Assembly (NCBI GenBank): GCA_035714745.1
Contig: DASTLR010000003.1
Location: 161-64,160, forward strand
Length of the DNA stretch: 64,000 nucleotides
From: Minisyncoccota bacterium
GTDB taxonomy: Bacteria; Patescibacteriota; Minisyncoccia; Phycocordibacterales; UBA6065
Direction of reading: 5' to 3'
Made by a program: the position numbers and the translations under genes. A model generated the notes under the pieces. It did no database searches, was not told where the DNA came from, and saw only the letters and a list, made by a program, of their open reading frames with translations. This document shows, in pieces, positions 1 through 64,000 of the stretch; within the stretch, counting starts at the first letter, position 1, and the number at the start of each line of letters is the position of its first letter.

Positions 1-3000
1 TTAACCTCTTCTGTTGGAGATGGTATCCGAATAAAGGGTACGGGGAGCAATTCACCGAGTGTCCTCCTGACTGGTCCTAGCGGAGACAATGGTGCAATTG
101 GACTTGCTCTGGGCTCCAATCATTTTGTTACAGGATCAGCAGCAAACGATCTTGTGATACGAGCTAATGCAGGCAAGATGCATTTTGCATATAGCGACGC
201 TGCTATAGGTATGACGTTGAATACGAACGGCAACGTCGGCGTCGGGACCTCGACGCCTACGAGCAAGCTCTCTGTCGAAGGCGACTTCACAAGCTCTGGC
301 ACGCAGGCCTTCGAGATGACACGCACGGGCGTAGCGAGGACGGCTGCTCGCTTCAGCATATCGAACGCGACGAACTCGGCGGGCGTATTCCTGCCGGTGT
401 TCACGGGCGTCTCAAACTACGACAGCAGCGGAACCGCGATAGGCATGTACTTCACTGGCCAGCCGGTCGCTGACAACAGCTCTGACGACGTCGCTCTGAG
501 GTTCGACGGCCGCACGCAGTCCGCGACCGCCATGACCACTGGCGCCATCGCGGAGTTCACCAACCTCAACACGCCTCTCCTGAGGATCATGGCGAGCGGG
601 AAGATAGGTATCGGCACCACTTCGCCTTCTCAGTTGCTCTCCGTCCAAGGAAATGGCCTATTCTCAGGAAACCTGTTTGTCGGCGGTTCAATTACCTCGA
701 CCAGTACTCTCTATATAAACAAAACAAGCGCGGCATCGACCAGAGAGTCTCTCGGGAAGCTTTCCGTCTCGGACGCGGGCAATGACGCGTTCTATTTCGG
801 CAACGGCACGTCGGCCGACGGGTCATATTCCCCGAGCTTCTCGGCCTATGTCGACTCGAGCCTCGGCGGTCTCGTCCTTGACGGCATTACTTCGAGCGCG
901 AAGGATAACGCGGCGAACGCCCTTGTGACGGTAAGGGGCATGATCACGAACAACGCCTCGGACCCATTGAACGGAAGCCTGTCTAACCCGACGACGCGAG
1001 GCATCTTTATGGTGACGAACAAGGACGCCTTCGGGACCAGCCCATACTTCTATGTGGGGGCGGCTGGCAACGTCGGCATCGGGACGACGAGTCCGGTTGC
1101 GCCTTTGTCAATCGAAAGAAACGGAAGCAGTGCGGTAATTTCTCTTAGAGACACTTACGATTCGACAAGTCGGGAATACAGATTTGGGTCAATAACCGCT
1201 GGTTCTCCTTTAGGTAATCAAGGTGATTTCACCTTTAGTGAATATAATTCGGGTTCGTTTGTCGGAACAAGACTGGTTATCCAAAAAACGACCGGCAACG
1301 TCGGCATCGGCACTACGTCGCCGTATGCAAGGCTCGCCGTGGCGGGACAGACCGTTTCCGCGTACTTCACCGCCACGACGACGACAGCCTCGACCTTCCC
1401 GTACGCCTCGTCTACCGCCTCGACCTTTACCACCGGCTACTCGTCGAAGATATACGCTCCGATCATCACGGCGGCGGATTCTGGCAATACTAATTTGAAC
1501 CTCAGGAGCAATGGCAACGGCTCTATCATCTTCGCTTCGGGCGACGGCAACACCGAGATGGGCAGGTTCCTGGGCTCGAACAACAGCTTCGGCGTCGGCA
1601 CCTCGTCGCCGTCCGCAAAGCTGTCGATCACAAGCTCCGGCACCGGCACGGGCAGGGCGTTCGTTGTGGCGAACTCCTCGAACGCCGAGAAGTTCACCAT
1701 CCTCGACAACGGCAACGTCGGCATCGGCTCGACCTCGCCGTTCGCGAAGCTCTCCGTAGTGGGAGGGGGTCAAGTCATCTACGGCGGCTCGATCGACCTC
1801 GCTACGACCACTCCGACGATCTGCTCGAGCGTGAGCCGAGTATACGTATACGGCAAGACGCTCTATCAGGGATCGGGCGACAACTGCCCAAGCCTGCTCG
1901 CCGCTATCGACGTATCCAATCCGCGGGCGCCGCGCACGAACGGCTACATCACGAGCGTCGGCGCCGGGGGACCTGTGGCGGTGGCGGGCAAATACGCATA
2001 TACCATCGGCTCGGATTTCTCGGTCATCGACGTCTCGAATCCCTCGACCCCTCTCCTTGTCGGCAAGATCCCGTTCCTGGGCATCTTTACAGGCGCCTCG
2101 GACAGCCGCGCCATAGGTATCTCCGGCAGGTATGTCTATATCGCTCGCGGGGACTCGGGTTTCGTCATCGTCGACGTCGCGGATCCCGCGAATCCTAGCG
2201 TGGCCGGTTCGTATGATACGCCGGGGAGCGCCAAAAGCGTCGACGTGAAGGGCAAGTATCTCTATGTGGCAGACGACACGTCCGGTCTCGAGATATTCGA
2301 CGTCTCTGATCCTACCTCTCCTCTCCTTGTCGGGTCCTATAACACGAGCGGCAACTCGCTGGCTGTGAAAGTGCAGGACCGCTACGCGTACGTGGCAGAC
2401 AGCGGGGGACAGCTTGCCGTGATCGACGTCTCTAATCCGGCCTCGCCCGCTCTCATGACGACCGGCGGATATCAGGGCTATTCCGTTTACGACGTCCAGC
2501 TCTCGGGCAAGTACGCCTTCATAGCGACAGGCGGCGGGATCGCCATGATGGATATCAGCGACCCTGCGAGCATCGTCTCGGTCGCCGTAGAGACGCTGAC
2601 CGGAGCCAATATCAGCCAGATATCAGTTTCAGGCAATTACGTTTATGGTTCGGATTCGAGTCACAACACCATCTATATCTTTAGCACCGGCGGCCTCGAC
2701 GTGCCTTCGCTTCAGGCTGGTTCCGCGGAAGTAAGCTCGCTCATCTCGAGGGGGGACATTTTGGGCGATGGGAATCTGTTCATATCGGGGGCGTTCAGCG
2801 CAGGCATAGCGGGCATCCATTCTCGCGGCACGATATCTGCATACGTCGCCACGACCACGGGCAATCCGGTCGCCGCCACGTTCATGGGAGGCAAGGTGGG
2901 CGTCGGCACGACCTCGCCCGCGTCGCTCTTTACCGTCATGGGCGGCGGGGCCTGCTTCTCGGGCAGCTCTGCGACTCTGGCCTGCGGCAACGCGGCCGGC

Positions 3001-4620
3001 AACCTGTACTACCGCACGGCTAACACGGGAACCTACGACGTGGCCGAGAACTACGCCGCTTCGGACGCGTCGATCGAGGCCGCCGACATCGTAGCCTTGG
3101 ACGAGGCGAACCCTCTGCGCATCGTCAAGGCTACCCGCGGCTCGCACATCCTGGGCGCCATCTCGACCGATCCCGGACTGGTCCTGGGAGGAGCCGACGC
3201 TACGGCAGACGCTTCGTCTACCCGCCCTGTGGCCCTGTCGGGCCGCGTGCCGGTCAAGGTCAACGGCGAGGCGGGCAACATAGCCATCGGCGACAAGATC
3301 TCGATCTCGTCTACCGCAGGCGTGGGCAAGAAGGCCGTCGGCTCCGAGGAATCCATCGGCGTGGCCCTGGAGGCATGGACGGGCACGGCCCTGGACCAGG
3401 GCATCGTCAAGGTCTTTGTGACCGCCAAGCAGCAGGTCGACCAGGACAAGTTCACCGTCATGGGCTCGGGCAACGTCGGCATCGGCACCACCTCGCCGGA
3501 CTACAAGCTGCAGGTCGCGGGAGACATCGCGGCCACCGCTTTCGTCAACGTCTCGACCCGCGCCGCCAAAAAGGATATCGCCTATGTCGACGACGCCGCG
3601 CGCGCATCGATGTTCGCCAAGCTGCGCACCGTCGGCGTCGCGACCTACCGCTACAACGAGGAGAGCGAGAACCAGCCGCTGCGCATGGGCCTCATCGCCG
3701 AGGAGGCTCCTGCCGAGGTGCTCGCCGACACTGGCAAGGGCGTCGACGTCTACAAGCTCTCGACCTTCATCCTGGCTGGCGTCCAGGAGATGGCGGCCAG
3801 GATGGACGCGCTGGACGGCCGCGTCAAGCGCAATGCCGACGACATCGCTTCGCTCCAGGCCTCGCTCGCCGACACGGTCGCCCAATTGACCGACCTGCGG
3901 GCCCAGGTGGCGGCAGGCCAGCTCGCCGCGGCTTCTGCTTCGACCAGCGCCACGACGGCGAGCACGACCGTCACCTGGTCCGACGGCTTTGGGGCGTCGG
4001 TCCTGGCCTTCTTCCAGACCATCGGTCTGAAGCTCGAGAACGGCATCGCCTATATCGCCAACGCCGTCGTCGAGACGTTCAGCGCCAATATCGCATATAT
4101 CAAGAGCGCGACGATCGAGTCGGCCTCGGTCGAGGCTCTGACCGTCGGTTCGGCCGAGAAGCGCTCGGGCATCACCCTCTACGACGAGCTGACCGGCCAG
4201 CCATATTGTTTGACCATCGCCGGCGGCCAGACGAAGAACGCGGCAGGGGAGTGCCCAAGGATCACCGCCTCGTCGACCGCGCCGATGGCTGCTCCGGCGC
4301 CGGGAGTCTCGGGCAGCTTCGTGTCGCCGGCGAGCGACGCGGCCGCGGCGGGCGCTCCGCAGGCCGTCCAGCCGTCCTCGACGAACGAGGGCACGACCAC
4401 GGTCAGCGTGGAGCCGGCGCCAGCGCCTATAGCGGCTCCGGTCCAGGAGGCGCCCGTGGCGACGTCGACCGCGCCTGCAGCGGACCAGCCTGCGGCCACC
4501 TCCACCCCTGCCGCGGCGGTGACGGCGGCGACCTCCACGCCGGCAGACTCGTCGCCGGTGACGGTCACGGCCGAGACGGCCGCATCGTCTTCGCCAGAGC
4601 TCGGCATGGCGGCTCAGTAG
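1..4620 (+). CDS. Giant cell-surface protein, 5' partial. It has about 8 tail-fibre-type Gly-rich repeats (GNVGIGTTSPxAKLSV), about 7 LVIVD beta-propeller repeats (xVIDVSNPxxP), a C-terminal peptidase-S74-like intramolecular chaperone autoprocessing domain, and an Ala/Pro/Thr/Ser-rich tail.
   Basis: Frame 1 is open from nt 1, so the start lies upstream of the window. The tail-fibre motif recurs at aa ~30, 150, 300, 375, 470, 520, 920 and 1105. The LVIVD-type repeats are AAIDVSNPRAP, SVIDVSNPSTP, VIVDVADPANP, EIFDVSDPTSP, AVIDVSNPASP and MMDISDPASI. The S74 domain reads STRAAKKDIAYVDD...YRYNEESENQPLRMGLIAEEAPAEV. The tail is a low-complexity APTS stretch of ~170 aa. Confidence 0.8.
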   Translation, partial: LTSSVGDGIRIKGTGSNSPSVLLTGPSGDNGAIGLALGSNHFVTGSAANDLVIRANAGKMHFAYSDAAIGMTLNTNGNVGVGTSTPTSKLSVEGDFTSSGTQAFEMTRTGVARTAARFSISNATNSAGVFLPVFTGVSNYDSSGTAIGMYFTGQPVADNSSDDVALRFDGRTQSATAMTTGAIAEFTNLNTPLLRIMASGKIGIGTTSPSQLLSVQGNGLFSGNLFVGGSITSTSTLYINKTSAASTRESLGKLSVSDAGNDAFYFGNGTSADGSYSPSFSAYVDSSLGGLVLDGITSSAKDNAANALVTVRGMITNNASDPLNGSLSNPTTRGIFMVTNKDAFGTSPYFYVGAAGNVGIGTTSPVAPLSIERNGSSAVISLRDTYDSTSREYRFGSITAGSPLGNQGDFTFSEYNSGSFVGTRLVIQKTTGNVGIGTTSPYARLAVAGQTVSAYFTATTTTASTFPYASSTASTFTTGYSSKIYAPIITAADSGNTNLNLRSNGNGSIIFASGDGNTEMGRFLGSNNSFGVGTSSPSAKLSITSSGTGTGRAFVVANSSNAEKFTILDNGNVGIGSTSPFAKLSVVGGGQVIYGGSIDLATTTPTICSSVSRVYVYGKTLYQGSGDNCPSLLAAIDVSNPRAPRTNGYITSVGAGGPVAVAGKYAYTIGSDFSVIDVSNPSTPLLVGKIPFLGIFTGASDSRAIGISGRYVYIARGDSGFVIVDVADPANPSVAGSYDTPGSAKSVDVKGKYLYVADDTSGLEIFDVSDPTSPLLVGSYNTSGNSLAVKVQDRYAYVADSGGQLAVIDVSNPASPALMTTGGYQGYSVYDVQLSGKYAFIATGGGIAMMDISDPASIVSVAVETLTGANISQISVSGNYVYGSDSSHNTIYIFSTGGLDVPSLQAGSAEVSSLISRGDILGDGNLFISGAFSAGIAGIHSRGTISAYVATTTGNPVAATFMGGKVGVGTTSPASLFTVMGGGACFSGSSATLACGNAAGNLYYRTANTGTYDVAENYAASDASIEAADIVALDEANPLRIVKATRGSHILGAISTDPGLVLGGADATADASSTRPVALSGRVPVKVNGEAGNIAIGDKISISSTAGVGKKAVGSEESIGVALEAWTGTALDQGIVKVFVTAKQQVDQDKFTVMGSGNVGIGTTSPDYKLQVAGDIAATAFVNVSTRAAKKDIAYVDDAARASMFAKLRTVGVATYRYNEESENQPLRMGLIAEEAPAEVLADTGKGVDVYKLSTFILAGVQEMAARMDALDGRVKRNADDIASLQASLADTVAQLTDLRAQVAAGQLAAASASTSATTASTTVTWSDGFGASVLAFFQTIGLKLENGIAYIANAVVETFSANIAYIKSATIESASVEALTVGSAEKRSGITLYDELTGQPYCLTIAGGQTKNAAGECPRITASSTAPMAAPAPGVSGSFVSPASDAAAAGAPQAVQPSSTNEGTTTVSVEPAPAPIAAPVQEAPVATSTAPAADQPAATSTPAAAVTAATSTPADSSPVTVTAETAASSSPELGMAAQ

Positions 4621-4648
4621 GGTATACTAATGGCATAACTTTCACATC

Positions 4649-5683
4649 ATGTTCGCAAAGAAAAAGATACGAGTAGCGATAAACGGCTTCGGCAGGATCG
4701 GCAGGGCGTTCCTGAAGGTGGCCCGCGAGAGGGACGAGATCGAGGTGGTGGCGGTCAACGACCTGGGCGATATCAACAATATGGCCTATCTTTTGCGATA
4801 CGACACCGTCTATCGCGCCGCGTCGTTCCCGGTCGAGGCGGTCGAGGGCAGCGACCCATATCTCCTGGTTGACGGCAGGAAAGTGCTCTTCGTCAGCCAA
4901 AAGGACCCGGCGCAATTGCCGTGGAAGAAGCTGAATATCGACGTGGTGGTGGAGTCGACGGGGCTTTTCACAGCTTTCGAAAAGGCCAAAGTGCATCTGG
5001 ACGCGGGCGCTCGCCGCGTTGTTATCAGCGCTCCGGCTAAGGGTGACGGAAGCTTCCAGGGCGAGACCGTGCTCATGGGCGTGAATGAGGACAGGCTCAA
5101 GGCCTGCGCCGTCAGCTCGAACGCCTCGTGCACGACGAACGCCGGGTCGCCGCTTCTCGCCATCCTCGACGAGGCCATCGGCATCGAAAAGGCCGTGCTC
5201 AATACCGTCCACGGCTACACGGCCAGCCAGGGCATCGTCGACGGGCCGAACAAGAAGGATTGGCGCGAGGGCAGGGCGGCGGCCATGAACATCGTGCCGT
5301 CATCGACCGGCGCGGCCATCGCCACGACAAAGGCCCTGACGCAATTGACCGGCAAATTCGACGGCATCTCCATCCGCGTGCCGGTGGTTGCCGGCTCGAT
5401 CGCCGACATTACCTTTATCGCCAAGCGCGACACTACCGCCGAGGAGGTCAACCTGGCCCTCAAGCGAGCCGCGAGGAGCGAGCGCTGGAAGGGCATATTC
5501 GCCGCCACCGAGGAGGAGCTGGTCTCGAGCGACATCCTGGGCGAGTCGCATGCCTCTATCGCCGACCTCAAGATGACGCGCGTGGTCGGGGGCAATCTGG
5601 TGAAGGTGTTGGCGTGGTATGACAACGAGATGGGGTATACGCATACCTTGGTCGATCACGTCATAAAAGCTGGGCAGGTTTAA
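4649..5683 (+). CDS. gap: Glyceraldehyde-3-phosphate dehydrogenase, type I
   Basis: The N-terminal Rossmann motif is KIRVAINGFGRIGR. The active-site signature is SNASCTTN. Full length is 344 aa. Confidence 0.95.
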   Translation: MFAKKKIRVAINGFGRIGRAFLKVARERDEIEVVAVNDLGDINNMAYLLRYDTVYRAASFPVEAVEGSDPYLLVDGRKVLFVSQKDPAQLPWKKLNIDVVVESTGLFTAFEKAKVHLDAGARRVVISAPAKGDGSFQGETVLMGVNEDRLKACAVSSNASCTTNAGSPLLAILDEAIGIEKAVLNTVHGYTASQGIVDGPNKKDWREGRAAAMNIVPSSTGAAIATTKALTQLTGKFDGISIRVPVVAGSIADITFIAKRDTTAEEVNLALKRAARSERWKGIFAATEEELVSSDILGESHASIADLKMTRVVGGNLVKVLAWYDNEMGYTHTLVDHVIKAGQV

Positions 5684-5714
5684 AACAAGTGACGATTGAC
5701 AGCCGAGCGATAAT

Positions 5715-5736
5715 GGCGCCTAAACGGCGCTTTTTT
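5715..5736 (+). terminator. Rho-independent terminator of gap
   Basis: The sequence GGCGCC-taaac-GGCGC is followed by TTTTTT, 30 nt after the gap stop codon. Confidence 0.65.
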
Positions 5737-5796
5737 CGTGATTTTTATAATTCCTTGAGCTCCTAGGTGTTAGTCTGGAGCGCGAGGTGGTTGATC

Positions 5797-5815
5797 TGTC
5801 TTAAAAAATAAGACA
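5797..5815. promoter_or_regulatory. Operator-like palindrome 1 (TGTCTTA-N5-TAAGACA)
   Basis: Perfect 7-bp inverted-repeat arms with an AAAAA spacer, 67-85 nt upstream of the HTH ORF at 5882. Confidence 0.55.
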
Positions 5816-5838
5816 GTCGTCTGGACTATCAAGACTTC

Positions 5839-5857
5839 TGTCTTAAAAATTAAGACA
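5839..5857. promoter_or_regulatory. Operator-like palindrome 2 (TGTCTTA-N5-TAAGACA)
   Basis: A second copy of the same inverted repeat, centred 42 bp (about 4 helical turns) from palindrome 1 and 25 nt upstream of the HTH ORF. Confidence 0.55.
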
Positions 5858-5881
5858 AGGAACCTACCCGTCGAAAATACT

Positions 5882-6328
5882 ATGCTCGACCGCCAACAAA
5901 TTATCAGATTTCCCGAGAATCCCGAAGATAAGCTATACGAAAAACGAAACGGCATCTTTTGGGAGGTCGATATTCAGGATATTTACGAGAAGGATCTTTT
6001 AAAAGAATTCGAGCGGCATGTTCCGACCTTCAATCCGCATCGGAAGCTTGATGAGAACAAGCTGCGGGCCATCAGCTTAACCATGGGCCTATCAAAAGCC
6101 GAATCGAAGATAATCGCCGCGACTTGGTCACGGGGCTTTTCCATGGCTTCGATCCATCGAGCCACCGGCATACCGAAGGGCTCCCTTACATACGCGCTTG
6201 ATCGCCTCTGCGAACGCCGGCTTTTGACCAGGCTGTCGCCGAAGCCCGCTGATGACGAAAAAAGGCCGCGGTGGAAATCCCGCCTTCCGGACGCTATCCG
6301 AGAGCTCTGGACGGCCATGGTATACTAG
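5882..6328 (+). CDS. Small helix-turn-helix DNA-binding protein (winged-helix-like). A putative autoregulated transcription factor immediately upstream of the rpiB-rpe-tkt genes.
   Basis: 148 aa. The HTH-like segment is GFSMASIHRATGIPKGSLTYALDRLCERRLLTR. GC is moderate to low. Two upstream palindromic operators are present. The stop codon lies 4 nt before the rpiB ATG. Confidence 0.55.
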   Translation: MLDRQQIIRFPENPEDKLYEKRNGIFWEVDIQDIYEKDLLKEFERHVPTFNPHRKLDENKLRAISLTMGLSKAESKIIAATWSRGFSMASIHRATGIPKGSLTYALDRLCERRLLTRLSPKPADDEKRPRWKSRLPDAIRELWTAMVY

Positions 6329-6332
6329 TCTC

Positions 6333-6794
6333 ATGAAAATTTTCCTTGCCTCGGACCATGCGGGCTTCGAGCTGAAGCGCTTCCTCCTGGAGCGGCTGTC
6401 GCTCGCGGGGCACGAGGCGCGCGACTTGGGCGCCCGCGAGTTCGCGCCTGACGACGACTATCCGGACTATGTCTCGCTCGCGGCCCGCGAGATCTCGCGC
6501 GACCCTTCGGCTGCCCGGGCCATCGTCATCGGCGGCTCGGGGCAGGGCGAGGCTATCTGCGCCAACAAGTTCTACGGCGTGCGCGCCGCGGTCTATTACG
6601 GCGGCAATACGGACACCGTCAAGCTCTCGCGCGAGCACAACGACGCGAACGTCCTCTCGCTCGGGGCGCGCTTTCTCTCGCCCCGGGACGCTCTGAACGC
6701 CGTGAACCTCTGGCTCGCCACGCCATTCTCGGGCGACGAGCGCCACAAGCGCCGCAACCAGAAGCTGTATACGATGGGGAAGCAGGAGCAGTAG
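6333..6794 (+). CDS. rpiB: Ribose-5-phosphate isomerase B (RpiB/LacAB family)
   Basis: The protein begins MKIFLASDHAGFELK and contains IVIGGSGQGEAICANK. The track ORF starts at 6252 but the conserved N-terminus begins at the ATG at 6333. Confidence 0.85.
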   Translation: MKIFLASDHAGFELKRFLLERLSLAGHEARDLGAREFAPDDDYPDYVSLAAREISRDPSAARAIVIGGSGQGEAICANKFYGVRAAVYYGGNTDTVKLSREHNDANVLSLGARFLSPRDALNAVNLWLATPFSGDERHKRRNQKLYTMGKQEQ

Positions 6795-6822
6795 GGAAGA
6801 ATTTTCAATATCCAATTTTCAC

Positions 6823-7541
6823 ATGATAGAGATCACTCCAGCTATATTGCCAGAATCGTACCGCGAGCTCGTCGACAAGCTCGATATCGCCGCCGGCCAC
6901 GCCCGGGCCGTACAGGTCGACATCTGCGACGGCGGCTATGTGCCGAGCAGGACATGGCCGTACCTGAAGGGGCCCAACGCCGAAGATATGATCTTTGAAG
7001 AGATCAAAAGCCAGGAGCAGGCCCTGCCGCACTGGGACATCGTCGACTTCGAGTTCGACCTGATGGTCCGCGACGCGCATGCGAAGATCCCCGACTTCAT
7101 CGCCGTGGGCGCGAGCCGTATCGTCGTCCACCAGGCCAGCATGATGAGGGCGAGCTCGAGAGCGTCGTGCGCGACTACGGCAGACAGTCTGACGATCTGG
7201 GCCCCTTTGACGTCGAGCTGGGCGTCGCCCTTTTGCCGACCGACGACCCCGAAGCCGTAGCGGCGTCGATCGCGCCAGTGGCTGCCGGCATCCACTTCGT
7301 CCAGGTCATGGGCATCCAGAATATCGGCTACCAGGGCCAGGATTTCGACCCTCGGGCCGTGGAGCTGGTCCGCGCCCTCCGCGCGGCCTATCCCGACATG
7401 CCGATCGCCGTCGACGGGGGAGTGGACGTGGATAACGGTCGCGAGCTGGTCAACGCCGGGGCCACTCGATTGGTCGTCGGCTCGGCTCTCTTCGAGAGCG
7501 TCGACTTCGCCGGCACCCTCAAGGAATTCCAAGCATTGTGA
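6823..7541 (+). pseudogene. rpe: Ribulose-phosphate 3-epimerase interrupted by an apparent frameshift near nt ~7140 (a true pseudogene or a sequencing/assembly error)
   Basis: The N-terminal half is in frame 1 (IEITPAILPES...VDICDGGYVP...IVVHQAS). The C-terminal half is in frame 3 (HDEGELESVV...IHFVQVMGIQNIGYQGQDF...IAVDGGVD...GSALF). The two halves are collinear with full-length Rpe. The junction ...cag gcc agc at gat gag ggc... lacks 1 nt. Confidence 0.7.
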
Positions 7542-8452
7542 TCGAACCCTCTACGCGCATGTCACTCACCCAAGAACAGATAAAGAGCATAGAGAGCAAG
7601 GCGAACGACATCCGCCAGTCCATTATCTCTATGCTCGTCGAGGCCGGCTCGGGACACACCGCCGGGCCGCTCGGCATGGCGGACGTATTCGCAACCCTCT
7701 ATTTCGCTGGCCCGCAATCGGGCCTCAGGCACGACCCGCTGCGCCCTGATTGGCCGGAGCGCGACCGCCTGGTCCTTTCGAACGGCCACATCGCCCCGGT
7801 GCTCTATGCGACCATGGCCCATGCAGGCTATTTCCCGGTGGAGGAGCTGCGCACCCTGCGCAAGTTCGGCTCGCGCCTGCAGGGACACCCGCATCGGGAC
7901 TTCTTGCCCATGCTCGAGACCTCGTCCGGACCGCTGGGCAGCGGCTTGTCCCAGGCTGTGGGCATGGCTCTGGCAGATCGCATCGATCATGGGGGCGCCG
8001 TGGCGGGCAAATCGTCGCCGCGCCGCATCTACTGCCTGATGTCCGACGGAGAGCATGACGAAGGCAATACCTGGGAAGCGATTCTCCTGGCCGGCAGGGA
8101 GAAGCTGAACAACCTGGTCGCCGTCATCGACAGGAACAATATCCAGATCGACGGCTATACCGAGGACGTCATGCCTCTCGAGCCCTTTGCCGACAAATAC
8201 CTGACCTTTAACTGGCACGTCATCGAGGTCGATGGCAACGACGTCCGCGAGATCGCGGCCGCCTTTGAGACCGCAAAGACCATCTTCGAGAAGCCGGTGG
8301 TCGTCATCGCTCACACCATTCCCGGCAGGGGCGTGGCCGAATTCGAGCGCAAATACGAATGGCACGGCAAGGCGCCGAGCAGGGAAGAGGGGCGGATGGC
8401 CTTGAAAGAGCTGCGGACCCTCGGCGGCAAGATCCGCAGCGAACACGAATAA
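7538..8452 (+). CDS. tkt: Transketolase, N-terminal (thiamine-diphosphate-binding) subunit of a split transketolase
   Basis: The TPP-binding motif is GHTAGPLGMADVFATLYF. Length is 304 aa. It directly precedes the C-terminal subunit. Confidence 0.9.
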   Translation: MIEPSTRMSLTQEQIKSIESKANDIRQSIISMLVEAGSGHTAGPLGMADVFATLYFAGPQSGLRHDPLRPDWPERDRLVLSNGHIAPVLYATMAHAGYFPVEELRTLRKFGSRLQGHPHRDFLPMLETSSGPLGSGLSQAVGMALADRIDHGGAVAGKSSPRRIYCLMSDGEHDEGNTWEAILLAGREKLNNLVAVIDRNNIQIDGYTEDVMPLEPFADKYLTFNWHVIEVDGNDVREIAAAFETAKTIFEKPVVVIAHTIPGRGVAEFERKYEWHGKAPSREEGRMALKELRTLGGKIRSEHE

Positions 8453-8458
8453 CGAGCT

Positions 8459-9475
8459 ATGATCGTACCATCACAAAAACTCAATCCAAAGCTCTTCGAC
8501 AAGGATATCGAAGAGGTGCCGATCCGCAAGGGCTTCGGCCAGGGATTGCTCGCGGCGGGGGAGCGCGACCAGAGGGTCGTCGGACTCTGCGCCGACCTCA
8601 CTGAGTCGACGCAGATGCACCTCTTCAGGGAGAAATTCCCTGAGAGGTTCGTCGAGATCGGCGTGGCCGAGCAGAACCTGGTGACGGTGGCCTCCGGCAT
8701 GGCGGCCATGGGCAAGATACCGTTCGTCAGCTCGTACGCCATGTTCTCTCCGGGCAGGAATTGGGAGCAGATCCGCACGACCATCGCCTATAACGGCCAG
8801 CCGGTCGTCATCGTCGGCTCGCACGCCGGCGTCTCCGTCGGCCCTGACGGCGGCACCCATCAGGCCACCGAGGATATCGCCCTCATGCGGTCTATGCCGA
8901 ACATGGTCGTGGTCTCGCCCTGCGACGCTATCGAGGCGAGAAAGGCCACGTTGGCCCTGGCAGAGCTGGCCCGAAAGGAGGGTAAGCCCTCCTATATGCG
9001 CCTTATACGCGATAAAACGCCCGTTATGACCACGGAAGCCACGCCGTTCGAGCTCGGCAAGGCCCGGGTCTTTTTCGAGCCTATAGCGGGTTCTCCCGAG
9101 GTCGCCATCATCGCCACCGGGGCCCTGGTGCACAAGGCTCTGACGGCTGCCCGCGAGCTCGAAAAGGAAAAGATAGGCGTCACGGTCCTGAACCTGGCCA
9201 CCATAAAGCCTCTCGACGAATCGGCCATCGTCCGCGCGGCCAAAGCCGCCGGGGCCGTCGTCACCGTCGAGGAGCACCAGGTCATGGGCGGCATGGGCTC
9301 GGCCGTGGCAGAGCTGCTGGCCGCCAAGCATCCGACGCCGATCGAATTCATCGGCGTCCAGGACCGCTTCGGCCAGTCGGGCACTCCCGAGGAGCTCGTC
9401 GAGCGCTACGGCATGGGGGTCAGGGATATCAAGGAGGCGGCGCTTCGGGTGTTAAAGAGAAAAAGGGAAAGATAG
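8459..9475 (+). CDS. tkt: Transketolase, C-terminal (pyrimidine-binding and C-terminal domain) subunit
   Basis: Contains FVEIGVAEQNLVTVASGMAAMGKIPFVSSYAMF and GSHAGVSVGPDGGTHQATEDIA. Length is 338 aa. Confidence 0.9.
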   Translation: MIVPSQKLNPKLFDKDIEEVPIRKGFGQGLLAAGERDQRVVGLCADLTESTQMHLFREKFPERFVEIGVAEQNLVTVASGMAAMGKIPFVSSYAMFSPGRNWEQIRTTIAYNGQPVVIVGSHAGVSVGPDGGTHQATEDIALMRSMPNMVVVSPCDAIEARKATLALAELARKEGKPSYMRLIRDKTPVMTTEATPFELGKARVFFEPIAGSPEVAIIATGALVHKALTAARELEKEKIGVTVLNLATIKPLDESAIVRAAKAAGAVVTVEEHQVMGGMGSAVAELLAAKHPTPIEFIGVQDRFGQSGTPEELVERYGMGVRDIKEAALRVLKRKRER

Positions 9476-9477
9476 AG

Positions 9478-9578
9478 AACGAAGATCACTCCGGACACTC
9501 AGAGCACAAAAGAACACCAGAAGGGGATTCCCTCTGGTGTTCTTTTGTGATCCCCGTGTTCCCTGGTGATCTTCGTTT
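9478..9578. repeat. Copy A of a ~100-nt nested-palindromic intergenic repeat. Its inner hairpin acts as a bidirectional intrinsic terminator between the convergent tkt and recR genes.
   Basis: The outer stem is AACGAAGATCAC paired with GTGATCTTCGTT. The inner stem is 14-17 bp: AAAAGAACACCAGAAGG paired with CCTCTGGTGTTCTTTT. A T-run follows on both strands. About 75 nt are near-identical to 16423-16493. Confidence 0.8.
9508..9546. terminator. Bidirectional rho-independent terminator (inner hairpin of repeat copy A)
   Basis: Perfect 14-bp stem, an 11-nt loop that can pair further, and TTTTGTG downstream on both strands. Confidence 0.8.
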
Positions 9579-9581
9579 CCC

Positions 9582-10217
9582 CTACAACACTGTTTCCTGC
9601 TTGCGGCTCATCAGGGCGTTCCTGATGGTCTCGGAGTCGGAGTATTCGAGCTCGGTGCCGGTAGAGAGGCCGCGGCCCAGGATGGTCACTTTCAGGCCAT
9701 GTATTTTTATGAGAGGCGCGATGTAGCCCTCGACGAACTCGCGGGTGTGCTCGCCCTCGCTGTTAAGCGACAGGGCGAGGATGATTTCCTTGAGGCCGTT
9801 CTTTGCGCGGCGCTCGATTGCCTGGACCAGCTCCCGGGTGCGGATCTTCGATTCAGGGTCCTTTTCCACGAGCGATAGGGAGTTGCCCAGGACGAAGTAA
9901 TAGCCTCCGTAGACCTTGCTCTTTTCGACGGCGTCCAGGTCGACGTCCTTGGCCACGATCATAAGCGACTCGCGGTCGCGGCCGGCGTCGCGGCAGACAG
10001 GGCAGAGGTCGCCCGAGGCAGGGGCCCTCTTTTCGAAATAGCGATAGCAGCCGGAACAGACCGTCACGCGGGCGGCCAGCTGGACGATCTCGTCAGCCAG
10101 GGAGGCACGGAAGCCGTCGTTGGCGCCCAGCAGGAAATAGACGAATCGCTTGGCCTGGCGAGGGCCGATGCCGGGGAATTGCTTAAAAAGGTCGTGGAGG
10201 CGGTTCAGGTGGTCCAT
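9582..10217 (-). CDS. recR: Recombination protein RecR
   Basis: The HhH motif is FPGIGPRQAKRF. A C4 zinc finger (CSGCYRY...CPVC) and a Toprim domain are present. Length is 211 aa. Confidence 0.9.
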   Translation of the reverse strand: MDHLNRLHDLFKQFPGIGPRQAKRFVYFLLGANDGFRASLADEIVQLAARVTVCSGCYRYFEKRAPASGDLCPVCRDAGRDRESLMIVAKDVDLDAVEKSKVYGGYYFVLGNSLSLVEKDPESKIRTRELVQAIERRAKNGLKEIILALSLNSEGEHTREFVEGYIAPLIKIHGLKVTILGRGLSTGTELEYSDSETIRNALMSRKQETVL

Positions 10218-10236
10218 GCGCCTATTGTATCAGAGG

Positions 10237-11619
10237 CTAGAAGCTGCCTTCGATGGCCGGGGCGAACTCGCCGAAGTCGGCCTTCTCGACGGAGAGGAAG
10301 GTGGACTTGTCGGCGTCGAAGACCAGCTGGACCTCGCCGGTCGGGCCGTTTCGGTGCTTCTCGATGAGGATGGTGGCCTCGCGGGAGCGGGCCTGCTCGC
10401 CGGATTCGTCCTTTTCGCGGTGGATGAACATGACCACGTCCGCGTCCTGCTCGATGGAACCGGAATCGCGCAGGTCCGAGAGACGGGGTTTGCCGCCGCG
10501 GGACTCCACGGCGCGGGACAGCTGGGAGAGGGCGATGACCGGCACGTCCAGGTCGCGGGCCAGGTTCTTGAGCGAGCGGGAGATCTCGGTGACCTGCTGG
10601 ACGACGTTGTCGGTCTTGATCGACTGGACCGGCGTCATGAGCTGGAGGTAGTCGACGATGACCAGGCCCAGGGACTTTTCGGCCTTCAGGCGGCGGGCGA
10701 TGGCGCGCATCTTCAAGATATTGTTGCCTGGCTGGTCGTCGATATAGATAGGGGCCTTGGAAAGCTTCTCCATGGCGTCGCGGATGCGGCTGAAGTCGTG
10801 CTCGATAGAGAGGTTCTTGCCGGTGCGGAGCTTCCAGGCGTCGACGCGGGCCTCGGCGGCCAGCATGCGGTCGACGAGCTGCTGCGAGGACATTTCCAGG
10901 GAGAAGATGCCGACAGGGATGTTGTGCTCGACGGCGGCCTTGCGTGCGATGTCGAGGGCCAGTGACGTCTTACCCATAGATGGGCGAGCGGCTAGGATGA
11001 TGAGGTCCGATTTCTGGAAGCCGGAGAGCTTGTTGTCCAGGGCCTTGAAGCCGGTCGGCACGCCGCGCAGCTCGTGCTGGGAGTTATGGAGGCGGTCCAG
11101 GCGCTCCCAGGCCTCGCCCAGGGTGTCCTTGAGGGCGATGAACTTGTGCGAGCCGACGGAATTGGTGACGTCGAAGAGGCGCTTCTCGGCGTTGTCGATG
11201 ATCTCCTCGAGCTCGCCCTGCTCCTGGAACGACATGGACGAGATGTGCTCGCCGGCCTCGATGAGGCGGCGCATCATGCTCTTCTTCTGGACGATGGTGG
11301 CGTAGTGGCGGACGTTCGAGGCCGAGGGCACCAGGGCGACCAGCTCCGAGAGGTAGGTGGCGCCGCCGACGCGCTCCAGTTCGCCGCGGTCCTTGAGCTT
11401 TGACGAGAGGGAGAGGAGGTCGATCGGCTCGGCCTTGCTCATGAGCTCGAGCATGGCGCGCCAGACGATGCGGTGCTTGTCGGAATAGAAATCCTCCTCT
11501 TTTACGACGTCGGTGATCTCGTGGATGGCCTCGGGACGGAGGCAGATCGAGCCCAGCAGGGCCTGCTCGGCCTCGAGGGACTGCGGCGGGATGCGGATGT
11601 GGTCTCCGGTCTTTCTCAT
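10237..11619 (-). CDS. dnaB: Replicative DNA helicase DnaB
   Basis: The N-terminal primase-interaction region is PPQSLEAEQALLGS. Walker A is ARPSMGKTSLAL. The RecA-like core is present. Length is 460 aa. Confidence 0.95.
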   Translation of the reverse strand: MRKTGDHIRIPPQSLEAEQALLGSICLRPEAIHEITDVVKEEDFYSDKHRIVWRAMLELMSKAEPIDLLSLSSKLKDRGELERVGGATYLSELVALVPSASNVRHYATIVQKKSMMRRLIEAGEHISSMSFQEQGELEEIIDNAEKRLFDVTNSVGSHKFIALKDTLGEAWERLDRLHNSQHELRGVPTGFKALDNKLSGFQKSDLIILAARPSMGKTSLALDIARKAAVEHNIPVGIFSLEMSSQQLVDRMLAAEARVDAWKLRTGKNLSIEHDFSRIRDAMEKLSKAPIYIDDQPGNNILKMRAIARRLKAEKSLGLVIVDYLQLMTPVQSIKTDNVVQQVTEISRSLKNLARDLDVPVIALSQLSRAVESRGGKPRLSDLRDSGSIEQDADVVMFIHREKDESGEQARSREATILIEKHRNGPTGEVQLVFDADKSTFLSVEKADFGEFAPAIEGSF

Positions 11620-11721
11620 GCGACTATTCTACCACCGCCGCCGGCGCGCGGCACTGGCGGAAACGCCGCGGATGCGGTAAAAAGCGTCAAAACAGGGTAC
11701 AAGCGGGGGATATGCTGTGGC

Positions 11722-12090
11722 TTACGGCTCGAAGGCCGGTAGCGTCAGCGCGTGCATGCGCGCCGTGGCTCTGCGAAGGTCCGAAGCCCAATAAGGCGCC
11801 TTCGTCGGCACCAGGCGCATGCGATTATCATAACGAAGGTTTCCTACTTGCTGGACGAGGCCTCGGTCATGCAGGTTCGCGAGGGCAGTTTTGATCCTGT
11901 GGCGCGGTTCTCTGAGCATCCTGGCAAGAGAGGCTGTCGAATGAGGTCCAGAGGCGGTGGCGAGGATAACCTTTCTCTCTGTTTTGTTCAAGCTGAGCAT
12001 GTCGAACAATGTCTCGATATTGTGCCGAGAGGCGCCCCGCAATGTGCCGCTTAGCAAGGACGACTCCTCTATCATTTCAATGTCGCTCAT
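11722..12090 (-). CDS. Small winged-helix transcription regulator (MarR/ArsR-like), hypothetical
   Basis: 122 aa. The HTH segment is STASLARMLREPRHRIKTALANLHDRGLVQQV. It lies between cysS and dnaB on the same strand. The upstream region is AT-rich with several short hairpins. Confidence 0.5.
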   Translation of the reverse strand: MSDIEMIEESSLLSGTLRGASRHNIETLFDMLSLNKTERKVILATASGPHSTASLARMLREPRHRIKTALANLHDRGLVQQVGNLRYDNRMRLVPTKAPYWASDLRRATARMHALTLPAFEP

Positions 12091-12268
12091 CAGCCAAGTG
12101 TACGCCCAGTCGCATCTTGAGTTCTATAGTCCTCTCGTGTCGAAAAAGAGCCTTTCGTCAAAATGGAGTTTCAAATGTCCATTTTAACGAAAGTCGTTTT
12201 TGCGAGACCGTCGAGGGCCCAATAGAATAAAAAGCTTACAAAAAATTCCGCAGATTCCTCGCCGCCTG

Positions 12269-13684
12269 CTACCTTTTGGTTATTTTTTGACCCTCCGGGG
12301 TGTCTTTGACGTCGTAGCCGAGAGCGGCGATCTGGTCGCGCAGATCGTCCGAGAGCTTCCAATTCTTGGCGTTGCGGGCCTCGGCGCGCGCGGCCGCCAG
12401 CTCCAAGATTTTTTCTGGTAAAGTATCGCCGTTCTTTTGGGCCGCGGGCAGCTCCTTTATCAATCCCAAGAGCCTATCAAGCTCTAAAAGCGTGGCTTTT
12501 TTATCCGCTGCCGACAGCGCTTCTGATTTGACGACCTCCCAAGCCATTGCGAGCGCCTTGGGCGTGTCGAGATCGTCTGCGACGTATGACAGCGCCTTCT
12601 GAAACAGCTCACCGTCAGCCGTGCCGCCGTCCGGTAGCTCGGTCACCGCGGCAACGTATCTATTGTAGGCCGTGGCGGCCGCCTCGAGCGCCTCCCAGGT
12701 GAAGTTGAGCGGCGTGGAATAGCGGGCGCCCAGCAGGTAGTAGCGATAGGCAAGCGGGTCGTAGCCCTTCTCCTTGAGCGAGCCAAGGGTGAGGAAATTT
12801 CCCTCGGATTTGGCCATCTTGCCGCCCTCTACGTTCAAAAAAGCCGAATGAAGCCAATACCTGACGAACTGGCGCCCTTCCGCCGCTTCTGACTGGGCAA
12901 TCTCGTTGTTGTGGTGGACGGGGATATGGTCGATGCCCCCGGTGTGTATGTCGACGGGCAGGCCCAGGAGCGCCTCGGACATGGCTGAGCACTCTATGTG
13001 CCAGCCCGGGAAGCCTTTGCCCCACGGCGAGTCCCACTCCATCTCGCGCCGCTCGCCGGCGGGGGAGAACTTCCAGAGGACGAAATCGGTGGCGTTCTTT
13101 TTTTCCTCGTTCACGCCGATGCGCTGGCCTTCGCGGATGCCTTTCAGGTCGATCTTCCCGAGCTTGCCGTATTCCGGGAATAGGGCCGTATCAAAGTATA
13201 TGCCGTCCGACGTCCGGTAAGCAAAGCCCTTCTTCTCGAGCTTCTTGACGATGGCGATCTGCTCGTCGATATAGTCTGTGGCGCGAGGGAACCGAGTGCC
13301 GTCCGTGTCGACGTTCAGGCCGCGTAGGTCTTCGAAGAAAGCCTCCGTATAGTGCCGGGCGATGTCCCAAGCGGATTTGCGCTCGCGACGGCGAGCCGTC
13401 TCCATCTTGTCCTCGCCGGTATCGGCGTCGCTCGTTAGGTGGCCGACGTCGGTGATGTTGATGACCTGGTGGACCCGGTATCCCGAGGCCTTCATCAGCC
13501 TCTTGAGGGTGTCGGCAAAGACGTAGGCGCGAAGGTTCCCGATATGGGCGAAGTTATAGACCGTCGGGCCGCAGTGGTACATGCCGACGCGCGGCTTGCC
13601 GATGAAGCCCAGGAAGCGTCCCAGGAGGGGCTTGAACTCCTCTTTGCGGCCGCTCAGGGTGTTGTGCAGGTAGATCGGTACCAT
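12269..13684 (-). CDS. cysS: Cysteinyl-tRNA synthetase
   Basis: The HIGH region is MYHCGPTVYNFAHIGNLRAY. The zinc-ligand region is HIECS. The KMSKS-type motif is KMAKSEGN. Confidence 0.95.
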   Translation of the reverse strand: MVPIYLHNTLSGRKEEFKPLLGRFLGFIGKPRVGMYHCGPTVYNFAHIGNLRAYVFADTLKRLMKASGYRVHQVINITDVGHLTSDADTGEDKMETARRRERKSAWDIARHYTEAFFEDLRGLNVDTDGTRFPRATDYIDEQIAIVKKLEKKGFAYRTSDGIYFDTALFPEYGKLGKIDLKGIREGQRIGVNEEKKNATDFVLWKFSPAGERREMEWDSPWGKGFPGWHIECSAMSEALLGLPVDIHTGGIDHIPVHHNNEIAQSEAAEGRQFVRYWLHSAFLNVEGGKMAKSEGNFLTLGSLKEKGYDPLAYRYYLLGARYSTPLNFTWEALEAAATAYNRYVAAVTELPDGGTADGELFQKALSYVADDLDTPKALAMAWEVVKSEALSAADKKATLLELDRLLGLIKELPAAQKNGDTLPEKILELAAARAEARNAKNWKLSDDLRDQIAALGYDVKDTPEGQKITKR

Positions 13685-13694
13685 AGGCGTCAGG

Positions 13695-14609
13695 CTAGAA
13701 CCATTTTCGGGCGCGCATGATGCCGGCGATGACCAGTCCCGTGGCGAGCATGATCAGGCCGGCCATCCAGAACTCGTGGGGCTTGCCATGGATAGGGCTG
13801 TCGGGCGACTCGATGAGGAACCACGAGGCCATGATGTTCACGAAGGACGAGACGATGGTCACGGCCGTAAAGGTCATCATGATCTTGTTCTGCTTGGTCT
13901 CCAGGAGGGAGTTGTTCGTCTCGCGCAGCTCGTGGAGCGACTCGTTCAGGCCCTGGACGGTCTTGTGGACCTTCATGTACTCGCCGATCAGGGCGTCGAT
14001 ATAATGGCCGTAATCGGCGCCGAAATGGCCCCTTGCGGCCTCCCTGAACGATTCCAGGACCTCCTGGTGGAGCGAGATGGCGTGCTTGAAGGCCAAGAGC
14101 TCGCGCGAGGTGTTCGAGATCTCGTAGACCATGTCGCGCTCGGCGCCGGCGAATATCTTCTTCTCGATCTCGTCCAGGCCGTCGCGCACCGCCTCCAGCT
14201 CGTCGCTGAGCGAGCGGTATACCTCGCGCATCAGGTAGTAGAAGGTGTATCCGGCGTTCTCGCCGAGGAGGCCGTTGTGGTCCAGGACGGCGTTGACCTC
14301 CATCATCTTTGAGAACTTGTGGAGGGGGTCGATGGTGTCGTAGCGAGCGGTGATGAGGAAGTCCTTGCCGACGATGACGTCCAGCTCTTGGGTAGTGTCC
14401 TTGTGCGAGTGCTTCCAGGCGGGGAGGTGGAGGATCAGGTAGACGAAGCCGTCATAGCGGTCGACCTTTGACCGGCTGGTGGGCAGGAGCAGCTCCTCGG
14501 CGGCCAGGGGGTGGAGGTCGTACTTCTCCATGAGCCCCCGGACCTCGTCCCTGGTCGGGCACTCCAGGTCTACCCACGCGACCTTCTTGTACGTATAGGT
14601 ATGTATCAT
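13695..14609 (-). CDS. CorA-family divalent-cation transporter homolog with an atypical pore motif (ASW in place of GMN)
   Basis: 304 aa. A soluble N-terminal domain is followed by two C-terminal TM helices and a KWF-type C-terminus. The segment NKIMMTFTAVTIVSSFVNIMASWF aligns to the CorA ...GIYGMNF segment. Confidence 0.55.
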   Translation of the reverse strand: MIHTYTYKKVAWVDLECPTRDEVRGLMEKYDLHPLAAEELLLPTSRSKVDRYDGFVYLILHLPAWKHSHKDTTQELDVIVGKDFLITARYDTIDPLHKFSKMMEVNAVLDHNGLLGENAGYTFYYLMREVYRSLSDELEAVRDGLDEIEKKIFAGAERDMVYEISNTSRELLAFKHAISLHQEVLESFREAARGHFGADYGHYIDALIGEYMKVHKTVQGLNESLHELRETNNSLLETKQNKIMMTFTAVTIVSSFVNIMASWFLIESPDSPIHGKPHEFWMAGLIMLATGLVIAGIMRARKWF

Positions 14610-14641
14610 GGGGATAATGATAGCATGATATAATCTCGCCT

Positions 14642-15904
14642 ATGCATCAATCGAACAAAGCCTCCGTCGCCGTCATCGCCCTGGCAGCCGTGGCGGTCTC
14701 TTTCGTCCTGGGCTTCCGGTCGGGCGCCACGTCGGCCGCCCAGCAGAGCTTGGCCGCGACCGTCGCCAACCAGGCGGCGGGCAAGCCCTCCTCTGTGGAC
14801 TTCGCGCCTTTTTGGAAGGCCTGGAACATCATCAACGAGAAATACGCGGGCACCAGCACGTCCGACCAGGACAAGGTCTACGGCGCCATCGAGGGCATGA
14901 CCGCCTCGCTCGGCGACCCGTATACCGTATTCTTCCCGCCGGCCGAGTCGAAGATGTTCGCCAGCGAGATCGCCGGCAACTTCGAGGGCGTGGGCATGGA
15001 GATCGGCATCAAGGACGGCCGCCTGGTCGTCGTCTCGCCGATCAAGGGCTCGCCGGCCGAGGCCGCGGGCGTCAAGGCGGGCGACGCCATAGCCAGGATC
15101 GACGAAACGGACGCGGCCGGCCTCTCGACCGACCAGGCCGTACAGCTGATCCGCGGCAAATCAGGGACGAAAGTCCGCCTGGGCCTGGCGCGCGACGGCA
15201 AGCCTTTTTCCGTGACCATCGTCCGGGCAAAGATCGACCTGCCGACCGTCCGCACGGCCGTCAAGCAGGAGGCGAGCTCAGCGGGCTCCACGACCGCCGA
15301 TTCCGGCACCGGCCTGCGCAAGGACGGCATCTTCGTCATATCCCTCTTCAGCTTCAGCGAGAATTCGGCCAACCTCTTCCGCGAGGCTCTGCGCGAGTTC
15401 GTCAAATCGGGCTCCCACAAGCTGGTCATCGACCTGCGCGGCAATCCAGGGGGCTATCTCGAGGCGGCGGTCGACATGGCCTCGTGGTTCCTGCCCGACG
15501 GCGCCATCGTGGTCCATGAATCCTTTGGCAAGGGCGTGCCCGAGCAGGTCTATCGCAGCAAGGGCTATAACATATTCACCGACAAGCTGAAGCTGGTCGT
15601 GCTCGTGGACGGCGGCTCGGCTTCGGCCTCCGAGATCCTGGCCGGAGCCCTCTCCGAGAATGGCCGGGCCATCCTGGTCGGCGCAAAGACCTTTGGCAAG
15701 GGGTCGGTCCAGGAGCTGGTCAACCTGACGCCGGACACCTCGCTCAAGGTCACCATCGCCAAGTGGCTGACGCCAAAGGGCAACTCCATCTCCAAGCAAG
15801 GCATCACCCCCGACTACATGGTGCCGATGACCGAGGCAGACGCCCGGGCGGAGCGCGATCCCCAGATGGACAAGGCCGTGGAATTGCTTTCAAAGCTGCC
15901 ATAG
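14642..15904 (+). CDS. ctpA: Carboxyl-terminal processing protease (peptidase S41) with PDZ domain
   Basis: It has an N-terminal TM/signal region, a PDZ domain (GDAIARIDETDAAGLSTDQAVQLIRGKSGTKV), and an S41 core (LVIDLRGNPGGYL, GGSASASEILAGAL, K in AKTFGKGS). Confidence 0.9.
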   Translation: MHQSNKASVAVIALAAVAVSFVLGFRSGATSAAQQSLAATVANQAAGKPSSVDFAPFWKAWNIINEKYAGTSTSDQDKVYGAIEGMTASLGDPYTVFFPPAESKMFASEIAGNFEGVGMEIGIKDGRLVVVSPIKGSPAEAAGVKAGDAIARIDETDAAGLSTDQAVQLIRGKSGTKVRLGLARDGKPFSVTIVRAKIDLPTVRTAVKQEASSAGSTTADSGTGLRKDGIFVISLFSFSENSANLFREALREFVKSGSHKLVIDLRGNPGGYLEAAVDMASWFLPDGAIVVHESFGKGVPEQVYRSKGYNIFTDKLKLVVLVDGGSASASEILAGALSENGRAILVGAKTFGKGSVQELVNLTPDTSLKVTIAKWLTPKGNSISKQGITPDYMVPMTEADARAERDPQMDKAVELLSKLP

Positions 15905-15937
15905 GCTAGTATCAAGACCTAACCAGATCGAACAACC

Positions 15938-16384
15938 ATGAAGATCGTATTGACCAAGGACGTGAAAGGAGTGGGAAAGAAGCACGACATCAAGACCGTA
16001 GCCGACGGATTCGCCTTGAACAGCCTGATCCCTCAGGGCTTGGCAGAGGTAGCCACCGCCGCGGCCCTGGCCCGCGTCGAGAAGGTCCGCAAGGCCGAAG
16101 AGGCCGAGAGGAAGGTCAAGGAGGACCTCCTGTCCAAGAACCTCAAGTCCATCCACGACGCCGTGGTCGAGGTGGCGGTCGGCGCCAACGAGAAAGGCCA
16201 CCTCTTCGCCGGCCTCCACGCCGCCGAGATCGCGCCCCTGGTCAAGGAGCAGACCCGCATCGACGTCCTGCCGGAATTCATCGTCCTCGAGAAGCCTATA
16301 AAGGAAGTAGGGGAGCACAAGATCGACGTCAAAGTCCAGGGCAAAAGCGCCACGTTCACGCTGAACGTCACGGCAAAGAAGTAG
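15938..16384 (+). CDS. rplI: 50S ribosomal protein L9
   Basis: The protein begins MKIVLTKDVKGVGKKHDIKTVADGFALNSLIPQGLA. Length is 148 aa. Confidence 0.9.
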   Translation: MKIVLTKDVKGVGKKHDIKTVADGFALNSLIPQGLAEVATAAALARVEKVRKAEEAERKVKEDLLSKNLKSIHDAVVEVAVGANEKGHLFAGLHAAEIAPLVKEQTRIDVLPEFIVLEKPIKEVGEHKIDVKVQGKSATFTLNVTAKK

Positions 16385-16399
16385 GGAAGAGACGAGAGA

Positions 16400-16493
16400 A
16401 CACGAAGATCACTAAAGAATACAAAAGAACACCAGAGGGGAATCTCCTCTGGTGTTCTTTTGTGATCCCCGTGTTCCCTGGTGATCTTCGTGT
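16400..16493. repeat. Copy B of the nested-palindromic intergenic repeat. Its inner hairpin is a bidirectional terminator between the convergent rplI and rpmA genes.
   Basis: The outer stem is ACACGAAGATCAC paired with GTGATCTTCGTGT, a compensatory change relative to copy A. The inner stem is AAAAGAACACCAGAGG paired with CCTCTGGTGTTCTTTT. The 3' ~75 nt are near-identical to copy A. Confidence 0.8.
16423..16461. terminator. Bidirectional rho-independent terminator (inner hairpin of repeat copy B)
   Basis: 15-16-bp stem followed by TTTTGTG. Confidence 0.8.
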
Positions 16494-16508
16494 CCTTCCG
16501 TATCCTCC

Positions 16509-16781
16509 TTACGCCACATTCACCACATTCTTCACCTTCGCCTTGCCGTTGAAGCCTATCTTTCGCTTGGTCGAGTTGCTGACGGTGCCCTCGGCGGTGG
16601 CGTAGATCGTGTAGTCCTTGCCCAGGGCCGTGTTCTTGCCTGGCAGGGTATTGAGGCCCTCCTGACGGACGATGATAGAGCCTACCTTGGCCCTTTCGCC
16701 GGCGTAGAGCTTGATGCCCAGGTATCGTGGGTTAGAATCTCGTCCGTTCTTCGTCGTTCCGGCTGATTTTTTTGTTGCCAT
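16509..16781 (-). CDS. rpmA: 50S ribosomal protein L27
   Basis: The protein begins MATKKSAGTTKNGRDSNPRYLGIKLYAGE...GSIIVRQEG. Length is 90 aa. Confidence 0.95.
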   Translation of the reverse strand: MATKKSAGTTKNGRDSNPRYLGIKLYAGERAKVGSIIVRQEGLNTLPGKNTALGKDYTIYATAEGTVSNSTKRKIGFNGKAKVKNVVNVA

Positions 16782-16801
16782 GGCGTGTTATTTGAGGCAT
16801 T

Positions 16802-16830
16802 CACTATAGCCTATAGGGTGTAACAAATCA
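16802..16830 (-). promoter_or_regulatory. Sigma70-type promoter for rpmA (-35 TTGATT, 17-nt spacer, -10 TATAGT)
   Basis: The minus-strand reading is TTGATT tgttacaccctataggc TATAGT. The -10 ends about 20 nt upstream of the rpmA ATG. Confidence 0.6.
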
Positions 16831-16912
16831 AGCCGGGGGCAGGGAAGGGAATAAATATGGCTCAGTATGGCCATATATCAGGTTGACAAGCGCTCATTCG
16901 CCTGGTCTCCTA

Positions 16913-16941
16913 TTGACAAATATAATCAGGGGTGCTATAAT
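16913..16941 (+). promoter_or_regulatory. Consensus sigma70 promoter (TTGACA-N17-TATAAT) driving the transglycosylase gene
   Basis: Exact TTGACA at 16913-16918, a 17-nt spacer, and exact TATAAT at 16936-16941. The ATG follows at 16984. Confidence 0.7.
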
Positions 16942-16983
16942 AGGACTACATCAGAGATTTTCTCTGGTGATTTTAATTTCACT

Positions 16984-17433
16984 ATGATTTTCGAGCTTAC
17001 GACCGGAATCCTGATGCTCGCATCGGCCCTGACGGGGTCGACGAGCCCTGCGACTGCGGCGACCGCAAGCCAAGGCATATCGAGCGACCAGCCGCTCTCT
17101 ACCGTCTCGACGGAAGCGTACGTCCGCGATTACTTCAAGGACATCCCGCTCCTCGCCGAGATCTCCCGCTGCGAATCGACCTTTAGGCAGTTCGACAAAG
17201 ACGGCAAGCCTATCGTCGGCAAGGTGAACAAGTCCGACATCGGCGTCATGCAGATCAACACCTATTACCATGGCGAGAGCGCGGCCAAGCTGGGCTTCGA
17301 CCTGACCACCATCGACGGCAACCTCGGCTACGCCCGATACCTCTACGGCAAGTACGGCTCGGACCCTTGGTCCAGCTCGTCCAAGTGCTGGGGCACGTAC
17401 GAGAAGCCCGCCAAGGACCTCGCCCGCACGTAA
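16984..17433 (+). CDS. Secreted or membrane-anchored lytic transglycosylase, IagB/IpgF/EtgA-like (GH23 lysozyme-like fold)
   Basis: The N-terminal hydrophobic anchor is MIFELTTGILMLASALTG. The catalytic region CESTFRQFDKDGKPIVGKVNKSDIGVMQIN matches the ES...D.G(L/V)MQIN motif of the IagB family. The track ORF starts at 16867, but the promoter and the hydrophobic N-terminus favour the ATG at 16984. Confidence 0.65.
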   Translation: MIFELTTGILMLASALTGSTSPATAATASQGISSDQPLSTVSTEAYVRDYFKDIPLLAEISRCESTFRQFDKDGKPIVGKVNKSDIGVMQINTYYHGESAAKLGFDLTTIDGNLGYARYLYGKYGSDPWSSSSKCWGTYEKPAKDLART

Positions 17434-17463
17434 TCCGCGCAGAGAAAGAAGGATATAGGCAAA

Positions 17464-17490
17464 GGCCGCCCCCAAAGGCGGCTTTTGCTT
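17464..17490 (+). terminator. Rho-independent terminator after the transglycosylase gene
   Basis: GGCCGCC-cccaaa-GGCGGC followed by TTTTGCTT. Confidence 0.6.
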
Positions 17491-17526
17491 GCCGGCGGAG
17501 CGTCGGTGGGGTAGTATCCTGCCCAG

Positions 17527-18030
17527 ATGAACATCCTTACATCGCAGGGCTTGCACGCGCGCCTGGTAGCGCACGACATCGACACCGAAGGCTGGGGCAT
17601 CGGCTCCCATCGGTCGTTCGACGACCTTTTGGCCGAGCTTGCCTCGGGAGAGGCCAGTCTTATCGACCAGGAAGGCCGTCTGGTCTATTGGAGCCGGCGG
17701 ACCGAGGTCCGGGTGATCGGCGCCTTTGGCGACGAGATACACGTGTTGGCGCGGCCGATCAAAGGCAGGGTAGCAAAAGGCGACGCCGGTCCCGCCGAAG
17801 CCGCCGAGCGGTCTGTCCGTCAGGCGCTCCAGATCCCGTCAGGGGCCGAGGTCGCGCTGTTCCAGGACCGTCTTCGGGAGCCGCCTGCGGACGGGCCGTC
17901 AAGAGACTATCCCGGGCTGTGGTCGGCGGGGGAGCACCACCTGTTCCTTTGCTTCATCTCGCGGGCGCTCTTCGAAAGCCTGCGACCCCACCATGCGTGG
18001 GAGGCTATCTCCGTCTCGGCCGCAGGATGA
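17527..18030 (+). CDS. Hypothetical protein
   Basis: 167-aa ORF in high-GC DNA with balanced composition and no recognised motif. An overlapping Arg-rich + ORF (17367..18074) and a - ORF (16951..17742) look spurious. Confidence 0.35.
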   Translation: MNILTSQGLHARLVAHDIDTEGWGIGSHRSFDDLLAELASGEASLIDQEGRLVYWSRRTEVRVIGAFGDEIHVLARPIKGRVAKGDAGPAEAAERSVRQALQIPSGAEVALFQDRLREPPADGPSRDYPGLWSAGEHHLFLCFISRALFESLRPHHAWEAISVSAAG

Positions 18031-18057
18031 CCTGCGGCCTTTTTCATGGGCCAAAGG

Positions 18058-19035
18058 CTACTTGCCGTCCCTGATGTCCTTGCCGCCATGGAATTTCTCG
18101 TGGATGTCGCGCAGGCGCTTGTTGGTGACGTGGGTGTAGACCTGGGTGGTCGAGACGTTCTTGTGGCCCAGGAGCTCCTGGACGCTGCGCAGGTCCGCGC
18201 CGCGGGAGAGGAGGTCGGTGGCATAGGTGTGGCGCAGGGTATGGGGCGTGACGCGCTTCGAGATGCCGGCCACCAGGGCGCAGCGCGAGATCATCAGCTG
18301 GATGTAGCGATTGGTCAGCCGGTTGTGGTCCGGATCCTTCGAACGATGGTTGATGAAGAGGGGCTTGGACATGTCCTTGCGCGCGGCCAGGTATCTGCGC
18401 ACCCATTCGGCGGCGTGAGGGGAGATGAAGATGGTGCGGATATGCTTGCCCTTGCCGACGATCGAGAGCTCGTAGGTGCGGTCCTTGGACTTGTCCCGGA
18501 GTATGGACATCTGGTCGGCGTTCAAGGCCGCCAATTCCGAGATGCGCATCCCCGAGGAAAAGAACAGCTCCATGATGGCCCGGTCGCGCAGGCCCGAGTC
18601 GGTCTTGGTATCCGGCACGTCGAGCATCTTCTGGATATCGGACACTTCCAGAAAGGAGATCGTCTCCTCGCTCTTCTGCTTGGCCAGCTTGATCTTTGAG
18701 GAGGGCAGGGACTCGATATCCCGGTCGGCTAGGAAGGCCAAGAGAGCCCGGAGGGCGATCAGGTAGTAGTTCTGGGACTTCTTGCTCAGGTATTCGCCGC
18801 CGGGGGTCTTGTACTCGCGGGCCATGTACAGGCGGTAGTCCCATATGTGCTCGGCGGTCAGCTCGTGCGGCTTCAGGCGCTCCTGGCCGGTCTCTTTGAG
18901 CCAGCGGACGAAGAGGGAGAGATACTGATTGTAATTCCTCTGCGTGTTGTTCGACAACCCTTTCTCGATCTCGCAGTAGTCCAGGAACGGCAGGACGTAG
19001 TCCTTGAGGGGAGTGGAGCTTTGCTTGGCTTTCAT
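18058..19035 (-). CDS. xerC: Tyrosine recombinase XerC/XerD
   Basis: An N-terminal SAM-like domain is present. The catalytic residues are ...R...HTLRHTYATDLLSRGADLRSVQELLGH...Y, and the C-terminal tyrosine is in TQVYTHV. Length is 325 aa. Confidence 0.9.
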   Translation of the reverse strand: MKAKQSSTPLKDYVLPFLDYCEIEKGLSNNTQRNYNQYLSLFVRWLKETGQERLKPHELTAEHIWDYRLYMAREYKTPGGEYLSKKSQNYYLIALRALLAFLADRDIESLPSSKIKLAKQKSEETISFLEVSDIQKMLDVPDTKTDSGLRDRAIMELFFSSGMRISELAALNADQMSILRDKSKDRTYELSIVGKGKHIRTIFISPHAAEWVRRYLAARKDMSKPLFINHRSKDPDHNRLTNRYIQLMISRCALVAGISKRVTPHTLRHTYATDLLSRGADLRSVQELLGHKNVSTTQVYTHVTNKRLRDIHEKFHGGKDIRDGK

Positions 19036-19106
19036 AGTCCTATTTTAACCGATATACATCCTTCGCACAATATATGTAAAACGAAGGATATTTGGCCTTG
19101 AGACGT

Positions 19107-19421
19107 TTATTGCCCCAGCGGCGTATAGCCGGTCTCGCCGATGTTCTTGAGCCGGGTGGCGGCGTTCTCGAGCTCGGTGGGCGCGCCTGCGTCGATGCGT
19201 CCCAGGTTATGGATGAAGGCCTTCCAGAGGATGCCGATGAAGATCTTGTCATAGAAATAGATGATCGGGCCTTTGACGGCGTTCCAGACCGTCTCTATTC
19301 CTCCATAGGCGTAGTGGAGGTTGCTCTGGGTCTGGGGGGCCTCGATGATGGCGCGCAGGTCGTAGCCGAAGAACGACAGGACGATGATGGCGACCAGGGC
19401 CAGGATGATGTATTTGACCAT
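19107..19421 (-). CDS. Small hydrophobic membrane protein, hypothetical
   Basis: The protein begins MVKYIILALVAIIVLSFFGY with an N-terminal TM helix. About 105 aa from the internal ATG; the track ORF extends to 19466. Confidence 0.4.
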   Translation of the reverse strand: MVKYIILALVAIIVLSFFGYDLRAIIEAPQTQSNLHYAYGGIETVWNAVKGPIIYFYDKIFIGILWKAFIHNLGRIDAGAPTELENAATRLKNIGETGYTPLGQ

Positions 19422-19483
19422 GGGTAAAGTATAGCAGAAGAGTAAGTGGAAGAATGCACAGATCATCTACGCTCCGTGCTTTT

Positions 19484-20749
19484 CTAAAGCGCCGGCAGAT
19501 ACGCCATCGGATCCAGATAGCCCGAGGCCGGCGAGGCCACGGTCTTTATGCCCGCGCAGGCCTTGGAGCCGAGGGCCGACGAGTCGACTATCTGGATGCC
19601 GGCGGTGACGTAGAGGCCGAAATGGAGGTGCGGGCCGGTGGCATAGCCCGTGTCGCCGCTGTAGCCGATCAGGTCGCCAGTCACCACCGCCTCCCCAGGC
19701 TTCGCCCTGACCACGGACATGTGCCCGTAGATGGTCGAGAGGCCGTTCGGATGCTTGATGAGGACGTATTTGCCGTACTGGCAGCCGCTGCGGGCCTTGG
19801 TCGGCTCGGTATCCGTCACTACGCCCGACATGGCCGCGTAGATAGGCGTGCCGATCGGAGCGCGGAAGTCCACGCCATTGTGAGTGCCGGTGGTCTTGTA
19901 GAGCGTGCGCGCGGCCGCCGTCTTGCCGAAGTATTGGGTGATGCCGATGTCCGTCAAAGGCCAGGCCAGGACGCTGTGCTTTGCTCCCGGCACGGCGCTG
20001 GCGCTGACGCTCTTGAGCTTTGCCTCGTATTCGGCCAGCTCCTTCTCGTAGGCCGCGCGCTGGGCGATCTTGTCCGCCAGGAGCTTCTTGTAGGCCGCTT
20101 CCCTGCTGCTCGTCTCGGCCAGGAGCTGGTCCTTCTCCTGCTTGCTCACCGCCACCAGCTTGGTCTGGTCCGCCAGGTTCCTCTTGTAGGACTCGAGCTT
20201 GGCCTTTTCCGCGGCGGCCTTTTCCCTCTTGTCGCTCAGGTCGTCCTGGAGGTCGCGCAGCTCGTCGAAGCGCGTCTTTACCCGGGCCTGGACCGAGCGC
20301 AGGGCGTTCACGTAATCCCACATGTCGGAGAGGCTCCTGTCCTTGAAGAACTCCTCGACCGCCGACTGCGACTCGGCCATGGCCATCTGGCGCATGCCCT
20401 CGGCGATCGCCGCCGACGCTCCGTCCACGCGGGCCTCGGTCTCGCCGATCTGGTCGTCCAGCTGCTCCAGGGTCAGGCCGGTCTTTGATATCTGCTTCGT
20501 CGTCAGGCTCAGGTCGGTCTGCAGCTTCTTTTGCGTCAGGTCGAGGGTCTTGACCGCGTTAGAGAGGGTCTGCGCCTGCTGGGAGGCGGAATTGAGCAGC
20601 GTCGAGTATTGGTCGATGAGCTTCTGGGTCTCGACGATCTTTTGGTTCAGGTCGGACGCGGTGTCGCCAAAAGCCCCGGCGGGCATGAGCGCCAGGGAGA
20701 GCGCGAGAGCCGCACCGGCTATGTATGTCCTATAGTTTGATTGAAGCAA
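19484..20749 (-). CDS. M23 family metallopeptidase with N-terminal signal and long coiled-coil (EnvC/murein hydrolase activator-like)
   Basis: A coiled-coil spans aa ~35-240. The M23 motifs are HNGVDFRAPIGTPIYAAMSGVV and GYSGDTGYATGPHLHFGLY. Confidence 0.9.
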   Translation of the reverse strand: MLQSNYRTYIAGAALALSLALMPAGAFGDTASDLNQKIVETQKLIDQYSTLLNSASQQAQTLSNAVKTLDLTQKKLQTDLSLTTKQISKTGLTLEQLDDQIGETEARVDGASAAIAEGMRQMAMAESQSAVEEFFKDRSLSDMWDYVNALRSVQARVKTRFDELRDLQDDLSDKREKAAAEKAKLESYKRNLADQTKLVAVSKQEKDQLLAETSSREAAYKKLLADKIAQRAAYEKELAEYEAKLKSVSASAVPGAKHSVLAWPLTDIGITQYFGKTAAARTLYKTTGTHNGVDFRAPIGTPIYAAMSGVVTDTEPTKARSGCQYGKYVLIKHPNGLSTIYGHMSVVRAKPGEAVVTGDLIGYSGDTGYATGPHLHFGLYVTAGIQIVDSSALGSKACAGIKTVASPASGYLDPMAYLPAL

Positions 20750-22130
20750 TGGCTTTCTCGATCCTTTTGAGGGTTGTCTCTTTGCCCAGTATGGCGCTCA
20801 GGGTGAACGGGTTAGGCGATCTATCCTTGCCCGAGAGGGCGAAGCGGAACGGCCAGAGCACGTTGCCGCGCCCGTTCTGGTCGGCATAGGGCCAGACGGC
20901 GGCTTTGATCTTGTCCTCCTGCCAATCTGAGGGCGCGATGCCGCGCAGCATCTCCCCTACTTCTTCGAGGTGCTTTTTCGCCGGGCCCAAGTCGGCCTCG
21001 TCCTTCCATTTCAACGACAGGGCGTCGTAGGCGGGCTCCATGAAGTAGTAGTCCAGGTCCTGGGATTCTACGAGCCGCGAGATGTCGCCGTAGGTGTTGA
21101 TGCGCTCGATAAGGACGGGCATGAGCCGGGTCAGCATGTCGTCCGATACGTCCCAGCGCAGGTCAGCGGCGCGCGACATCGAGAGGATGCGCCGGCGGGC
21201 CTCCTTGATGAAATCGGCCTTCGGGGCCTTTTTCAGATGCTCCTTATTGATCCAGCGCAGCTTCTCCTCGTTGAAGATGGCGCCGCCCTTCTGCGCCTTT
21301 GACAGGTCGAAGGCTTTGACCAGGCCGTCCAGGTCAAAGATCTCCTGTTCCGTTCCCGGGTTCCAGCCCAGCAAGGCCATGTAGTTCAGGAGAGCGTCGG
21401 GCAGATAGCCCGCGTCGCGGTAATAGGTCATCGATTGTGCGCCGTGGCGCTTGGACAGCTTTGAGCGGTCGTGGGCCAGGACGAGCGGCAGGTGGGCGTA
21501 GGTCGGCGTCGGGGCGCCCAGGGCCTCCTGGATGAGGATCTGCCGCGGGGTATTCGAGATGTGGTCCTCGCCGCGGATGACATGGGTGATGCCCATCAGG
21601 TAGTCGTCCAGGACGACGGCGAAGTGGAAGATCGGCTCGGTGACGCTTTTGGCGATGACGAAGTCGCCCAGCTCGGCGGTGTCGAACTCGATCTCGCCGC
21701 GGATCATGTCGCGGAACCTCACCCGCTTGTTCGGGTTCTTGAAGCGGATGACCTCTCCCCTCTTGCCCGTTCCCTGGCCGTCCCCTTCCTTGTTCTCTTC
21801 CTTCGATATGAAAGCCTTGCCCTCGTCCAGGAGCCGCTGCAGGTGCTCGCGGTACAGCTCGCCGCGCTCGGACTGGCGGTGCATCTCGTCGTACGGCAGG
21901 CCCAGCCATTCCAGGCTCTCCAGGATGTTGTCTTCGTACTCCTTTTTCGAGCGGGCCGCGTCAGTGTCCTCGATGCGCAGGACGAATTTTCCGCGATTCT
22001 GCTTGGAAAAGAGGTACGAGAAGACCGCCGTGCGGTAGTTGCCGGCGTGGAGGAAGCCCGTCGGAGAGGGCGCGAAGCGGGTCACCACGCGGCCGCGGCC
22101 GCCAAAAAAGGCTTTGATCGCTGATATCAT
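20730..22130 (-). CDS. gltX: Glutamyl-tRNA synthetase
   Basis: The HIGH region is FAPSPTGFLHAGNYRTAVF, followed by LRIEDTD. The KMSKS-type motif is KLSKRHG. The track ORF begins at a TTG at 22157 that abuts a terminator hairpin. The first ATG (MISAIKAFF...) at 22130 is the more likely start. Confidence 0.9.
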   Translation of the reverse strand: MISAIKAFFGGRGRVVTRFAPSPTGFLHAGNYRTAVFSYLFSKQNRGKFVLRIEDTDAARSKKEYEDNILESLEWLGLPYDEMHRQSERGELYREHLQRLLDEGKAFISKEENKEGDGQGTGKRGEVIRFKNPNKRVRFRDMIRGEIEFDTAELGDFVIAKSVTEPIFHFAVVLDDYLMGITHVIRGEDHISNTPRQILIQEALGAPTPTYAHLPLVLAHDRSKLSKRHGAQSMTYYRDAGYLPDALLNYMALLGWNPGTEQEIFDLDGLVKAFDLSKAQKGGAIFNEEKLRWINKEHLKKAPKADFIKEARRRILSMSRAADLRWDVSDDMLTRLMPVLIERINTYGDISRLVESQDLDYYFMEPAYDALSLKWKDEADLGPAKKHLEEVGEMLRGIAPSDWQEDKIKAAVWPYADQNGRGNVLWPFRFALSGKDRSPNPFTLSAILGKETTLKRIEKAIASIKL

Positions 22131-22162
22131 GGGTACAGTATACACTCTTCTACCCAAAGCAA

Positions 22163-22184
22163 AAACCGCGTTTTCGCGCGGTTT
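22163..22184 (-). terminator. Rho-independent terminator just upstream of gltX (ends the tRNA-like unit)
   Basis: On the minus strand the sequence is AAACCGCG-cgaaaa-CGCGGUUU followed by UUGCUUUG. Confidence 0.55.
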
Positions 22185-22238
22185 CGGCTCTTGTCAATAT
22201 CCAAAGTATATACTTTTTGAATATTGGGTCAAGCTGCA

Positions 22239-22312
22239 TGGAGGCGACGGGAATCGAACCCGCTCGAACTAATTGACAAGAAGAGTCCGCAGAACCATCT
22301 TGCGCCCCCAAG
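22239..22312 (-). pseudogene. Degenerate tRNA-like element. It has a canonical T-arm and acceptor stem, an Asp-like anticodon loop TTGTCAA, but no pairable anticodon or D stems.
   Basis: The minus-strand sequence is GGGGGCGCAAGATGGTTCTGCGGACTCTTCTTGTCAATTAGTTCGAGCGGGTTCGATTCCCGTCGCCTCCA. The 5' GGGGGCG pairs with CGCCTCC (one G-U). The T stem-loop GCGGG-TTCGATT-CCCGT is canonical. No 5-bp anticodon stem can be formed. CCA is not encoded. Confidence 0.4.
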
Positions 22313-22430
22313 GCAGAGGTTAGTCATGCCCCACCAAAGAGCATCATACGCTAGAGAGATAAAATCCAGATAAAAATCGAGCGGCGTTTTGAGTTAGAGA
22401 ATGAAAAAAGATTTAGTACATGAAAACCTC

Positions 22431-23558
22431 CTACTTAGTGTGCTCCAAGGCTATCTTCAGTATTTCCCGGGCGATCTTGTCGGCGGCGTCCTTGTGAGCA
22501 AAGGCCTGGGCGCCCTTCCTCATGGCCGCGGCCACCTCGGGCTTCTCGATGAGGCGATCGATCTCGGCTGCCAGGACATGGGGCGTCAGATTGACCTCCT
22601 CGATGACCGAGCAGCCCCCGGCCGCAGCGTAGGCGTAGGCGTTCGAGGTCTGGTCGTGGCTGATCTCCTCGGGGATCGGAATGACGATTGACGGCACCTG
22701 CCAGAGGGCGATTTCGAAGATCGTCGAGCCGGCTCGGGAGATGATCACCGAGGCCGCGCCCGCCGCCATGCGCAGGGCCAGGACGTTCAGATAGGCGAAC
22801 GGCTTGTATCTGTCGCGGTGGATGCTCTGGTTCAGGATGACCGCCGCGGTGTTGGTCATCTCGTCGATATTGTCCTTGCCGGTCTGATGGATGACGTAGT
22901 ATTTCTTGACCAATTCAGGCAGGATGCCGATGATGGCCTCGTTGATCTTCTTTGAGCCCTGCGAGCCGCCCAGGATGACGACGACGGGGATCTGGTCGTC
23001 GAGCTTCAGGTAATCGCGAGCGCCCTTCTTGATCGGCTCCATGACCTCCTTGCGCACGGGATTGCCGGTAAAGGCCACTTTGCTCGCCGGGAAATAGGCG
23101 CCGGCCTCGCGGTACGAGACGGCCACCCTCTGGGCGAACCTGCCCGCCCAGAGGTTCACGCGGCCCGGATGCGAGTCGGACTCATGGATGACCACCGGGA
23201 TGCCCAGGAGCCGCGCCGCGAACAGGACCGGGAACGAGACGTAGCCGCCCTTGCCGAATACCACGTCGGGATAGATGTTCCAGACATCGATGACCGCGTT
23301 CATGACGCCAAAGGCGGTCTTGAAGAGGTCGGTGACGTTGCGCAGCGAGAAATAGCGGCGCACCTTGCCGGCGTAGGACGGCTTGTAGACGATGCCGTAT
23401 TCAAAGAGCGCGCGCTCGTCGTAGGGCGACGGCGCCATGTAGTAGAGAGCGGCGTCCAGGAGCTTCTCCTCCTTGGCGATCTTCCTGATCGATTCCGCCA
23501 CCGCCACGATCGGATAGAAATGCCCGCCGGTGCCGCCGCCTGTTAGAAGTATCTTCAT
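22431..23558 (-). CDS. murG: UDP-N-acetylglucosamine--N-acetylmuramyl-(pentapeptide)-pyrophosphoryl-undecaprenol GlcNAc transferase
   Basis: The protein begins MKILLTGGGTGGHFYP. A GT28 C-terminal domain is present. Length is 375 aa. Confidence 0.9.
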   Translation of the reverse strand: MKILLTGGGTGGHFYPIVAVAESIRKIAKEEKLLDAALYYMAPSPYDERALFEYGIVYKPSYAGKVRRYFSLRNVTDLFKTAFGVMNAVIDVWNIYPDVVFGKGGYVSFPVLFAARLLGIPVVIHESDSHPGRVNLWAGRFAQRVAVSYREAGAYFPASKVAFTGNPVRKEVMEPIKKGARDYLKLDDQIPVVVILGGSQGSKKINEAIIGILPELVKKYYVIHQTGKDNIDEMTNTAAVILNQSIHRDRYKPFAYLNVLALRMAAGAASVIISRAGSTIFEIALWQVPSIVIPIPEEISHDQTSNAYAYAAAGGCSVIEEVNLTPHVLAAEIDRLIEKPEVAAAMRKGAQAFAHKDAADKIAREILKIALEHTK

Positions 23559-23573
23559 GGTGATCTTGAGCCG

Positions 23574-24677
23574 CTATTTTCGGAGCCGCGCCGTGCGCGA
23601 TATATTGAGAAGTATACCAGATTCCGCCAGGACGAAGAGCAGGGCCGTGCCCCCCTGCGAGACGTAGAGGAGCGGGATGCCGGAAAGCGGCAGGACGCCC
23701 ACCATGGCCCCGATGTTGGTGAACGACTGGACGATGATGAAGGAGACGATGCCCACCGAGAGCAGGGTGCCGAACTGCGTGTAGGCGGTGACCGCCACTT
23801 TCAGCGAGCGCAGGGCGAAATAGACGAAGAGGCCCAGCAGGGCCAGGGCCCCGATGAAGCCGAACTCCTCTGCCGCCACGGCGAATATCGAGTCGCCGAC
23901 GGGCTCGGGCAGGTACTTGAACTTCTGGATGCTCTGGCCGAATCCCCTGCCCGTCAGCCCGCCCGAGCCGATGGCGATGAGCGACTGCTTGATCTGATAG
24001 CTGGATGCCTGGCTGGCCTCTGACGGGTTCAGGAAGGTCTGGATGCGGGCCATGACGTACGGCCGGGTAAAGGCCAGAAGAGCGAGCCCCAAAAAGCCGA
24101 CCAGGACCAGCGAGCCGATATGCTTCCATCGGCCGCCTGCCGCGATGAACATCGCCGCCAATGCAGCGGCGATGACGATAAATGTGTCGGTGTCAGGCTG
24201 GGCCAGGCAGAGCGCGCCAGTGATGGCGAGCATGACCAGGAGCGGCACGAAGCCCTTTTTGAAGTCGCTGGCCTTGTCCTTGACGAACGATAGCCAGGCG
24301 GCGAAATAGATGATGGCCGCGATCTTCAGCACCTCGGAGGTCTGAAAGGTAAAGGAGCCGATCAAGAGCCAGCGCACCGCTCCGCCATGGTGCAAGCCCA
24401 GGCCAGGGATGAAGATGAGGAGGTTCAGAAAGACAGAGAACACGAAGAATACGAAAGAATACCTGCGCCACTGCAGGTAGTCGATGCGCGAGAAGAGATA
24501 CATGGCCAGGAGGCCGGGCACCAGGCCGAAAAAGATCTGCTTGAAGGCGATCGAGCCGAAATGCACCGAGTCGCGGGCCAAGAGCCCCAGCGAGGCCGAG
24601 AGGAATATGAGAAAGCCCGCCACCACGAGCGAGACGATCGAGACCAAGAGGCGGGTGTCCATCCGTTCCCTGCGCAT
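23574..24677 (-). CDS. ftsW: Peptidoglycan glycosyltransferase, SEDS family (FtsW/RodA)
   Basis: 367 aa, about 10 TM helices, and SEDS conserved segments. It lies immediately upstream of murG on the same strand. Confidence 0.85.
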   Translation of the reverse strand: MRRERMDTRLLVSIVSLVVAGFLIFLSASLGLLARDSVHFGSIAFKQIFFGLVPGLLAMYLFSRIDYLQWRRYSFVFFVFSVFLNLLIFIPGLGLHHGGAVRWLLIGSFTFQTSEVLKIAAIIYFAAWLSFVKDKASDFKKGFVPLLVMLAITGALCLAQPDTDTFIVIAAALAAMFIAAGGRWKHIGSLVLVGFLGLALLAFTRPYVMARIQTFLNPSEASQASSYQIKQSLIAIGSGGLTGRGFGQSIQKFKYLPEPVGDSIFAVAAEEFGFIGALALLGLFVYFALRSLKVAVTAYTQFGTLLSVGIVSFIIVQSFTNIGAMVGVLPLSGIPLLYVSQGGTALLFVLAESGILLNISRTARLRK

Positions 24678-24710
24678 GGGTATAAATATATCATGCCGGG
24701 CAAAGCAAAA

Positions 24711-24737
24711 GGCCGCGACGACGAATCGTGCGGCCTA
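24711..24737. terminator. Stable GC hairpin with U-tracts on both strands, about 35 nt upstream of the ftsW start. A candidate attenuator or terminator.
   Basis: AGGCCGC-(13-nt loop)-GCGGCCT. It is followed by TTTTTT on the plus strand and by UUUGCUUUG on the minus strand. Confidence 0.5.
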
Positions 24738-24950
24738 AGTTTTTTAAGAAGCGAAAGAAGCGCGCTTCGGGGAAAACTGAGAGGGGACGGTGTCCATGCT
24801 CTCCAAAAACCCATCAGGACCTTGTATCTGGCAGGAGGAGACTGGCGTCATATTCGGGACAAACATCGGATCCGCTACGCTTTTGGCGTACAGTCCGGAA
24901 TAGAGCTTCCAATCTGCGACTCGCCGAATCAAAGATCTACTGACATAGAT

Positions 24951-24979
24951 AGTATAGCAGACCCCGTTCCTATTGTCAA
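24951..24979 (-). promoter_or_regulatory. Strong sigma70-type promoter (TTGACA-N17-TATACT) on the minus strand, opening a ~265-nt leader ahead of ftsW-murG
   Basis: The minus strand reads TTGACA ataggaacggggtctgc TATACT. It lies in the dacA-ftsW intergenic region, which contains no credible ORF. Confidence 0.6.
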
Positions 24980-24984
24980 GCACA

Positions 24985-25983
24985 TTAGTACGGCTTAACA
25001 GAGCCGCTATTTTGGGCCAGATAGGCCAGGGTCGACCGGGCCAAGGCTTCCAAATCGGCGAATCTGCCCTCATAGGAAGAGCCTAAAACGGCGATGATCA
25101 AGGGGTGGTCGAGGCCGGCGTTAAAGGCTACGACCACGTTCCCGCCCGACAGGTCGGTGTAGCCGGTCTTTGAGGCGAGGACGTTCGGTATCTCCCCTAT
25201 CGCTTTGTTGGTGTTGCTGGCGGCGTGCACCGCGTTCTTTGACGTCAGGCTGATCTGGCCGTATGAAGTGGCCTCCAGGAGGTGCGGCTTGTGCTTCAAT
25301 ATGAAATCGACGAGCAGTGCCACCTCTCGGGCGCTGCCGTAGCCGCCCGAGACGGTCTGCGAGACGTCCAAGCCCGACTGGTTGTAGAAATAGGCCGTGC
25401 GCAGGCCAATCTCGCGGGCCAGCGAATTCATCTTCTCCACGAAGAGGGCCTGAGGGTCGGTCGAGGTGCTCGAGATGATGGAGCCCCCGGTGGCGGCCAC
25501 CGCCCGGATGCCGTCGTTCGAGGAGGTGATCAGGCTGAAATCGACCAGGTTGCCGATATTCCACTGCTCGCCGATGAGGAGGCCGGTATCCCCTTCCTCG
25601 CGGATGTCGTCGGCGGTCACGCGCACGAGCAGGTAGTCCGGCGCCAGGATCGAGACCGTCAGGGCCGACATCAGCTTGGTCAGCGAGGCCAGCGGGCGGA
25701 CCGCGTCGGCGTCCTTTTCAAACAGGGTCTTGCCCGTCACGGCGTCGTAGACGATGGCCGAGCGAGCCTCGATGGGCGTCAGGGGAAAGGTCGGCAGCTG
25801 GCGGGTGGTCGTGCTGACGGCCACCAGCGGCACGCGGGGCGCCTCGGCCCTGCCGCCCTGGTGAGACCACCACAAAAACAGCGCTATCGCGAGCGCCAGG
25901 AGCGATACTTCGATCTGGGCGATGCGCTTAGGCGACAGGGGGCTGTTCATCGGGTTTCGGTTGCTCGGCGTCTGCCGCGGCAA
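24985..25983 (-). CDS. dacA: D-alanyl-D-alanine carboxypeptidase (serine-type, peptidase S11/PBP5 family)
   Basis: It has a signal/TM N-terminus. The S11 motifs are the SxxK active site in PLASLTKLMSA, SSNDG (SxN), and KTGYT (KTG). Confidence 0.85.
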   Translation of the reverse strand: MPRQTPSNRNPMNSPLSPKRIAQIEVSLLALAIALFLWWSHQGGRAEAPRVPLVAVSTTTRQLPTFPLTPIEARSAIVYDAVTGKTLFEKDADAVRPLASLTKLMSALTVSILAPDYLLVRVTADDIREEGDTGLLIGEQWNIGNLVDFSLITSSNDGIRAVAATGGSIISSTSTDPQALFVEKMNSLAREIGLRTAYFYNQSGLDVSQTVSGGYGSAREVALLVDFILKHKPHLLEATSYGQISLTSKNAVHAASNTNKAIGEIPNVLASKTGYTDLSGGNVVVAFNAGLDHPLIIAVLGSSYEGRFADLEALARSTLAYLAQNSGSVKPY

Positions 25984-26509
25984 AGGCTTCCAGCTCGGCT
26001 TTGACCTTGGCGTAGTCCGGCAGCTCCTCGGCCCGGGTCGCGCCTAGGTGGGCCAAGAGGTCGACGGTCGGGGCGTAGGAGAATCCCCTGCCCTCGCCTT
26101 CGCGGAGGCTCGATCGCTCGACCAGGCCGCGGATCAGCAGGTTGCGCAGGATGAACGACGAATTGACGCCGCGGATATAGTCGATGTCGGCGCGCTTGAT
26201 CGGGCCTTTGTAGAGGATGATGGAGAGGGTCTCGAGGCCGGCCTTGCCCAGGTCGCGGACGAGCTCGTCCTTGGTCAGCTGAGTTATCAGGTCTGAGGCC
26301 TCGGACGCCGTGCGCATCTCGATCTCGGCGTCGGGCCCCTCTCCCAGGCGCATGACGCGCAGGCCGCGGCTCTGGAGGGCGGTTTCGAGAGCCGAAAGGG
26401 CTGCCCGGAGCTCCTCAGCCGTGCAGCCCAGGGCCGCCTGAGCCTTCTTCAGACTGATCGGCTCTCCCTTCCAGAACAGCAGGGCCTCAAGCTTGGTCTC
26501 TAGGGTCAT
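25928..26509 (-). CDS. scpB: Segregation and condensation protein B
   Basis: 193 aa with tandem winged-helix domains (LEALLFWKGEPISL...). The C-terminus is acidic. Confidence 0.8.
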   Translation of the reverse strand: MTLETKLEALLFWKGEPISLKKAQAALGCTAEELRAALSALETALQSRGLRVMRLGEGPDAEIEMRTASEASDLITQLTKDELVRDLGKAGLETLSIILYKGPIKRADIDYIRGVNSSFILRNLLIRGLVERSSLREGEGRGFSYAPTVDLLAHLGATRAEELPDYAKVKAELEAFAAADAEQPKPDEQPPVA

Positions 26510-26522
26510 GGTCTGAGTATAG

Positions 26523-27272
26523 CTAATATTTCGGGACGCCGACAGTCTCGGTCTCCATCTGGATGTCGTCGAAATGGCGCTCCTGACTGACGTTGATGAC
26601 GCCCTGCTTGACCAGCTCGAGCATTGCTAGGAAGGAGACGATGATGTTGACCTTTTCGGCGGGCGCGGCGCTCCCTGCCTGTCCTGCCCCGCCTACGGCG
26701 CCGGCGAACTGGCGGAAGCTCATGCGCAGGTTCTCGGAGACGCGCTGGGTCAGGTTCGTGATCATCTCCTCCAGGCTGATGACCTTGTCGACGACGACCT
26801 TTGGCAGGAACTCGCGCTTGGGCAGGCTGGCCAGGACGCGCCCGGCGGCGGCCAGGAAGTTCTCGGCCGTCATGTCCGCGTCGGGCGAGAATACCGGTTC
26901 CAGGCGGCGCTCGCCGCGGGCAAAGAGGATCCGGGCGCCAAAGAGCGGCTTGATCCTGAGCGACAGCTCGCGCATGCGCTCGTATATGCGCAGCCTGCGA
27001 TTCAGGTCGTCGATCGAGGCCTGCTCCTCGACGGTCAGGTCAAGGGTGGGCAAAAGCGACTTGGATTTGATGAGCAGGAGCGTCGACGCGGTGAGGATGA
27101 ACTGAGCGCTGTCGGCCACGGGAAAATCCGCCAGGTTCTTCACATAGGCGATATAGTCGTCGGCAACTTTGGCGAGCGAGACGTCGCTCACGAAAAGCTT
27201 CCTCTTCTCGATGAGGTCGAGGAGAAGGTCCAGCGGCCCTTCGAAATGCTCCTGTTTGACGGTGAATGCCAT
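26523..27272 (-). CDS. scpA: Segregation and condensation protein A (kleisin)
   Basis: The N-terminal motif is FEGPLDLLLDLIEKRKL. Length is 249 aa. It is adjacent to scpB. Confidence 0.85.
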   Translation of the reverse strand: MAFTVKQEHFEGPLDLLLDLIEKRKLFVSDVSLAKVADDYIAYVKNLADFPVADSAQFILTASTLLLIKSKSLLPTLDLTVEEQASIDDLNRRLRIYERMRELSLRIKPLFGARILFARGERRLEPVFSPDADMTAENFLAAAGRVLASLPKREFLPKVVVDKVISLEEMITNLTQRVSENLRMSFRQFAGAVGGAGQAGSAAPAEKVNIIVSFLAMLELVKQGVINVSQERHFDDIQMETETVGVPKY

Positions 27273-27425
27273 GGGAATAAGCCTATTTTAGCAGGTTAGA
27301 CGCCAATAGACACGGGTGGATACTGCTAGCTACTTGTGCCCTAGGCGGCATGAATTGTAAATGGAGCTTTCTATGAAAGAAAAAGCGGCCAGAACGATAG
27401 TTTCTGGCCGCTGGAGGCCTCTCCC

Positions 27426-28730
27426 TTATGGGACGAGGCGTGTGGGACCGCGATACAGGTAGGTAACCTCACGGACATTCTTGCGATCCAGGAGGATCAT
27501 CAGAAGCCGCGTCAGGCCGAGGCCGAATCCGCCATGCGGAGGGCATCCGTAGCGGAAGAAGTCGATGTAGTGCTTGATCGACTCAAGGGGGATTCCCTTC
27601 TCGGCCGCTTGCGCCGACAGGACGTCGACGCGATGCTCGCGCTGGGCGCCGGTGGTCACTTCCAGGCCGTGCCAGAGGAGATCGAAGCTCTTGGTGAGCG
27701 TTGGGTCATCCTCATGGCGACGGTGATAGAAGGGTCGCACCTCGACTGGATAGTCCGTCACGAACACGAACTCGTGGCCAGTCTTCTCCTTGATGTATTC
27801 GGCGAGCATGCGCTCACCGGGTGGGTCGAGGTCTTCCTTGTGGGCGATCGCGTGGCCGCGCTCGGCCAGGATGGCCCGGGCTTCGGCGAGCGGGATACGC
27901 GGGAACGGCAGCATCGGAACGACGACGTCGATCCCGGTGAGCCGCTTTATCTCGTCTCCGCATTCCTTCTGGACGTAGCCGAGCGCGTAAGCGATCAGGC
28001 GCTCTTCGAGCGCCATCACGTCTTCGTGCGACTCGATCCAGGACATCTCCACGTCGACGGAGGTGAACTCCGTGTCGTGGCGGGCTGTGAACGAAGGATT
28101 AGCGCGGAAGACCGGGCCGATCTCGAAGATACGGTCGAGCCCTGCTGCCATCGCCATCTGCTTGTAGAACTGCGGCGATTGGGCGAGCGTGGCTTTGCCG
28201 CCGAAGTAGTCGAGCTGGAACAGCTCGGCCCCTGATTCGCTTGCCGTGCCCATGAGCTTCGGCGAGTGGATCTCCATGAAGCCGTTCTGCAGCCAGAACT
28301 GCCGCATCCCCTGCTCCAGAGCTGTCTGGACCTTGAAGATGAGGGTGTTCTCGGGACGGCGGATGCTAAGCGCCCGCCAGTCGAGCTGGAGGTCGAGACC
28401 GGATTCGGCTGTGATCGGGAGCAATTGCTCCGCGGGGCCGACATCCTCGATCGAATCGAGCACGATCTCCACGCCCCCGAGCTTAGCGCTCGGATTGGCG
28501 ACGACCTTGCCCGAGGCGATGATGGCGGATTCCTGCGTCAGCGCGCTGATAGCAGCGCCGAGCGGGTCTCCTTCCTTCTTCTCGTGGCAGAGCTGGATCA
28601 TGCCGGTATGGTCCCGGAGGACCACGAACTGCATGCGCTTCTGGTCGCGGATCGCGTGTGCGAAACCCGCAACTGTGACGATCGAGCCCGAGAGCGCTGA
28701 CACATCCCTGGTCAATGTTCGATTAATCAT
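27426..28730 (-). CDS. aspS: Aspartyl-tRNA synthetase, archaeal/short type (possibly non-discriminating)
   Basis: An N-terminal OB fold is followed by a class II core with motifs 1-3 (FRANPSFTARHDTEFT, QSPQFYKQ, FFRYGCPPHGGFGLGLTRL). The probable start is the ATG at 28730 (MINRTL...); the track ORF extends to 28805. Confidence 0.85.
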   Translation of the reverse strand: MINRTLTRDVSALSGSIVTVAGFAHAIRDQKRMQFVVLRDHTGMIQLCHEKKEGDPLGAAISALTQESAIIASGKVVANPSAKLGGVEIVLDSIEDVGPAEQLLPITAESGLDLQLDWRALSIRRPENTLIFKVQTALEQGMRQFWLQNGFMEIHSPKLMGTASESGAELFQLDYFGGKATLAQSPQFYKQMAMAAGLDRIFEIGPVFRANPSFTARHDTEFTSVDVEMSWIESHEDVMALEERLIAYALGYVQKECGDEIKRLTGIDVVVPMLPFPRIPLAEARAILAERGHAIAHKEDLDPPGERMLAEYIKEKTGHEFVFVTDYPVEVRPFYHRRHEDDPTLTKSFDLLWHGLEVTTGAQREHRVDVLSAQAAEKGIPLESIKHYIDFFRYGCPPHGGFGLGLTRLLMILLDRKNVREVTYLYRGPTRLVP

Positions 28731-28749
28731 GATTTGCCTTGCTTTATTT

Positions 28750-30069
28750 TTACGGCGAGATTTTACGCCGGAAAATGCGTGGGAACGGAATGGCGTCGCG
28801 CACATGCGGGATGTTGAGCATCCAGCGGATCATGCGTTCGACCCCCATGCCGAAAGCCGCGTGAGGAACGCAGCCGAGTTGGTGGACGTCACGGACGAAT
28901 TCGAAGCGCGGATCACCATGCTTGCCCTTATCCTTGAGCCGCTCGTCGAGTTCGCGGAGTTGATGGATTTTCTCGGCGGTGCCGAGGAGCTCGCCGTAGC
29001 CATTGCTCGCGATCAGGTCGGCGACGCGAGTGATTCGCGTGTCGGCCGGATCGATGCAATACGGGAACGGTTCGATAGTCCGGGGTATCCCAGTGATCCA
29101 GAACGGGCGACCAGGAAAGAGCTTGGAGAGCAAGGTTTCCTCTTCGGAGCCGAGGCTCTTGCCAAACTCATGTTGCATGCCGAGCGACGAAAGGTGCTTG
29201 ACCGCCTCTTCGTAGCTGATGCGGGGATATGGAACGGACATGCCGTCGGTGCAGAGCGTCGTGCCGAGCACCTGGAGCTCTTCCGAGAGCTCCTTCTGGC
29301 ATTTCTTGGTGAGGAAACAGATGATGTCCTCAACCATCTTGATGATGCAGTCGAGGTCGCACCAAGCCACCTCGGCCTTGATATGCCAGTATTCCATGAG
29401 GTGCCGTTTGCTGCGGCCCTCTTCCCCGCGGAAGCTCGGTCCCATATTGTAGACGCGCTCGAAGGCGTGGACCGCCGCTTCGAGGTAGTATCCGACGCAT
29501 TGCGTCAAGAATACATCCTCGTCATGGACGGTCAGCTTCATGGCCGTGCCGTCTTCGTAGAGCGGCACCGGCGTGAGTATCGGCGCGTCGATCGATGTGA
29601 ACCGGTTGTCTCGGAACCACTGCCGCATGTGATGCATCAGGCTGTCCCGATATTTCAAGATGGCCATTACCTTCGGGTTGCGGAGGTAGATATGGCGGTT
29701 GGCGAGCAGATGGGGCGTCATGCCTTCTGCGAAGATGTCGAAGTCGGAGCGCGGGTGCGGATCGAATCCGCGGGTGACCCCGCCGACGAGCGTGATGTCA
29801 TGCGCGGCGATTTCGAGGCGGCCTTTAGGCGTCCTCGAAACGACTCCTTTGACGACGATGCCTGATTCGACAGGGATATCCCTGGCGATCTCAGACGCTC
29901 CGTTCGAGCCATGCTCGGCGGAGACGACGACTTGGATCTTGCCCGTGCTGTCGGACACATCCAAGAACGTGATGCGGCCCTGGTCCCGCTTGGAGGAGAC
30001 CCAGCCTGACAAGTCGACCTGGTCTCCGGGTTGAGCCCGGAGGAGGTCGGCTACGAATACAGTCTTCAT
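28750..30069 (-). CDS. asnS: Asparaginyl-tRNA synthetase
   Basis: Class II motifs are MGPSFRGEEGRSKRHLMEYWHIKAEVAW and GCVPHAAFGMGVERMIRW. An N-terminal OB fold is present. Length is 439 aa. Confidence 0.8.
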   Translation of the reverse strand: MKTVFVADLLRAQPGDQVDLSGWVSSKRDQGRITFLDVSDSTGKIQVVVSAEHGSNGASEIARDIPVESGIVVKGVVSRTPKGRLEIAAHDITLVGGVTRGFDPHPRSDFDIFAEGMTPHLLANRHIYLRNPKVMAILKYRDSLMHHMRQWFRDNRFTSIDAPILTPVPLYEDGTAMKLTVHDEDVFLTQCVGYYLEAAVHAFERVYNMGPSFRGEEGRSKRHLMEYWHIKAEVAWCDLDCIIKMVEDIICFLTKKCQKELSEELQVLGTTLCTDGMSVPYPRISYEEAVKHLSSLGMQHEFGKSLGSEEETLLSKLFPGRPFWITGIPRTIEPFPYCIDPADTRITRVADLIASNGYGELLGTAEKIHQLRELDERLKDKGKHGDPRFEFVRDVHQLGCVPHAAFGMGVERMIRWMLNIPHVRDAIPFPRIFRRKISP

Positions 30070-30176
30070 AGTCTGACCCTTCCTTGGTTGGTTATTGTAT
30101 CGGTTTCGAGGAACTTCGGTCTGTGCCGGAGTCTTGTTTCACATTAATGAAAAAAGCAAACTGTGTCAATACCTAC

Positions 30177-31236
30177 TTAGAATTCGATGGATATGGTTCG
30201 GGCGGCCGGGTCGATTCGCACCTTTCTACCATACGGTATGGGTATCTGAGGATGTGTGTGCCCAAAATCAAGATTTTGTATTACTGGCGCCTTTGGATTG
30301 TATCGACGGAATTCTGCGAGCACATGTTCCCGCTGTTCGCGCCTGTAAGCAGCTTTAGCAGATGACCCTTTCGGGTCCGAAAAGTTCCACGCTTTTGGAC
30401 GGCCCACAAGGAGGCCTTTGGCAGCTCCTAAGATTTTCTTTCTTCCGAGCTTCCTTAGTATCGAAGCGACTTTTCGAGCAGATGGCACTTCTTCTGAGGT
30501 CTCAATGAGCAGAACCGCGTCCTTGAATTGATCAAGTGTCGGCATATCATTTCCCGAATCAAGCATTGCATTGATTGACTCAAGACAACCACCCCATGTT
30601 ATTCCCTCCACTATCAAGTCTCCGTCCCAGAACCAACCCTCATTTGGTTCGAAACATCGCTCCTGCTTAAGCGACTCTGGATTACTCCAGTCGACGTCGA
30701 CATCAGAGTATACGCTACTCGACATGAGGTCCACCCGGCCCTTCCTGAAGAGCGCCTGATTGATAAAACGATCTGTGAACTTATCAGGTCCTTCCTTGTG
30801 GGCGAATTGGGTGAAGAGTGCCGCGCCGTAATACGAAGGCACGCCAAGGAGCCAGAGGAAACTCATGAAATGGGTATTGTCGCTGAAGCCAAAAAAAGGC
30901 TTAGGGTTTAATGCGAACGGTTTCCGAGGCAAGAGCTTCATATATGTTGCCTGATCATCGCCACCAAGAGTGGTCACTACCCCTTTGATTTCCGAGTCAG
31001 AGAAGGCTGCAACTAGATCATTGATACGCTCGTCGACTGACGCGCCGAGTTTTCCTGTTGAGGGATATTCTACGGGGATAAGCCCGAGCTTACGGATTTG
31101 CTTCAAGCCAAGCTCATATACATGAGGCCACTTCCCCGGCGCGGCAAATGAAGGTGATAATATTGCCACCTTGTCACCTCTTTGGAGTTTTCGGAGTCTC
31201 TTGAATCTCACAAGATAATCATACGATATAAACATA
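30177..31236 (-). CDS. LD-carboxypeptidase, peptidase family S66 (LdcA/MccF family), in a low-GC island
   Basis: GDKVAILSPSF marks the family's N-terminal conserved segment, and the nucleophile Ser is in GFSDNTHF. The ATG at 31236 (MFISYDYLV...) sits just after a perfect terminator. The longer track ORF to 31490 reads through that terminator. Confidence 0.8.
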
Positions 31237-31258
31237 AAAAGGGCGCCGTAAGGCGCCC
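31236..31258 (-). terminator. Rho-independent terminator after the amidohydrolase gene
   Basis: On the minus strand the sequence is GGGCGCC-UUAC-GGCGCCC followed by UUUUUAUGUUU. Confidence 0.75.
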
Positions 31259-31263
31259 ATCTC

Positions 31264-32298
31264 TCAAAACCCAAAAAAAGCTTCGGCGTTCTTGCGAAAG
31301 ATCCGTTGCTTTGCCTGGTCTCGCATCTCGAGAGGCAAACTCTCGATAGCATTCCGAAGAGCGGTAAGGCAGAGCCAATGGCTATGCTCAGCCCCTTTAG
31401 CCAAGTGTCCATAGACCTTGTGCTCTTCCGGATCGGTCCAATGATACTGATACGATGTGACGATCCGCTGGCCCTTTTCCGGGTGAACATAGGGCCGCGA
31501 CCTGATTAGGTTAAGAGGTTCGTCGCTCCCATACATGATACGGCTGATACCGAAAGATTCGATAGCGAGCTTCATAACCTCTTCCGACGGGTTAAGCGAT
31601 GTATCCATGCTCACGTTCGGAGCTTCAGCGATTCGGCGATAGGCTTCGGCTAAGCCAGATACAACGAATTTCGTCGAACCGAGGTGGGCGATTGATATTC
31701 GTAAGGCTGGGAAATCCGTAACGACCTTCATCAGATCATCCTGGCTTTCCACAATCATCCGGGGTAGATGAAGGATAATCGGGATACCAAATCGCTCAGC
31801 CGCCACAAGGATCTCTGGAGGAAAACATTGATAGATCTCTTTGGCTGTTGGCTCGACATACGAATAATACATTTTGAGTGCCGAAACACGTGGGTGGAGC
31901 AACATCCGAATCGTATACTCGGGATCCTCTGGCAGGCCAAATAAGGCGACCCGATCATTTGGCGGGCTATCAGAGAGCAGATACTGGTTCACTTTGCGAT
32001 GGTCTATGCCCCGGAAAGTTTTAGCGAATCGGAGCGACCTGATCGATTTACCAGGGTGAAAAACCTCTCTTACCTTTTCCGACTCCTCGATCGAAAAGCA
32101 AGGGAAAGTCGAGAGCATATGACGAAAGGTCTTTTCGCCCATATCTCGGATATGCTCAGGAAGTGTTGCATGGGCATGACAATCGACGATATCGCTTGGC
32201 AGCCAACGAGTGAATGACTCGATGGATGTTTTCTCTCGGTCAGAGAGCGCCATGGCATGCGCGAGATACGCATCTCTGTTTATAGTTGTTGCGAGCAT
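31264..32298 (-). CDS. Metal-dependent amidohydrolase (amidohydrolase-2/TIM-barrel hydrolase family)
   Basis: 344 aa. The N-terminal metal-binding motif is IVDCHAH, and later segments are ISIAHLG and MYGSDEP. GC is ~45%. Confidence 0.6.
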   Translation of the reverse strand: MLATTINRDAYLAHAMALSDREKTSIESFTRWLPSDIVDCHAHATLPEHIRDMGEKTFRHMLSTFPCFSIEESEKVREVFHPGKSIRSLRFAKTFRGIDHRKVNQYLLSDSPPNDRVALFGLPEDPEYTIRMLLHPRVSALKMYYSYVEPTAKEIYQCFPPEILVAAERFGIPIILHLPRMIVESQDDLMKVVTDFPALRISIAHLGSTKFVVSGLAEAYRRIAEAPNVSMDTSLNPSEEVMKLAIESFGISRIMYGSDEPLNLIRSRPYVHPEKGQRIVTSYQYHWTDPEEHKVYGHLAKGAEHSHWLCLTALRNAIESLPLEMRDQAKQRIFRKNAEAFFGF

Positions 32299-32370
32299 GT
32301 GTTGTCTATTTGAGTGTTCATCTCTTAATAGAGCCTACATGCCGCAGATCGAGCAGTCAACCTGTGTACT

Positions 32371-33768
32371 CTACGGCGTCAAACGCTTAACACCTCGATA
32401 AAGATACGTCACATCTCTCACGTTCGAGATGCCGAACACTTTCATTAGCATGCGTGTTGGGCCCGGAGCGAATCCTCCATGTGGGGGACAGCCGTACCTG
32501 AAGAAATCGATATAGGTCTTGAATGAAGCGAGGTTGAGACCTTGCTCCTCGATCTGTTTCGATAATCTCTCAACACGATGCTCCCTTTGGGCTCCGCTCG
32601 TTATCTCGACCCCATTCCATAGGAGGTCAAAGCTTTTGGTGATTGTCGGGTCCTTTTCATCTCGCATGCTGTAGAATGCTCTTACTTCAGTCGGGAAATC
32701 ATGGATAAATACGAATTCATGGCCGAATTTCTCTTTGACATACTCGCATATAGCCCGCTCTTCTTCTGGGCTCATGTCGCCGCCACGCTCATTCGGAATG
32801 CCTCTAGCGGCAAGTATTTTTTTTACTTCACGGATCGATATTCTTGGGAACGGAAGAGCGGGCACAGGCAAATCTCTGCCGTATATCTTAAGAATTTCGT
32901 CGCCGTGCTTTTTTTTGACGGCGGCTATCATCGCCGTCACCATTTTTTCTTCTTGATCCATTAGGTCATGATGTGACGATATATATGACATTTCGATATC
33001 ATACATAGTGAACTCGGTGTCATGTCGGGAAGTGAAAGAAGGATTCGCTCTGAATACAGGACCTACTTCGAAGACACGCTCGAATCCCGCCGCCATCGCC
33101 ATTTGCTTGTACAGCTGAGGAGATTGGGCGAGCTTGGCCGTCTCGTCGAAATATTTCACTTCGAACAGCTCGGCGCCTGACTCTGACGCAGTTGATATGA
33201 GCTTTGGCGAATGAATCTCTATGAAATCGTTTTCGATACAGTACGTTCTAAAGGCCTGCTCCATTGTCGTCCAGACCTTGAATATAAGAGCATTCTCAGG
33301 TTTACGGAGATCGATCCACCTCCAGTCAAGACGTATCTGCTGATCAGTTTCTTCGTTTCCCTTCTTTACGACTACGGGTATAGGCAGCTCTGGATCTGCG
33401 ACAGAGAGTATTTCGAGCCGCGTTATCTCTATCTCTACCCCTCCAGGGGCTTGATCGGCTTTTTTTGCCTTACCTGCGAGTGCGATGACGGATTCGAGCG
33501 AAAGCGTCTTTAATTTTTCGAACTCGGGATTGTCTTTAGTGGCGAGCGCTTGAACCGTGCCTGTTATATCGCGAAGCACTACGAAGATAATCTTGCTCTG
33601 TACTCGCAGGGCATGCACGAATCCCCTAACGACTATTTCTTCTCCCACATGGGCTGCGACTTCCTTGGCGTGGATCATATAATGATATTTGTATCGGAGA
33701 AATAAAAGACCCTCCGAACTCATAGGCTTGTAATGAATTCGCAGGGGCGATTTAGATCGCGGTGCCAC
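32371..33768 (-). CDS. Second aspartyl-tRNA synthetase paralog (archaeal type) encoded in low-GC DNA
   Basis: About 70% aa identity to the 27426..28730 protein across the core (for example HSPKLISTASESGAELFEVKYFDETAKLAQSPQLYKQMAMAAGFERVFEVGPVFRANPSFTSRHDTEFT). All three class II motifs are intact. GC is ~46% versus ~60% for the native copy. The start is uncertain (M1 at 33768, M16, or M31 at 33678). Confidence 0.85.
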   Translation of the reverse strand: MAPRSKSPLRIHYKPMSSEGLLFLRYKYHYMIHAKEVAAHVGEEIVVRGFVHALRVQSKIIFVVLRDITGTVQALATKDNPEFEKLKTLSLESVIALAGKAKKADQAPGGVEIEITRLEILSVADPELPIPVVVKKGNEETDQQIRLDWRWIDLRKPENALIFKVWTTMEQAFRTYCIENDFIEIHSPKLISTASESGAELFEVKYFDETAKLAQSPQLYKQMAMAAGFERVFEVGPVFRANPSFTSRHDTEFTMYDIEMSYISSHHDLMDQEEKMVTAMIAAVKKKHGDEILKIYGRDLPVPALPFPRISIREVKKILAARGIPNERGGDMSPEEERAICEYVKEKFGHEFVFIHDFPTEVRAFYSMRDEKDPTITKSFDLLWNGVEITSGAQREHRVERLSKQIEEQGLNLASFKTYIDFFRYGCPPHGGFAPGPTRMLMKVFGISNVRDVTYLYRGVKRLTP

Positions 33769-33894
33769 CCTGTCTTATAACTCTGTGCCGCGTGCGTGCG
33801 GCGCCCGGAGGCCATCCTCTTCCTCGCCGGTCGTTACTCGGGTCGTCGGAGTCGTATATATGCTATAGCTTTTGGGCGGCTTTTGCAACCGCTC

Positions 33895-35643
33895 TCAGGA
33901 AAGCGCCTGCAGGTCGTGGAGCTTCTTGAATTCGCCGCCCCGTTTGACCAGCTCGTCGTATGTCCCGGCTTCGACGATCTTGCCATCCTTGAACATCAGG
34001 ATGGTGTCGGCCTTGCGGACGGTCGAAAGCCTGTGGGCGATGATGATGGTCGTCCTGCCCTTCATGATCTCGTCGAGGGACTGCACGATATGGCGCTCGC
34101 TGGCCGCGTCGAGGGCGGATGTAGGCTCGTCGAGGATGAGGATCTTTGGATCGCGCAGGAAGGCCCGGGCGATGGCGATGCGCTGCTTCTGGCCGACGGA
34201 GAGCTTCAGTCCGCGCTCGCCGACTTTCTGCTGCCACTGCTCGGGCAAGCGCTCGATGAAGTCGCACTTGGCGAGCCGTGCGGCGCGCTTGACCTCGTCG
34301 TCGGTCGCTTCTGGCTTGCCGTAGCGGATATTGTCCAAGATGGTGCTATTAAAGAGGGTGATCTCCTGCGACACCACGGCGATAGTGGAGCGGAGCGATT
34401 TCAGGTCTACCCTGCGCGTGTCGACGCCGCCGACTTCGACCGCTCCCGACTGCGGCAGATAATACGCCGAGATCAGGTCGATGATGCTCGACTTCCCCAC
34501 GCCCGATTCGCCGACCAGGGCGACCACTTTGCCTTCAGGGACTTGGAACGAGAGCCCTTCGAGCACGGGGCCGCCGTTGTCGTACGAGAACGATACGTCC
34601 TTAAAGGCAATGTCATGGCGGTCGGGCGCCAGAGGCAAGCCCTGGTACGCTTCTTCCTTCTCTATGAGGATCTTGTCAGAGTCCTCCAGGGCGATCAGGC
34701 TGTTCTGGATGCTGCGCCACTGCCTAAAGAATTGCTGGAGCGGCCCAAAGAACTGGCTGGCGTACGAGACCATGGCGCTAAAGACTCCGATGGTCAGGTG
34801 GCCGTCGCGGATGCCCATATATGCGACCCACAGGCCCAGAGCCCGGGCCGTGTTGCCCACGATGCTCTGGAGCAGGGCCATATTCCTCTGCTGGTTATAG
34901 AGCTTGGTGCGGGCCGAGAGCGACTCGTCGAACCATGCCGCGCGCATGCGCTCGCCCTCGGAAGCCTCAAGAGCGGCCTCCTTTACCATGCGCACGTTAA
35001 AGAGCGCGTCGTTGGCGATGCCGCGGGCCTTGGAGTACGAGTCGTTCACTTCGCGCTGGAGTCGGGCGAACTTCTGCAGGGTCGATATGGATATCGCCGA
35101 ATAGACGATCCCCGCCGCGAGCAGGATCCACCCGACTTCCCTCTGGGCCCTAAAGATAAAGACCAGGGCGAAGGCCACATAGACGAGCAACGGCAAAAGG
35201 TTGAAGACGTACTCAGACCAGAACATCGGTATGGCGCTGACGCCGCGCTGGACCTTTTCGGATACCTCTCCCTGGCGGTTCGTCTTGTGAAAGGATATCG
35301 GCAGGCGCAAGAGGCGCATATAGATGCGGTGCAGGTAGGTCAGGCGCATGCTCTCGTCCACGAATTGGGAGAGCCGTCCCTGGTAGTTGGCCACAAAGCT
35401 CGTGCCAAAGGTGATGGCCACCAGGAGGGCGATCATCTGGAGCGTCTGGGTCTCTGCCTTGCCGCTGACGATCGAGTCGATGACCCGCCCAAGGACTAAC
35501 GGAAAGGCGGCGTTGAGCAAGCCCAGGCCAAGGATGAGGACGAGTACGACAGATAGCCGCCCGCGGAAGCCCTTGGTAGTCTCGAACATCACGCCCAGCC
35601 CCTTCATGGCGTCAGAGAAGGTGTATGACTTTTCCTTTTTCAT
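33895..35643 (-). CDS. ABC exporter, fused permease-ATPase (MsbA/multidrug type)
   Basis: A six-TM N-terminal domain is followed by an NBD with Walker A (GESGVGKSS), the signature LSVGQKQRIAIARA, and Walker B (ILILDE). Its start abuts the trpS stop. Confidence 0.9.
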   Translation of the reverse strand: MKKEKSYTFSDAMKGLGVMFETTKGFRGRLSVVLVLILGLGLLNAAFPLVLGRVIDSIVSGKAETQTLQMIALLVAITFGTSFVANYQGRLSQFVDESMRLTYLHRIYMRLLRLPISFHKTNRQGEVSEKVQRGVSAIPMFWSEYVFNLLPLLVYVAFALVFIFRAQREVGWILLAAGIVYSAISISTLQKFARLQREVNDSYSKARGIANDALFNVRMVKEAALEASEGERMRAAWFDESLSARTKLYNQQRNMALLQSIVGNTARALGLWVAYMGIRDGHLTIGVFSAMVSYASQFFGPLQQFFRQWRSIQNSLIALEDSDKILIEKEEAYQGLPLAPDRHDIAFKDVSFSYDNGGPVLEGLSFQVPEGKVVALVGESGVGKSSIIDLISAYYLPQSGAVEVGGVDTRRVDLKSLRSTIAVVSQEITLFNSTILDNIRYGKPEATDDEVKRAARLAKCDFIERLPEQWQQKVGERGLKLSVGQKQRIAIARAFLRDPKILILDEPTSALDAASERHIVQSLDEIMKGRTTIIIAHRLSTVRKADTILMFKDGKIVEAGTYDELVKRGGEFKKLHDLQALS

Positions 35644-36618
35644 TTAAAGCGTCACGCCGATGTTCTGTTTAACCTCCTTCATGGTGGCGTTGGCCCTTTT
35701 AGCGGCGCGCTTGGCGCCTTTTTCGAGCATCTTTACGACTTTGGCGCGGTTCTGGGCGATCTTCTCGCGGCGCTCGCGCAGAGGGCGGATAAAGTCCTGG
35801 AGGTCTTTGACCAGGGCCTCCTTGAGGATCTTGTACTTGCCCCTGTTCTCGGTATAGAGCCTGTCCAGATATTCCTTGTCGCGGATCAGCTCGTGGATGG
35901 CATAGACATTTGTAGGGATGCCCAGACTCCCCGCCCCGCCCGAGTCGGTGACGATGCCCATGCAGAACGTGCGGATCTCCTCATCCGGAGCGAAGAGCCC
36001 CAGGTCGTTGCCGTAGCTCTTCGACATCTTGCGGCCGTCCTGGCCAGGAACCACTTTGACGTCGTCCATGATGAACGGTTCGGGCAATTTGAAGGTCGGG
36101 CCAAAGAGGGCGTTGAATTTCTGGGCGGTGTCGCGCGCGTACTCGATGTGCTGCTTCTGGTCCTGCCCTACCGGCACGGCGTCGGCGCCATAGAGGAGGA
36201 TGTCCGCCGCCATAAGCATGGGATAGTTGAAGGTGCCGACGGAGATCTCCTTGTCCTTGGCCTCGGCGTCCTTGTAGGCGTGAGCGCGCATCAGGTACGG
36301 CATGGTGGTGATGGTGTCGAAGATCCATGCTAATTCGGTGTGGGCCGGGACGTCGGACTGCTTGAAGATGACCGCCTTGCGCGGGTCCAAGCCGATAGCC
36401 AGGTAGTCGATGGCCAGGTCGACGATGTTCTCGCGCATAGCCGCTCCGTTCTGGACGAAGTTCAGGGCGTGATAGTCGGCGATCATGAAGTAGCACTCGT
36501 ACTTGCCGCTCTGGAAGAGGCTGACGAACTGGCGCATGGCGCCGAAATAGTTGCCGATATGAGGGCGGCCGGTCGGCTTGACGCCCGAGAGGAGGGTCTT
36601 GCGAGGGGTTATTGCCAT
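35644..36618 (-). CDS. trpS: Tryptophanyl-tRNA synthetase
   Basis: The HIGH region is GVKPTGRPHIGNY and the KMSKS motif is in DGRKMSKSYGN. Length is 324 aa. Confidence 0.95.
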   Translation of the reverse strand: MAITPRKTLLSGVKPTGRPHIGNYFGAMRQFVSLFQSGKYECYFMIADYHALNFVQNGAAMRENIVDLAIDYLAIGLDPRKAVIFKQSDVPAHTELAWIFDTITTMPYLMRAHAYKDAEAKDKEISVGTFNYPMLMAADILLYGADAVPVGQDQKQHIEYARDTAQKFNALFGPTFKLPEPFIMDDVKVVPGQDGRKMSKSYGNDLGLFAPDEEIRTFCMGIVTDSGGAGSLGIPTNVYAIHELIRDKEYLDRLYTENRGKYKILKEALVKDLQDFIRPLRERREKIAQNRAKVVKMLEKGAKRAAKRANATMKEVKQNIGVTL

Positions 36619-36662
36619 GCGGAAATGATAGCAGATTATGGCCGCGTTTTCACGCTTTGGAG

Positions 36663-36953
36663 CTATTCCATCCAGGAGCGGTTGATGACTATCTTTTTCA
36701 CATCGACCTCCCTCTGCAAGTATCGTTCAAGCTCGCCGAGAGAGACAAAATACGCCTGGCCAGCTCTGTCTGCGCGCAAACCGCCCTGTTTGACCCATTT
36801 GAGGACGGCCGCACGGCTGACTCCCATATAGTCGGCGATTTCCTTTAGAGAGAAAAAGAACGAATCATAGGGCGCTTTGTTGCGAGTGACGAAGCGCTCG
36901 TTCGAGAACGCTCCTTCGCCGTGGTCGAACATCTTCTGCAGGGATTTTTCCAT
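36663..36953 (-). CDS. Small HTH_17/excisionase-family DNA-binding protein
   Basis: 96 aa. The MerR/Xis-type HTH is LKEIADYMGVSRAAVLKWVKQGGL. Confidence 0.55.
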   Translation of the reverse strand: MEKSLQKMFDHGEGAFSNERFVTRNKAPYDSFFFSLKEIADYMGVSRAAVLKWVKQGGLRADRAGQAYFVSLGELERYLQREVDVKKIVINRSWME

Positions 36954-37041
36954 AGACTAGACTGATTACGCCTTTACTGCTAAAGCGGGGCGAGAGATCA
37001 AAGGCGAATCTCCGCTGGTGGTCGGCATAAGCAAAAGGCAA

Positions 37042-37057
37042 GTTAGCAATTGCTAAC
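37042..37057. promoter_or_regulatory. Perfect 16-bp palindrome GTTAGCAATTGCTAAC, about 90 nt upstream of the excisionase-family HTH gene. A candidate operator.
   Basis: Exact inverted repeat. A second weaker palindrome, TGATCacgcGATCA, lies at ~37168. Confidence 0.45.
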
Positions 37058-37185
37058 CAGCTGATTCCTATATTCCTAGCTATTTTTCGCAGTCAGCAGT
37101 TGCCAACTTTGAATTTGAAACACGTCTTCCCTCTGCCCTTCACCTTCTTCAATGTAGCGAGCAAATGATCACGCGATCATATCAC

Positions 37186-37842
37186 TTATTTGATCTCGAT
37201 CCAATTCCCTTCGCTGACGACCTCGACCTTTTCGTCTGCAACTTTGATGGCTGAAGCATCGTCGAGAGCGTACGTCTTTCGTCCGGTTCCCTCTACGGCT
37301 TTACGGATATTCTTCTCTCGCAACAGCGGGAACCATTTGGAATCGAGGTGAGGCAGCACATAAAAATCTACGAAACCAAGGCCCGGCATGTCTTCCTTTC
37401 GATCAAAGTCTTCTTCATAGACGATTTGAGATATCTTGAGCGACAGGTCGGGATTAGTGACCATGGTGCCCGCGCTGATGCCAGCATAGAGACGCGTCTC
37501 GAGCAATCGCGGCAATTCCGCGGCAAGGCCTGATTTATTCAACCATTCCATAAGGTGATAAGTATTGCCGCCGCCGACAAAGATCACGTCGGCCGCTTCC
37601 AATCGCGGCAGCCACTGCTTTTTCTCGAGCGCTGATATGTCTACGATATCGACAGACTTAAGGCCGAGCCTCTGTATCTGCGCCAGATTGTCGAGAAGCC
37701 ACCCTTTGTCGCCTGGCTCGACGTTCGCTGCCGTGGGTATGAAAGCAAGCGAAATCCGGCTCGCTTTCTTTCCTGCGAGCTCGAAAAAAGCCCCTTCTAT
37801 AGCCTTATTCGTTATTCCTGCCGATGTAAGAAGTAATTTCAT
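37186..37842 (-). CDS. Peptidase E (S51 family dipeptidase/cyanophycinase-like)
   Basis: The protein begins MKLLLTSAG and contains VGGGNT and the catalytic Ser region AGISAGT. Length is 218 aa. Confidence 0.75.
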   Translation of the reverse strand: MKLLLTSAGITNKAIEGAFFELAGKKASRISLAFIPTAANVEPGDKGWLLDNLAQIQRLGLKSVDIVDISALEKKQWLPRLEAADVIFVGGGNTYHLMEWLNKSGLAAELPRLLETRLYAGISAGTMVTNPDLSLKISQIVYEEDFDRKEDMPGLGFVDFYVLPHLDSKWFPLLREKNIRKAVEGTGRKTYALDDASAIKVADEKVEVVSEGNWIEIK

Positions 37843-39121
37843 TTAAGCGCATGGTCTCCTGCGTCCCCCTCTCCATGTCTTTGACCACGACCTTGCCTTC
37901 TTTGGCCTCGTTGGGGCCGTAGATGAGGGCGTACGGGATGCCCTTGTCGCTCGCGTAGCCGAGCTGCTTCTTCATGTCGCCCGGCTCGAAATAGAGGATG
38001 GCGTTCACCCCGGCCGCGCGCAGGTCGCTCGCGAGCTCAAGGTAGTCGTCGGTCAGGCTCTCGTCCAGGTTGACGATGAGCGCGCGAGCGGTAGAACGAG
38101 CAGGAGCGATCAGGCCGAGCTCCTCGAGAGCGGCATAAAGCCTGTCTAGGCCAATGCTGGCCCCTACTGCCGGCACCTGCCTGCCCGAGAACATGCCGAC
38201 GAGGCCGTCATAGCGGCCGCCCGAGAGCACGCTGCCGAAGGCGGGCAGAGCGGTCAGGTTCGTCTCGAAGATCAGTCCCGTGTAATAGTCTAGGCCGCGA
38301 GCGATGGAGAAGTCGATGACGAAGCGCGCTTCCGCCAGCTCGTACGCCATCTCGACGATAGCGACCAGTCTCTTCAGGGGCACTCTGACGCTCGGGAAGG
38401 CCTGGGCTACCTCTTCGAGCTCGGCCACGTTCTCTATCCCGTCGATGGACGTCTCGGCAAAAGCGGCGACTTGCTCGACCAGGGCCGGCTTGATGCCTGC
38501 CTTGGCAAGCTCCTCGGCCACACCCTCCTTGCCTATCTTGTCGATCTTGTCTACGGCGCGAATGGCCGCGACCTTCTCTTCAGCGCTCAAACCGAGCGAG
38601 TCATAGAACGCGCTGATGATCTCCCGCGAATTGACGCGCACCACGAAATCGGACGCCTTGACGCCCAGCTTCTGCAGGGTGCCGGCGGCCAGGGCCAGGA
38701 TCTCGGCATCGGCCAGGGGCGACGTCGAGCCGACGATGTCCGCGTCGCACTGGTAGAACTCGCGGAAGCGGCCCTTTTGGGTGTTCTCGGCGCGCCAGAC
38801 CGGCGAGACCTGGTAGCGCTTGAAGGGCTTCTTGAGGTCGCCGTTCATGGCCACTACGCGAGCCAGAGGGATGGTCAGGTCGTAGCGCAGGGCCACGTCG
38901 CGGTCGCCGTTGTCGCGGAAGCGGTACATGAGCTTGTCGCCCTCGTCGCCGTACTTGCCGGTGAGCACTTCCGCGTACTCCAAAGCCGGCGTCTCGAGCG
39001 GCTCGAAGCCGAACGTCCTGTACGACGACTTGATGGCCTCGATCATGCGCTCGCGAGCGATCTGCCGCTCCGGCAGGAAATCGCGGAAGCCCTTGAGGAT
39101 CTTTGGTTCTATCTGTGGCAT
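37805..39121 (-). CDS. hisS: Histidyl-tRNA synthetase (copy 1, ~60% GC)
   Basis: Contains KGFRDFLP, RYDLTIPLARVVA, FREFYQCDADIVG and GGRYDGLV, plus a C-terminal anticodon-binding domain. Length is 438 aa. Confidence 0.9.
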   Translation of the reverse strand: MPQIEPKILKGFRDFLPERQIARERMIEAIKSSYRTFGFEPLETPALEYAEVLTGKYGDEGDKLMYRFRDNGDRDVALRYDLTIPLARVVAMNGDLKKPFKRYQVSPVWRAENTQKGRFREFYQCDADIVGSTSPLADAEILALAAGTLQKLGVKASDFVVRVNSREIISAFYDSLGLSAEEKVAAIRAVDKIDKIGKEGVAEELAKAGIKPALVEQVAAFAETSIDGIENVAELEEVAQAFPSVRVPLKRLVAIVEMAYELAEARFVIDFSIARGLDYYTGLIFETNLTALPAFGSVLSGGRYDGLVGMFSGRQVPAVGASIGLDRLYAALEELGLIAPARSTARALIVNLDESLTDDYLELASDLRAAGVNAILYFEPGDMKKQLGYASDKGIPYALIYGPNEAKEGKVVVKDMERGTQETMRLNEITSYIGRNNE

Positions 39122-39232
39122 AGATATAGCTTAGCAGAAGCGTGGTCTAATCACCAGAATCTTGGACTAGCGGCAAACGAAATCCCCCTTTCGGGGAAAA
39201 TCTCGGAGGCAGAAGCCATTATTTGCTGACAG

Positions 39233-39733
39233 CTAAAGTATAGTTTTATTCTCCAGGATGTCAGATATCCTCTTCATGATATGGTCTTGTACTTCTCCCC
39301 AATCAAAGTATTCTTTGTAATCTTTTGGATTGATTAGTTTTATCTCGGTGATGTCTCCGTCAGGGTCGGCGATGAATGGTCCATATGGCTCAACGATGCA
39401 AAGAGTGCGGCTTTGATTAACCGTACGCCCCGGCATAAGAATATTTTGATAGCCAAGCGGTATCTGGCGAAGCACTCGCATGTTGGATTCTTCTTTAACT
39501 TCCCTCTCCGTCGCTTCGGCAAGCGATTCGCCTGCTTCTATCCTTCCTCCGATCGGTGTCCACCTCTCACGGCTCTTGTCATAGACAAGTACCATCTTGC
39601 CATTGCAGATGCAGACGGCGCCAATGCTCTCGAAGGGCAGATGTTTGACTTCATCGTATGATTCGATATCTCGGTATGTCACGTCGACTAGTCCTTCCGT
39701 ACGGCTTTGGATCTTAATCTTTATTTCCATCAC
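39233..39733 (-). CDS. NUDIX hydrolase
   Basis: The Nudix box is GGRIEAGESLAEATEREVKEESN. Length is 166 aa. GC is low. Confidence 0.8.
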   Translation of the reverse strand: MMEIKIKIQSRTEGLVDVTYRDIESYDEVKHLPFESIGAVCICNGKMVLVYDKSRERWTPIGGRIEAGESLAEATEREVKEESNMRVLRQIPLGYQNILMPGRTVNQSRTLCIVEPYGPFIADPDGDITEIKLINPKDYKEYFDWGEVQDHIMKRISDILENKTIL

Positions 39734-40002
39734 GAAAGTATATCACTTGCTTTTTATAAAGATATTCAATAGAGTTTTGAGGCTATGACCGCATATCACA
39801 GCCACACGAATACGAATCTCATCAAGTCCTGCATGCGCGGAGCCGCCCAGGCGACCTTCGTCATGGATTCGAGCATTCTATTGCGTATAGCCGATATGCG
39901 TTAAACCTCTCCTCACCGCAGAATTGACCCATCCCGGCTGGACGCAAGCCGGGATTTCTTTTGCCCGCGCCCTATCCAGCATTAATCGTTAGTTCCTTAG
40001 AT

Positions 40003-40605
40003 ATGACCATGAAAGCACAAGACAAAAGCGCTCGGCACGTCGTATTCCTCCGCGGCAAGAAGACCTTCTTGCGACCGCTTGAAGAAGGCGACCTGCCGCT
40101 CTTGACCAGGTGGATCAATGACCCAGAAGTGACCAGGTATCTGACGGCCTATCTGCCTCAGAGCCTGGAGAGCGAGAAGGAATGGTTCGCCAAGCTGAAA
40201 AGCAACAAGAACGAGGTCACCCTGGGGATCTGCACGCTCGACGGCACCCTGATCGGCGTGATGGGCACCCATCACATCAATTGGAAGGATGGCACGACTA
40301 CGACCGGAGCCTTCATCGGAGAGAAGAAGCTCTGGGGCAAGGGCTACGGGACCGATGCCAAGATGCAGCTCCTTAACTATTGCTTCAACGAGCTCGGCCT
40401 CCGCAAGATCATGTCTCGGGTCATCGCCTTTAACGGCCGCAGCCTAGCATACAGCAAGCACTGCGGCTACGTAGTCGAGGGCACATCCCGTCTCGAGGTC
40501 TTCAAGGGAGGCCAGTATTGGGACGTCATCGATCTTGGCCTCTTCAAGGAGGAATGGCTCCCCTATTGGCAGAAGTATCAGAGAGGCCTGAAAAAGGCAC
40601 GCTAG
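40003..40605 (+). CDS. GNAT N-acetyltransferase, RimJ/RimL (Acetyltransf_3) family
   Basis: The N-terminal segment LRPLEEGDLPLLTRWINDPEVTRYL is typical of RimL/RimJ. The acetyl-CoA region is LWGKGYGT. The start is taken at the ATG at 40003. Confidence 0.75.
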   Translation: MTMKAQDKSARHVVFLRGKKTFLRPLEEGDLPLLTRWINDPEVTRYLTAYLPQSLESEKEWFAKLKSNKNEVTLGICTLDGTLIGVMGTHHINWKDGTTTTGAFIGEKKLWGKGYGTDAKMQLLNYCFNELGLRKIMSRVIAFNGRSLAYSKHCGYVVEGTSRLEVFKGGQYWDVIDLGLFKEEWLPYWQKYQRGLKKAR

Positions 40606-40611
40606 CGACAA

Positions 40612-40636
40612 GCCCGGCACAGCGCCGGGCTTTTTT
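40612..40636 (+). terminator. Rho-independent terminator after the GNAT gene
   Basis: GCCCGGC-acagc-GCCGGGC followed by TTTTTT. Confidence 0.8.
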
Positions 40637-41111
40637 ATGCCGTAGCTGACATCCCGAGCATTCTCTCGAATTCCTTTCGATACTTCTCGAGAGTGTGCGC
40701 GAACCCCGTATGGAGCGGCTGGGGCAAAGCGTCGAGGGCGAACCAGCTGATCTCTGCCATTTTTTCAGGCTCGCAGATGCTGACGCGGGCAGGATCGACC
40801 CTTACAAAGAACGGCGCGGCGATCCAGTGCGTCATAACGCCGTTCTGCTCCCGAAAGATGTCATGCGCGGGCAGAGAGCCGATGATCTCTCCCTCGGCGC
40901 CGTATTCCTCTCTGACCTCCTGGAGCGCGTTCTCCTCGAGCGAGAGGTCGAATTCGAGCTTTCCCGAGCCTGGGTCCCAGCGCCCGTGCTCGTCGCGACA
41001 GTTCTCCGTCCTCTTGTGCATGAGGAGTCGTCCCTTCCCGTCTGTGCAGTAGAAGGGCGTCGTGACGCCCACGAAATCGATGCCGATCTTCATAGTGTTT
41101 CTCTTATGCAC
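40635..41111 (-). CDS. NUDIX hydrolase
   Basis: The Nudix box is GSGKLEFDLSLEENALQEVREEYG. Length is 158 aa. Confidence 0.75.
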   Translation of the reverse strand: MHKRNTMKIGIDFVGVTTPFYCTDGKGRLLMHKRTENCRDEHGRWDPGSGKLEFDLSLEENALQEVREEYGAEGEIIGSLPAHDIFREQNGVMTHWIAAPFFVRVDPARVSICEPEKMAEISWFALDALPQPLHTGFAHTLEKYRKEFERMLGMSATA

Positions 41112-41179
41112 TGTATTGTACCAAAATAAAAAACCACTTATCCCGAAGGAAGAGTGGTGAGAAAGCGCGGGGGCGCGAT

Positions 41180-41251
41180 GGGACTCGAACCCACAACCGT
41201 AGGTTCCACAAACCTGCGCTCTACCATTGAGCTACGCGCCCACACTGCAAA
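41180..41251 (-). tRNA. tRNA-His (anticodon GTG). Canonical cloverleaf with C73 discriminator, but the genomic -1 position is T, not G.
   Basis: The sequence is GGGCGCGTAGCTCAATGGTAGAGCGCAGGTTTGTGGAACCTACGGTTGTGGGTTCGAGTCCCATCGCGCCCC. The acceptor stem is 7/7. The D stem is GCTC/GAGC. The anticodon loop is TTGTGGA. The T loop is TTCGAGT. CCA is not encoded. The 5' flank is ...GTGT. Confidence 0.85.
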
Positions 41252-41274
41252 AGAGCTGACAAACGATATATTAC

Positions 41275-42624
41275 TTATTGCGCCGAGGCTGTCAATATCC
41301 GGTTCGTCACAAAGACGATATTCTCGGCTGCCACCTCCGACTGCTTCTTCAGCCTCGTATCTTTTACCTGGGCTAACCCTTTGGCCATTTCGTTGCCGCC
41401 GGCGATTACGATCACGGGGATTCCACGACGAAGCGCATAAGCGAGCTGGGCTTTCAGGTTAGTTTCCTTTCCTAGATAGAGCTCGGCTCGGATCATACCT
41501 TTACGAAGGATACCCGTGATCGACTGGCAGTAGCTCTCGGCATCGGGATCGAAGTTGAGGACGATGGCTTGAACTGTCGTTCCCTCCTTCTTTACCAGGC
41601 CGAGCGATTCCATGGCCGCAAACAGGCGGTCGACTCCGACCGAAGCACCCGTAGCAGGAATGCTCTGGCTTCCGAAGCGCGACACGAGGTCGTCGTAACG
41701 TCCTCCCGAAAAAACGCTGCCGATCGAGGGAAGGTCGAGCAGCGTCGTCTCGAAGACAGGCCCCGTGTAGTAACCGAGGCCGCGCGCAACCGAGAGATCG
41801 ACCTTCCATGCCGACCTCGGCACTCCGAGGGAATCGACCCCTTTCACGATGGCGCGGAGCTCGTCGATGCCTTCGAGCGCGACAACCGATTCTTTCATCA
41901 GGTCAGCCAATCCGTCGAGCGTCGCGTCGATGGTGTCGCCCTGGGTGCCCAAGAATGTGCTCAGTTTGGCGATCTGAGCCTTGGTAAGCTCTTTTTGAGC
42001 GAGCTCGTCCGATACCCCCTGCCAGCCTATCTTGTCGATCTTGTCGAGGATGCGCAGGATGTCAGGATTGAGGGTGCCGTCATACTCAACGAATGCAGGC
42101 AGGCCGTTCAGGACCTTCCTGTTGTTGACGCGGATCTGGAAGCGTTCCAGCCCCAAAGCCTTCATCGTCTCATACATGAGCGAGACGATCTCTGCGTCGG
42201 CGCTAGTCCGGGCCGATCCGACGATATCCGCGTCGAATTGCACGAACTCGCGGAACCTGCCCGCTTGCGCCTTTTCGCCGCGCCAGACCTTTCCCGTGTG
42301 ATAGCGCTTGAACGGCAAGTCGAGCTTGTCCGAATAGAGCGATACCACGCGAGCGAGCGGCACGGTCAGATCGAAGCGGAGAGCCAGGCCCTCGTTGTTC
42401 CCCTTCAGCCCCGTCTTAAAGATCTGCATGCCGAAGTTGGAATCGCCACCTGTCAAGATAGCCTCCCTTTCGATACCGGGGGTATCGATCGGGGCAAATC
42501 CGAACCGCTCGAAAACGGCCCTGATCGTGTCGAACATCTTCTGCCGGGGGATCATATCCTCGGGCAGGTAGTCTTTAAAGCCTGAAGCGAGTTCAGGGCT
42601 GATCCGTATGTCAGAGTTCATCAT
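41275..42624 (-). CDS. Histidyl-tRNA synthetase paralog (copy 2)
   Basis: Contains SGFKDYLP, RFDLTVPLARVV, FREFVQFDADIVG and GGRYDDLV, plus a C-terminal anticodon-binding-like domain (VIVIAGGNE). About 50-55% identity to copy 1. Length is 449 aa. Confidence 0.85.
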   Translation of the reverse strand: MMNSDIRISPELASGFKDYLPEDMIPRQKMFDTIRAVFERFGFAPIDTPGIEREAILTGGDSNFGMQIFKTGLKGNNEGLALRFDLTVPLARVVSLYSDKLDLPFKRYHTGKVWRGEKAQAGRFREFVQFDADIVGSARTSADAEIVSLMYETMKALGLERFQIRVNNRKVLNGLPAFVEYDGTLNPDILRILDKIDKIGWQGVSDELAQKELTKAQIAKLSTFLGTQGDTIDATLDGLADLMKESVVALEGIDELRAIVKGVDSLGVPRSAWKVDLSVARGLGYYTGPVFETTLLDLPSIGSVFSGGRYDDLVSRFGSQSIPATGASVGVDRLFAAMESLGLVKKEGTTVQAIVLNFDPDAESYCQSITGILRKGMIRAELYLGKETNLKAQLAYALRRGIPVIVIAGGNEMAKGLAQVKDTRLKKQSEVAAENIVFVTNRILTASAQ

Positions 42625-42728
42625 TAGCCTCCAATTTTGTGTTTCTGCCTCTGATCACAAACTACTGTAAAAAACGAAAAAGTCAATCACTGCGACAGAA
42701 AAAAGCCTTCCACCTGGAAGGCTTGATA

Positions 42729-43547
42729 CTAAGACATCGCCGCGAGGACTTCGATGACACCAGACGTCACTTCGCCCCTTGCCGTATAGGCGCACTTAGA
42801 TTTGAATTCGGGTGAAGCGTTGGCAACGGCGCAGTGGACGACCCCCTCTTTTGGATGGTAATCGGTCATGCTGTCTCCGACGACTATCACTTGGCGGCCG
42901 GGATATTTCGCCTCAACCCATGGAATCGCCTGCGCTTTCATGGTGCCAAAGTGATGGATAATGCAGATGCCGTAGTCATCGTTCATATCGACATCGAAGG
43001 CACACTCCTGCTTACCCGAGCGAGCAAGGAATTCACCGCATAGCTTCCTCATCAATCCGGCGCTCCGAGCCCATCGCCCTTGCGATTTTTCGAGCGCGTA
43101 GAAGCTCAGACTGGCCCTGCGAAGACTATTAACGAGAACGGCGCGCGAAGCGCTCGACGGAGCCTCCATACCCGGCAACTGTCGGGACAGGTTGTTCACA
43201 TCATGACAAGACACAAGCGCACCGATAGCCAAGGAATAATCGATGATACGCTTCCACGCCCCATCAAATACGTCTGATCGGTCTCCCAGTATTGCCGCCG
43301 GCTCCGCGCCATAACTCTCCCCAGCGATCGCGCAAGCCCCTTTTTCAGCGATTATCGGTCCCGTATGGGACCATTGGTCCATATAAGCCTTTATCGTCTC
43401 TATCGCCGAATCAGAGCTGACGCCGACGATATGTCCTGCAGCGACCGTCCTCCCAATCGCCACGCGAAGCTCCTCAACCGCAGTCGTCGGGCGATAATTC
43501 TTACCGATGACTGTATTGTCCAGGTCCAAAAGAAATATCTTTTTCAT
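42729..43547 (-). CDS. HAD-superfamily phosphatase (Cof/HAD-IIB-like)
   Basis: Motif I is LLDLDNTV and motif IV is VGDSMTD. Length is 272 aa. Confidence 0.7.
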   Translation of the reverse strand: MKKIFLLDLDNTVIGKNYRPTTAVEELRVAIGRTVAAGHIVGVSSDSAIETIKAYMDQWSHTGPIIAEKGACAIAGESYGAEPAAILGDRSDVFDGAWKRIIDYSLAIGALVSCHDVNNLSRQLPGMEAPSSASRAVLVNSLRRASLSFYALEKSQGRWARSAGLMRKLCGEFLARSGKQECAFDVDMNDDYGICIIHHFGTMKAQAIPWVEAKYPGRQVIVVGDSMTDYHPKEGVVHCAVANASPEFKSKCAYTARGEVTSGVIEVLAAMS

Positions 43548-43653
43548 AGTTCTCTCCTGCCCTGAACCTTATAGCAATTCCTTGCAATGTCAATAGAAAT
43601 CACCGCCACGGAGGTTCTTGACTAGTTCATCTGCTGATATAGTATGCAAGTAG

Positions 43654-44526
43654 TTGATCCTTAACCTAACGAATATGCAAAAAGAAATTGTCGGACTCAC
43701 GACTTTTCACGGTTCTGAACCCGGGAAAACAGTCGCTATCATGGCCGGTGTTCACGGAGATGAGCCCTGCGGCCTCCGTGCGCTCGAAGCCCTTGCCAAG
43801 GATTTGATCGTCAAGCGGGGAACGGTCCATTTCCTCATCGGTAATCCAGAGGCCATCAAGCTAAATAGGCGCCAGTTCGAGTGGAATCTCAATCGAGCGT
43901 TTAGGCCGGACATCGTAGAAAATTCTCTTACGTCGTATCAACGGAAAAGCTATGAGCGCAAGCGAGCACTCGAGATAATGGAGGTGCTAAAAGAATGCGA
44001 TGCGCTACTGGATATCCATTCGTCGATGTCGATAGAAAGCACGCCGTTCATCATCTGTGAGAAGTCCGCTTTCCCGATAGCCCGTCGCCTTCCCTTTTCT
44101 ATCCTTTCCTTTGGATGGGACGAAATCGAGCCCGGAGGCACTGATTATTTCATGAGCGCTCATGGCAAGATCGGCATATGCATAGAATGCGGATGTCACC
44201 TAGATTCAAGCGCGCCCGCGATCGCCGAAAAGTCTGCAAGGACGTTCTTGACGCTCATGGGTTCGATTGACGGAGATATCCCGCCCGTGACAAAGAAGAG
44301 GCTCATTGATGCGTATAGGGTCTATCATCCCTCAGGGGACTTTGTCCCAGCGAAGGAATTTGCTGATTTTGCCCCGCTCAGCACAGGAGAACTCATTGGA
44401 ATGGACGGGCGAATCCCTATTTACGCAGGCAAGGACGAGGTGATTATTTTTTGCAGAAAGTGCAATAAGCCGGATGATGAGGCGTTTATCCTTGGCCGTG
44501 AGATATTCGGATATTTGCGAGACTGA
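43654..44526 (+). CDS. Succinylglutamate desuccinylase/aspartoacylase (AstE/AspA) family zinc hydrolase
   Basis: The zinc-binding segment is GVHGDEPCG, followed by a later His/Glu segment. Length is 290 aa. GC is low. Confidence 0.6.
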   Translation: MILNLTNMQKEIVGLTTFHGSEPGKTVAIMAGVHGDEPCGLRALEALAKDLIVKRGTVHFLIGNPEAIKLNRRQFEWNLNRAFRPDIVENSLTSYQRKSYERKRALEIMEVLKECDALLDIHSSMSIESTPFIICEKSAFPIARRLPFSILSFGWDEIEPGGTDYFMSAHGKIGICIECGCHLDSSAPAIAEKSARTFLTLMGSIDGDIPPVTKKRLIDAYRVYHPSGDFVPAKEFADFAPLSTGELIGMDGRIPIYAGKDEVIIFCRKCNKPDDEAFILGREIFGYLRD

Positions 44527-44576
44527 TCACTAATCGATAGCACGTGAATGCTATCGAATTTTATTTTCGAATCTAA

Positions 44577-45464
44577 TTATTCGAGCAGCGAAAAAAAAGC
44601 CTTGTTAAATTTATCCGCGCTTATGTCAAACGCTACCCTGGCCGCATACTTCCCCCCCGAGAATACTTCGCCTTCCCTTAATCCCGAGACGTGTATACCT
44701 ACCATATCTTCTTTAAAAGACAGGTATTCACCCGTAACCGCCGCAGCTAGAGTCAGCGGGTCATATAACTCGAATGATCGTTTTTTGGGGTAGCCAAAGA
44801 AGCGATACCAATTCTCGACCGCCTCACTGACGAAGCGAATCACGGCGCCTTGGCCTAAATTCTTGAGAGAGCTGTCCGAGACGAGGCAACGGTTCGTGAC
44901 ATCTAGAGGTACTATATAAACGTCTTTTGCGTTTTGCAGGATCGTTTCCACCGCCTTCGGGTCTTGGAAAAAATTATATTCTGCATATTCTGTCTGATTT
45001 CCCGGCACGTTGAAAGCGCCGCCCATGAGATATATCTTCTCTATGTTCTCTGCAACCTTCGGATTCTTAGCTATCGCCCTGGCTATGTTGGTAGGAGCCG
45101 CCAGGCATATGATATTAACTTTTCTTTCGCGGGCCATTCTTGCTATGAAATCGCTCGCCTCTTCGTTAGCCTTTGACCCAGTCGGCGCAGGTAGCGAGAC
45201 GTCGCATATACCGTTTGTTCCGTGGTAATCATATGCATGTACGAACTCGCTACCGGTGATCGATTTAGACGCCCCTGCATATACGGGTACATTCCAGCCG
45301 ATGAGTCCCGCGATCCTTAGCGTGTTCTCCGTCGCCTCCTCGAGCTTTACATTGCCACCACAAACGGTTATGCCAAGAACGTCTTCCTTACAGAGCTTAG
45401 CGGCCAATATGATGGCTAGGGCGTCATCTATTCCGGTATCGACATCTATGATTATATTTTTCAT
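44577..45464 (-). CDS. Nucleoside hydrolase (inosine-uridine preferring IUNH family)
   Basis: The signature IIDVDTGIDDALAI (DxDxxxDD) is present. The internal ATG start gives MKNIIIDVD. GC is low. Confidence 0.85.
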   Translation of the reverse strand: MKNIIIDVDTGIDDALAIILAAKLCKEDVLGITVCGGNVKLEEATENTLRIAGLIGWNVPVYAGASKSITGSEFVHAYDYHGTNGICDVSLPAPTGSKANEEASDFIARMARERKVNIICLAAPTNIARAIAKNPKVAENIEKIYLMGGAFNVPGNQTEYAEYNFFQDPKAVETILQNAKDVYIVPLDVTNRCLVSDSSLKNLGQGAVIRFVSEAVENWYRFFGYPKKRSFELYDPLTLAAAVTGEYLSFKEDMVGIHVSGLREGEVFSGGKYAARVAFDISADKFNKAFFSLLE

Positions 45465-45789
45465 TTTGATGATTAAGCGGACATACCCGATAAACCGAAA
45501 CACCTCCACAATCGAGAGGTGTTTTAGCTAAATTTTAAATTATCGCTCCAAACACCCTACGAAATGATTCCGTGATGGTGGGAGTTATAGACGATGCTAC
45601 CTGTGTGCGCAACCATATTAGTAATGCAAATAATACACTTTGCTTACCAAAAAAGTAGTTGACAAATGTATAAATTGTATCCGGATTATTGACAAGCGGT
45701 ACGGGTATTCTATCCTTAAGGCAGAAATGGCTTCGCCTAACTGCGAGGCCGTGCGTTAGTTAACATGTTACAGACCATGCAGGTGATAC

Positions 45790-46791
45790 ATGAACTCCAT
45801 CCGACATTGCAACGGTCAGACATACATCATCACCCACGACCTGGGTGAACGGATTCAGTCCCTCCAATCAATCGGCCTCAGAACCCCGGCGGCGAGCGAC
45901 GATTTCTTTCTGGGATTCAACCACGGACTCAAAAGTCTCATTTCCGAAGCGCTTCCGGGTGTTGAGGTCATCGACTACGACATGAAGGGTCTGGCCAGCG
46001 AAGTCTGGGCAGAATCGACGAGAATGCTTGAGTCCATCACGGATTCCGTATTCGTCAGCACGTGCGCGGAGGTCGCTTCCTTGCGACGCGGTCAGACCAT
46101 CGAGGTCAACCGTATCGTCGACGAGACCGGCAAAATTATCGGGCTTGGGCCACGCCCCGGCAATCCCCGGCTCGGCGAGCAGATCGCTCGGATCGTGGCA
46201 TATGCCGACGGTCGTCCGATTATCCTGACGGAAGACGGAGCCTTCTCCGGCTATACCGTCGAGTATATCCTCAAGCTCCTGCGGGCACGAGGGGCTAGGG
46301 TGGCTGCCGTGGTGCTCGGCCTATGCTTTCCGGGAGCGAAGGAACTCTTTTCGAAGTCGTTCGAAGGCGAGCTCGTAATAGTCGAGAAGGTCGACCATCC
46401 GTTCGAGTGGATGCCCGACCATGACTTCGTCCCGTTCGTCCCGAACTGCGGCCGCGTCTATGGTGGGCGTTTCGGCAAGGATGTTCTGCCATATTACTCG
46501 CATGACGGGCACGCATTCTCGTTTCCGTATGTGCGGCCTTACGGTGACCCCGTGGACTGGGCCAGCATCCCGCAGGAACACGCGGCAGAACTCTCGAGGT
46601 TCTGCCTGCAGACGTCGCACATGCTCTATGAAATCCTCGACAAGCTCAATGGCCGGTCGATCATGATGCATGACCTGTTGGCCAGCAAGCCACGAGTCTG
46701 CGTGCCCATGAGTATGGGCGGGAACGACCTTCCGCAGACCGACTTCTGTGTATCAGAATATCTCAGCGAGGTCTGCCAGGAGCTCGCTTAA
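45790..46791 (+). CDS. Hypothetical protein with phosphoribosyltransferase-like (PRTase type I) nucleotide-binding segment
   Basis: 333 aa. The segment IILTEDGAFSGYTVEYILKLLRARGARVAAVVLG resembles the PRPP-binding loop. GC is higher (~58%). Confidence 0.45.
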   Translation: MNSIRHCNGQTYIITHDLGERIQSLQSIGLRTPAASDDFFLGFNHGLKSLISEALPGVEVIDYDMKGLASEVWAESTRMLESITDSVFVSTCAEVASLRRGQTIEVNRIVDETGKIIGLGPRPGNPRLGEQIARIVAYADGRPIILTEDGAFSGYTVEYILKLLRARGARVAAVVLGLCFPGAKELFSKSFEGELVIVEKVDHPFEWMPDHDFVPFVPNCGRVYGGRFGKDVLPYYSHDGHAFSFPYVRPYGDPVDWASIPQEHAAELSRFCLQTSHMLYEILDKLNGRSIMMHDLLASKPRVCVPMSMGGNDLPQTDFCVSEYLSEVCQELA

Positions 46792-46867
46792 ATTACGACT
46801 CCGTGCTGCAACGCACGGAGTTTTTTATTCAAGAAACATTCCTCAATTTAGCCGCTCAGGCTCTCGG

Positions 46868-48499
46868 CTACACCACCGGCACCTCCACATAGAACTGGCT
46901 GCCCTGGCCCTCGCCGGCGGATTCGGCCCAGACGCGGCCGCCGTGGGCGGTGACGATCTCGCGGGCGATGAAGAGGCCCAGGCCCGTGCCGTGGATGTTG
47001 GCCTCGCTCGCCTTGGGCGCGCGGGAGAACTTCTGGAAGAGCTTCGGCATGACGTCGGCGCGGATGCCCACGCCGGTGTCTTTGACGGCGAAGAGCGCCT
47101 TGCCGTCCTTCCTGCGGAGGCTGATGGCGATCGAGCCCTCGGGCGTATATTTCACGGAGTTGTCGATGGTGTTCATGAGGACCTGCTTGAACTTGTCAGG
47201 GTCGGCCTTGATCTTGTACGGCTGGCTCTCGTCCACGTCGACCGACCACTTCAGGCCTTTCGCCTCGATGTTCGGCTGCTGCTCGCGGGCCACTTCCTTG
47301 ACCAGGTCCCTGAAGTCCATGTCGCGCAGGTCGTACTTCATCGTCCCCAGCTCGATGCGCGAGACGTTCAGGTAGTCCTCGACGATGTTGATCATGGTCC
47401 TGATCGAGGTGTAGATGGTCTGGACGACGCCCTTGACGCCGTCAGAGACCGGACCGAAGTCCCCTTCCAGGATGAGCGACGCGTTGCCTTTCATGGCCGT
47501 CAGAGGGCTGCGCAGCTGATGCGTGGCAAAGGAGATGAATTCCGTCTTCTGCTTGTCCAGCTCGAGCAGGCGGGTGTTCTTGGTGTCGAGCTCGGCGGCG
47601 AGCTTTTCGATCTTCTCTCTCGCTTTTTCCTCGCTGTTTATATTCTTCAACAGGACAAAAGTCGCGCCAACAGCAAGAACCAAAGTTACACCAGTCAAGA
47701 CTTGGTTAGTCGTGTTCTCGAGAAAAAAGAATTGGGAACCGACAAGTATAAGGAGAGTGTAGGCGAGCAGCTGCGTACCAAAAGATCGTATCTTGAATAT
47801 TCGCAGGTTAGTGATCGAATATATAATCATGCCAAGGAACACAGGTAGGATGAAAAGGCTATAGAGATTTATCTCATAGACACCGGTAACACTGGCTACA
47901 TACTCTGTCACTGAAAATACCGTAAAGAATAACAACAATGCGAGTGCGACTATCGCTATTTGCCATTTCTTCTTCGCGTCAGATTTTCGTATCCCTCTGA
48001 TACCAAAGATCACAACATATACACACACGAACCATTCGATGCCAAGCTTATAGTTCGTCAGCAGCTCACCATTGAACGCCTCGCACTGCGGCTGGTTGAA
48101 TCCAGTTATCGAATGTCCGGTAATCGTCAATAGCCAAGCCGGGACCGAAAGACCTAGAAATGCGACTTTGACCCAATTAGATATCGGCTTTCCATCATTC
48201 AAAAGCACAGAGAAAAAATATGCGCCAGCCAGGAAGAAGATAACGTTGATGTAATCGAGCGGAGCCCAAACTGCGGTGACAAGATGATAGTCGCTCACGG
48301 TCCAATCAATCACGCTTCCGATCAACCATAAGCAGTATGTTCCGGCGAATAGTGAGAATACTTTAGACAAGAGAGAATACTTCGACTTGATGAGCGTGAA
48401 AAAGATCAGGAGCGCGCTTATTGAGACAGGGATCAAGTGCGAGTAATACGCGATAGTATGATAACTCTCTGTCGTCGCTATGCATGTATTTAAATCCAT
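46868..48499 (-). CDS. Sensor histidine kinase with multi-TM N-terminal sensor domain (orphan; no response regulator in the window)
   Basis: HisKA is FATHQLRSPLTAM. The HATPase_c domain contains DPDKFKQVLMNTIDNSVKYT and GTGLGLFIAREIV. The N-terminal ~290 aa form at least 7 TM helices. GC is ~40% in the sensor half and ~60% in the kinase half. Confidence 0.9.
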   Translation of the reverse strand: MDLNTCIATTESYHTIAYYSHLIPVSISALLIFFTLIKSKYSLLSKVFSLFAGTYCLWLIGSVIDWTVSDYHLVTAVWAPLDYINVIFFLAGAYFFSVLLNDGKPISNWVKVAFLGLSVPAWLLTITGHSITGFNQPQCEAFNGELLTNYKLGIEWFVCVYVVIFGIRGIRKSDAKKKWQIAIVALALLLFFTVFSVTEYVASVTGVYEINLYSLFILPVFLGMIIYSITNLRIFKIRSFGTQLLAYTLLILVGSQFFFLENTTNQVLTGVTLVLAVGATFVLLKNINSEEKAREKIEKLAAELDTKNTRLLELDKQKTEFISFATHQLRSPLTAMKGNASLILEGDFGPVSDGVKGVVQTIYTSIRTMINIVEDYLNVSRIELGTMKYDLRDMDFRDLVKEVAREQQPNIEAKGLKWSVDVDESQPYKIKADPDKFKQVLMNTIDNSVKYTPEGSIAISLRRKDGKALFAVKDTGVGIRADVMPKLFQKFSRAPKASEANIHGTGLGLFIAREIVTAHGGRVWAESAGEGQGSQFYVEVPVV

Positions 48500-48517
48500 A
48501 CGGATGCTATAAACGGA

Positions 48518-49045
48518 TTAGGCTCTCTTATCTTTCAGCGCAGCGATCTTGTCTTCCAGATACGGTTGAAAATATCCCTTATATTTCTCATGCAATCGCG
48601 GCAACTTCCAGTCATCATAGCTCAAGGTTCCCCTGCACGTCTTTTGTCCACAGAAACACTTTACAGGATAAGGAGGTATCTTCGCGGATAGGACCATGGC
48701 GTAATCGAAGCAGATCTCCTCTCCTGCAACGATATCTCGCATTGCCACAAGGAAAATCTGGCCTTTGAAGCCCACGTTCGGCTCACAGCTGTGATTAAAG
48801 AAATCTACTGGCTGGATTTGACTCTCATCCATTATCCCCATGACAAATTCATCGCTTATCTGGTGAGCGTAATCATTCATTCCGGGAGGAAGCTCCTGTT
48901 CTTCCTGTACTGTAAAGATATAGCCCCCGAAGACCGCTACCTTCTCTCCTTTTTTTATCGGTTCGCCCGTTTTGACACCTTTGCCTAATTCACCCTTATC
49001 TATGACCTGCAATTTAGGATTGATCCAAGAAAATATTCTAGACAT
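48518..49045 (-). CDS. SET-domain protein (putative protein-lysine methyltransferase)
   Basis: Contains NHSCEPN and EICFDY, with a post-SET Cys cluster CFCGQKTCRG. Length is 175 aa. GC is low. Confidence 0.8.
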   Translation of the reverse strand: MSRIFSWINPKLQVIDKGELGKGVKTGEPIKKGEKVAVFGGYIFTVQEEQELPPGMNDYAHQISDEFVMGIMDESQIQPVDFFNHSCEPNVGFKGQIFLVAMRDIVAGEEICFDYAMVLSAKIPPYPVKCFCGQKTCRGTLSYDDWKLPRLHEKYKGYFQPYLEDKIAALKDKRA

Positions 49046-49047
49046 AT

Positions 49048-49962
49048 CTATATATTACTCTTATTTTTTACGAAACCTATCGTGTTATGTGGATGACACA
49101 TCCAAAAAGAATCTCCCTCTATTTCTGTCGGCTCAAGAGCCACGATCAATGGTCTATATCCTGATTCTTTCATCACTTTGATGAATGCTGGCAAAAAGAC
49201 GTCTCTTGTGAATTCCTTTTCTTTCACATCGAGCATGAAGTTCTCAAAAAGAATGCCATGCTGAAGAAACAGTCTCAGAAAATGCACATAATAATCTTTG
49301 GCATTACCGCCACACTTCGAAAACCAACCCGAGGCGTCGTAAAAAGAAGTGTTATCGATATGAGAATATGTCTGGGTCAAGAATTCACGATGGAAATCTC
49401 CGAGTTTTTGACCCCAAACTGTGGTTATCTCTGAAAGCCTTTTTCCTTTGAACCTGTTGAAATCGACTATATTAACTCTGTCTATCTTTTGGCCGCCCTT
49501 TTTTCCAGTCCCCGCATAAAAGGACATCTTGCAAAGATTATATTTCCACTCGTTATTGTCAGTAAATTTATCTTCGAGATATTCGAAGAAAAGTGGCTTG
49601 AATGCATCACTTAGAACATCGGCGACGCTTATGAAGCGCCTTACCTCGTAGTTTGGCGTCGCGATCTGCCGAAACATGACTGCACAGCTTTTATCTTCAA
49701 AAGCATCCGGTACTCCAGCAACGAGGGATCTTTCGATATAGGAAAGCAGACCTCGATTCCTTTTTCTCTTCTCAAGCTCATTAACAGCCTCGAGAAGCGG
49801 CGTGTAGACGAACTCACTAAAAGCCTCTCGGTCACTTATCAGTCTATCTATGAGCTCTTTCGTCTCATCATCGACGTTTATCTTCAGGAGATCCGTTGTC
49901 TCGTACGTAGGCATAGGAGATTTAGATTGAGGCTGAGCAGACGTCTCCCGCAGATTCGTCAC
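49048..49962 (-). CDS. Hypothetical protein (304 aa), cotranscribed with the SET-domain gene
   Basis: Clean ORF in low-GC DNA, 2 nt upstream of the SET gene. No recognisable motif. Confidence 0.55.
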   Translation of the reverse strand: MTNLRETSAQPQSKSPMPTYETTDLLKINVDDETKELIDRLISDREAFSEFVYTPLLEAVNELEKRKRNRGLLSYIERSLVAGVPDAFEDKSCAVMFRQIATPNYEVRRFISVADVLSDAFKPLFFEYLEDKFTDNNEWKYNLCKMSFYAGTGKKGGQKIDRVNIVDFNRFKGKRLSEITTVWGQKLGDFHREFLTQTYSHIDNTSFYDASGWFSKCGGNAKDYYVHFLRLFLQHGILFENFMLDVKEKEFTRDVFLPAFIKVMKESGYRPLIVALEPTEIEGDSFWMCHPHNTIGFVKNKSNI

Positions 49963-50254
49963 AAGCGACTACTGCACATGATATTGAGCCGCTTTTGCAT
50001 TCAGATAAGCAAGAATTATCTTTACAGCCAGAAAAATCTGCGGCCTTTATCTTAAAGACCTGATATTCCGATAGATTGTTCGGGGGGCAACCGTCTGGTC
50101 CTTGGCAGTCACGGACATAGCATATCTGACTTGTTGGATCGCAAGGGGCTTCCACTAAAAAATCATAGCTCTTTTTATCGTAAAAAATATAGTAACTAGC
50201 CCCTAGCGCAGAGACGAACATCAGGGACAGGATAGTAAACAGCGCCTTATTCAT
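49922..50254 (-). CDS. Small secreted cysteine-rich protein
   Basis: The signal peptide is MNKALFTILSLMFVSALGA. Twelve Cys occur in ~90 mature residues. Confidence 0.5.
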   Translation of the reverse strand: MNKALFTILSLMFVSALGASYYIFYDKKSYDFLVEAPCDPTSQICYVRDCQGPDGCPPNNLSEYQVFKIKAADFSGCKDNSCLSECKSGSISCAVVACDESAGDVCSASI

Positions 50255-50313
50255 GGCAATAATTATACCACGGTAAAAGAAAGCGGGGTGAATGAATTCA
50301 CCCCGCCGTTAGA

Positions 50314-50868
50314 TTAGCCGTGGACGTATTTCCAGCCTACCTCAATGATCTTGACCAGGAGCCCGGTCCTGATGATCCAGTAGAGATTGCCGAAGAATAC
50401 CGATCCAAAGAGAATCTGCCAGTCTCGCTTCGATACTCCCGCGAAGTGCGCCTTCCGATAATGGACGGCGACGACGAACGGGTCTACGAATACGCTCATG
50501 GCGATGAAACCGAGTGCCTTGAGGAACCTTCCCGAGAAGGTCTGGTGCTCTTTCTTTACAGCCCAGACTATCGCCTTCTCAGCCCAGTTCTTCTCCTTTT
50601 TCTTCATGACGTCCTCCACGTAGGTGACGCCGACCCAGTCGATTCCCATCTTGTCGAAAACGACAAGGAGGACGCCGCACTGGATGAAGGAGAGAGAGGT
50701 CATGACCAGGCCGCCTTTGACAGCGCCAAGCCATGCGATCACCCCCATGTAGAGAGGGTAATTGAAGAGCCAGTTGAAGATCCCATACAAAGTCATACCG
50801 GTTCCAATCTCTGCAATCTTTTTACGGTGGTGCAGAAACCACCCTTTTAACGAACATCCAGTATGCAC
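50314..50868 (-). CDS. Hypothetical integral membrane protein
   Basis: 184 aa with 3-4 predicted TM helices. GC is low. Confidence 0.5.
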   Translation of the reverse strand: MHTGCSLKGWFLHHRKKIAEIGTGMTLYGIFNWLFNYPLYMGVIAWLGAVKGGLVMTSLSFIQCGVLLVVFDKMGIDWVGVTYVEDVMKKKEKNWAEKAIVWAVKKEHQTFSGRFLKALGFIAMSVFVDPFVVAVHYRKAHFAGVSKRDWQILFGSVFFGNLYWIIRTGLLVKIIEVGWKYVHG

Positions 50869-51007
50869 GGTGCATACCTCCTTTCAGGTTATATTATAGC
50901 ATATGCATACATAATCTGTCAATACTTATAGATATTTGGGCTTAAAATCGGCATTCGAACATCCAAAAGACATTGCTATTCCCAGCGGCCCATGGAAAAG
51001 TGTAAGG

Positions 51008-51613
51008 ATGAAGAAGACACTGTATCTGATCCCAGGCTTTGGAGAGACCTCCTCTGATCCGGCATACGTTCGCATCTCCAGGGTAGCTAAAGAAGCTGGA
51101 TACCACGTAGTTCCATTCGATCCTACATGGGATAGAAGCGCCGCCACGCGATGGGTCGCCGACTTCTCCCGAATCGTCGAGAGGGACGGCGCCAAAAACG
51201 CGAGCGTCATTGGTTTCTCCTTTGGCGCCTATATCGCCGTGCTTGCGGCAAAGAAGTACGATTTCAACAGGCTCTATCTGTGCTCTCTTTCGCCATACTT
51301 CAAGGACGACCTCCCACATATCCCCGATGCTGCCTGGAAGGCGCTTGGATCGAGAAGGAAAGCTGATTTTTCCAGCCATTCTTTCCCTGAAGATATCGGC
51401 GCGAGCGCGGTCTTCTTTGTCGGCGAACATGAGATTCGCTATGAGCTACAGGCGGTCGAAAAGCGATATCGGGCTTGGAAGGGAGAGAAAAAATACATAG
51501 TCGTGCCTGATGCGGACCATGACCTTGAATCGGGCGAGTACTTGGACTCGCTATTATCGGAAATAAAAGTTCTTCATGAAGCAGCCGTTGCGGAAAAAGA
51601 CATTAGCTTCTAA
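51008..51613 (+). CDS. Alpha/beta-fold hydrolase (esterase/lipase type)
   Basis: The nucleophile elbow is GFSFGA. An Asp/His region follows (VVPDADHD). Start is taken at MKKTLYLIPGFGE. Confidence 0.65.
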   Translation: MKKTLYLIPGFGETSSDPAYVRISRVAKEAGYHVVPFDPTWDRSAATRWVADFSRIVERDGAKNASVIGFSFGAYIAVLAAKKYDFNRLYLCSLSPYFKDDLPHIPDAAWKALGSRRKADFSSHSFPEDIGASAVFFVGEHEIRYELQAVEKRYRAWKGEKKYIVVPDADHDLESGEYLDSLLSEIKVLHEAAVAEKDISF

Positions 51614-52742
51614 GAACTTCATGTCTGATCTCAGACAATATATCAGAGAGTTTTTTTGCATTCTTCTCCCATGCAACATGTTTGGCAATAAATTCTTTAG
51701 CACGTGCCCCTAGCTTCATACGCTTTTCATCATCGCTAATTAAATCCAAAACTGCTTTTTTCAGATCAAGAATATCGGCGGGCTTTATCAGAATCCCATT
51801 TTCCCCATGTATGATCACATCCTCATTACCATTATTAATAGTCGTGATCACCGGCTTTCCTGCGGACATGGATTCAAGAACCGTGCCCATCAATCCATCC
51901 CCCTGATGAGAAGGAAAGACGCAAATGTCTGCCATAGAGAAATAATCATACGGATTACTTACCAAGCCAATCACTGATACCTTTTCCGTAATACCAAAAT
52001 CTCTGATTTTTTGCTCGATATGTTGTTTGAGTTCGCCGTCTCCGAGTATCCATAAATGGACATTGTCCTGTTCCGCTAGAATTTCTTTAAAGGCATGAAT
52101 AAGAGTAATGATTCCCTTTCTCTCAATCAATCTTCCAGCAAAGACAAGATTGCATCCGGCCTTTGGCGGTATCGTATTTTGAATTACCAGAGGATAATCA
52201 ACACCTGTGCCTAGTAAATACCTTAGGTGGATATCCTTTATATACGCAGACCATTTTTCAGAAACTACAGAACTGATCGAAATGGTAGCGCTGCAAAATC
52301 TAATGAATGACCTATACAAAGGGATGTGCTCGGAAGAATATCCAGATATATACAACACATTTGGTATACCTATCGGCTTAAAAAGGCAATCTGGTAGATA
52401 GTACGACAAAATAATGTCAGGCCTGTTTAGGATCAACGCCTCATGAATTTTCTCATCAAAAGCGAGTGATTCGATGGTCCACCTCACATGATCAATGTCG
52501 GGTTTTTGTTCGTAGAGCCCAAGAATCGAGTTGCTTATATCAAACCTAAGTATATTTACATTCTCCAACGCTTTTTCAGTAAATTCTCGAAACAAAAAAC
52601 TCTCATTGAGCCTAGCCGATATGGAAGTATATAAATCTACGACGTGCCCCATCCTGGAAAGATACTCCGCATGCTTTAGGGAGACCTTCTCGGACCCTGC
52701 TATATGATAGGATGTCCTAGGCTGAACAATCGCGATTCTCAT
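51603..52742 (-). CDS. Glycosyltransferase family 4 (GT-B, RfaG-like)
   Basis: The C-terminal GT4 core is CVFPSHQGDGLMGTVLESMSAGKPVI (EX7E-type). Length is 379 aa. Confidence 0.8.
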   Translation of the reverse strand: MRIAIVQPRTSYHIAGSEKVSLKHAEYLSRMGHVVDLYTSISARLNESFLFREFTEKALENVNILRFDISNSILGLYEQKPDIDHVRWTIESLAFDEKIHEALILNRPDIILSYYLPDCLFKPIGIPNVLYISGYSSEHIPLYRSFIRFCSATISISSVVSEKWSAYIKDIHLRYLLGTGVDYPLVIQNTIPPKAGCNLVFAGRLIERKGIITLIHAFKEILAEQDNVHLWILGDGELKQHIEQKIRDFGITEKVSVIGLVSNPYDYFSMADICVFPSHQGDGLMGTVLESMSAGKPVITTINNGNEDVIIHGENGILIKPADILDLKKAVLDLISDDEKRMKLGARAKEFIAKHVAWEKNAKKLSDILSEIRHEVLRS

Positions 52743-53263
52743 AGCTCGATTTTCTCTTCTATGTAGTCGCAGTACATATCATATTGGATCTTGCCACTGG
52801 TGTACTTATTAATAAATCCGATATATTCAGGCAGATCCTTATAATATACAAAAATTCTTTGTTCTGTTTCGTTATCTTTAAGCGGTAAAAAATGATCAAG
52901 CGATCCAATTTTACACACGAATCTCACCTGTAGATTATGCTTCTGGATCTCCTCCTCAGCGCTAGGATTAATGACCTCCAATGACCCAAGCAGCTTAATG
53001 TCCTCAGGTATAAATTGGGCCTCCTCCATAAATTCCCTACGCAAAGTCTCAAGCGCGGTCTCTCCCTCCTCAGCCCCGCCTCCTGGAGGTGTAAATCTTT
53101 CGTCACCTTTTTCTCTAACAAGAGCCACTAGATTATCCTTAGTGTTACAAAAACCGTACACCTGCTGAACTGGAATATCCTTGGGAATGATTCCCGGATG
53201 CCAGATATAAGTGATCGTATAATTGCCCTTATCCTTTATTTCAGTGAGTTTATATTTTTCCAT
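52739..53263 (-). CDS. NUDIX hydrolase
   Basis: The Nudix box is PGGGAEEGETALETLRREFMEEAQ. Length is 174 aa. It overlaps the GT4 start by 4 nt. Confidence 0.8.
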   Translation of the reverse strand: MEKYKLTEIKDKGNYTITYIWHPGIIPKDIPVQQVYGFCNTKDNLVALVREKGDERFTPPGGGAEEGETALETLRREFMEEAQFIPEDIKLLGSLEVINPSAEEEIQKHNLQVRFVCKIGSLDHFLPLKDNETEQRIFVYYKDLPEYIGFINKYTSGKIQYDMYCDYIEEKIEL

Positions 53264-53309
53264 AGTATTCGAAAAATTATAGCAAAAAGGACCCCGCTTT
53301 CACAGGATC

Positions 53310-54176
53310 CTAAACGATGCTCTCAAGGTATCTGATTTCCTTTTCGAGAATCGGAATGATTCGTCCCCGGTCTGGTTTCCTTAGGACAACTCCGCATGCG
53401 TGATCAACCGAAACTCTTGAACCCCTCTTCTCAAGAAATCTCACAAAATTTCCGGGCTGAAAATCATCAGCGCTAGTTATTTGCAAGGCCGCACTAATAA
53501 TTCTTTGTATTCTTGAGCAAGACGCCTGATGTCCGACGATAACCTGTAAGTCATCGCCTAACGATTCAAAAACCTCTCTTAGCATTCGATAGAGCCGTAA
53601 GGAGAAATCCCCCTGATGCTCTCCAAATTTCGTAAACCAGCCTATAAGTTCTGGGAACTCCGCTTTCCCGGAGCTATCGATGAGCGGGTCTCCAAAGCGA
53701 TAGAGCAATTCGCACGCATCAAGCTTTTTTTGCCACGCATTCCATGCGTCAACCAGGGGCCTATACCCCATACCTACGACATGATCCTTGATTATGAAAT
53801 CGCCTTGGTATATCTCTCTTACGCCAGAGGTTTCCATAATCTCTATCGGCATATCTATAGCAAATAGCTCTTCTGCTAGGATTGAGGCTGTTTGAATGGC
53901 CCTAAGCCGATTGCTATGCCGCAAGATAATTCGTTTAGTATTATTGCTTCCACAAAACTTGATCAACTGCTTACTTAGAGTTTTGATATCAGACTTAGTC
54001 TCTTCGATAAGAGGTTGATTTAAGTCCTGTGAAAGAATTGGGACGTCTACGCCGTGCCTTATTAAGACCATGAGGCTACCAGGGGTAGAACTCTGAATGT
54101 TTGACCTTTCGATGAGTCTCATGCAAAGACCCTCCTTTCTGCCGGATATAGTACAATAGATATTGAAAACTATCAA
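53310..54176 (-). CDS. Histidine phosphatase superfamily (phosphoglycerate-mutase-like) protein
   Basis: The RHG motif is LIRHG. The start is uncertain (possibly MRLIERS at ~54122). Confidence 0.6.
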   Translation of the reverse strand: MIVFNIYCTISGRKEGLCMRLIERSNIQSSTPGSLMVLIRHGVDVPILSQDLNQPLIEETKSDIKTLSKQLIKFCGSNNTKRIILRHSNRLRAIQTASILAEELFAIDMPIEIMETSGVREIYQGDFIIKDHVVGMGYRPLVDAWNAWQKKLDACELLYRFGDPLIDSSGKAEFPELIGWFTKFGEHQGDFSLRLYRMLREVFESLGDDLQVIVGHQASCSRIQRIISAALQITSADDFQPGNFVRFLEKRGSRVSVDHACGVVLRKPDRGRIIPILEKEIRYLESIV

Positions 54177-54214
54177 GAAATTTGGTACCGTTTCTATATA
54201 TTAATCTGCTGATT

Positions 54215-55522
54215 ATGCTGACAAAACCCATCATCTCAATCGTGCTCGGAAGCTACAACAGAAGACCCTTCTTGAAAAAAGCCATCCGCACCATTAGAGA
54301 AAACGGGATAACCGCTCCTTATGAGATAGTCGTCATAGACGGAGGCTCGTCTGACGGCAGCATCAGATACCTTTGTTCCCAAAAGGATATCATCACAATC
54401 GTCCAGCATAATAATCGCTATGCGAATGACAAAAAAAGCTGGGGTTATTATATGAACATTGCGCTTCGCTCATGTCATGGCACATACATCGTGATGATAT
54501 CGGATGATTGTCTCTTAATCCCCGGTTCGATCATGAATGCTTTTAATCTTTTTGAAAAAGAATTGGCAGATGGAAATAGAATCGGCGGCATAGCCTTTTA
54601 TTGGAGAAATCTGCCGTATGAAAAGATGTACTACGTCAGACAGACGCTGGGACACAAGCTCTCCACAAATCATGGCATGTACTTAAGAAGCGCATTGGAG
54701 GAGGTCGGATACTGCGAGGAAGATAAGTATCCATTTTATTATGGCGATGGAGATTTATCGCTTAAGCTATGGAAATCCGGATATTCAATCATTGACTGCA
54801 AAACTGCCCTTGTCGAACATTTCCATTTTGCCACCATGTCAATCCGCAAAAGGAACAACGAAGCAAAGGAGCTCCATAAAAAGGTATATATGGATTCTTG
54901 GAAGGGTAGTTTTTATGACAAAGATATTGATAACCAAAGCGGGAAAATATTTCTCAACTATTCTGACCCACGCAAAACCTATAAATATTTTAAAAGAACT
55001 CTGAGATATTATATCGGCATCCTGCAATCAAGATTTGGCTCTTACTATGGCTACGAGCGTAATCGCCCAAATAGACTTCCAAGTGTCGAAATGCTTGCTA
55101 ATCCATTGAATATAAAATATCTCCTTTCAAAGTTCAGGGTCGCTCCAGAACAATTGTGTATTTTTGCGCTCATTCGAAAAGATGGGAAAATTTTGATGGG
55201 ACTCAGGGAATATGTTAAAGGAAGGCCTGTTTGGACTTATCCAGGAGGGCGTGGACGGGTAAATGAAACCCTGATCGAAACCTTAAAAAGAGAAGTGGCG
55301 GAAGAAATCGGCGTCTTCGATATTACTCTTGTGAGGGTAGTCGGTCAAAAAGACGGCGTAAAGATCGGAGATAGGGTGTATTTCGTGGAGTGCGAGATTT
55401 CTAGTGACCCAAGACTTATAGAACCTGATAAGTTCAAAGAGTGGAAATGGTTTCCGATTGACGAATTGCCGAATAACATTATTGATAGTGAAGATATTAA
55501 GTTTTTAAAACGATTAAGGTAA
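54215..55522 (+). CDS. Fusion protein: N-terminal GT2 glycosyltransferase domain plus C-terminal NUDIX hydrolase domain
   Basis: The GT2 motifs are ISIVLGSYNRRPFL and VVIDGGSSDGS (DxD-like). The C-terminal Nudix box is YPGGRGRVNETLIETLKREVAEEIGV. The track ORF starts at 54182. Confidence 0.8.
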   Translation: MLTKPIISIVLGSYNRRPFLKKAIRTIRENGITAPYEIVVIDGGSSDGSIRYLCSQKDIITIVQHNNRYANDKKSWGYYMNIALRSCHGTYIVMISDDCLLIPGSIMNAFNLFEKELADGNRIGGIAFYWRNLPYEKMYYVRQTLGHKLSTNHGMYLRSALEEVGYCEEDKYPFYYGDGDLSLKLWKSGYSIIDCKTALVEHFHFATMSIRKRNNEAKELHKKVYMDSWKGSFYDKDIDNQSGKIFLNYSDPRKTYKYFKRTLRYYIGILQSRFGSYYGYERNRPNRLPSVEMLANPLNIKYLLSKFRVAPEQLCIFALIRKDGKILMGLREYVKGRPVWTYPGGRGRVNETLIETLKREVAEEIGVFDITLVRVVGQKDGVKIGDRVYFVECEISSDPRLIEPDKFKEWKWFPIDELPNNIIDSEDIKFLKRLR

Positions 55523-55605
55523 CTTAATCGCTACCAATCGAATAGAAAAGAGGCCCTCCATAGGGCCCCTGGTTAATCTCAGACCGTTGCTAGCACTCTG
55601 CAAAG

Positions 55606-57516
55606 CTATGCTGCCGCCGCTTCGGCCACGGGCGACTTCGTTCCTGAATCCTGACCCGCCGGAGGCTCTTCCGCTTCGGACGTGACGTCCTGGAGCCTGG
55701 AGCTGAACGACTCCAGCAAGGCCAGCTTGGCGTAGAGCTTGCAGCCGTCGAGCAGCTCCAGATGGCTGCCCTGCCCTGCCAGCCTGCCCTTTTCCAGGAC
55801 GATCACTCGGTCCGCCTTTGACGCGGTGACCAAGCGATGGGCGATGACGATGACCGTATACTTCTTTCTGCCGTCCGCGTCCCTTTGGGAAGCCAGGTCG
55901 AGGATGGAGAAGAGGATCAGGGCCTCGCTCTCGTTGTCCAGGCCGCTGGTCGCCTCGTCGAAGAGGAGCACCGACGGCGAGCCGATCAGGGCTCGGGCGA
56001 TGGCCACCCGCTGGCGCTCGCCTCCCGACAGGCGGCAGCCGTTCTCTCCGACCGGCTGGTGCATGCGGGCCCTGTCGCCCCCGTCGCCCCAGAAGTCCTC
56101 GTAGAGCCTGGCCGCCTTCATCACCTCCTCCAAGCGTTGGCGAGGGATGCCGACGCGGCCGTAGAGGATGTTCTCCACCACGCTCATATGGCCCCAGAGC
56201 TTCAGCTTCTGCCCTTGCGGGACATAGCCGATCTGGCCCCACCACCAGTGAGGGTCGACGCGCTTGACCGGGATGCCGTTGACCATCACCCGGGCGGGAG
56301 TGTCGAGGTCGCCGCCCAGGAGCAGGTTGAAGGCCGTAGACTTGCCGGAGCCCGAGGGTCCGACCAGCGCCACGAATTCTCCCCTCCTGATCCTGAAGTC
56401 GACGTCCTCGAGCGCCCATGTGACGGGCCTCAAGGGATTTTTCGGGTCAGGATAGCCGTAATAGACGTGGTCGAACCATATCTCCTCGAACCTGTCCGGA
56501 GTATGCAGGCCGACCTTTGAATCGAGCGGCTGCTGGTCGCCCGCCAGGAAATCCAGGTGCTTCTCTATCGGTCCCCAGCTCTCCATCAGGTCCCTTTGCA
56601 GCGAGGTCATCGATTCGATGGAGGCAAAGACTGCCCACGTCCACCAGATGGCCGCAAAGAACCTGCCCATGGACATCTGCCCGGCCAGCACGAGCTTCGC
56701 CGATACCGCCATGATGCCTATGAAACACGCCGCGGATATGACCGACTGGACCAGGACCATCCAGGCCAGATAGCGCTTCCACAAGAGCCTGCTGGATTCG
56801 CTGCGGCGCTCATGGCTCTGGCCATATCCGAGGATCTCTTTGCCTTGCTGGTTCATCAGGATGACCAGGCCCATGTTGCGGATCCTGGCTCGAAAGGACG
56901 AGTCGACCTTTCCCCATTCACGGGTATCCTCGCGGATCCAGGGCAAGAACCTGAGGTTGACCCAGACGCTCGCCGCCAAGAAGAGGACGATGCCCGCCGT
57001 AGCGATAGCCGACAGCCAGCCGTTCAGGAGAGACAGGCCGATGGCCGCGACCAGTATGGCCGCCGCCGTCTTCATGATCCTGAATATCACCATCGAGAGC
57101 GCCGAATCGATCTTGGACAGGCCATTCTCGACGACCTCTCCTGTTTCAACGGCCATATCGAATGCCCTGGCCAGCGAGAGGCTGGAAGCCCTCTCGAGCG
57201 ACCGGAGCTTGCCCATCTTGGAGATGGGGATGAGGATGTATCTGCACGCGGCGTTCCAGAGCACGATGCTGTTCAGCGCCATCCCTGTGACATATACCGC
57301 CGCTATCGTCGCGATGCAGAGCGAGACGTCCAGCCATGACCTATTCCCAAAGCCCACTTCCATGCGGCCGATCAGATACGGCACGGCGAAGTCGAGCAGC
57401 TTGACCAACAGCGTCAAAGCCCCGAAAAGGGCCATGAGGCGAAAGAGCGGAAACTTGTCCAGGAGATGCTCCCGGACGCGCTTCAACTGGATAAAGACAA
57501 TTCGTACCGCGTTCAA
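55606..57516 (-). CDS. ABC exporter fused permease/ATPase, subunit 1 of a heterodimeric pair
   Basis: A TM domain is followed by an NBD with Walker A (GPSGSGKST), the signature LSGGERQRVAIARAL, and Walker B (LLFDEATS). Length is 636 aa. Confidence 0.9.
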   Translation of the reverse strand: MNAVRIVFIQLKRVREHLLDKFPLFRLMALFGALTLLVKLLDFAVPYLIGRMEVGFGNRSWLDVSLCIATIAAVYVTGMALNSIVLWNAACRYILIPISKMGKLRSLERASSLSLARAFDMAVETGEVVENGLSKIDSALSMVIFRIMKTAAAILVAAIGLSLLNGWLSAIATAGIVLFLAASVWVNLRFLPWIREDTREWGKVDSSFRARIRNMGLVILMNQQGKEILGYGQSHERRSESSRLLWKRYLAWMVLVQSVISAACFIGIMAVSAKLVLAGQMSMGRFFAAIWWTWAVFASIESMTSLQRDLMESWGPIEKHLDFLAGDQQPLDSKVGLHTPDRFEEIWFDHVYYGYPDPKNPLRPVTWALEDVDFRIRRGEFVALVGPSGSGKSTAFNLLLGGDLDTPARVMVNGIPVKRVDPHWWWGQIGYVPQGQKLKLWGHMSVVENILYGRVGIPRQRLEEVMKAARLYEDFWGDGGDRARMHQPVGENGCRLSGGERQRVAIARALIGSPSVLLFDEATSGLDNESEALILFSILDLASQRDADGRKKYTVIVIAHRLVTASKADRVIVLEKGRLAGQGSHLELLDGCKLYAKLALLESFSSRLQDVTSEAEEPPAGQDSGTKSPVAEAAAA

Positions 57517-57706
57517 ATCGGACCTTTCGTTGAAGTTGAACTGACGTTGCTCGGAAAATCAAACATGTAAAGAGCAAAATACGCGCGTCAGGCGCACGTA
57601 TTCCCGGAAATACTACGCCGCAGGCGGGACAATTGTTTCCTCCCCGCCAGCAGTGCCGTCTGCATTAAAAAAGAGCCCCTTGCGAGGCTCTTGTGATCCC
57701 TAACTC

Positions 57707-59605
57707 TCAGACGAACATGCTTACCTCCCTATTCACCAGGTTGCGGTATTCCATGCAGGACCTCATCAGTTCCGCATGATTGCCGATGCCGGCGATGCCG
57801 CCCTTCCTGAAGACGATGATCTGGTCCGCATGACGGATGGTCGACAGCCGATGGGCGATGACGATGCTCGTCCTGCCCTTCATCGCTTCGCGCATGGCTT
57901 GATGGACCAACGCTTCGTTCTCCGGGTCCAACGCGTTGGTCGCTTCGTCCAGGATGACGAGGCTAGGGTTCTTCATGAGCGCCCTACCTATAGCGATCCG
58001 TTGGCGTTGACCGCCGGATAGCTGGACGCCGTTCTCGCCGATGAGCGTCTCGAATCGCTTAGCCCCGAGGCGCGGATAGAATTCGTCGATGCGAGCGATC
58101 CTGGCGATCCGCTCGAGATCCGCCTCCGTTACGTCCTGCGAAAGGCCGTTAAGGCCATATGTCAGGTTGTAACGGACGGTCTCGTCCCACAGCTTCGGAT
58201 CCTGCTCGACCGTTCCCACTGAATTCCTCCAGTGGTGCAGGTCGAGCAGCTTCAAGTCATGACCGTCGACGAGGATCTGACCCCTGTCCGGGTCATACCC
58301 GCGCAGGGCGAGGTTGATGGCGGTGGTCTTACCAGAGCCGGAAGGCCCGACAAAGGCGCAGACCGATCCGGCAGGGATCCTGAACGACAGATCCTCTACT
58401 GCGATCGATTGCTTTCCTTTCTCTTTGTCTGGGTCTTCGTCATCATCGTCCTCCTGCTCGAGCTGGTGCTCGGGATAGCGGAACGAGACGTTCCGGAACT
58501 CGATCTCGCCGCGGAACTCTTTCGGCCGGACGGGATTCTCGACGATCGTGACAGCCGGAGGCATATCCACGAGGTCGAAATATCGTCCGATCTGGGCGTT
58601 GTTCTTGGTGATCTGCCGCTGAAGCGAACCGACCATCGACAGGGCGCTAAAGGCATGGTTAGACCAGCCTAGAGCGATGACGACGGCGCCGACGCTGACC
58701 TTGCCCTGCGAGGCTAACGACGCCCCGACGAACATGACGCCGACCTGGCCCAGATGCTGGAAGGGCTCGCGCAGGAAATGGATGAGCCCGACATAGCGCA
58801 CCCACAGGGCGCGCCCGAAGTCGTTGCATTCCTTTTCCTTGGCGGCGAATTCGCGCTTGAGGCGTTCCTCCTGGCCGCAGACCATGACCAATCGCAGGTT
58901 CTTGATCCGCTCCCAATAGGATGTCCCGAGCTTGTTCTCCATCTTGGCGTGCCGTTTGACGTCCGACCGCAGATGCTTGTTGATGACATAGCTCGAAGCG
59001 ACATACAGGGCGACCGCGGCGATCGTCACCAGGCCCATCAGAGGACTGATGAACAATAGCGCGATAGCCGCGATCAGGACCCGCAGGACAGACGAGATGA
59101 CCTGAATGAGGAACAGGTCTATCGTCTGGGCGAGGGCCGTTTCTCCTTTCTTGATGATGTCGTGCTTGTAGCCAGAATTCTGATTGGTTATCTGGCCGAT
59201 CGAGAGCCGGCTGATGCCTGTGAGCGTAGTCTGCGACGCGACCTCTCCGTTATCGAAAGCCACCTTTTTCAGGTATTGCTTGTCGAGGAAGAAGTAGATC
59301 AGGCCGCGGACCTGCATTGCGCCGAATGTTGCCACGATGAGCCACTTCAGCTCTGACATGGGCCGATGGTTCACTATCCTGTCGATGAGAAGGCCTGTGA
59401 GGAACGGCCAGGCGAGCGATACCGCCTGATTGACCGAATCCCATATGACCGCGGTCCGGAGGGCCGGATGAAGAGGCCTGTAAGCCTCGTAGATGCGCCT
59501 GATGCGACTCCTTGTGCTTGTTTTCACCGATATTCCTTTCGTTGAGGTTAGAGTAAAAGAGCATTTGCCCGGCGGAGCCGAAGCAAAACACCGTGCGCGT
59601 GGCAC
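57707..59605 (-). CDS. ABC exporter fused permease/ATPase, subunit 2 of a heterodimeric pair
   Basis: Walker A is GPSGSGKTT, the signature is LSGGQRQRIAIGRAL, and Walker B is ILDEATNALD. An acidic insert EQEDDDDEDPDKEKG precedes the NBD. The true start is uncertain (no ATG near the ORF 5' end). Confidence 0.85.
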   Translation of the reverse strand: MPRARCFASAPPGKCSFTLTSTKGISVKTSTRSRIRRIYEAYRPLHPALRTAVIWDSVNQAVSLAWPFLTGLLIDRIVNHRPMSELKWLIVATFGAMQVRGLIYFFLDKQYLKKVAFDNGEVASQTTLTGISRLSIGQITNQNSGYKHDIIKKGETALAQTIDLFLIQVISSVLRVLIAAIALLFISPLMGLVTIAAVALYVASSYVINKHLRSDVKRHAKMENKLGTSYWERIKNLRLVMVCGQEERLKREFAAKEKECNDFGRALWVRYVGLIHFLREPFQHLGQVGVMFVGASLASQGKVSVGAVVIALGWSNHAFSALSMVGSLQRQITKNNAQIGRYFDLVDMPPAVTIVENPVRPKEFRGEIEFRNVSFRYPEHQLEQEDDDDEDPDKEKGKQSIAVEDLSFRIPAGSVCAFVGPSGSGKTTAINLALRGYDPDRGQILVDGHDLKLLDLHHWRNSVGTVEQDPKLWDETVRYNLTYGLNGLSQDVTEADLERIARIARIDEFYPRLGAKRFETLIGENGVQLSGGQRQRIAIGRALMKNPSLVILDEATNALDPENEALVHQAMREAMKGRTSIVIAHRLSTIRHADQIIVFRKGGIAGIGNHAELMRSCMEYRNLVNREVSMFV

Positions 59606-59783
59606 GATGTTTCAAATATTCGACGAGGGTCGAATGCTTACGACATAGTGCCACAGCCAACAGGATCAGGCGCATCGTATCCGATGCGCGAGATATATAT
59701 TCGGTTGTTGGCTTTGGTAATCATTGCCGAATGACCATACCATGGCGTATGGGAATATGCAAGCTTTAAGCCGTAACGTTTCC

Positions 59784-60890
59784 CTACAACCCCTCGTTCC
59801 TGAGGCTCTCTATGGCCTTCCTGGCCTCCTTAGAGAGCTTGCGCGGCATGGCGACGTTGATGGTGACGAGCAGGTCGCCGCGGTGGCCGTCGCGGCCGCG
59901 CGGAGTAGTCGGCACGCCCCTGCCCCGCAGGCGGAGGATCTCGCCCTGGTTGGTGCCCTCGGGGACCTTGAGGGCCACGTCGCCGTCCAGGGTTTTGAGC
60001 GTCAAGCTAGTGCCCAGGAGCGCCTCGGAGAGCTTGATGGTGGCCTCGGCGACCAGGTTATGGCCGGACTTGGTATAGAGCGGGTGCTCTTTGACGTGGA
60101 CGCGCAGGTAGAGGTCGCCTGGCTGTCCGCCGGCGATGGCCTCGCCCGCGCCCGTGAGCCTGACCATCTCGCCCTCCTCGATGCCGGACGGTACCTTGAC
60201 CTTGATCTCCTGGTTGCGCTTGTGGACGCCCGTGCCGTGGCAGACCGGGCATTTCTCCTCGGGCTCCTTGCCCGTGCCGTGGCAGGTCTCGCAGGTCCTG
60301 GTCGTCTGGAAGCTGCCCATGATCGAGCGGCGCACCTCGGTGACGCGGCCCTTGCCCGCGCAGGTATGGCAGGTCTTCATCCTGGAGCCCTTTTTGGCGC
60401 CGCTGCCCGCGCACTCGGCGCAGACCGAGACCTTGTTCAGGGTGATCTCCTTTTCCATGCCAAAGATCGACTCCTCGAACGACAGATCGATGTCCGCCTG
60501 GATGTCAGAGCCGCGCTTCGGGCGCTGGGCGCCGCGGCCGCCGCCGAAGAAATCGCCCAGGATGTCGCCTAAGTCGAATTCGACTCCGCCGTTCTGGCCA
60601 AATCCCCCCTGCTGGAAGCCCGAGAAATCGAAGCCGAAGTCGTTCGGGTTGAAGCCGGCGCCGCCAAAGCCCGCCCCGCCAGGCCCTGCAGAGCCGAACT
60701 GGTCGTACTGGGCGCGCTTCTTCTCGTCGCCGAGGACGCTGTACGCCTCGTTCGCTTCCTTGAATTTAGCGTCGTCCCCGCCCTTCTTGTCCGGGTGATG
60801 CTCGTGCGCCAGCCTTCGAAACGCGCGCTTAATCTCGTCTTGCGACGCGTTCTTTTGGACGCCGAGGATCTTGTAATAATCTTTTGACAT
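59784..60890 (-). CDS. dnaJ: Chaperone DnaJ
   Basis: The J domain contains HPD (YYKILGV...HHPDKK). A G/F region, four CxxCxGxG zinc motifs and a C-terminal domain are present. Confidence 0.95.
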   Translation of the reverse strand: MSKDYYKILGVQKNASQDEIKRAFRRLAHEHHPDKKGGDDAKFKEANEAYSVLGDEKKRAQYDQFGSAGPGGAGFGGAGFNPNDFGFDFSGFQQGGFGQNGGVEFDLGDILGDFFGGGRGAQRPKRGSDIQADIDLSFEESIFGMEKEITLNKVSVCAECAGSGAKKGSRMKTCHTCAGKGRVTEVRRSIMGSFQTTRTCETCHGTGKEPEEKCPVCHGTGVHKRNQEIKVKVPSGIEEGEMVRLTGAGEAIAGGQPGDLYLRVHVKEHPLYTKSGHNLVAEATIKLSEALLGTSLTLKTLDGDVALKVPEGTNQGEILRLRGRGVPTTPRGRDGHRGDLLVTINVAMPRKLSKEARKAIESLRNEGL

Positions 60891-61208
60891 ATCAAGCTAA
60901 TATATGGTACTTTACCGATGAATTCAACCAAAGTAGATCTTTATGGAAACTAATGATACAGCGTCGAGCGATGTTACGAACGAACGGCTATATATTTTTA
61001 ATCTGGCCTTTGAAAGAGGCTTTATCTCGGGTTTGCTCGTCGGCATCCTTCTGATGCTCGTCGGGCTAGCCTTCAGACTGTAATGTTATTTCCATTTAAA
61101 GCAGACACCCTCTCCCCCACGACTTCTTGCGAGGTCACGGGAGATGGGCTGTCTGCTTTTTTCATTTTCTCTAAAATGGAGCTTTAAATCTCCATCTTGG
61201 AGAATCGA

Positions 61209-63122
<1,914 letters not shown>

Positions 63123-63166
63123 GTTGCGTTAGATAATGCTAGTAAGCGCGCATGCGCGCAGGGGCA

Positions 63167-63463
63167 CTATCGAACGCTCGGAGCGCGGGCAGGTTGGCTC
63201 GTCAAAAAGTCGAGAGCAGAGAACGGAGAGACGGCCTCGAAAGAGGATGGTATGAAAATGTCGCCATAGGATGCTATGGAACGCGGCGCGGTGAGAGCCA
63301 GCACCGGCGACGAAGTCTCGCTCTCGAGCGGCTTGAAGCCCAAGAATCTGACCTCGCGCAGGCCCTCGGCCTCGATGACGGCGAAAAAGGCGCGCACAAG
63401 CTCGCCCGTGGCCAGGGCGACCTCTCGGCTGACGATATGGACTTGTGGCTTCTTGATCAGCAT
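63167..63463 (-). CDS. Hypothetical small protein between grpE and dnaK
   Basis: 98-aa ORF with balanced composition and a GGGG SD-like sequence 10 nt upstream. The overlapping + ORF is Arg-rich and spurious. Confidence 0.3.
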   Translation of the reverse strand: MLIKKPQVHIVSREVALATGELVRAFFAVIEAEGLREVRFLGFKPLESETSSPVLALTAPRSIASYGDIFIPSSFEAVSPFSALDFLTSQPARAPSVR

Positions 63464-63479
63464 GATGTTGGTTCCCCGC

Positions 63480-63803
63480 TCAGGCTATCTTGAGCTCTAT
63501 ATCTGATACGCGGCCGACCAGCCTGTCGTGTTCAGCATACGATACCTTGTCTTTGTCCAACTTGTCAATTTCGCTAAATCCGCGCCTGATCGCCTCTGAA
63601 AGGTCCGCGATCTCTCTCGAGACCTTCGTATCGATCTTGGTCTCGAGAGCATCGATCTTTGCATCGAGAGAGTCGATCCTGCCGTCCAGCTTGTTGTGGC
63701 TCATCTCGATCGCTTCGGCGACATTCTTGAATTCGAGATCCATTGCCTGAAATTTCGAATCGAGCTTTGCATCAAGGCTCTCGAGAGTTACTTTTGCTTC
63801 CAT
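63480..63803 (-). CDS. Small coiled-coil protein, hypothetical
   Basis: 107 aa. Heptad-rich and charged (KLD...IDSLDAKIDALETKIDTK). GC is low. Confidence 0.45.
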   Translation of the reverse strand: MEAKVTLESLDAKLDSKFQAMDLEFKNVAEAIEMSHNKLDGRIDSLDAKIDALETKIDTKVSREIADLSEAIRRGFSEIDKLDKDKVSYAEHDRLVGRVSDIELKIA

Positions 63804-63869
63804 ATTCTTAATCGGATTAATTAATATTCTGGAATCCTAGCAAAAGCGGGATAAAGGAAAGATACAGAT

Positions 63870-64000
63870 TCAGTCTTTGCTGTGGATAGCTTCCGCGACG
63901 ACCACTTTGGCCGGCCGGATGAGCTTGTTGCCCAGCTTATACCCCTTCTCGACGACGGCCAAGATTGCGTGATCTTTTTTAGCGTCTTCTATTTTCTCGT
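63870..64000 (-). CDS. grpE: GrpE nucleotide-exchange factor, 3' end only (gene continues beyond the window)
   Basis: The minus-strand translation ends ...EKIEDAKKDHAILAVVEKGYKLGNKLIRPAKVVVAEAIHSKD*, matching the GrpE C-terminal beta-domain consensus. Confidence 0.7.
   Translation of the reverse strand, partial: EKIEDAKKDHAILAVVEKGYKLGNKLIRPAKVVVAEAIHSKD

Follow-up and report, generated by a model that had tools for sequence, protein, structure and literature searches.

Introduction

Within one gene run, the genome of an ultra-small bacterium of the Candidatus Paceibacterota (CPR), unusually rich in GC, holds two AspRS genes and an AsnRS-like gene together with an S66 peptidase and an amidohydrolase, which raises the question of whether this composite Asp/Asn-tRNA-synthetase hotspot serves antibiotic defence, ordinary translation or another pathway. 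MccF-type S66 peptidases, MccH-type HIT proteins and S51 peptidases each include experimentally demonstrated hydrolases of processed microcin C. MccG is a member of the S51 family (PMC9239234), the motif ExxxxxHxHxK identifies the MccH clade, which is specific for aspartamide-adenylate (PMC7157772), and a self-resistance role has been proposed for synthetase genes that lie within mcc-like clusters (PMC8323819). A first-pass annotation of the 64-kb stretch of DNA analysed here (the window) had proposed a two-layer resistance module, consisting of the S66 enzyme and one AspRS. Its observation is partly confirmed by our analysis, and its interpretation partly supported.

Organisation and composition of the locus

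Five minus-strand genes run in the same direction, i.e., AspRS1, AsnRS-like, S66, Amidohydro_2 and AspRS2, and are listed with associated features by position in the window:

27384 to 27412, minus strand: strong terminator-like hairpin, closing the S66-AsnRS-AspRS1 run
27426 to 28730, minus strand: AspRS1, archaeal-type, L1 loop of the Lys type (T. kodakarensis K85-like); second cassette gene
28750 to 30069, minus strand: class IIb synthetase, AsnRS-like, 'QC / K / EK' subfamily; first cassette gene
30070 to 33790, no strand: low-GC block, about 49% GC and GC3 0.50-0.54, in a genome of about 61% GC
30177 to 31235, minus strand: S66 peptidase (Pfam PF02016 + PF17676) of MccF-like architecture, from a subfamily widespread in CPR bacteria
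31241 to 31258, minus strand: terminator-like GC hairpin with T-run, between amidohydrolase and S66
31264 to 32298, minus strand: Amidohydro_2 (PF04909) putative metal hydrolase, conserved downstream partner of AspRS genes
32371 to 33678, minus strand: AspRS2, archaeal-type, with a non-discriminating-type L1 loop (..DQA-P-GGVEI), in the ancestral syntenic AspRS slot
37186 to 37842, minus strand: separate S51 peptidase of low GC (GC3 0.58), between TrpRS and HisRS

The low-GC island first annotated is a real block, but its GC content is about 49% and not 45%. Sliding GC is 0.46-0.52 within approximately 30070 to 33790 against 0.56-0.65 in the flanks, and the GC3 of S66 (0.50), the amidohydrolase (0.54) and AspRS2 (0.525) compares with 0.78-0.88 in the 11 surrounding genes. 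The change in GC3 is sharp, with both borders falling in intergenic spacers (0.88-0.93 at the 3' end of the ABC gene; 0.80-0.85 at the 5' end of the AsnRS-like gene). Since a 5-kb contig independently assembled from another sample (L001) crosses both borders, with 99-100% protein identity, the block is no assembly chimera. The evidence shows that this 3.7-kb block came from a lower-GC relative, by import or by allelic replacement. Searches for att-like repeats at the flanks, an integrase and a true tRNA found none, and the block is one among many low-GC patches in the window (36.6-37.7, 39.0-40.1, 43.2-46.0 and 47.4-55.8 kb). ARAGORN made a spurious 'tRNA-???' call at the hairpin at 31241 to 31258.

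Open reading frames and Pfam/NCBIfam matches agree with the three island genes as annotated, and because these genes have a common GC3 and lie close together (72 and 28 bp apart) they probably arrived together. The positions of the terminator-like sites suggest that S66 is transcribed with AsnRS-AspRS1, and not with AspRS2 and the amidohydrolase.

AspRS2 and the ancestral AspRS slot

AspRS2 had been taken for a spare or insensitive target, and the aspS-asnS pair for native. AspRS2 scores 491 bits against NF003483 (cut-off 353), is 65-81% identical to Paceibacterota homologues, and occupies the syntenic slot held by the sole AspRS of relatives, to which it is 73-81% identical, i.e., approximately the level of backbone genes. 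The ancestral Paceibacterota backbone order is TrpRS-AspRS-ScpAB-FtsW-MurG-GluRS, and AspRS2, with or without the amidohydrolase, sits between TrpRS and ScpA, as at the following loci:

L086: HisRS-TrpRS-NUDIX-AspRS (78%)-ScpA-ScpB-S11-FtsW-MurG-GluRS
L083: TrpRS..AspRS (73%)-Amido (60%)-ScpA
JGI 9449-bp contig: TrpRS-AspRS (79%)-Amido (66%)-439 aa-434 aa-..-ScpA

The L1 anticodon loop of the AspRS2 family is mostly 'KQA-P-GG', as in the non-discriminating AspRS2 of T. thermophilus (1N9W); a paralog of this type was an outcome that the first-pass annotation had itself named as contrary to its reading. To judge from sequence and synteny, AspRS2 is the lineage's ordinary non-discriminating-type housekeeping AspRS in its ancestral position, and no spare. 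The closest backbone relative (L085) has two adjoining AspRS genes, one of the AspRS2 type and one of a GAD-less bacterial type.

The two AspRS proteins of the window share 54% identity (234/434), rather than the 70% first estimated. Comparison of their active sites, proposed as a check for adenylate-pocket substitutions, gave identical Asp- and ATP-binding (adenylate-pocket) motifs, so neither is marked as drug-insensitive. Motif 2 reads FRAN, not FRAE, in both, and the motif 3 of AspRS2 (GFAPGP vs GFGLG) is common to its whole family and so not copy-specific.

Next to AspRS2 in L083, in L084 and on the 9449-bp contig, and directly after AspRS1 at eight or more loci, the amidohydrolase is a regular downstream partner of AspRS genes in this clade. 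Its metal-ligand motifs are invariant (D39-x-H41-x-H43, H177, H205 and D259), and its AF2 model (pLDDT 95) returned generic Amidohydrolase-2 matches only in Foldseek.

The accessory AsnRS-like and AspRS1 cassette

Rather than being native, the asnS-aspS pair is an accessory cassette of a discriminating-type AspRS1 and an AsnRS-like enzyme in which the residues for Asn recognition are replaced. The cassette was found at 80 metagenome loci, where AspRS1 almost always follows the AsnRS-like gene directly, and is compositionally foreign in many other genomes. In the AspRS1 family (58 sequences) the L1 loop reads 'x-K-L-G-G', as in T. kodakarensis AspRS. Its partner, first named asnS, has P. horikoshii AsnRS as best PDB match (1.4e-77) but misses the cut-offs of both NCBIfam AsnRS models (289 vs 414; 263 vs 343). 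The Glu and (Q/E)-Arg of canonical AsnRS are replaced by an invariant Lys231 and E366-K367, and three co-varying pocket substitutions (QS.Q to QC.(G/A), Glu to Lys, (Q/E)R to EK) mark a subfamily that comprises 29 or more clusters at the 50% identity level. The complete anticodon-binding domain and the class II motifs are retained. At 12 loci a conserved small ORF (F5, ~93 aa, without Pfam match) lies ahead of the AsnRS-like gene, and class I SAM methyltransferases are common neighbours of the cassette.

The S66 peptidase of the window

The annotated nucleophile motif GFSDNT is present (FFGFSDNTHF), the Ser/Glu/His triad is retained, and a loop of ~29 residues carries a Trp aligned with MccF W186, a loop that E. 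coli LdcA lacks. By phmmer, BA3275 (1e-37) ranks ahead of B. anthracis and E. coli MccF (1e-20 to 1e-17), with the LdcA-type chain 6uuk at 1e-7 only; P. aeruginosa LdcA chains gave no match in the PDB search, and the NCBIfam LdcA model scored 33 bits against a cut-off of 378. Ranking, triad and loop argue that the enzyme belongs on the MccF side of the family, as first proposed. Among 77 genomes, no peptidoglycan-recycling (AmpG-, NagZ-, AmpD- or Mpl-like) neighbours of S66 were found.

With both the E. coli mcc-operon MccF and the stand-alone B. anthracis MccF (BA_5613), the window enzyme has in common the pair of S66 domains, the Ser118/Glu/His triad and an insertion loop that carries the adenine-stacking Trp. 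Its gene also stands alone, with no biosynthetic cluster around it, as do most MccF homologues. The enzyme differs in its low identity (~21%), in its separate CPR-widespread subfamily (3099 homologues at 52-59% identity, mostly Patescibacteria) and in its nearest structure, the uncharacterised BA3275. Members of this subfamily usually do not adjoin synthetases, which lie within two genes at only 3 of 77 loci.

Hydrolases beside the cassette in related genomes

Of 46 lineages (dereplicated at 90%), 27 have a HIT, S51 or S66 gene at most two genes from the cassette. Gene densities per Mb at cassette loci, compared with ~1 Mb of control Patescibacteria DNA, were 31 vs 0 for HIT, 20 vs 4 for S51 and 18 vs 0 for the amidohydrolase. 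The motif ExxxxxHxHxK, in common with MccH, is present in 22 of the 27 HIT neighbours. True MccF-type S66 proteins adjoin the cassette on other contigs, not in the window, with 29-35% identity to E. coli MccF (representative L100: E 1.5e-54 to MccF, 3.5e-62 to BA_5613). The recurrent linkage of AspRS genes to microcin-C-immunity-family enzymes in relatives is real. Elsewhere, the GC3 of the hydrolases resembles that of the host genome and the cassette is GC-richer, so they are not one transferred unit.

The window itself has no HIT gene, and its S51 peptidase lies 6 kb away. Clade membership of the S51 enzymes was judged by eye only, on an apparent Asp as third triad residue. An aspartoacylase-like gene is also present. 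The suggestion of a producer cluster found no support, with no MccB/ThiF, MccA or dedicated transporter in the window or any of ~170 loci and, unlike MccH and MccG, no cassette-adjacent HIT or S51 gene inside an mcc cluster.

Discussion

The explanation that we tentatively prefer, at somewhat less than an even chance, is toxin hydrolysis combined with synthetase redundancy against aspartyl-adenylate mimics. The S66 enzyme, a presumed MccF-like serine peptidase inserted directly upstream of the cassette, would hydrolyse the carboxamide bond in aspartyl- or aspartamide-adenylate mimics, i.e., processed microcin-C-like warheads, which is the substrate we infer for it; in sister genomes, an equal role would fall to the MccF-type S66, MccH-type HIT and S51 enzymes found at this position. 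AspRS1 and the AsnRS-like enzyme would keep up the supply of Asp-tRNA(Asp) and, together with GatCAB, of Asn-tRNA(Asn) when the non-discriminating AspRS is poisoned, any drug insensitivity of a cassette enzyme being likewise presumed. Of the two-layer resistance first proposed, this keeps the MccF-like S66 and the recurrent hydrolase-AspRS linkage, but the native and duplicate synthetases exchange roles.

Several findings weigh against defence: the S66 subfamily is widespread in CPR bacteria and only 21% identical to MccF, mcc biosynthesis and transport genes were not found at the loci searched, the AspRS pocket motifs are identical, the window is without HIT, hydrolases and cassette differ in GC3 elsewhere, and the only Parcubacteria MccH-like protein with a published assay showed no activity on E. 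coli McC. We know of no toxin from the habitat of the host. A second same-specificity synthetase beside toxin-inactivating families recalls the resistant paralogues MupA IleRS2, AbmK SerRS and AgnB2 LeuRS and the synthetases of actinobacterial mcc-like clusters, as does its foreign composition in many genomes. Unlike these, the locus has no nearby biosynthetic genes and no pocket difference between AspRS1 and AspRS2, and the duplicated unit is a pair (AsnRS-like + AspRS) instead of a single gene.

The three synthetases also fit pure housekeeping, and the main rival, possible though on balance unlikely, involves no antibiotic. Non-discriminating AspRS2 and GatCAB would make Asn on the tRNA, the AsnRS-like enzyme and AspRS1 would provide a direct route, and S66, S51, amidohydrolase and HIT would free Asp/Asn from peptides and nucleotide conjugates for an auxotrophic episymbiont. 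Co-occurrence of AsnRS, discriminating AspRS1, archaeal-type non-discriminating AspRS2 and GatCAB is documented in Thermus thermophilus and Deinococcus radiodurans, and T. thermophilus AspRS2 has the same Pro-containing, one-residue-shorter L1 loop as the window AspRS2 (PMC4206432). Three class IIb synthetases are likewise present here, Pro and Lys loop signatures split the two AspRS families cleanly, and L085 also pairs two AspRS genes. S51 PepE enzymes are Asp-X dipeptidases, the aspartoacylase-like gene would fit scavenging, and S66 and S51 adjoin in 11 of 77 CPR genomes with no synthetase nearby. However, such a route leaves unexplained why the HIT neighbours have, instead of the HinT triad, the catalytic Lys motif specific to MccH, and why the neighbouring S66 proteins are of MccF type; the AsnRS-like enzyme is without the canonical Asn-binding Glu and Arg, and GatCAB was not found within the 64-kb window. 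Unlike in Thermus and Deinococcus, both AspRS are archaeal-type sister paralogues with FRAN, and all three synthetase genes are clustered.

We consider it improbable that S66 and AspRS2 were co-acquired as a module in which AspRS2 is the insensitive target. The common GC3, the tight spacing, the MccF-like S66 and the unusual motif 3 favour it, but this motif occurs throughout the AspRS2 family, AspRS2 and the amidohydrolase hold the ancestral slot, the loop is of the non-discriminating type, the hydrolase-linked pair elsewhere is AsnRS-AspRS1, and a terminator-like hairpin parts the amidohydrolase from S66. Little credence can be given, too, to a pathway outside translation housekeeping and defence, e.g., a synthetase with a new amino-acid specificity feeding tRNA- or adenylate-dependent modification, with the hydrolases recycling intermediates. 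The co-varying pocket substitutions, F5 and the methyltransferases would suit it, but the AsnRS-like enzyme keeps its anticodon-binding domain and class II motifs, is always accompanied by an apparently ordinary AspRS, and biosynthetic core enzymes were not seen. An LdcA-type peptidoglycan-recycling LD-carboxypeptidase beside duplicated synthetases by chance is very unlikely: JGI and NCBI annotate relatives as LdcA or LD-carboxypeptidase and S66, aligned globally, is no less similar to E. coli LdcA (22% identity) than to MccF (21%), but the loop, the LdcA searches and the neighbourhoods speak against it.

Toxin hydrolysis with synthetase redundancy is the reading we tentatively retain. An antibiotic-defence role for this locus is plausible because relatives repeat the pairing of the cassette with known aspartyl-adenylate-toxin hydrolase families.

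Organisation and composition of the locus

The five genes of the locus lie on the minus strand and are given here in transcription order.

32371-33678, minus strand: AspRS2, 435 aa, first gene
31264-32298, minus strand: Amidohydro_2 protein (amidohydrolase), 344 aa, second gene
30177-31235, minus strand: S66 peptidase, 352 aa, third gene
28750-30069, minus strand: AsnRS-like protein, 439 aa, fourth gene
27426-28730, minus strand: AspRS1, 434 aa, fifth gene

The first three genes form one block of distinct composition, with a sliding GC of 0.46-0.52 vs 0.56-0.65 on both flanks and a gene GC3 of 0.50-0.54 vs 0.78-0.88 in the neighbouring genes (n = 11). The change in GC3 falls within two intergenic spacers, giving the deviant composition sharp borders. 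The contig L001, 5 kb long and from a separate sample and assembly, carries the 3' end of the ABC gene, AspRS2, the amidohydrolase, S66 and the 5' part of the AsnRS gene at 99-100% identity; because it spans both junctions these are genuine, and an assembly chimera is ruled out. The island described in the first-pass annotation is therefore real, at a GC content of ~49% rather than the 45% stated there; low-GC patches number about ten across the window, this one included.

No meaningful mobility gene, integrase, att repeat or tRNA target flanks the block. The sole flanking repeat, of 21 nt and 76% identity, has one copy around the start of the AsnRS-like gene and the other within AspRS2 coding sequence, and a 'tRNA-???' called by ARAGORN (31191-31285, two-base anticodon) coincides with a GC-rich hairpin resembling a terminator in the amidohydrolase-S66 spacer and is most likely a false positive, which rules out an integrative element with an att or tRNA target. 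No such hairpin separates S66 from the AsnRS-like gene, and past AspRS1 there is a strong one; given these positions, S66 may be transcribed together with the AsnRS-like/AspRS1 pair, hereafter the cassette.

Synteny and history of the block

The proteins HEU0080436-HEU0080444 are labelled in GenBank as 'MAG TPA: Candidatus Paceibacterota bacterium'. One flank of the locus carries GluRS, MurG, FtsW, an S11 carboxypeptidase, ScpB and ScpA, and the other an ABC exporter, TrpRS, an S51 peptidase and HisRS. Loci of relatives were gathered through AspRS2 and amidohydrolase homologues. Related contigs came from the BAND20 and Hainich groundwater metagenomes. Two of these (L086/L087, 46% GC) read HisRS-(Ddl)-TrpRS-NUDIX-AspRS-ScpA-ScpB-S11-FtsW-MurG-GluRS, with a sole AspRS that is 78% identical to AspRS2. 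A third (L083, 42% GC) has TrpRS-..-AspRS (73%)-Amidohydro_2 (60%)-ScpA-ScpB-S11, and a JGI contig of 9449 bp has TrpRS-AspRS (79%)-Amidohydro_2 (66%)-439-aa synthetase-434-aa synthetase-DUF305-ScpA-ScpB. Since relatives share the TrpRS-AspRS-ScpA backbone, AspRS2 and the amidohydrolase hold the ancestral AspRS slot and the cassette is an add-on. This reverses the roles initially proposed, in which the low-GC copy was a foreign paralogue beside a native aspS-asnS pair. Nor is the island as a whole an acquisition absent from relatives, as AspRS2 and the amidohydrolase occupy the same site there and, set against the closest arrangement, S66 alone is truly inserted.

The GC content of the relatives is 41-54%, so the composition of the block is typical of the phylum and it is the host that is the outlier. 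The simplest history is that the AspRS2-amidohydrolase-S66 stretch was imported, or allelically replaced, from a lower-GC relative. A tempting misreading is thereby corrected: low GC is not the mark of a foreign paralogue here, and it is the accessory pair that is compositionally native. The closest backbone relative, L085, has a different way of having two AspRS, as a 470-aa bacterial-type AspRS without the GAD insertion (11347-12759; NF001750, 613 bits in two stretches) directly follows its AspRS2-type gene.

Two aspartyl-tRNA synthetases

Both AspRS1 and AspRS2 score above the NCBIfam cut-offs for archaeal-type aspartate--tRNA(Asn) ligase (for AspRS2, NF003483 491 vs 353 and TIGR00458 409 vs 368), and they are 54% identical to one another, not the ~70% first estimated. 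When aligned to the solved structures 1N9W and 3NEL, AspRS2 has a shortened L1 loop, 'QA-P-GGVEI', like that of T. thermophilus AspRS2 ('KA-P-GGLEV', 1N9W), which its PDB entry describes as 'non-discriminating and archaeal-type', and the AspRS1 loop, '..SA-K-LGGVEI', resembles that of T. kodakarensis AspRS ('KA-K85-LG', 3NEL). These loops are family traits, x-K-L-G-G occurring in nearly all AspRS1-type sequences (n = 58) and KQA-P-GG in most AspRS2-type sequences (n = 138). A Lys in this loop reportedly blocks recognition of tRNA(Asn) and a Pro permits it, and W26 and K85 are said to be determinants of discrimination. As far as sequence can show, AspRS2 would be of the non-discriminating type and serve tRNA(Asn), and its Pro loop argues against the proposal that it is a spare target. 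GatCAB genes are absent from the 64-kb window.

The first-pass annotation had also raised a spare or drug-insensitive second target and a comparison of the adenylate pockets. The Asp- and ATP-binding motifs (QSPQxYKQ, FRANPSFTxRHDTEF, D.E and GAQREHR) are the same in both families; 13 conserved positions alone separate the families and, within the compared active-site motifs, just two of them do so, both in motif 3 (GFGLG vs GFAPGP) and family-wide. AspRS2 bears no mark of a drug-insensitive copy. Both families carry FRAN rather than the near-universal class II motif-2 FRAE, RHDTEF rather than RHLxE(F/A), and TR rather than ER in motif 3. These shared features suggest that AspRS1 and AspRS2 are sister paralogues born inside this bacterial group.

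An AsnRS-like subfamily with a remodelled pocket

The AsnRS-like protein is annotated in GenBank as a plain asparagine--tRNA ligase and was first read as the product of a native asnS, yet it scores under both NCBIfam AsnRS cut-offs. Its closest structural relative by sequence is the AsnRS of P. horikoshii (1.4e-77). AsnRS owes its specificity to hydrogen bonds made to the amide by a single Glu and a single Arg (PMC7387524). By our alignment to the P. horikoshii enzyme, the Glu (E228) would correspond to Lys231 and the Arg of GGSQRE to Lys367, preceded by Glu366; in addition, QS.Q has become QC.(G/A). All 60 cassette sequences have the three changes, which co-vary perfectly in a scan of 1.84 billion representatives, where K plus (E/D)K is found in at least 29 clusters at 50% identity and canonical AsnRS clusters have E/D plus xR. 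Unlike the AspRS pair, the AsnRS-like proteins of the window and of the metagenome loci described below make up a distinct subfamily with a remodelled pocket, with either a rearranged recognition of Asn or an altered substrate or inhibitor profile.

The S66 peptidase

The S66 peptidase of the window has both S66 domains (PF02016, 1.7e-18; PF17676, 1.6e-20). It was aligned to E. coli MccF from an mcc plasmid and to E. coli LdcA, the murein tetrapeptide LD-carboxypeptidase. Its GFSD, IETSEE and FGHT motifs align with MccF S118, E243 and H311 and are invariant in 32 homologues. It keeps an insertion loop of ~29 residues in which 'DVDW' is aligned to 'SINW186' of MccF, where W186 is the Trp that stacks on adenine (PMC8323819), whereas E. 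coli LdcA has a gap over the entire loop. In phmmer searches the order was BA3275 (1e-37), MccF/BA_5613 (1e-17 to 1e-20) and an LdcA-type chain (1e-7). The assignment to the MccF family is thus favoured by the triad, the Trp loop and the order of matches, but not by global identity, which is 21% to MccF and 22% to LdcA. The alternative of a peptidoglycan-recycling LdcA fares poorly: the LdcA equivalog NF008424 gives 33 bits against a cut-off of 378, and no recycling gene lies beside window-type S66 in 77 loci.

The subfamily of the window enzyme has 3099 matches at 52-59% identity, mostly in Patescibacteria. A conserved linkage of this subfamily to AspRS was considered and rejected, with AspRS within two genes in just 3/77 genome loci and the nearest homologues in unrelated variable regions. 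In one metagenome locus (L139) a window-type S66 (44% identity) directly follows AspRS1. The most frequent neighbour of window-type S66 is an S51 peptidase of another subfamily (11/77; L003-L082), and CYTH-like, HAM1-like and nucleotidyltransferase-like genes also recur beside it in these loci.

Cassette neighbourhoods across metagenomes

A metagenome scan with the AsnRS-like protein yielded 80 loci, nearly all with an AspRS1-type gene directly downstream on the same strand. Clustering of all flanking ORFs gave the recurrent neighbours listed below; AspRS2-type genes also recurred.

Recurrent neighbours of the cassette in 80 metagenome loci
HIT protein, ~150 aa: 27 loci
S51 peptidases: 16 loci
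Amidohydro_2, of the same family as in the window: 15 loci, usually directly after AspRS1
F5 ORF, ~93 aa, without Pfam match (..LVDKSSSPTAAY..): 12 loci, immediately 5' of the AsnRS-like gene
S66 peptidases: 10 loci, directly after AspRS1

When the loci were dereplicated at 90% AsnRS identity, a HIT, S51 or S66 gene lies two genes away or fewer in 27/46 lineages, many of the others being contigs too short to tell. Gene densities were compared between the cassette loci (0.74 Mb) and control loci (0.97 Mb), mostly of Patescibacteria DNA.

Gene densities (genes/Mb), cassette loci vs control loci
HIT: 31 vs 0
S51: 20 vs 4
Amidohydro_2: 18 vs 0
S66: 15 in cassette loci; control not comparable, as the control loci were centred on S66

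The S66 proteins adjacent to AspRS1 share 29-35% identity with E. coli MccF, and a representative from the locus L100 matches MccF at 1.5e-54, B. anthracis BA_5613 at 3.5e-62 and LdcA chains at 1e-20. The motif ExxxxxHxHxK is present in 22/27 HIT neighbours; in it a catalytic Lys replaces the third His, and it marks the MccH aspartamide-adenylate phosphoramidases and not HinT (PMC7157772). The S51 family contains MccG, which cleaves processed microcin C (PMC9239234). Each of the three families includes members shown to degrade the warhead by which microcin-C-like antibiotics inhibit AspRS (PMC8323819).

The linkage of the amidohydrolase to AspRS genes of either type is firm. The window protein has a full set of metal ligands, and its AF2 model (pLDDT 95) matches just generic Amidohydrolase-2 decarboxylases and hydrolases (TM ~0.55); a sequence search of the PDB gave no match. 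A Dtd3-like deacylase and an isoasparagine amidase were considered as its identity and neither was supported.

Genes for large serine recombinases (in 4 loci) and for a type IV coupling protein adjoin the cassette. The GC3 of the cassette exceeds that of the host by at least 0.10 in 17/39 loci, and by up to 0.4 (e.g., L124, L133, L141, L147-L153 and L103), and in these GC-rich-cassette loci the adjoining HIT, S51, S66 and AspRS2 genes have a GC3 equal to the host or lower. The window shows the same polarity, and the host background alone differs. The GC-rich cassette may stem from repeated transfer out of GC-rich donors or from a bias of another kind. Loci with the F5 ORF include L097, L098, L110, L113, L128, L131, L138, L141, L142 and L144; the ORF was not detected in the window. 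In a relative without the cassette (L083, 5165-6290, and L084), a truncated AsnRS-like remnant of 289 aa and an F5 ORF lie beside AspRS2-amidohydrolase, which indicates loss of the cassette at the same site.

The first-pass annotation had further suggested that the island might be the immunity part of a producer cluster. A tblastn search with E. coli MccB found no MccB/ThiF homologue in the window or any fetched locus, and MccD-like matches reflect generic class I methyltransferase similarity; a producer cluster is therefore ruled out and the cassette loci are stand-alone arrangements.

Other features of the window

An S51 peptidase of low GC (37186-37842; GC3 0.58) lies between TrpRS and HisRS. 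NCBI labels it just 'Type 1 glutamine amidotransferase-like', and on visual inspection the third member of its triad looks to be Asp ('ALDD'), the residue used by the MccG clade. The stretch 39233-42624 carries a low-GC NUDIX gene, a RimL/MccE-type Acetyltransf_3 GNAT (39961-40605), a second NUDIX gene, tRNA-His (41169-41241) and HisRS. The window has two HisRS genes, a paralogue at 41275-42624 and another at 37805-39121, and tandem HisRS pairs also occur in the comparison loci L085 and L172. Large low-GC regions within 43200-55800 encode an aspartoacylase/AstE-like protein, a nucleoside hydrolase, a histidine kinase and SET-domain pair, glycosyltransferases, two further NUDIX proteins and a histidine phosphatase. 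In L095, L101 and L114 the SET and histidine-kinase pair is also found a short way 5' of the cassette. A 1488-aa protein encoded at 154-4620, which probably is a large protein of the cell surface, combines a Peptidase_S74 (endosialidase chaperone) domain with beta-propeller matches and five LVIVD repeats.

Interpretation of the locus

The theme of the first-pass annotation was right, although the parts were assigned wrongly. The reading we tentatively prefer, at a little less than even confidence, is that the locus joins synthetase redundancy with an enzyme that hydrolyses aspartyl- or aspartamide-adenylate mimics. The mimic-hydrolysing enzyme would be S66 in the window and an MccF-, MccH- or S51-type enzyme elsewhere, the AsnRS-like/AspRS1 pair could substitute for both outputs of a non-discriminating AspRS, and AspRS2 would be an ordinary housekeeping enzyme. 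This reading is weakened because the window S66 belongs to a distant and usually unlinked subfamily, because the two AspRS pockets are unchanged, because the hydrolases are not co-transferred with the cassette, and because the lone Parcubacteria MccH-like protein assayed in the literature was inactive on E. coli microcin C. No toxin or producer genes are known, which we count as a further weak point.

The principal rival, which we judge somewhat unlikely, is a dual route to Asn-tRNA in the style of Thermus and Deinococcus (PMC4206432) combined with scavenging hydrolases. This accounts for the three synthetases but leaves the MccH-specific motif of the HIT neighbours, and the MccF-type neighbours, unaccounted for.

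A broader form of the hydrolysis-and-redundancy reading is somewhat unlikely in our view. In it, an immunity locus with several layers, widespread and in part mobile among Patescibacteria, would guard against peptidyl-nucleotide (microcin-C-like) toxins that target AspRS. Its core would be a hitherto unrecognised synthetase pair, the QC/K/EK AsnRS-like enzyme and a discriminating AspRS that bypass a poisoned non-discriminating AspRS, with interchangeable MccF-, MccH- and MccG-type hydrolases and Amidohydro_2; the window would be one combination. We found no paper joining synthetase paralogues of the Candidate Phyla Radiation (CPR) with microcin-C-type immunity genes. The elements are of known kinds; what is new is their combination, their siting at the target genes, their spread in Patescibacteria and the QC/K/EK AsnRS-like subfamily.

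If it holds, this subfamily would allow a direct test of whether an essential enzyme has changed how it recognises its substrate or has come to escape an inhibitor. The microcin-C immunity toolkit of MccF, MccH, MccG and target duplication would reach the CPR, with immunity genes tied physically to target synthetase genes and not to producer clusters, and there would be a genomic handle for new aspartyl-adenylate-mimic antibiotics and for new resistant AspRS or AsnRS enzymes. Should the broader reading prove true, aspartyl-adenylate mimics would count as a major weapon that ultra-small episymbiotic bacteria face or turn on one another.

Follow-up and report, generated by a model that had tools for sequence, protein, structure and literature searches.

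A tRNAHis gene without an encoded G-1 beside two complete hisS genes in a Candidatus Paceibacterota genome

Known tRNAHis systems without G-1 and the present locus

In nearly all life, tRNAHis is marked by an extra G at the 5′ end (G-1). Anticodon-dependent HisRS enzymes that do not need G-1 have precedents (PMC3064791, PMC4338351). In the alphaproteobacterium Caulobacter crescentus (Wang 2007; Yuan 2011), tRNAHis has no encoded G-1, G37 is present, and enzyme and tRNA appear to have co-evolved. In Acanthamoeba castellanii and Trypanosoma brucei (Rao and Jackman 2013, 2015), a G-1-less tRNAHis with a Watson–Crick 1:72 pair is served by a non-canonical HisRS indifferent to G-1, and A. castellanii keeps a canonical HisRS as well, in a separate compartment (PMC4338351). 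In the Thg1/TLP systems of eukaryotes, some archaea, and a few bacteria, the tRNAHis gene also lacks G-1, and C73 is able to template its addition; bacterial TLPs with G-1-adding activity exist (PMC3061083, PMC3245924).

The DNA analyzed here, a window of 64 kb, is the part of the genome visible in the analysis. It belongs to a metagenome-assembled genome of Candidatus Paceibacterota (candidate phyla radiation, CPR), a tiny, uncultivated bacterium. This one genome contains two complete hisS genes (for HisRS-A and HisRS-B) and a tRNAHis gene without encoded G-1. No account of a loss of G-1 in CPR turned up in the searchable literature. An independently made Logan assembly (L002) and a second species (L016) show the same arrangement of both synthetase genes and the tRNA gene, which rules out an assembly chimera as its origin. 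The features, in window coordinates, are:

37805..39121, minus strand: HisRS-A, full-length class II histidyl-tRNA synthetase, 438 aa (TIGR00442; Pfam)
39233..39733, minus strand: NUDIX hydrolase gene, between HisRS-A and the GNAT gene (Pfam PF00293)
39961..40605, plus strand: GNAT acetyltransferase gene, conserved upstream neighbor of HisRS-A (Pfam Acetyltransf_3)
40635..41111, minus strand: NUDIX hydrolase gene, directly downstream of the predicted tRNAHis terminator (Pfam PF00293)
41127..41158, minus strand: terminator-like hairpin (41158–41133) followed by a U-run (41132–41127), just 3′ of tRNAHis (fold)
41170..41241, minus strand: tRNAHis(GUG) (ARAGORN; Rfam RF00005, 67 bits; sequence reading)
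41242..41242, minus strand: position -1 of tRNAHis, a T, which cannot pair with C73 (sequence reading)
41268..41295, minus strand: sigma-70-like tRNAHis promoter, predicted (TTGACA, 16-nt spacer, TAATAT; 10/12 consensus match)
41275..42624, minus strand: HisRS-B, full-length class II HisRS, 449 aa (TIGR00442; Pfam domains)
42729..43547, minus strand: HAD (Hydrolase_3) phosphatase-like gene, conserved HisRS-B block (Pfam)
43654..44526, plus strand: AstE/AspA-family deacylase-like gene, inside the B block (Pfam PF24827)
44577..45509, minus strand: inosine-uridine nucleoside hydrolase gene, conserved B block (Pfam PF01156)
45790..46791, plus strand: divergent type-I phosphoribosyltransferase (PRTase)-like protein, 333 aa (weak PF00156 match only)

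The window system resembles that of Caulobacter in the traits given above, and a G-1-independent, anticodon-dependent charging would be expected here too. However, the window tRNAHis has G1:C72 instead of G1:U72, C73 (C or A in relatives) instead of A73, and a 7-nt D-loop instead of a 9-nt loop with U20a. HisRS-B has Gln at the position equivalent to E. coli Q118, where the Caulobacter enzyme has Gly (G118), and Asn-Asn, not Asp-Asp, at the positions equivalent to T. thermophilus G72/G73. In addition, the window hisS and tRNA genes are adjacent, and a second, native HisRS is present. The likeness to A. castellanii extends to the two types of HisRS in one organism; yet there and in T. brucei the hosts are eukaryotes, residue 73 is A, and the enzymes are split between cytosol and mitochondrion, whereas the window enzymes would share one bacterial cytoplasm. 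Horizontally acquired second copies of aminoacyl-tRNA synthetases occur in bacteria (for example, extra IleRS or TrpRS). HisRS-B is, similarly, a divergent copy in a compositionally atypical block beside the native one, but it travels with its own tRNA gene, under what would be a different identity rule.

The two synthetases and the tRNAHis gene

An earlier note, made from the DNA letters, had proposed two full-length HisRS paralogs, both with catalytic and anticodon-binding domains, around a tRNAHis (GTG, C73) with T at -1. These readings hold. Both enzymes keep motif 2, HisA (RGLxYY), HisB (GGRYD), motif 3, and the anticodon-binding domain (Pfam tRNA-synt_His and HGTP_anticodon in HisRS-A; HGTP in HisRS-B). 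With NCBIfam cutoffs of 286.75 bits for TIGR00442 (hisS equivalog) and 271.65 bits for TIGR00443 (HisZ), HisRS-A scores 417.7 and 201.3 bits, respectively, and HisRS-B 367.3 and 187.1 bits. The identity between the two, given before as 50–55%, is 41% over 420 aa. They fall in different clades of a neighbor-joining tree, with HisRS-B nested in a CPR clade, and, judged from these comparisons, they are not recent duplicates. The enzymes of E. coli and Thermus are more distant from both than are HisRS structures of the eukaryote/archaeal type (3NET, 6NHI, and human HARS).

By gene order, kept in six relatives, and by composition, HisRS-A is the native enzyme. Its GC3 (0.845) is like that of core genes (0.85). 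In five relatives (L084, L085, L086, L207, L208), homologs 62–78% identical occur in a SET-HisKA-GNAT-HisRS-TrpRS-AspRS-ScpA order, and in L209 a 52% identical homolog lies within the HisRS-TrpRS-AspRS-ScpA portion of it. The neighboring GNAT gene has homologs (58–68% identical) adjoining HisRS-A in L084, L086, L208, and L016, and the NUDIX gene at 39233..39733 has one, 73% identical, upstream of HisRS-A in L086. The window HisRS-A is nearer to these A-only relatives than to the HisRS-A of L016. None of the six has a tRNAHis gene within 10 kb of hisS, so that they must encode tRNAHis elsewhere.

HisRS-B represents a different CPR lineage of HisRS and would be the partner of the adjoining G-1-less tRNAHis. 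Homologs 56–71% identical are found in Patescibacteria, and HisRS-B and its neighbors are not at the corresponding position in A-only relatives. The gene lies in a compositionally distinct block (GC3 0.733 for HisRS-B, 0.54–0.73 for the block) with the order PRTase-like, nucleoside hydrolase, AstE-like, HAD, HisRS-B, tRNAHis. On present comparisons, the block is conserved among B-lineage genomes: in L214 and L216 the HAD gene is also directly upstream of HisRS-B and the block of the nucleoside hydrolase is found again. The AstE/AspA-like gene occurs in the block only in the window and L016, where the homolog near HisRS-B is 33% identical. The PRTase-like family is small (27 clusters in a large protein database), and at least nine of these come from contigs equal in length to one with a B-family HisRS match; the gene adjoins HisRS in L010, L014, L032, L214, and L216. 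Its AF2 model (pLDDT 90.7) has APRT, OPRT, UPRT, and HGPRT as best PDB fold matches (E ∼1e-3). The same window also contains a second non-discriminating AspRS inside a low-GC island.

The tRNAHis gene runs from G1 (41241) to C73 (41170), with an acceptor stem GGGCGCG/CGCGCCC (hence G1:C72) and G37, and CCA is not encoded. Position -2 is G. U8, A14, and G18G19 fix the register, and there is therefore no alternative 8-bp stem. The two synthetases had been described as bracketing the tRNA; it does lie between both genes, although loosely, since only 33 nt separate it from the stop codon of HisRS-B and ∼2 kb, with NUDIX, GNAT, and NUDIX genes, from HisRS-A. For this gene, a separate promoter, a ∼20-nt leader, and a terminator are predicted. 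The -35 box lies inside hisS-B, at its 3′ end, and the -10 box follows just beyond the stop codon; a TTGACA-like box at a similar upstream distance is present in L016, L214, L216, L010, and L014. With such a leader, the 5′ end must be set by RNase P. The terminator-like hairpin (-12.8 kcal/mol, z-score -2.4) is not flagged by a consensus terminator scan because its stem has an internal mismatch.

Positions -1 and 73 in the HisRS-B lineage

The core B family comprises eight loci (the window, L016, L006, L007, L009, L214, L215, L216). In all eight, tRNAHis is roughly 20–60 nt downstream from HisRS-B, and in none is a G-1:C73 pair encoded. Residue 73 is C in five and A in three (L016, L215, L006). 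With two Buchananbacteria loci (L010, L014), the Uhrbacteria locus L036, and its sister L038 (labeled Gammaproteobacteria), the loci without the pair amount to 12, and the base at -1 is T in four, C in six, A in one, and G in one. Among 74 control metagenome tRNAHis genes sharing the same D-arm, G at -1 occurs in 68, nearly all with C73, versus 1/12 in the clade loci, which were chosen as lacking G-1:C73 (Fisher p = 5.6e-9). The missing pair is, as far as these genes indicate, a lineage-wide trait, not confined to the window locus. A more distant member of the B clade (L005) does encode G-1:C73, and enzymes of the clade are therefore not intrinsically incompatible with G-1.

Proposed charging of a tRNAHis without encoded G-1

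The earlier note had named the right alternatives without choosing among them; relaxed recognition of G-1, one of these, is the best supported, by the consistent lack of G-1:C73 and the C73/A73 flips among tRNAs of the HisRS-B lineage. We consider it somewhat more probable than an even chance that the locus is a native HisRS-A with an added HisRS-B/tRNAHis cassette obeying a changed, G-1-independent identity rule. RNase P would cleave at +1, and the mature tRNAHis, beginning at G1, would be charged by HisRS-B without G-1. The enzyme probably reads the GUG anticodon and G37 and tolerates C or A at 73, by analogy with the Caulobacter HisRS. Enzyme and tRNA would stay linked by co-evolution and be inherited or transferred together. 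HisRS-A would be a second active HisRS, which either also accepts the G-1-less tRNAHis or serves a tRNAHis encoded elsewhere.

An alignment of motif 2 had been suggested as a check. The motif is kept in both enzymes, with Gln and Arg at the positions of E. coli Q118 and R123. In the alignment, the residues reported to contact G-1 (T. thermophilus R115, R122, and 71′RGGR74′) fail to separate lineages with and without G-1, and the protein sequence lends for that reason no independent support to G-1-independent charging.

It is a good deal less likely that HisRS-A serves a canonical G-1:C73 tRNAHis encoded elsewhere and HisRS-B only the linked G-1-less tRNA. Since A-only relatives must have a tRNAHis gene away from hisS, a second one is plausible in the source genome; the divergence of the two enzymes and their separate clades agree with two separate pairs, as do the mutual orthogonality of the Caulobacter and E. 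coli pairs (PMC3064791) and, compartments apart, the two HisRS of A. castellanii. However, ARAGORN finds no second tRNAHis gene in the 64-kb window, and the existence of genomes with only HisRS-A and, reciprocally, of others with only HisRS-B suggests that each enzyme is sufficient by itself.

Rather doubtful, though named in the earlier note and kept as a rival, is the addition of G-1, templated by C73, by a Thg1-like 3′–5′ polymerase encoded elsewhere after RNase P cleavage at +1, with one or both HisRS canonical. C73 is kept in the window and in 7/12 related G-1-less loci, and, with the Q118-equivalent Gln (and the R123-equivalent Arg) of both enzymes, would also fit a G-1:C73-type recognition after such an addition, of which bacterial TLPs are capable. 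Against this, PF04446 (Thg1) is found neither among the window ORFs scanned nor in the Pfam tables of ∼20 related loci, and the literature searched yielded no paper linking Thg1 to CPR. Moreover, archaeal-type Thg1 opposite A73 adds U, and G only inefficiently (PMC3245924), which would make the A73 tRNAs of close relatives poor substrates; the flipping between C and A at 73 among close relatives is consequently easier to reconcile with a relaxed recognition of the acceptor end than with templated addition.

It is very improbable that HisRS-B is a HisZ-like regulatory or scaffolding paralog working with the linked PRTase-like protein: the repeated adjacency of that rare family echoes the HisZ–HisG partnership and the hisZ model does give HisRS-B 187 bits, but both window enzymes pass the hisS cutoff and fail that of hisZ with catalytic motifs intact (a HisZ identity is rejected for either), HisRS-B keeps the anticodon-binding domain and adjoins its cognate tRNA gene at all core-family loci, the B-lineage loci L214–L216 have no other HisRS gene within 10 kb of it, the linked protein resembles type-I PRTases in its core and HisG in neither fold nor Pfam family, and the window holds neither the hisG expected of a HisZ partner nor any other his biosynthesis gene or operon.

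The preferred reading stays that of a G-1-independent cassette added beside a native HisRS. Should the two enzymes instead serve two separate tRNAHis in one cell, the organism would offer a natural example of orthogonal HisRS/tRNAHis pairs, two in number, or an intermediate in an identity switch.

Two histidyl-tRNA synthetase genes and the tRNA-His gene between them

The two HisRS genes and the signals around the tRNA-His gene lie in the window as follows:

37805-39121, minus strand: HisRS-A, ORF of 438 aa
41275-42624, minus strand: HisRS-B, ORF of 449 aa
41295-41268, minus strand: sigma-70-like promoter of tRNA-His (TTGACA, 16-nt spacer, TAATAT)
41158-41127, minus strand: hairpin followed by a U-run, 3′ of tRNA-His (−12.8 kcal/mol, z −2.4)

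Both proteins score above the cutoff of the NCBIfam hisS equivalog TIGR00442 (417.7 bits for HisRS-A and 367.3 bits for HisRS-B; cutoff 286.75 bits). In both, Pfam finds the tRNA-synt_His core (PF13393) and the HGTP anticodon-binding domain (PF03129), and the alignment shows intact GRFREF, RGLxYYTG, GGRYD, and GASxGxDR (motifs 2 and 3, HisA and HisB boxes). By cutoff, catalytic motifs, and anticodon-binding domain, each is thus a class II histidyl-tRNA synthetase, and the earlier note was right to describe two full-length enzymes with both domains; its figure of 50-55% identity between them was too high, the measured value being 41% over 420 residues. The closest solved structures for both are 3NET, 6NHI, and human HARS, and on sequence the two are assigned to the eukaryote/archaeal-like HisRS subtype. 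The suggestion that the second copy is a HisZ-like regulatory paralog does not survive: the TIGR00443 (hisZ) scores of 201 bits (HisRS-A) and 187 bits (HisRS-B) fall below the cutoff of 271.65 bits, and the motifs and the C-terminal domain are intact. No HisG occurs among the window ORFs (Pfam) or in the Pfam tables of ~20 related loci.

A single tRNA-His(GUG) is called at 41241..41170, identically by ARAGORN and Rfam (67 bits). The acceptor stem GGGCGCG/CGCGCCC gives a G1:C72 pair, and the discriminator C73 (at 41170) has no partner at −1 to pair with, since the base at −1 is T (41242) and that at −2 G. Both programs and the reading of the sequence agree with the earlier note on this point: the canonical G-1 is not encoded. 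CCA is not encoded either. A shifted register of the acceptor stem, with 41241 as G-1, was rejected: U8, A14, and G18G19 would then be out of place. These residues lock the register, so that there is no hidden G-1. The gene starts 33 nt downstream of the stop codon of HisRS-B. It does lie between the two HisRS genes, as had been noted, but at ~2 kb from HisRS-A, with NUDIX, GNAT, and NUDIX genes intervening.

The −35 box of the tRNA-His promoter is inside the 3′ end of hisS-B and the −10 box just beyond the stop codon, with a predicted 5′ leader of ~20 nt. A TTGACA-like box is found at a similar distance 5′ of the tRNA in five other loci (L016, L214, L216, L010, and L014). With promoter, leader, and hairpin with U-run, tRNA-His thus has a transcription unit to itself, and its transcript requires RNase P. 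In ordinary bacteria, an unusual RNase P cut at −1 retains G-1 on tRNA-His (PMC3245924). By that mechanism, U-1 opposite C73 would offer nothing to favor such a cut (inferred from PMC3245924). A transcription start at −1 as the source of a 5′ G was discarded, given the T at that position and the leader implied by the promoter.

Positions −1 and 73 across lineages

Eighty loci from GTDB representative genomes were retrieved with a B-family profile, 23 of them with a tRNA-His gene adjoining hisS. The G-1 of tRNA-His, its extra 5′ G, is presented in teaching as an almost universal identity element. In the core B family, that is, the window and the seven loci listed with it below, the G-1:C73 pair occurs in 0/8 loci.

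Encoded nucleotide at position −1 and discriminator base (N73) of tRNA-His
Core B family, window: −1 T, N73 C
Core B family, L016: −1 G, N73 A
Core B family, L006: −1 T, N73 A
Core B family, L007: −1 T, N73 C
Core B family, L009: −1 C, N73 C
Core B family, L214: −1 A, N73 C
Core B family, L215: −1 T, N73 A
Core B family, L216: −1 C, N73 C
Buchananbacteria, L010 and L014: without G-1, C73
Uhrbacteria-like, L036 and L038: without G-1, A73
Sungbacteria-like, Yanofskybacteria, and one Parcubacteria genome, L018, L022, L024, L034, and L005: canonical G-1:C73 kept
Sister clade, L012, L019, L030, L031, L055, L058, L065, L068, L076, and L077: full Caulobacter-type tRNA-His adjoining hisS

Among the relatives of the window, G1:C72 is constant, with C73 as with A73. 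The sister clade has another signature (no G-1, G1:U72, A73, a 9-nt D-loop, and G37) and carries the labels Bacteroidota, Acidobacteriota (Vicinamibacteria, Thermoanaerobaculia), Phycisphaeraceae, Planctomycetota, and Rickettsiales.

The baseline comes from a metagenome scan with a pattern of the anticodon and of a tRNA-His D-arm identical to that of the window, in which the matches listed are mostly ordinary soil-bacterial and include no close relative of the window. G is present at −1 in 1/12 CPR (Patescibacteria) loci versus 68/74 complete tRNA-His genes among those matches (Fisher p = 5.6e-9). Four of the six exceptions without G at −1 among the matches listed are found in dense, phage-like tRNA arrays. 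On the metagenome contigs L091, L099, L100, and L110, tRNA-His without G at −1 and with C73 occurs in tightly packed tRNA arrays, which look like phage tRNA clusters.

Further HisRS-family genes are present in two of the loci. In L077 (Vicinamibacteria), a short HisRS-like ORF (11657-12829; 30% identity over 330 aa), which may be HisZ, is directly downstream of hisS and the G-less tRNA-His. In L007, an extra gene (7270-8577, plus strand) precedes the B-like HisRS at 9959-11371; because of its low identity to A or B (~32%) and a motif 2 that reads GHFREF instead of GRFREF, it may be a non-catalytic paralogue.

Charging of a tRNA-His without G-1

The exceptions to G-1 named in reviews are confined to two protists and one alphaproteobacterial clade (PMC6471195, PMC3245924). 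In that clade, in A. castellanii, and in T. brucei, an atypical HisRS is G-1-independent and anticodon-dependent (PMC6471195, PMC3064791, PMC4338351). Like the alphaproteobacterial type, the window and the other core B-family loci (8/8) have no encoded G-1, and G37 is common to the window (anticodon loop UUGUGGA) and the Caulobacter transplant set (PMC3064791). On the other hand, the alphaproteobacterial type has A73 with G1:U72, whereas the window has C73 with G1:C72, and the 9-nt D-loop with U20a of the Caulobacter type (PMC3064791) contrasts with the 7-nt D-loop AAUGGUA of the window. The enzymes differ as well. At the position of E. coli Q118, Caulobacter HisRS has Gly, but HisRS-A and HisRS-B have Gln; and Caulobacter HisRS has Asp-Asp for the Gly-Gly pocket, where HisRS-A reads N-G-D and HisRS-B G-N-N, the latter with Asn-Asn in place of Gly-Gly (PMC4338351, PMC4357726). 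Because of these differences in tRNA and HisRS, the HisRS-B system resembles the Caulobacter type without being a member of it.

The earlier note had looked to the motif 2 residues that contact G-1, but the contacts known from the Thermus complex fail to separate G-1 from G-less lineages: across the aligned loci, neither Thermus R115, R122, and the 71'RGGR74' pocket nor E. coli Q118 correlates with the G-1 state of the tRNA. Since the contact residues do not track the tRNA, the protein sequence brings no independent support.

By analogy with the three known exceptions, HisRS-B would charge the linked tRNA independently of G-1 and in dependence on the anticodon. We propose this mechanism because the two genes have stayed side by side over deep divergence, because −1 has no preference for G, and because, in closely related loci, the discriminator switches between C and A. 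That last trait bears also on post-transcriptional addition of G-1 by a Thg1-like enzyme. Archaeal-type Thg1 adds U opposite A73, and G there inefficiently (PMC3245924), so that the switching is hard to square with templated addition; the C73 template of the archaeal/bacterial-type enzymes is not conserved in the lineage, with A73 in L016, L215, L006, L036, and L038. No Thg1 or Thg1-like protein (PF04446) occurs among the window ORFs or in the Pfam tables of ~20 related loci, which cover a fraction of each genome.

A native and a probably added copy, and possibly two systems in one genome

The order HisRS-B, tRNA-His, NUDIX, GNAT, NUDIX, HisRS-A, TrpRS is found also in L002, an independent Logan assembly of 17.7 kb, which rules out an assembly chimera. 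Six A-type relatives (L084, L085, L086, L207, L208, and L209; HisRS-A identity 52-77%) have no second HisRS within 10 kb of HisRS-A. In 5/6 of them the order is SET, HisKA, (GNAT), HisRS-A, TrpRS, AspRS, ScpA, ScpB, and L209 (52% identity) keeps the portion from HisRS-A to ScpB (HisRS-A, TrpRS, AspRS, ScpA, ScpB). Between HisKA (46868-48499) and GNAT, the window has ~6 kb of extra genes: PRTase-like, IU-nucleoside hydrolase, AstE-like, HAD, HisRS-B, tRNA-His, and NUDIX. GC3 is 0.845 in HisRS-A and 0.85-0.92 in core genes (DnaB, GluRS, FtsW, TrpRS, DnaJ); it is 0.73 in HisRS-B and 0.54-0.72 in the neighbors of HisRS-B in the block. An NJ tree places the A family in a Parcubacteria clade of its own and HisRS-B within a separate CPR clade. 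HisRS-A is thus native, and HisRS-B is of a different lineage, in a compositionally distinct block.

The block of PRTase-like, nucleoside hydrolase, HAD, HisRS-B, and tRNA-His genes is found also in L214 and L216, and L215 has PRTase-like, HisRS-B, and tRNA-His. Of the species with both enzymes, L016 is the nearest (identity to the window 70% for A and 71% for B); its order is B, tRNA-His, an ORF of 202 aa on the other strand, and A. The window's HisRS-A is nevertheless nearer to A-only relatives than to the HisRS-A of L016, in 190-200 of 200 bootstrap comparisons for 5/7 relatives. The history of the B block would be either repeated loss or movement between lineages. For A and B of one genome on separate contigs, no neighboring NCBI accessions were seen among the few obtained. 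Scans of viral contigs gave only HisRS genes of distant kinship and a tRNA array of a jumbo phage with no relation to the locus.

The other features of the window considered here are:

45790-46791, plus strand: PRTase-like protein, 333 aa, no significant Pfam match
27426-28805, 28750-30069, and 32371-33768, minus strand: two AspRS paralogues and an AsnRS-like gene
18058-19035, minus strand: tyrosine recombinase (Phage_integrase family)
154-4620, plus strand: 1488-aa protein with LVIVD beta-propeller repeats and a Peptidase_S74 (endosialidase chaperone) domain
31191-31285, minus strand: ARAGORN "tRNA-???", 95 nt, two-base anticodon

The PRTase-like family comprises 27 clusters among 5.8 billion proteins and is repeatedly encoded adjoining B-type HisRS (elsewhere at L010 8082-9056, L014 7903-8874, L032 11349-12359, L214 6888-7892, and L216 1830-2834); at least nine clusters are on contigs equal in size to those of B-family HisRS matches. 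The AF2 model (pLDDT 90.7) has a type-I PRTase core with an extra C-terminal part, and its best PDB matches (APRT, OPRT, UPRT, HGPRT) are all weak. Together with the adjacent nucleoside hydrolase and HAD phosphatase, it resembles a module for nucleobase salvage.

Both AspRS paralogues are of the non-discriminating type (above the NF003483 cutoff, 54% identical), and the AsnRS-like gene scores below its own cutoff. The second AspRS is in a low-GC island (30177-33768; GC3 ~0.52 versus 0.85 in core genes) and has 79% identity to a gene in L016 but 27-35% to the single copy of other relatives. It thus looks as if the genome acquires additional class II synthetases through transfer. The "tRNA-???" call is inside or overlaps ORFs 30177-31490 and 31264-32298 and is probably a false positive, since Rfam is empty there. 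The tyrosine recombinase is ~20 kb from the HisRS region, and no link between it and the HisRS-B block was seen. Large surface-type proteins like that of 1488 aa are typical of CPR genomes.

No tRNA-His occurs within 10 kb of the A-family genes in L084-L086, L207-L210, or L211-L213. A-only relatives must therefore encode it elsewhere, and so may the genome of the window. HisRS-A may thus be redundant with HisRS-B on one tRNA or may serve its own, as a second, possibly orthogonal, pair. It is conceivable, though we think it rather unlikely, that the genomes of the window and L016 combine two sets of HisRS and tRNA-His under differing identity rules within a single cytoplasm: native HisRS-A with a tRNA-His encoded away from it, perhaps one of the G-1 type, and an acquired, self-contained cassette of HisRS-B and G-1-less tRNA-His. 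If true, this would be a living intermediate of a switch in tRNA identity, in which synthetases of altered identity spread by carrying their own tRNA gene, and loss of the supposedly universal G-1 would be widespread in CPR and in several further phyla rather than an alphaproteobacterial curiosity.

In the literature searched, nothing turned up for CPR on loss of G-1 in tRNA-His, Thg1, or HisRS duplication; a 2017 paper that deals with archaeal-type identity of TyrRS and TrpRS in CPR speaks of tRNA-His only for the alphaproteobacterial case. The lineage-wide G-less tRNA-His, by which the window locus is explained, and the coexistence of two HisRS types thus appear undescribed. The comparison points to a large part of CPR (the Paceibacterota B lineage, Buchananbacteria, and Uhrbacteria) having dropped the encoded G-1 while keeping G1:C72, with C or A as discriminator, and the Caulobacter-type tRNA, which adjoins related HisRS genes in metagenome-assembled genomes with the labels Acidobacteriota, Bacteroidota, and Planctomycetota, may extend far beyond the alphaproteobacterial clade of the reviews. 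Confirmation would extend what is known of how flexibly tRNA-His identity can evolve, and would offer synthetic biology a set of naturally occurring and possibly orthogonal HisRS/tRNA-His pairs. The window is a testable case of a change in identity rules, with coexisting synthetases of which the new one is physically linked to its tRNA.

Follow-up and report, generated by a model that had tools for sequence, protein, structure and literature searches.

We found that four genes at positions 51603-55522 of the window, the whole 64,000-nucleotide stretch of DNA that we analyzed, form a conserved, lineage-restricted cassette of Paceibacterota, uncultivated ultra-small bacteria of the candidate phyla radiation (CPR; phylum Minisyncoccota). 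The cassette encodes two predicted-soluble Leloir-type glycosyltransferases (GTs), a GT4 and a GT2, each of which is fused or tightly linked to a Nudix unit with an intact catalytic motif. The GT2-Nudix fusion is real and previously uncharacterized. We tentatively propose, from sequence, that the cassette encodes a self-contained glycoside pathway in the cytoplasm, in which the Nudix units would dispose of surplus nucleotide or of the NDP released as a by-product.

Composition and recurrence of the cassette

Open reading frames (ORFs) and Pfam domains define a GT4, a Nudix gene (NudixC) and a histidine phosphatase on the reverse strand, and a divergent GT2-Nudix gene on the forward strand. GC content is 0.40-0.45 in the cassette genes versus 0.59-0.62 in the adjacent ABC genes and 0.568 on average in the window, and ORFs, domains and GC thus agree with the initial annotation, which had described a contiguous low-GC unit of these four genes. 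The divergent intergenic region, read from the sequence, spans 92 bp (54123-54214) between the phosphatase start and the GT2-Nudix start, and promoter-like matches within it were not commoner than in shuffled sequence. No transmembrane segment was predicted in any of the four proteins, all of which are predicted to be soluble, and no flippase, polymerase, priming transferase, ligase, membrane or export part travels with them. The earlier label of a glycosylation cluster is too strong for four soluble-enzyme genes lacking a flippase, polymerase and priming transferase.

Among Paceibacterota metagenome-assembled genomes, the four genes recur in the same order with different flanks at L001, L002/L003, L011 and nine GTDB species-representative loci. 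Recurrence amid unrelated flanks argues that the arrangement exceeds chance. The invariant core consists of the phosphatase, NudixC and GT4, whereas the GT2 partner varies: the trio is kept despite a changed GT2 in L006/L007 and L009, and one sister lineage has a GT2 tail without a Nudix box. In L009, where the three core genes all overlap, the GT2 is unrelated and Nudix-free, and two NTP_transf_3 nucleotidyltransferases lie alongside. In the cassette each GT has a Nudix of its own, and this double pairing persists in relatives down to ∼54% identity.

Two further Nudix genes lie outside the cassette, both on the reverse strand. NudixA (39233-39733; PF00293, E=1.3e-9; canonical box) is a separate conserved Paceibacterota Nudix. 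Its orthologues adjoin the cassette in L002/L020 and lie 1.4 kb from it in L009/L023 (73% identity), beside HisRS as in the window; NudixA is thus an old syntenic neighbor of the cassette. NudixB (40635-41111; PF00293, E=3.8e-12) adjoins tRNA-His and HisRS and has the Nudix fold with a degenerate box, GKLEFDLSLEENALQEVREEYGA, in which L replaces the expected E and Q the expected R; none of the other loci examined showed a NudixB orthologue next to the cassette. The claim of two Nudix genes at 39-41 kb and four Nudix domains in 16 kb was confirmed (four within 16.3 kb), and neither a six-frame Nudix-box regular expression nor Pfam scans of most other large ORFs revealed another in the window. 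To call the region saturated with Nudix nevertheless needs qualifying. The four domains are not four independent events, since the cassette pair is one conserved unit, NudixA is an old neighbor and the NudixB box is degenerate.

Integrity and architecture of the GT2-Nudix fusion

The fusion ORF (54182-55522, forward strand) encodes 446 aa; the likely start at 54215 gives a 435-aa protein that is 100% identical to NCBI protein P0001. In the numbering of the 446-aa ORF, PF00535 covers residues 19-143 (E=2e-11) and PF00293 residues 327-444 (E=2e-15). The GT2 catalytic domain (GT-A fold; residues 1-250; 54215-54964) carries an invariant D42 and an invariant S96-D97-D98 (DXD-type) motif. Its top Foldseek matches were 6p61, SpsA (1qg8), K4CP (2z86) and WrtF, with a DPMS-like mannosyltransferase also listed, and stand-alone 288-aa homologues of ∼50% identity occur in polysaccharide clusters of other phyla. 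A helical linker follows (residues ∼251-310; 54965-55144; AF2 helices at 257-307), and a search of 1.84 billion representatives returned a linker-spanning match for representative P0002 only. The C-terminal MutT/NUDX1-like Nudix domain (residues ∼311-435 plus stop; 55145-55522) contains the Nudix box at 55247-55315, GRGRVNETLIETLKREVAEEIGV.

The consensus GX5EX7REUXEEXGU, including the catalytic REx2EE glutamates, is exact in 30 of 30 Nudix-bearing sequences. When 28 fusions are compared pairwise, mean identity falls from 0.74 in GT2 to 0.66 in the linker and 0.65 in Nudix. AlphaFold returned a single compact two-domain model (pLDDT 92.5, pTM 0.90). The fusion recurs in ∼28 protein clusters from four independent sources (NCBI, ENA, JGI and Logan assemblies), which bears out the initial annotation that a GT2 with a C-terminal Nudix exists, and these data support a genuine fusion under purifying selection. 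There is next to no chance that it is an artefact or pseudogene arising from a missed stop, a frameshift or a decaying Nudix domain: the ORF is uninterrupted, the clusters are independent and every box retains its catalytic Glu residues. Elsewhere, L015 has a frameshift within the Nudix part of its fusion and L016 is a decayed cassette; both speak for the artefact reading.

Affinities of the Nudix domains and the core enzymes

The 379-aa soluble GT4 (51603-52742, reverse strand; GT-B, retaining-type; PF00534, E=7e-35; PF13692, E=3e-33) is 53-74% identical across all cassette loci, and its best PDB sequence matches are all generic (the Cps3D GT4 domain, TarM, SPS Tll1590 and BshA-like proteins). 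The overlapping stop and start noted in the initial annotation is visible as ATGA, where the stop of NudixC (52739-53263, reverse strand; 174 aa; PF00293, E=5e-13) overlaps the GT4 start; in other loci the two genes abut. The overlap couples NudixC translationally to GT4. No other cassette protein is as conserved as NudixC (identity up to 89%), which occurs in the cassette context only and has 48 lineage-restricted homologues, none of them fused. The box reads GX5EX7REUXEE, with the final G changed to Q in all members. Foldseek with the NudixC AF2 model (pLDDT 96.6) gave Bacillus subtilis RppH (BsRppH) as the best match (TM 0.68/0.74), and the model also resembles the UDP-X diphosphatase 4hfq and a Bdellovibrio NDP-sugar hydrolase. 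The top matches (BsRppH, CDP-Chase, UDP-X diphosphatase and NudC) all have E near 1e-7 and differ in substrate class; sequence does not reveal a Nudix substrate, which counts against NDP clearance.

The fused Nudix is a minimal MutT-type domain of ∼125 aa and lacks the additional N-terminal domain that ADP-sugar hydrolases typically have. Its profile matched AtNUDX1 over nearly the full length (1.8e-10), 4dyw (1e-9), 4kyx (3.7e-9) and MutT (2.5e-8) in the PDB, and the rose geranyl-diphosphate phosphohydrolase 6ypb was also among the matches. Its nearest enzymes are thus of the AtNUDX1, MutT, NUDT15 and NudG type, which act on nucleoside di- and triphosphates and other small diphosphates. Plant NUDX1 dephosphorylates geranyl diphosphate to the monophosphate. 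By that model, the fused Nudix could convert polyprenyl diphosphate to monophosphate, providing or recycling lipid-phosphate for a lipid-linked glycan, while GT2 acts on a lipid-linked acceptor. The lead of AtNUDX1 in the match list and the presence of 6ypb point this way, as do WrtF, which uses a lipid-linked oligosaccharide acceptor, and the DPMS-like enzyme among the GT2 matches, and the large polysaccharide clusters of non-CPR GT2 homologues, typical of lipid-linked assembly. However, MutT and other NTPases score similarly in the same list, the cassette has neither membrane-anchoring segments nor a priming transferase, flippase or ligase, and the histidine phosphatase and second Nudix would go unexplained. 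We consider this scheme very unlikely.

The closest database relatives of the fused domain are stand-alone MutT-like proteins of 130-150 aa, and others are joined to TsaD-family (PF00814), RpiB, MOSC, AbiU2-HEPN or DUF1653 domains or form tandem Nudix proteins. Because these partners are so varied, the fusion by itself says less about metabolic coupling than it seems to, and may carry little pathway information. A MutT- or RppH-like house-cleaning Nudix might simply have been fused or co-transcribed in a compact CPR genome with no mechanistic link to glycosylation. The BsRppH match of NudixC (an RNA pyrophosphohydrolase), its best NCBIfam match (YtkD) and the loss of the box from the GT2 tail of a sister lineage are consistent with such an accident. 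It is nonetheless improbable given one Nudix per GT in a pairing this stable, the confinement of NudixC to the cassette, and the conserved linker and confident rigid two-domain model, which favor an integrated enzyme. The fused domain resembles MutT, NUDT1 and plant NUDX1 in its length, its canonical box and its best profile matches, but those are free-standing house-cleaning or prenyl-diphosphate hydrolases, whereas here the domain is C-terminal on a GT2. The literature that we searched yielded no enzyme of this group as the C-terminal domain of a glycosyltransferase, and we know of none.

A rather unlikely alternative is that the Nudix units split NDP-sugar donors into NMP and sugar-1-phosphate, as a brake or proofreader on both GTs, after which the histidine phosphatase might dephosphorylate the sugar phosphate. 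Proposed precedents are the GDP-mannose mannosyl hydrolase of colanic-acid clusters and the ADP-sugar pyrophosphatase AspP in glycogen control. A Nudix with an intact motif beside each GT, two potential NDP-sugar makers (the nucleotidyltransferases) in the L009 block and the resemblance of NudixC to CDP-Chase, 4hfq and the Bdellovibrio hydrolase are consistent with this, as is a Pro 16 residues past the NudixC box in five of six sequences, which we take to be an ADP-ribose pyrophosphatase marker and use as a lead only. Nucleotide-sugar-cleaving Nudix enzymes are well documented, and Gmm/WcaH/NudD of colanic-acid and O-antigen clusters likewise place a Nudix-superfamily enzyme with a presumed nucleotide-sugar role among GTs (PMC7729866). 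However, Gmm is stand-alone, has an atypical motif and releases GDP and mannose, whereas the cassette boxes are canonical and one Nudix is covalently fused to GT2 in a four-gene soluble CPR cassette. AspP/NudF shares the concept of a Nudix tuning GT flux through a nucleotide-linked substrate but belongs to the ADP-ribose pyrophosphatase family, forms a domain-swapped dimer (∼210 aa) and has no link to the GT. Neither cassette Nudix matched the NDP-sugar hydrolase family models (GDPMH, NudK, NudF/AspP and ADPRase) at E≤0.01, and NCBIfam matches of both were weak (RppH, MutT, NudG and YtkD). A donor-destroying domain fused to a donor-consuming one would also be futile unless tightly regulated. 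The analogy with GDP-mannose and other NDP-sugar hydrolases drawn in the initial annotation is therefore not upheld, the fused profile being closest to AtNUDX1, MutT and 4dyw. Of its two proposals, both of which are proposals only, hydrolysis of the NDP product would agree better with the MutT-like affinity than donor hydrolysis would.

The histidine phosphatase (branch 1, PGM-like; ORF 53310-54176, reverse strand) probably starts at 54122, giving the 270 aa of NCBI protein P0121 (53310-54122). It is divergent (21.3 bits for PF00300, whose cut-off is 21.7), with 63 homologues only, all in the same lineage. Among 24 relatives, the catalytic R22, H23 and R74 are invariant and G24 and H198 nearly so (RHG, Arg and His residues), showing an enzyme that is, by its motifs, catalytically equipped. 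Compared with the PDB, its profile came closest to phosphatases of the sugar-phosphate and PGM types (3eoz, 4.5e-6; Shb17/YKR043C, 2e-4; PhoE, 0.013). Mycobacterial MutT1 combines a Nudix and a histidine-phosphatase domain in one protein, and Nudix-then-phosphatase logic is known from tunicamycin maturation and several cofactor pathways. By analogy, a GT could use a nucleotide-linked substrate, or the Nudix could act first, with Nudix and phosphatase stripping NDP-X to X-P and then X, so that a free glycoside is released or an acceptor produced. The tight, invariant core operon, its overlapping genes in L009, the joint action of both modules on nucleotides in MutT1 and the likeness of NudixC to CDP-Chase speak for this order of events. 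Yet MutT1 is a fused protein of nucleotide sanitation, whereas here the genes are adjacent in an operon with GT4, and the phosphatase match to MutT1 (5gg5) was insignificant (E=0.96). A nucleotide-linked acceptor lacks direct support, and the attachment of a second Nudix to GT2, dispensable in sister lineages, is left unexplained. We regard this route as unlikely.

A predicted cytoplasmic glycoside pathway

In the pathway that we tentatively favor, the cassette would make a small glycoside in the cytoplasm or decorate a soluble or inner-leaflet acceptor. GT4 would add a sugar to a phosphorylated acceptor, whose phosphate the histidine phosphatase would then remove, much as in the two-step phospho-intermediate pathways of sucrose-P synthase/phosphatase and glucosyl-3-phosphoglycerate synthase/phosphatase. 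Those routes, and that to mannosylglucosylglycerate, likewise place a soluble GT beside a phosphatase without export machinery; in the cassette, GT2 would supply the second sugar. GpgP of the mycobacterial glucosyl-3-phosphoglycerate pathway belongs to the histidine-phosphatase superfamily, as does the cassette enzyme. However, GT4 reaches none of their family models (TIGR02472 is matched partially, at 4e-9, far under its cut-off), the cassette phosphatase is a lineage-specific divergent branch, and those pathways have no Nudix. The phosphatase could equally well follow a Nudix step instead of the GT4 step.

The two Nudix units would act on the nucleotide side of both GT reactions. Since the fused Nudix is MutT/NUDX1-like, its most likely reaction would be conversion of released NDP, or surplus nucleoside di- or triphosphate, to NMP. 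Against this conversion, it consumes energy, and NDP is instead recycled by kinases in ordinary bacteria. Leloir glycosyltransferases are, on the other hand, strongly inhibited by their NDP product, and added phosphatase relieves this inhibition in vitro. Sister lineages keep the core with a box-less GT2 tail or a different, Nudix-free GT2, so the fused Nudix looks more like an accessory that raises efficiency than like a step that the pathway cannot do without. Taken together, the cassette is a new variant assembled from known families, with a predicted biochemistry in which NDP removal would free the glycosyltransferases from product inhibition and give NMP back to a cell that depends on salvage.

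Gene content of the cassette and the GT2-Nudix fusion

The initial annotation placed a GT4 glycosyltransferase, a Nudix hydrolase, a histidine phosphatase, and a GT2 glycosyltransferase fused to a Nudix domain at 51603-55522, and the four open reading frames (ORFs) that we read there agree with this list. Three lie on the reverse strand: the GT4 gene (51603-52742(-); PF00534, E = 7e-35), the gene for a stand-alone 174-aa Nudix protein that we call NudixC (52739-53263(-); PF00293, E = 5e-13), and the gene for a 270-aa histidine-phosphatase-like protein, HisPhos (53310-54122(-)). The NudixC stop and the GT4 start share an ATGA. The mechanical HisPhos ORF extends to 54176; the 270-aa form is the choice of NCBI and of all orthologues. 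The 435-aa fusion is transcribed divergently from an ORF opening at 54182(+), with a likely ATG start at 54215 (PF00535, E = 2e-11; PF00293, E = 2e-15). An NCBI protein with the identical sequence comes from a ‘Candidatus Paceibacterota’ MAG (86-kb contig), and public annotations are automatic only, for example ‘NUDIX domain-containing protein’. No membrane segment was predicted in any of the four proteins, and no flippase, polymerase, priming phosphoglycosyl transferase, or ligase accompanies the cassette.

The low GC content attributed to this region was also confirmed, with 0.40-0.445 for the cassette genes; the window as a whole has 0.568, and the ABC-transporter genes next to the cassette have 0.59-0.62. 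The cassette lies ∼8-12 GC points under its flanks in every genome examined. Since we found no tRNA or integrase at the borders of the low-GC block in the window, and flank synteny is conserved as in the related locus L009, we rejected a mobile-element signature; together with the recurrence of the offset, this argues that low GC is a trait of the cassette and not proof of recent import. Promoter and terminator scans gave matches no commoner than in shuffled sequence. The same low-GC stretch also encodes a SET-domain (lysine methyltransferase-like) protein (48518-49045(-); PF00856, E = 3e-14). Nearby, the gene for a 304-aa protein (49048-49962(-)) overlaps that for a 110-aa Cys-rich protein with a hydrophobic N terminus (49922-50254(-)), neither with a Pfam match. 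This pair recurs ∼2 kb from the cassette in the related loci L002/L020 at 49% identity and may be loosely associated with it.

The fusion could in principle have arisen from a missed stop codon or an assembly error, or could have lost its catalytic glutamates. The ORF is uninterrupted, the GT2+Nudix architecture is common to ∼28 protein clusters (90% level) that are 54-79% identical and come from NCBI, ENA, JGI, and Logan assemblies, and the Nudix box GX5EX7REUXEEXGU, including the catalytic glutamates, is matched exactly in 30/30 sequences reaching the Nudix region. These results rule out both possibilities and establish the fusion as genuine, leaving a practically negligible chance that it is an artefact. 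When 28 fusions were compared pair by pair, identity averaged 0.74 in the GT2 core, 0.66 in the linker, and 0.65 in the Nudix domain. An AlphaFold2 prediction of the whole 435-aa chain from a 59-sequence alignment reached a pLDDT of 92.5 and a pTM of 0.90, so the model indicates that the GT2 and Nudix domains keep a fixed position relative to each other and are not beads on a string.

A search of 1.84 billion representative proteins with the linker and Nudix domain as query recovered the fused GT2 in only one representative, P0002. As P0002 alone matched through the linker, the fusion family amounts to one cluster at 50% identity. Our literature search found no paper on a glycosyltransferase-Nudix fusion. 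We classify the domain architecture and the gene cassette as new, though made from familiar parts, and as restricted to one CPR subclade.

Recurrence and variation among related genomes

The four genes occur with order and orientation unchanged in other Paceibacterota/Minisyncoccia MAGs (L001, L002/L003, and L011), with different neighbours each time. A pattern search covering a single genome for each GTDB species, with confirmation by tblastn, located NudixC in 12 loci. At nine of them the GT2-Nudix fusion adjoins the HisPhos-Nudix-GT4 trio, counting one whose Nudix part is frameshifted and one truncated by the end of its contig. Two loci, L022 and L023 (the same as L009), carry only the trio, and the remaining one, L016, is a decayed remnant. 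In this remnant (L016:5331-6668) the fused Nudix and NudixC are intact, the GT2 domain is reduced to fragments and GT4 to its first 49 residues, and the phosphatase is absent.

Two variants bear on which genes form the core. In Zambryskibacteria-type genomes (L006/L007) the trio is accompanied by a GT2 of 412 aa with 51% identity across the GT2 part. We found no Nudix box in its C-terminal extension, which, compared with the C-terminal half of the fused Nudix, gave an hhalign E value of 2.2e-4 and a probability of 45%; by this profile comparison the two appear weakly but detectably related. In L009 the divergent partner is a GT2-like gene that we rejected as a homologue of the fusion's GT2, and after it come the genes for a 201-aa unknown protein and two NTP_transf_3 nucleotidyltransferases. 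Since the L009 gene is not homologous, the partner GT2 is replaceable, and the two variants together point to HisPhos-Nudix-GT4 as the invariant core with an exchangeable GT2, with or without an active Nudix. The 201-aa protein and NTP_transf_3 genes (L009:3848-5995, flanked by the ABC gene and the alternative GT2) may supply activated donors to the cassette.

The phosphatase family (63 matches) and the stand-alone NudixC family (48 matches) are confined to this lineage. A 51%-identical HisPhos homologue occurs without GT4 or NudixC at L010:4633-9459, where its neighbours, a Nudix-like fragment and serine-recombinase (resolvase), ArdC-like, and TraG-like genes, suggest a mobile-element context.

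The initial annotation further counted four Nudix domains in 16 kb. Its two additional genes, NudixA (39233-39733(-), 38.6 bits) and NudixB (40635-41111(-), 46.8 bits), both exceed the PF00293 cut-off of 21.1, and a box regular expression with Pfam scans of most other large ORFs revealed no further Nudix domain in the window. The domains are not independent, however, and their clustering is partly historical. In L002/L020 an orthologue of NudixA is separated from the fusion by 35 bp, and in L009/L023 another lies 1.4 kb from GT4, there beside a histidyl-tRNA synthetase (HisRS) gene as in the window (37805-39121). The window and L009 also share the DnaK-DnaJ-ABC side of the cassette. These positions and shared flanks make NudixA and the cassette old neighbours, separated in the window by ∼12 kb of other genes: GNAT, NudixB, tRNA-His, a second HisRS, HAD, AstE-like, nucleoside hydrolase, histidine kinase, SET, and others. 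The NudixB box is degenerate, with L for E and Q for R.

The two divergent HisRS paralogues (37805-39121(-) and 41275-42624(-)) share 72% and 42% identity with the only HisRS seen in L009 and bracket NudixA, the GNAT acetyltransferase, NudixB, and tRNA-His (41169-41241(-)). For a small CPR genome, it is unusual to have HisRS duplicated next to its tRNA. Elsewhere in the window, three class II Asp/Asn/Lys-type tRNA synthetase genes fall within 6.5 kb (27426-28805, 28750-30069, and 32371-33768, all (-)), the third in a lower-GC stretch. ARAGORN called a 95-nt ‘tRNA-???’ with a two-base anticodon at 31191-31285(-), at the junction of overlapping ORFs 30177-31490 and 31264-32298, which is probably a false positive. 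The 1488-aa product of 154-4620(+) combines LVIVD beta-propeller repeats with a Peptidase_S74 (endosialidase chaperone) domain and is likely a large surface protein.

Family affinities of the cassette proteins

The GT2 domain scored 44.8 bits to PF00535 (cut-off 23.3) and has an invariant DXD-type S96-D97-D98. Its Foldseek matches include 6p61, SpsA, and K4CP at E ∼1e-11 to 1e-12, with WrtF also among the top matches. By homology it is a generic family 2 member with a GT-A fold. Stand-alone ∼288-aa homologues, ∼50% identical, occur across many phyla in large multi-GT polysaccharide clusters. The GT4 protein matched PF00534 at 120.5 bits and PF13692 at 115.4 bits, above cut-off (GT-B), and reached no equivalog-level NCBIfam model. 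A weak match to PF20706 ‘GT4-conflict’ (E = 5.5e-4, under cut-off) raised a role in defence or conflict, which was set aside when PADLOC returned only a generic Nudix resemblance to candidate PDC-S07 and nothing for GT4 or HisPhos. HisPhos falls just short of PF00300 (21.3 bits, cut-off 21.7), and several orthologues have a precomputed match to that model. The catalytic RHG motif, second Arg, and second His of branch 1 of the histidine phosphatase superfamily are present: among 24 sequences R22, H23, and R74 are invariant and G24 and H198 nearly so. Its family profile matched the PGM-type phosphatases 3eoz (4.5e-6) and Shb17 (2e-4) in the PDB, where phmmer found no matches.

NudixC scored 49.8 bits to PF00293 (cut-off 21.1), and its box fits at every position except the final G, replaced by a Q that is invariant in the family. 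Its model (pLDDT 96.6) is closest to Bacillus subtilis RppH (TM 0.68/0.74), CDP-Chase, UDP-X diphosphatase, Escherichia coli RppH, and NudC, all at E ∼1e-7; these modelled similarities are not decisive as to substrate. The top phmmer matches of NudixC in the PDB, designer PPR repeat proteins, were discarded because they summed many sub-threshold repeats. All 48 NudixC homologues are stand-alone, with no GT4-Nudix fusion among them.

The fused Nudix domain is minimal (∼125 aa) and scored 57.5 bits to PF00293 (cut-off 21.1). Its profile retrieved AtNUDX1 (1.8e-10), Burkholderia 4dyw (1e-9), and MutT (2.5e-8) from the PDB; Rickettsia 4kyx, NUDT15, and NudG are also among its closest solved relatives, and phmmer gave the same set. 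By similarity it is a MutT/NUDT1/NUDX1-like minimal Nudix, an assignment from which the substrate is not read. This affinity also bears on a lipid-directed reading, in which dephosphorylation of prenyl diphosphate would supply a lipid carrier and which we consider very unlikely. In a specific form, to which we give slightly less credence still, the fused domain would be a cytoplasmic polyprenyl-diphosphate phosphohydrolase passing a lipid-monophosphate carrier or lipid-linked acceptor to its own GT2. If true, this would provide a soluble Nudix-type answer to a long-standing question, the cytoplasmic-side dephosphorylation of newly made undecaprenyl diphosphate.

The initial annotation had likened the fusion to GDP-mannose hydrolases, an analogy that we could not support: neither Nudix protein matched a Gmm/WcaH NCBIfam model at E ≤ 0.01, and their boxes are canonical, not atypical. 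There was likewise no NCBIfam match to NudK, stand-alone NudF/AspP, or ADP-ribose pyrophosphatase models. The sole ADP-ribose-related matches were weak (E 5.5e-4 to 3.8e-3), far under cut-offs, and involved bifunctional NadM-type models, in their Nudix half. With no support from the family models, we rejected membership of the GDP-mannose hydrolase, NudK, and ADPRase families. A Pro ∼16 residues after the box, which we take to be a marker of ADP-ribose/ADP-sugar pyrophosphatases, is absent in the fused domain, as is the extra N-terminal dimerisation domain of such enzymes; NudixC has this single marker, the Pro, in 5/6 sequences. We regard as unlikely the alternative that the Nudix units hydrolyse or control the sugar donor. 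Single PF00293 domains of 125-174 aa also have the wrong size and motif for EvaA-type NDP-sugar 2,3-dehydratases, which are double Nudix-fold proteins of ∼470 aa (PMC8987622). On these similarities, the cassette belongs to the Nudix, GT2, GT4, and histidine phosphatase superfamilies and to none of the specific functional families examined.

The remaining top matches of the linker and Nudix query were 130-150-aa stand-alone Nudix proteins or Nudix domains with other partners, namely a TsaD-family (PF00814) segment, AbiU2-HEPN, RpiB, MOSC, DUF1653, or tandem Nudix. Metagenomic examples are P0301, P0235, P0239, and P0347, with RpiB, TsaD-family (PF00814), AbiU2 HEPN, and MOSC partners. This small Nudix family is unusually prone to fusion, and such promiscuity tempers a ‘Rosetta stone’ inference. 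An incidental fusion of a house-cleaning enzyme is an explanation that we doubt.

A proposed glycoside pathway and its significance

Our comparisons show two predicted-soluble glycosyltransferases, a HisPhos with its catalytic residues, and two Nudix units with intact catalytic motifs, one fused to GT2 and the other translationally coupled to GT4, all conserved together. The best explanation, which we hold tentatively, may be a self-contained cytoplasmic glycoside pathway in which the Nudix units act on the NDP by-product or surplus nucleotide. GT4 would glycosylate a phosphorylated acceptor, HisPhos would take the phosphate off the product, and GT2 would add a second sugar. We propose this two-step route through a phospho-intermediate because a soluble glycosyltransferase lies beside a dedicated phosphatase without export genes. 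Sucrose-P, trehalose-P, and glucosyl-3-phosphoglycerate are intermediates of such syntheses, and in the mycobacterial glucosyl-3-phosphoglycerate pathway the phosphatase is a histidine phosphatase. Alternatively, NMP and then phosphate might be taken from a nucleotide-linked intermediate, which seems to us improbable.

In the proposed glycoside pathway, the Nudix units would convert NDP to NMP and Pi, or act on surplus nucleotide; NDP removal would lift product inhibition and supply NMP for salvage. Such a role, on the by-product or on surplus nucleotide, is favoured by the presence of one Nudix per glycosyltransferase, the MutT/NUDX1-like fused unit, and the lack of an NDP-sugar-hydrolase signature. 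The GT4-coupled Nudix would be the core one and the fused Nudix an accessory enhancer, since the box is lost in one sister lineage and the domain is absent in another. Among known concepts, the cassette comes closest to Gmm/WcaH of colanic-acid clusters, to AspP as a control on glycogen, to the MutT/NUDX1 group, to two-step osmolyte pathways, and to MutT1, a Nudix-histidine-phosphatase fusion.

The NDP that Leloir glycosyltransferases release as a by-product limits them, a problem that enzymologists overcome by adding phosphatases. A natural glycosyltransferase carrying a nucleotide pyrophosphatase of its own, together with another that is translationally coupled to one, would show gene fusion solving the NDP problem and could provide compact, self-clearing glycosylation catalysts. 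The parts themselves are commonplace, relatives of the fused domain often occur as Nudix fusions, and the functional coupling is hypothetical; if the Nudix units are ordinary house-cleaning enzymes, the finding shrinks to a lineage-specific gene arrangement. To our knowledge, Paceibacterota have minimal metabolism and no cultured representatives. The cassette is one of few recognisable self-contained biosynthetic modules in this group, and to identify its product as osmolyte, glycolipid head group, or surface decoration would inform CPR physiology.
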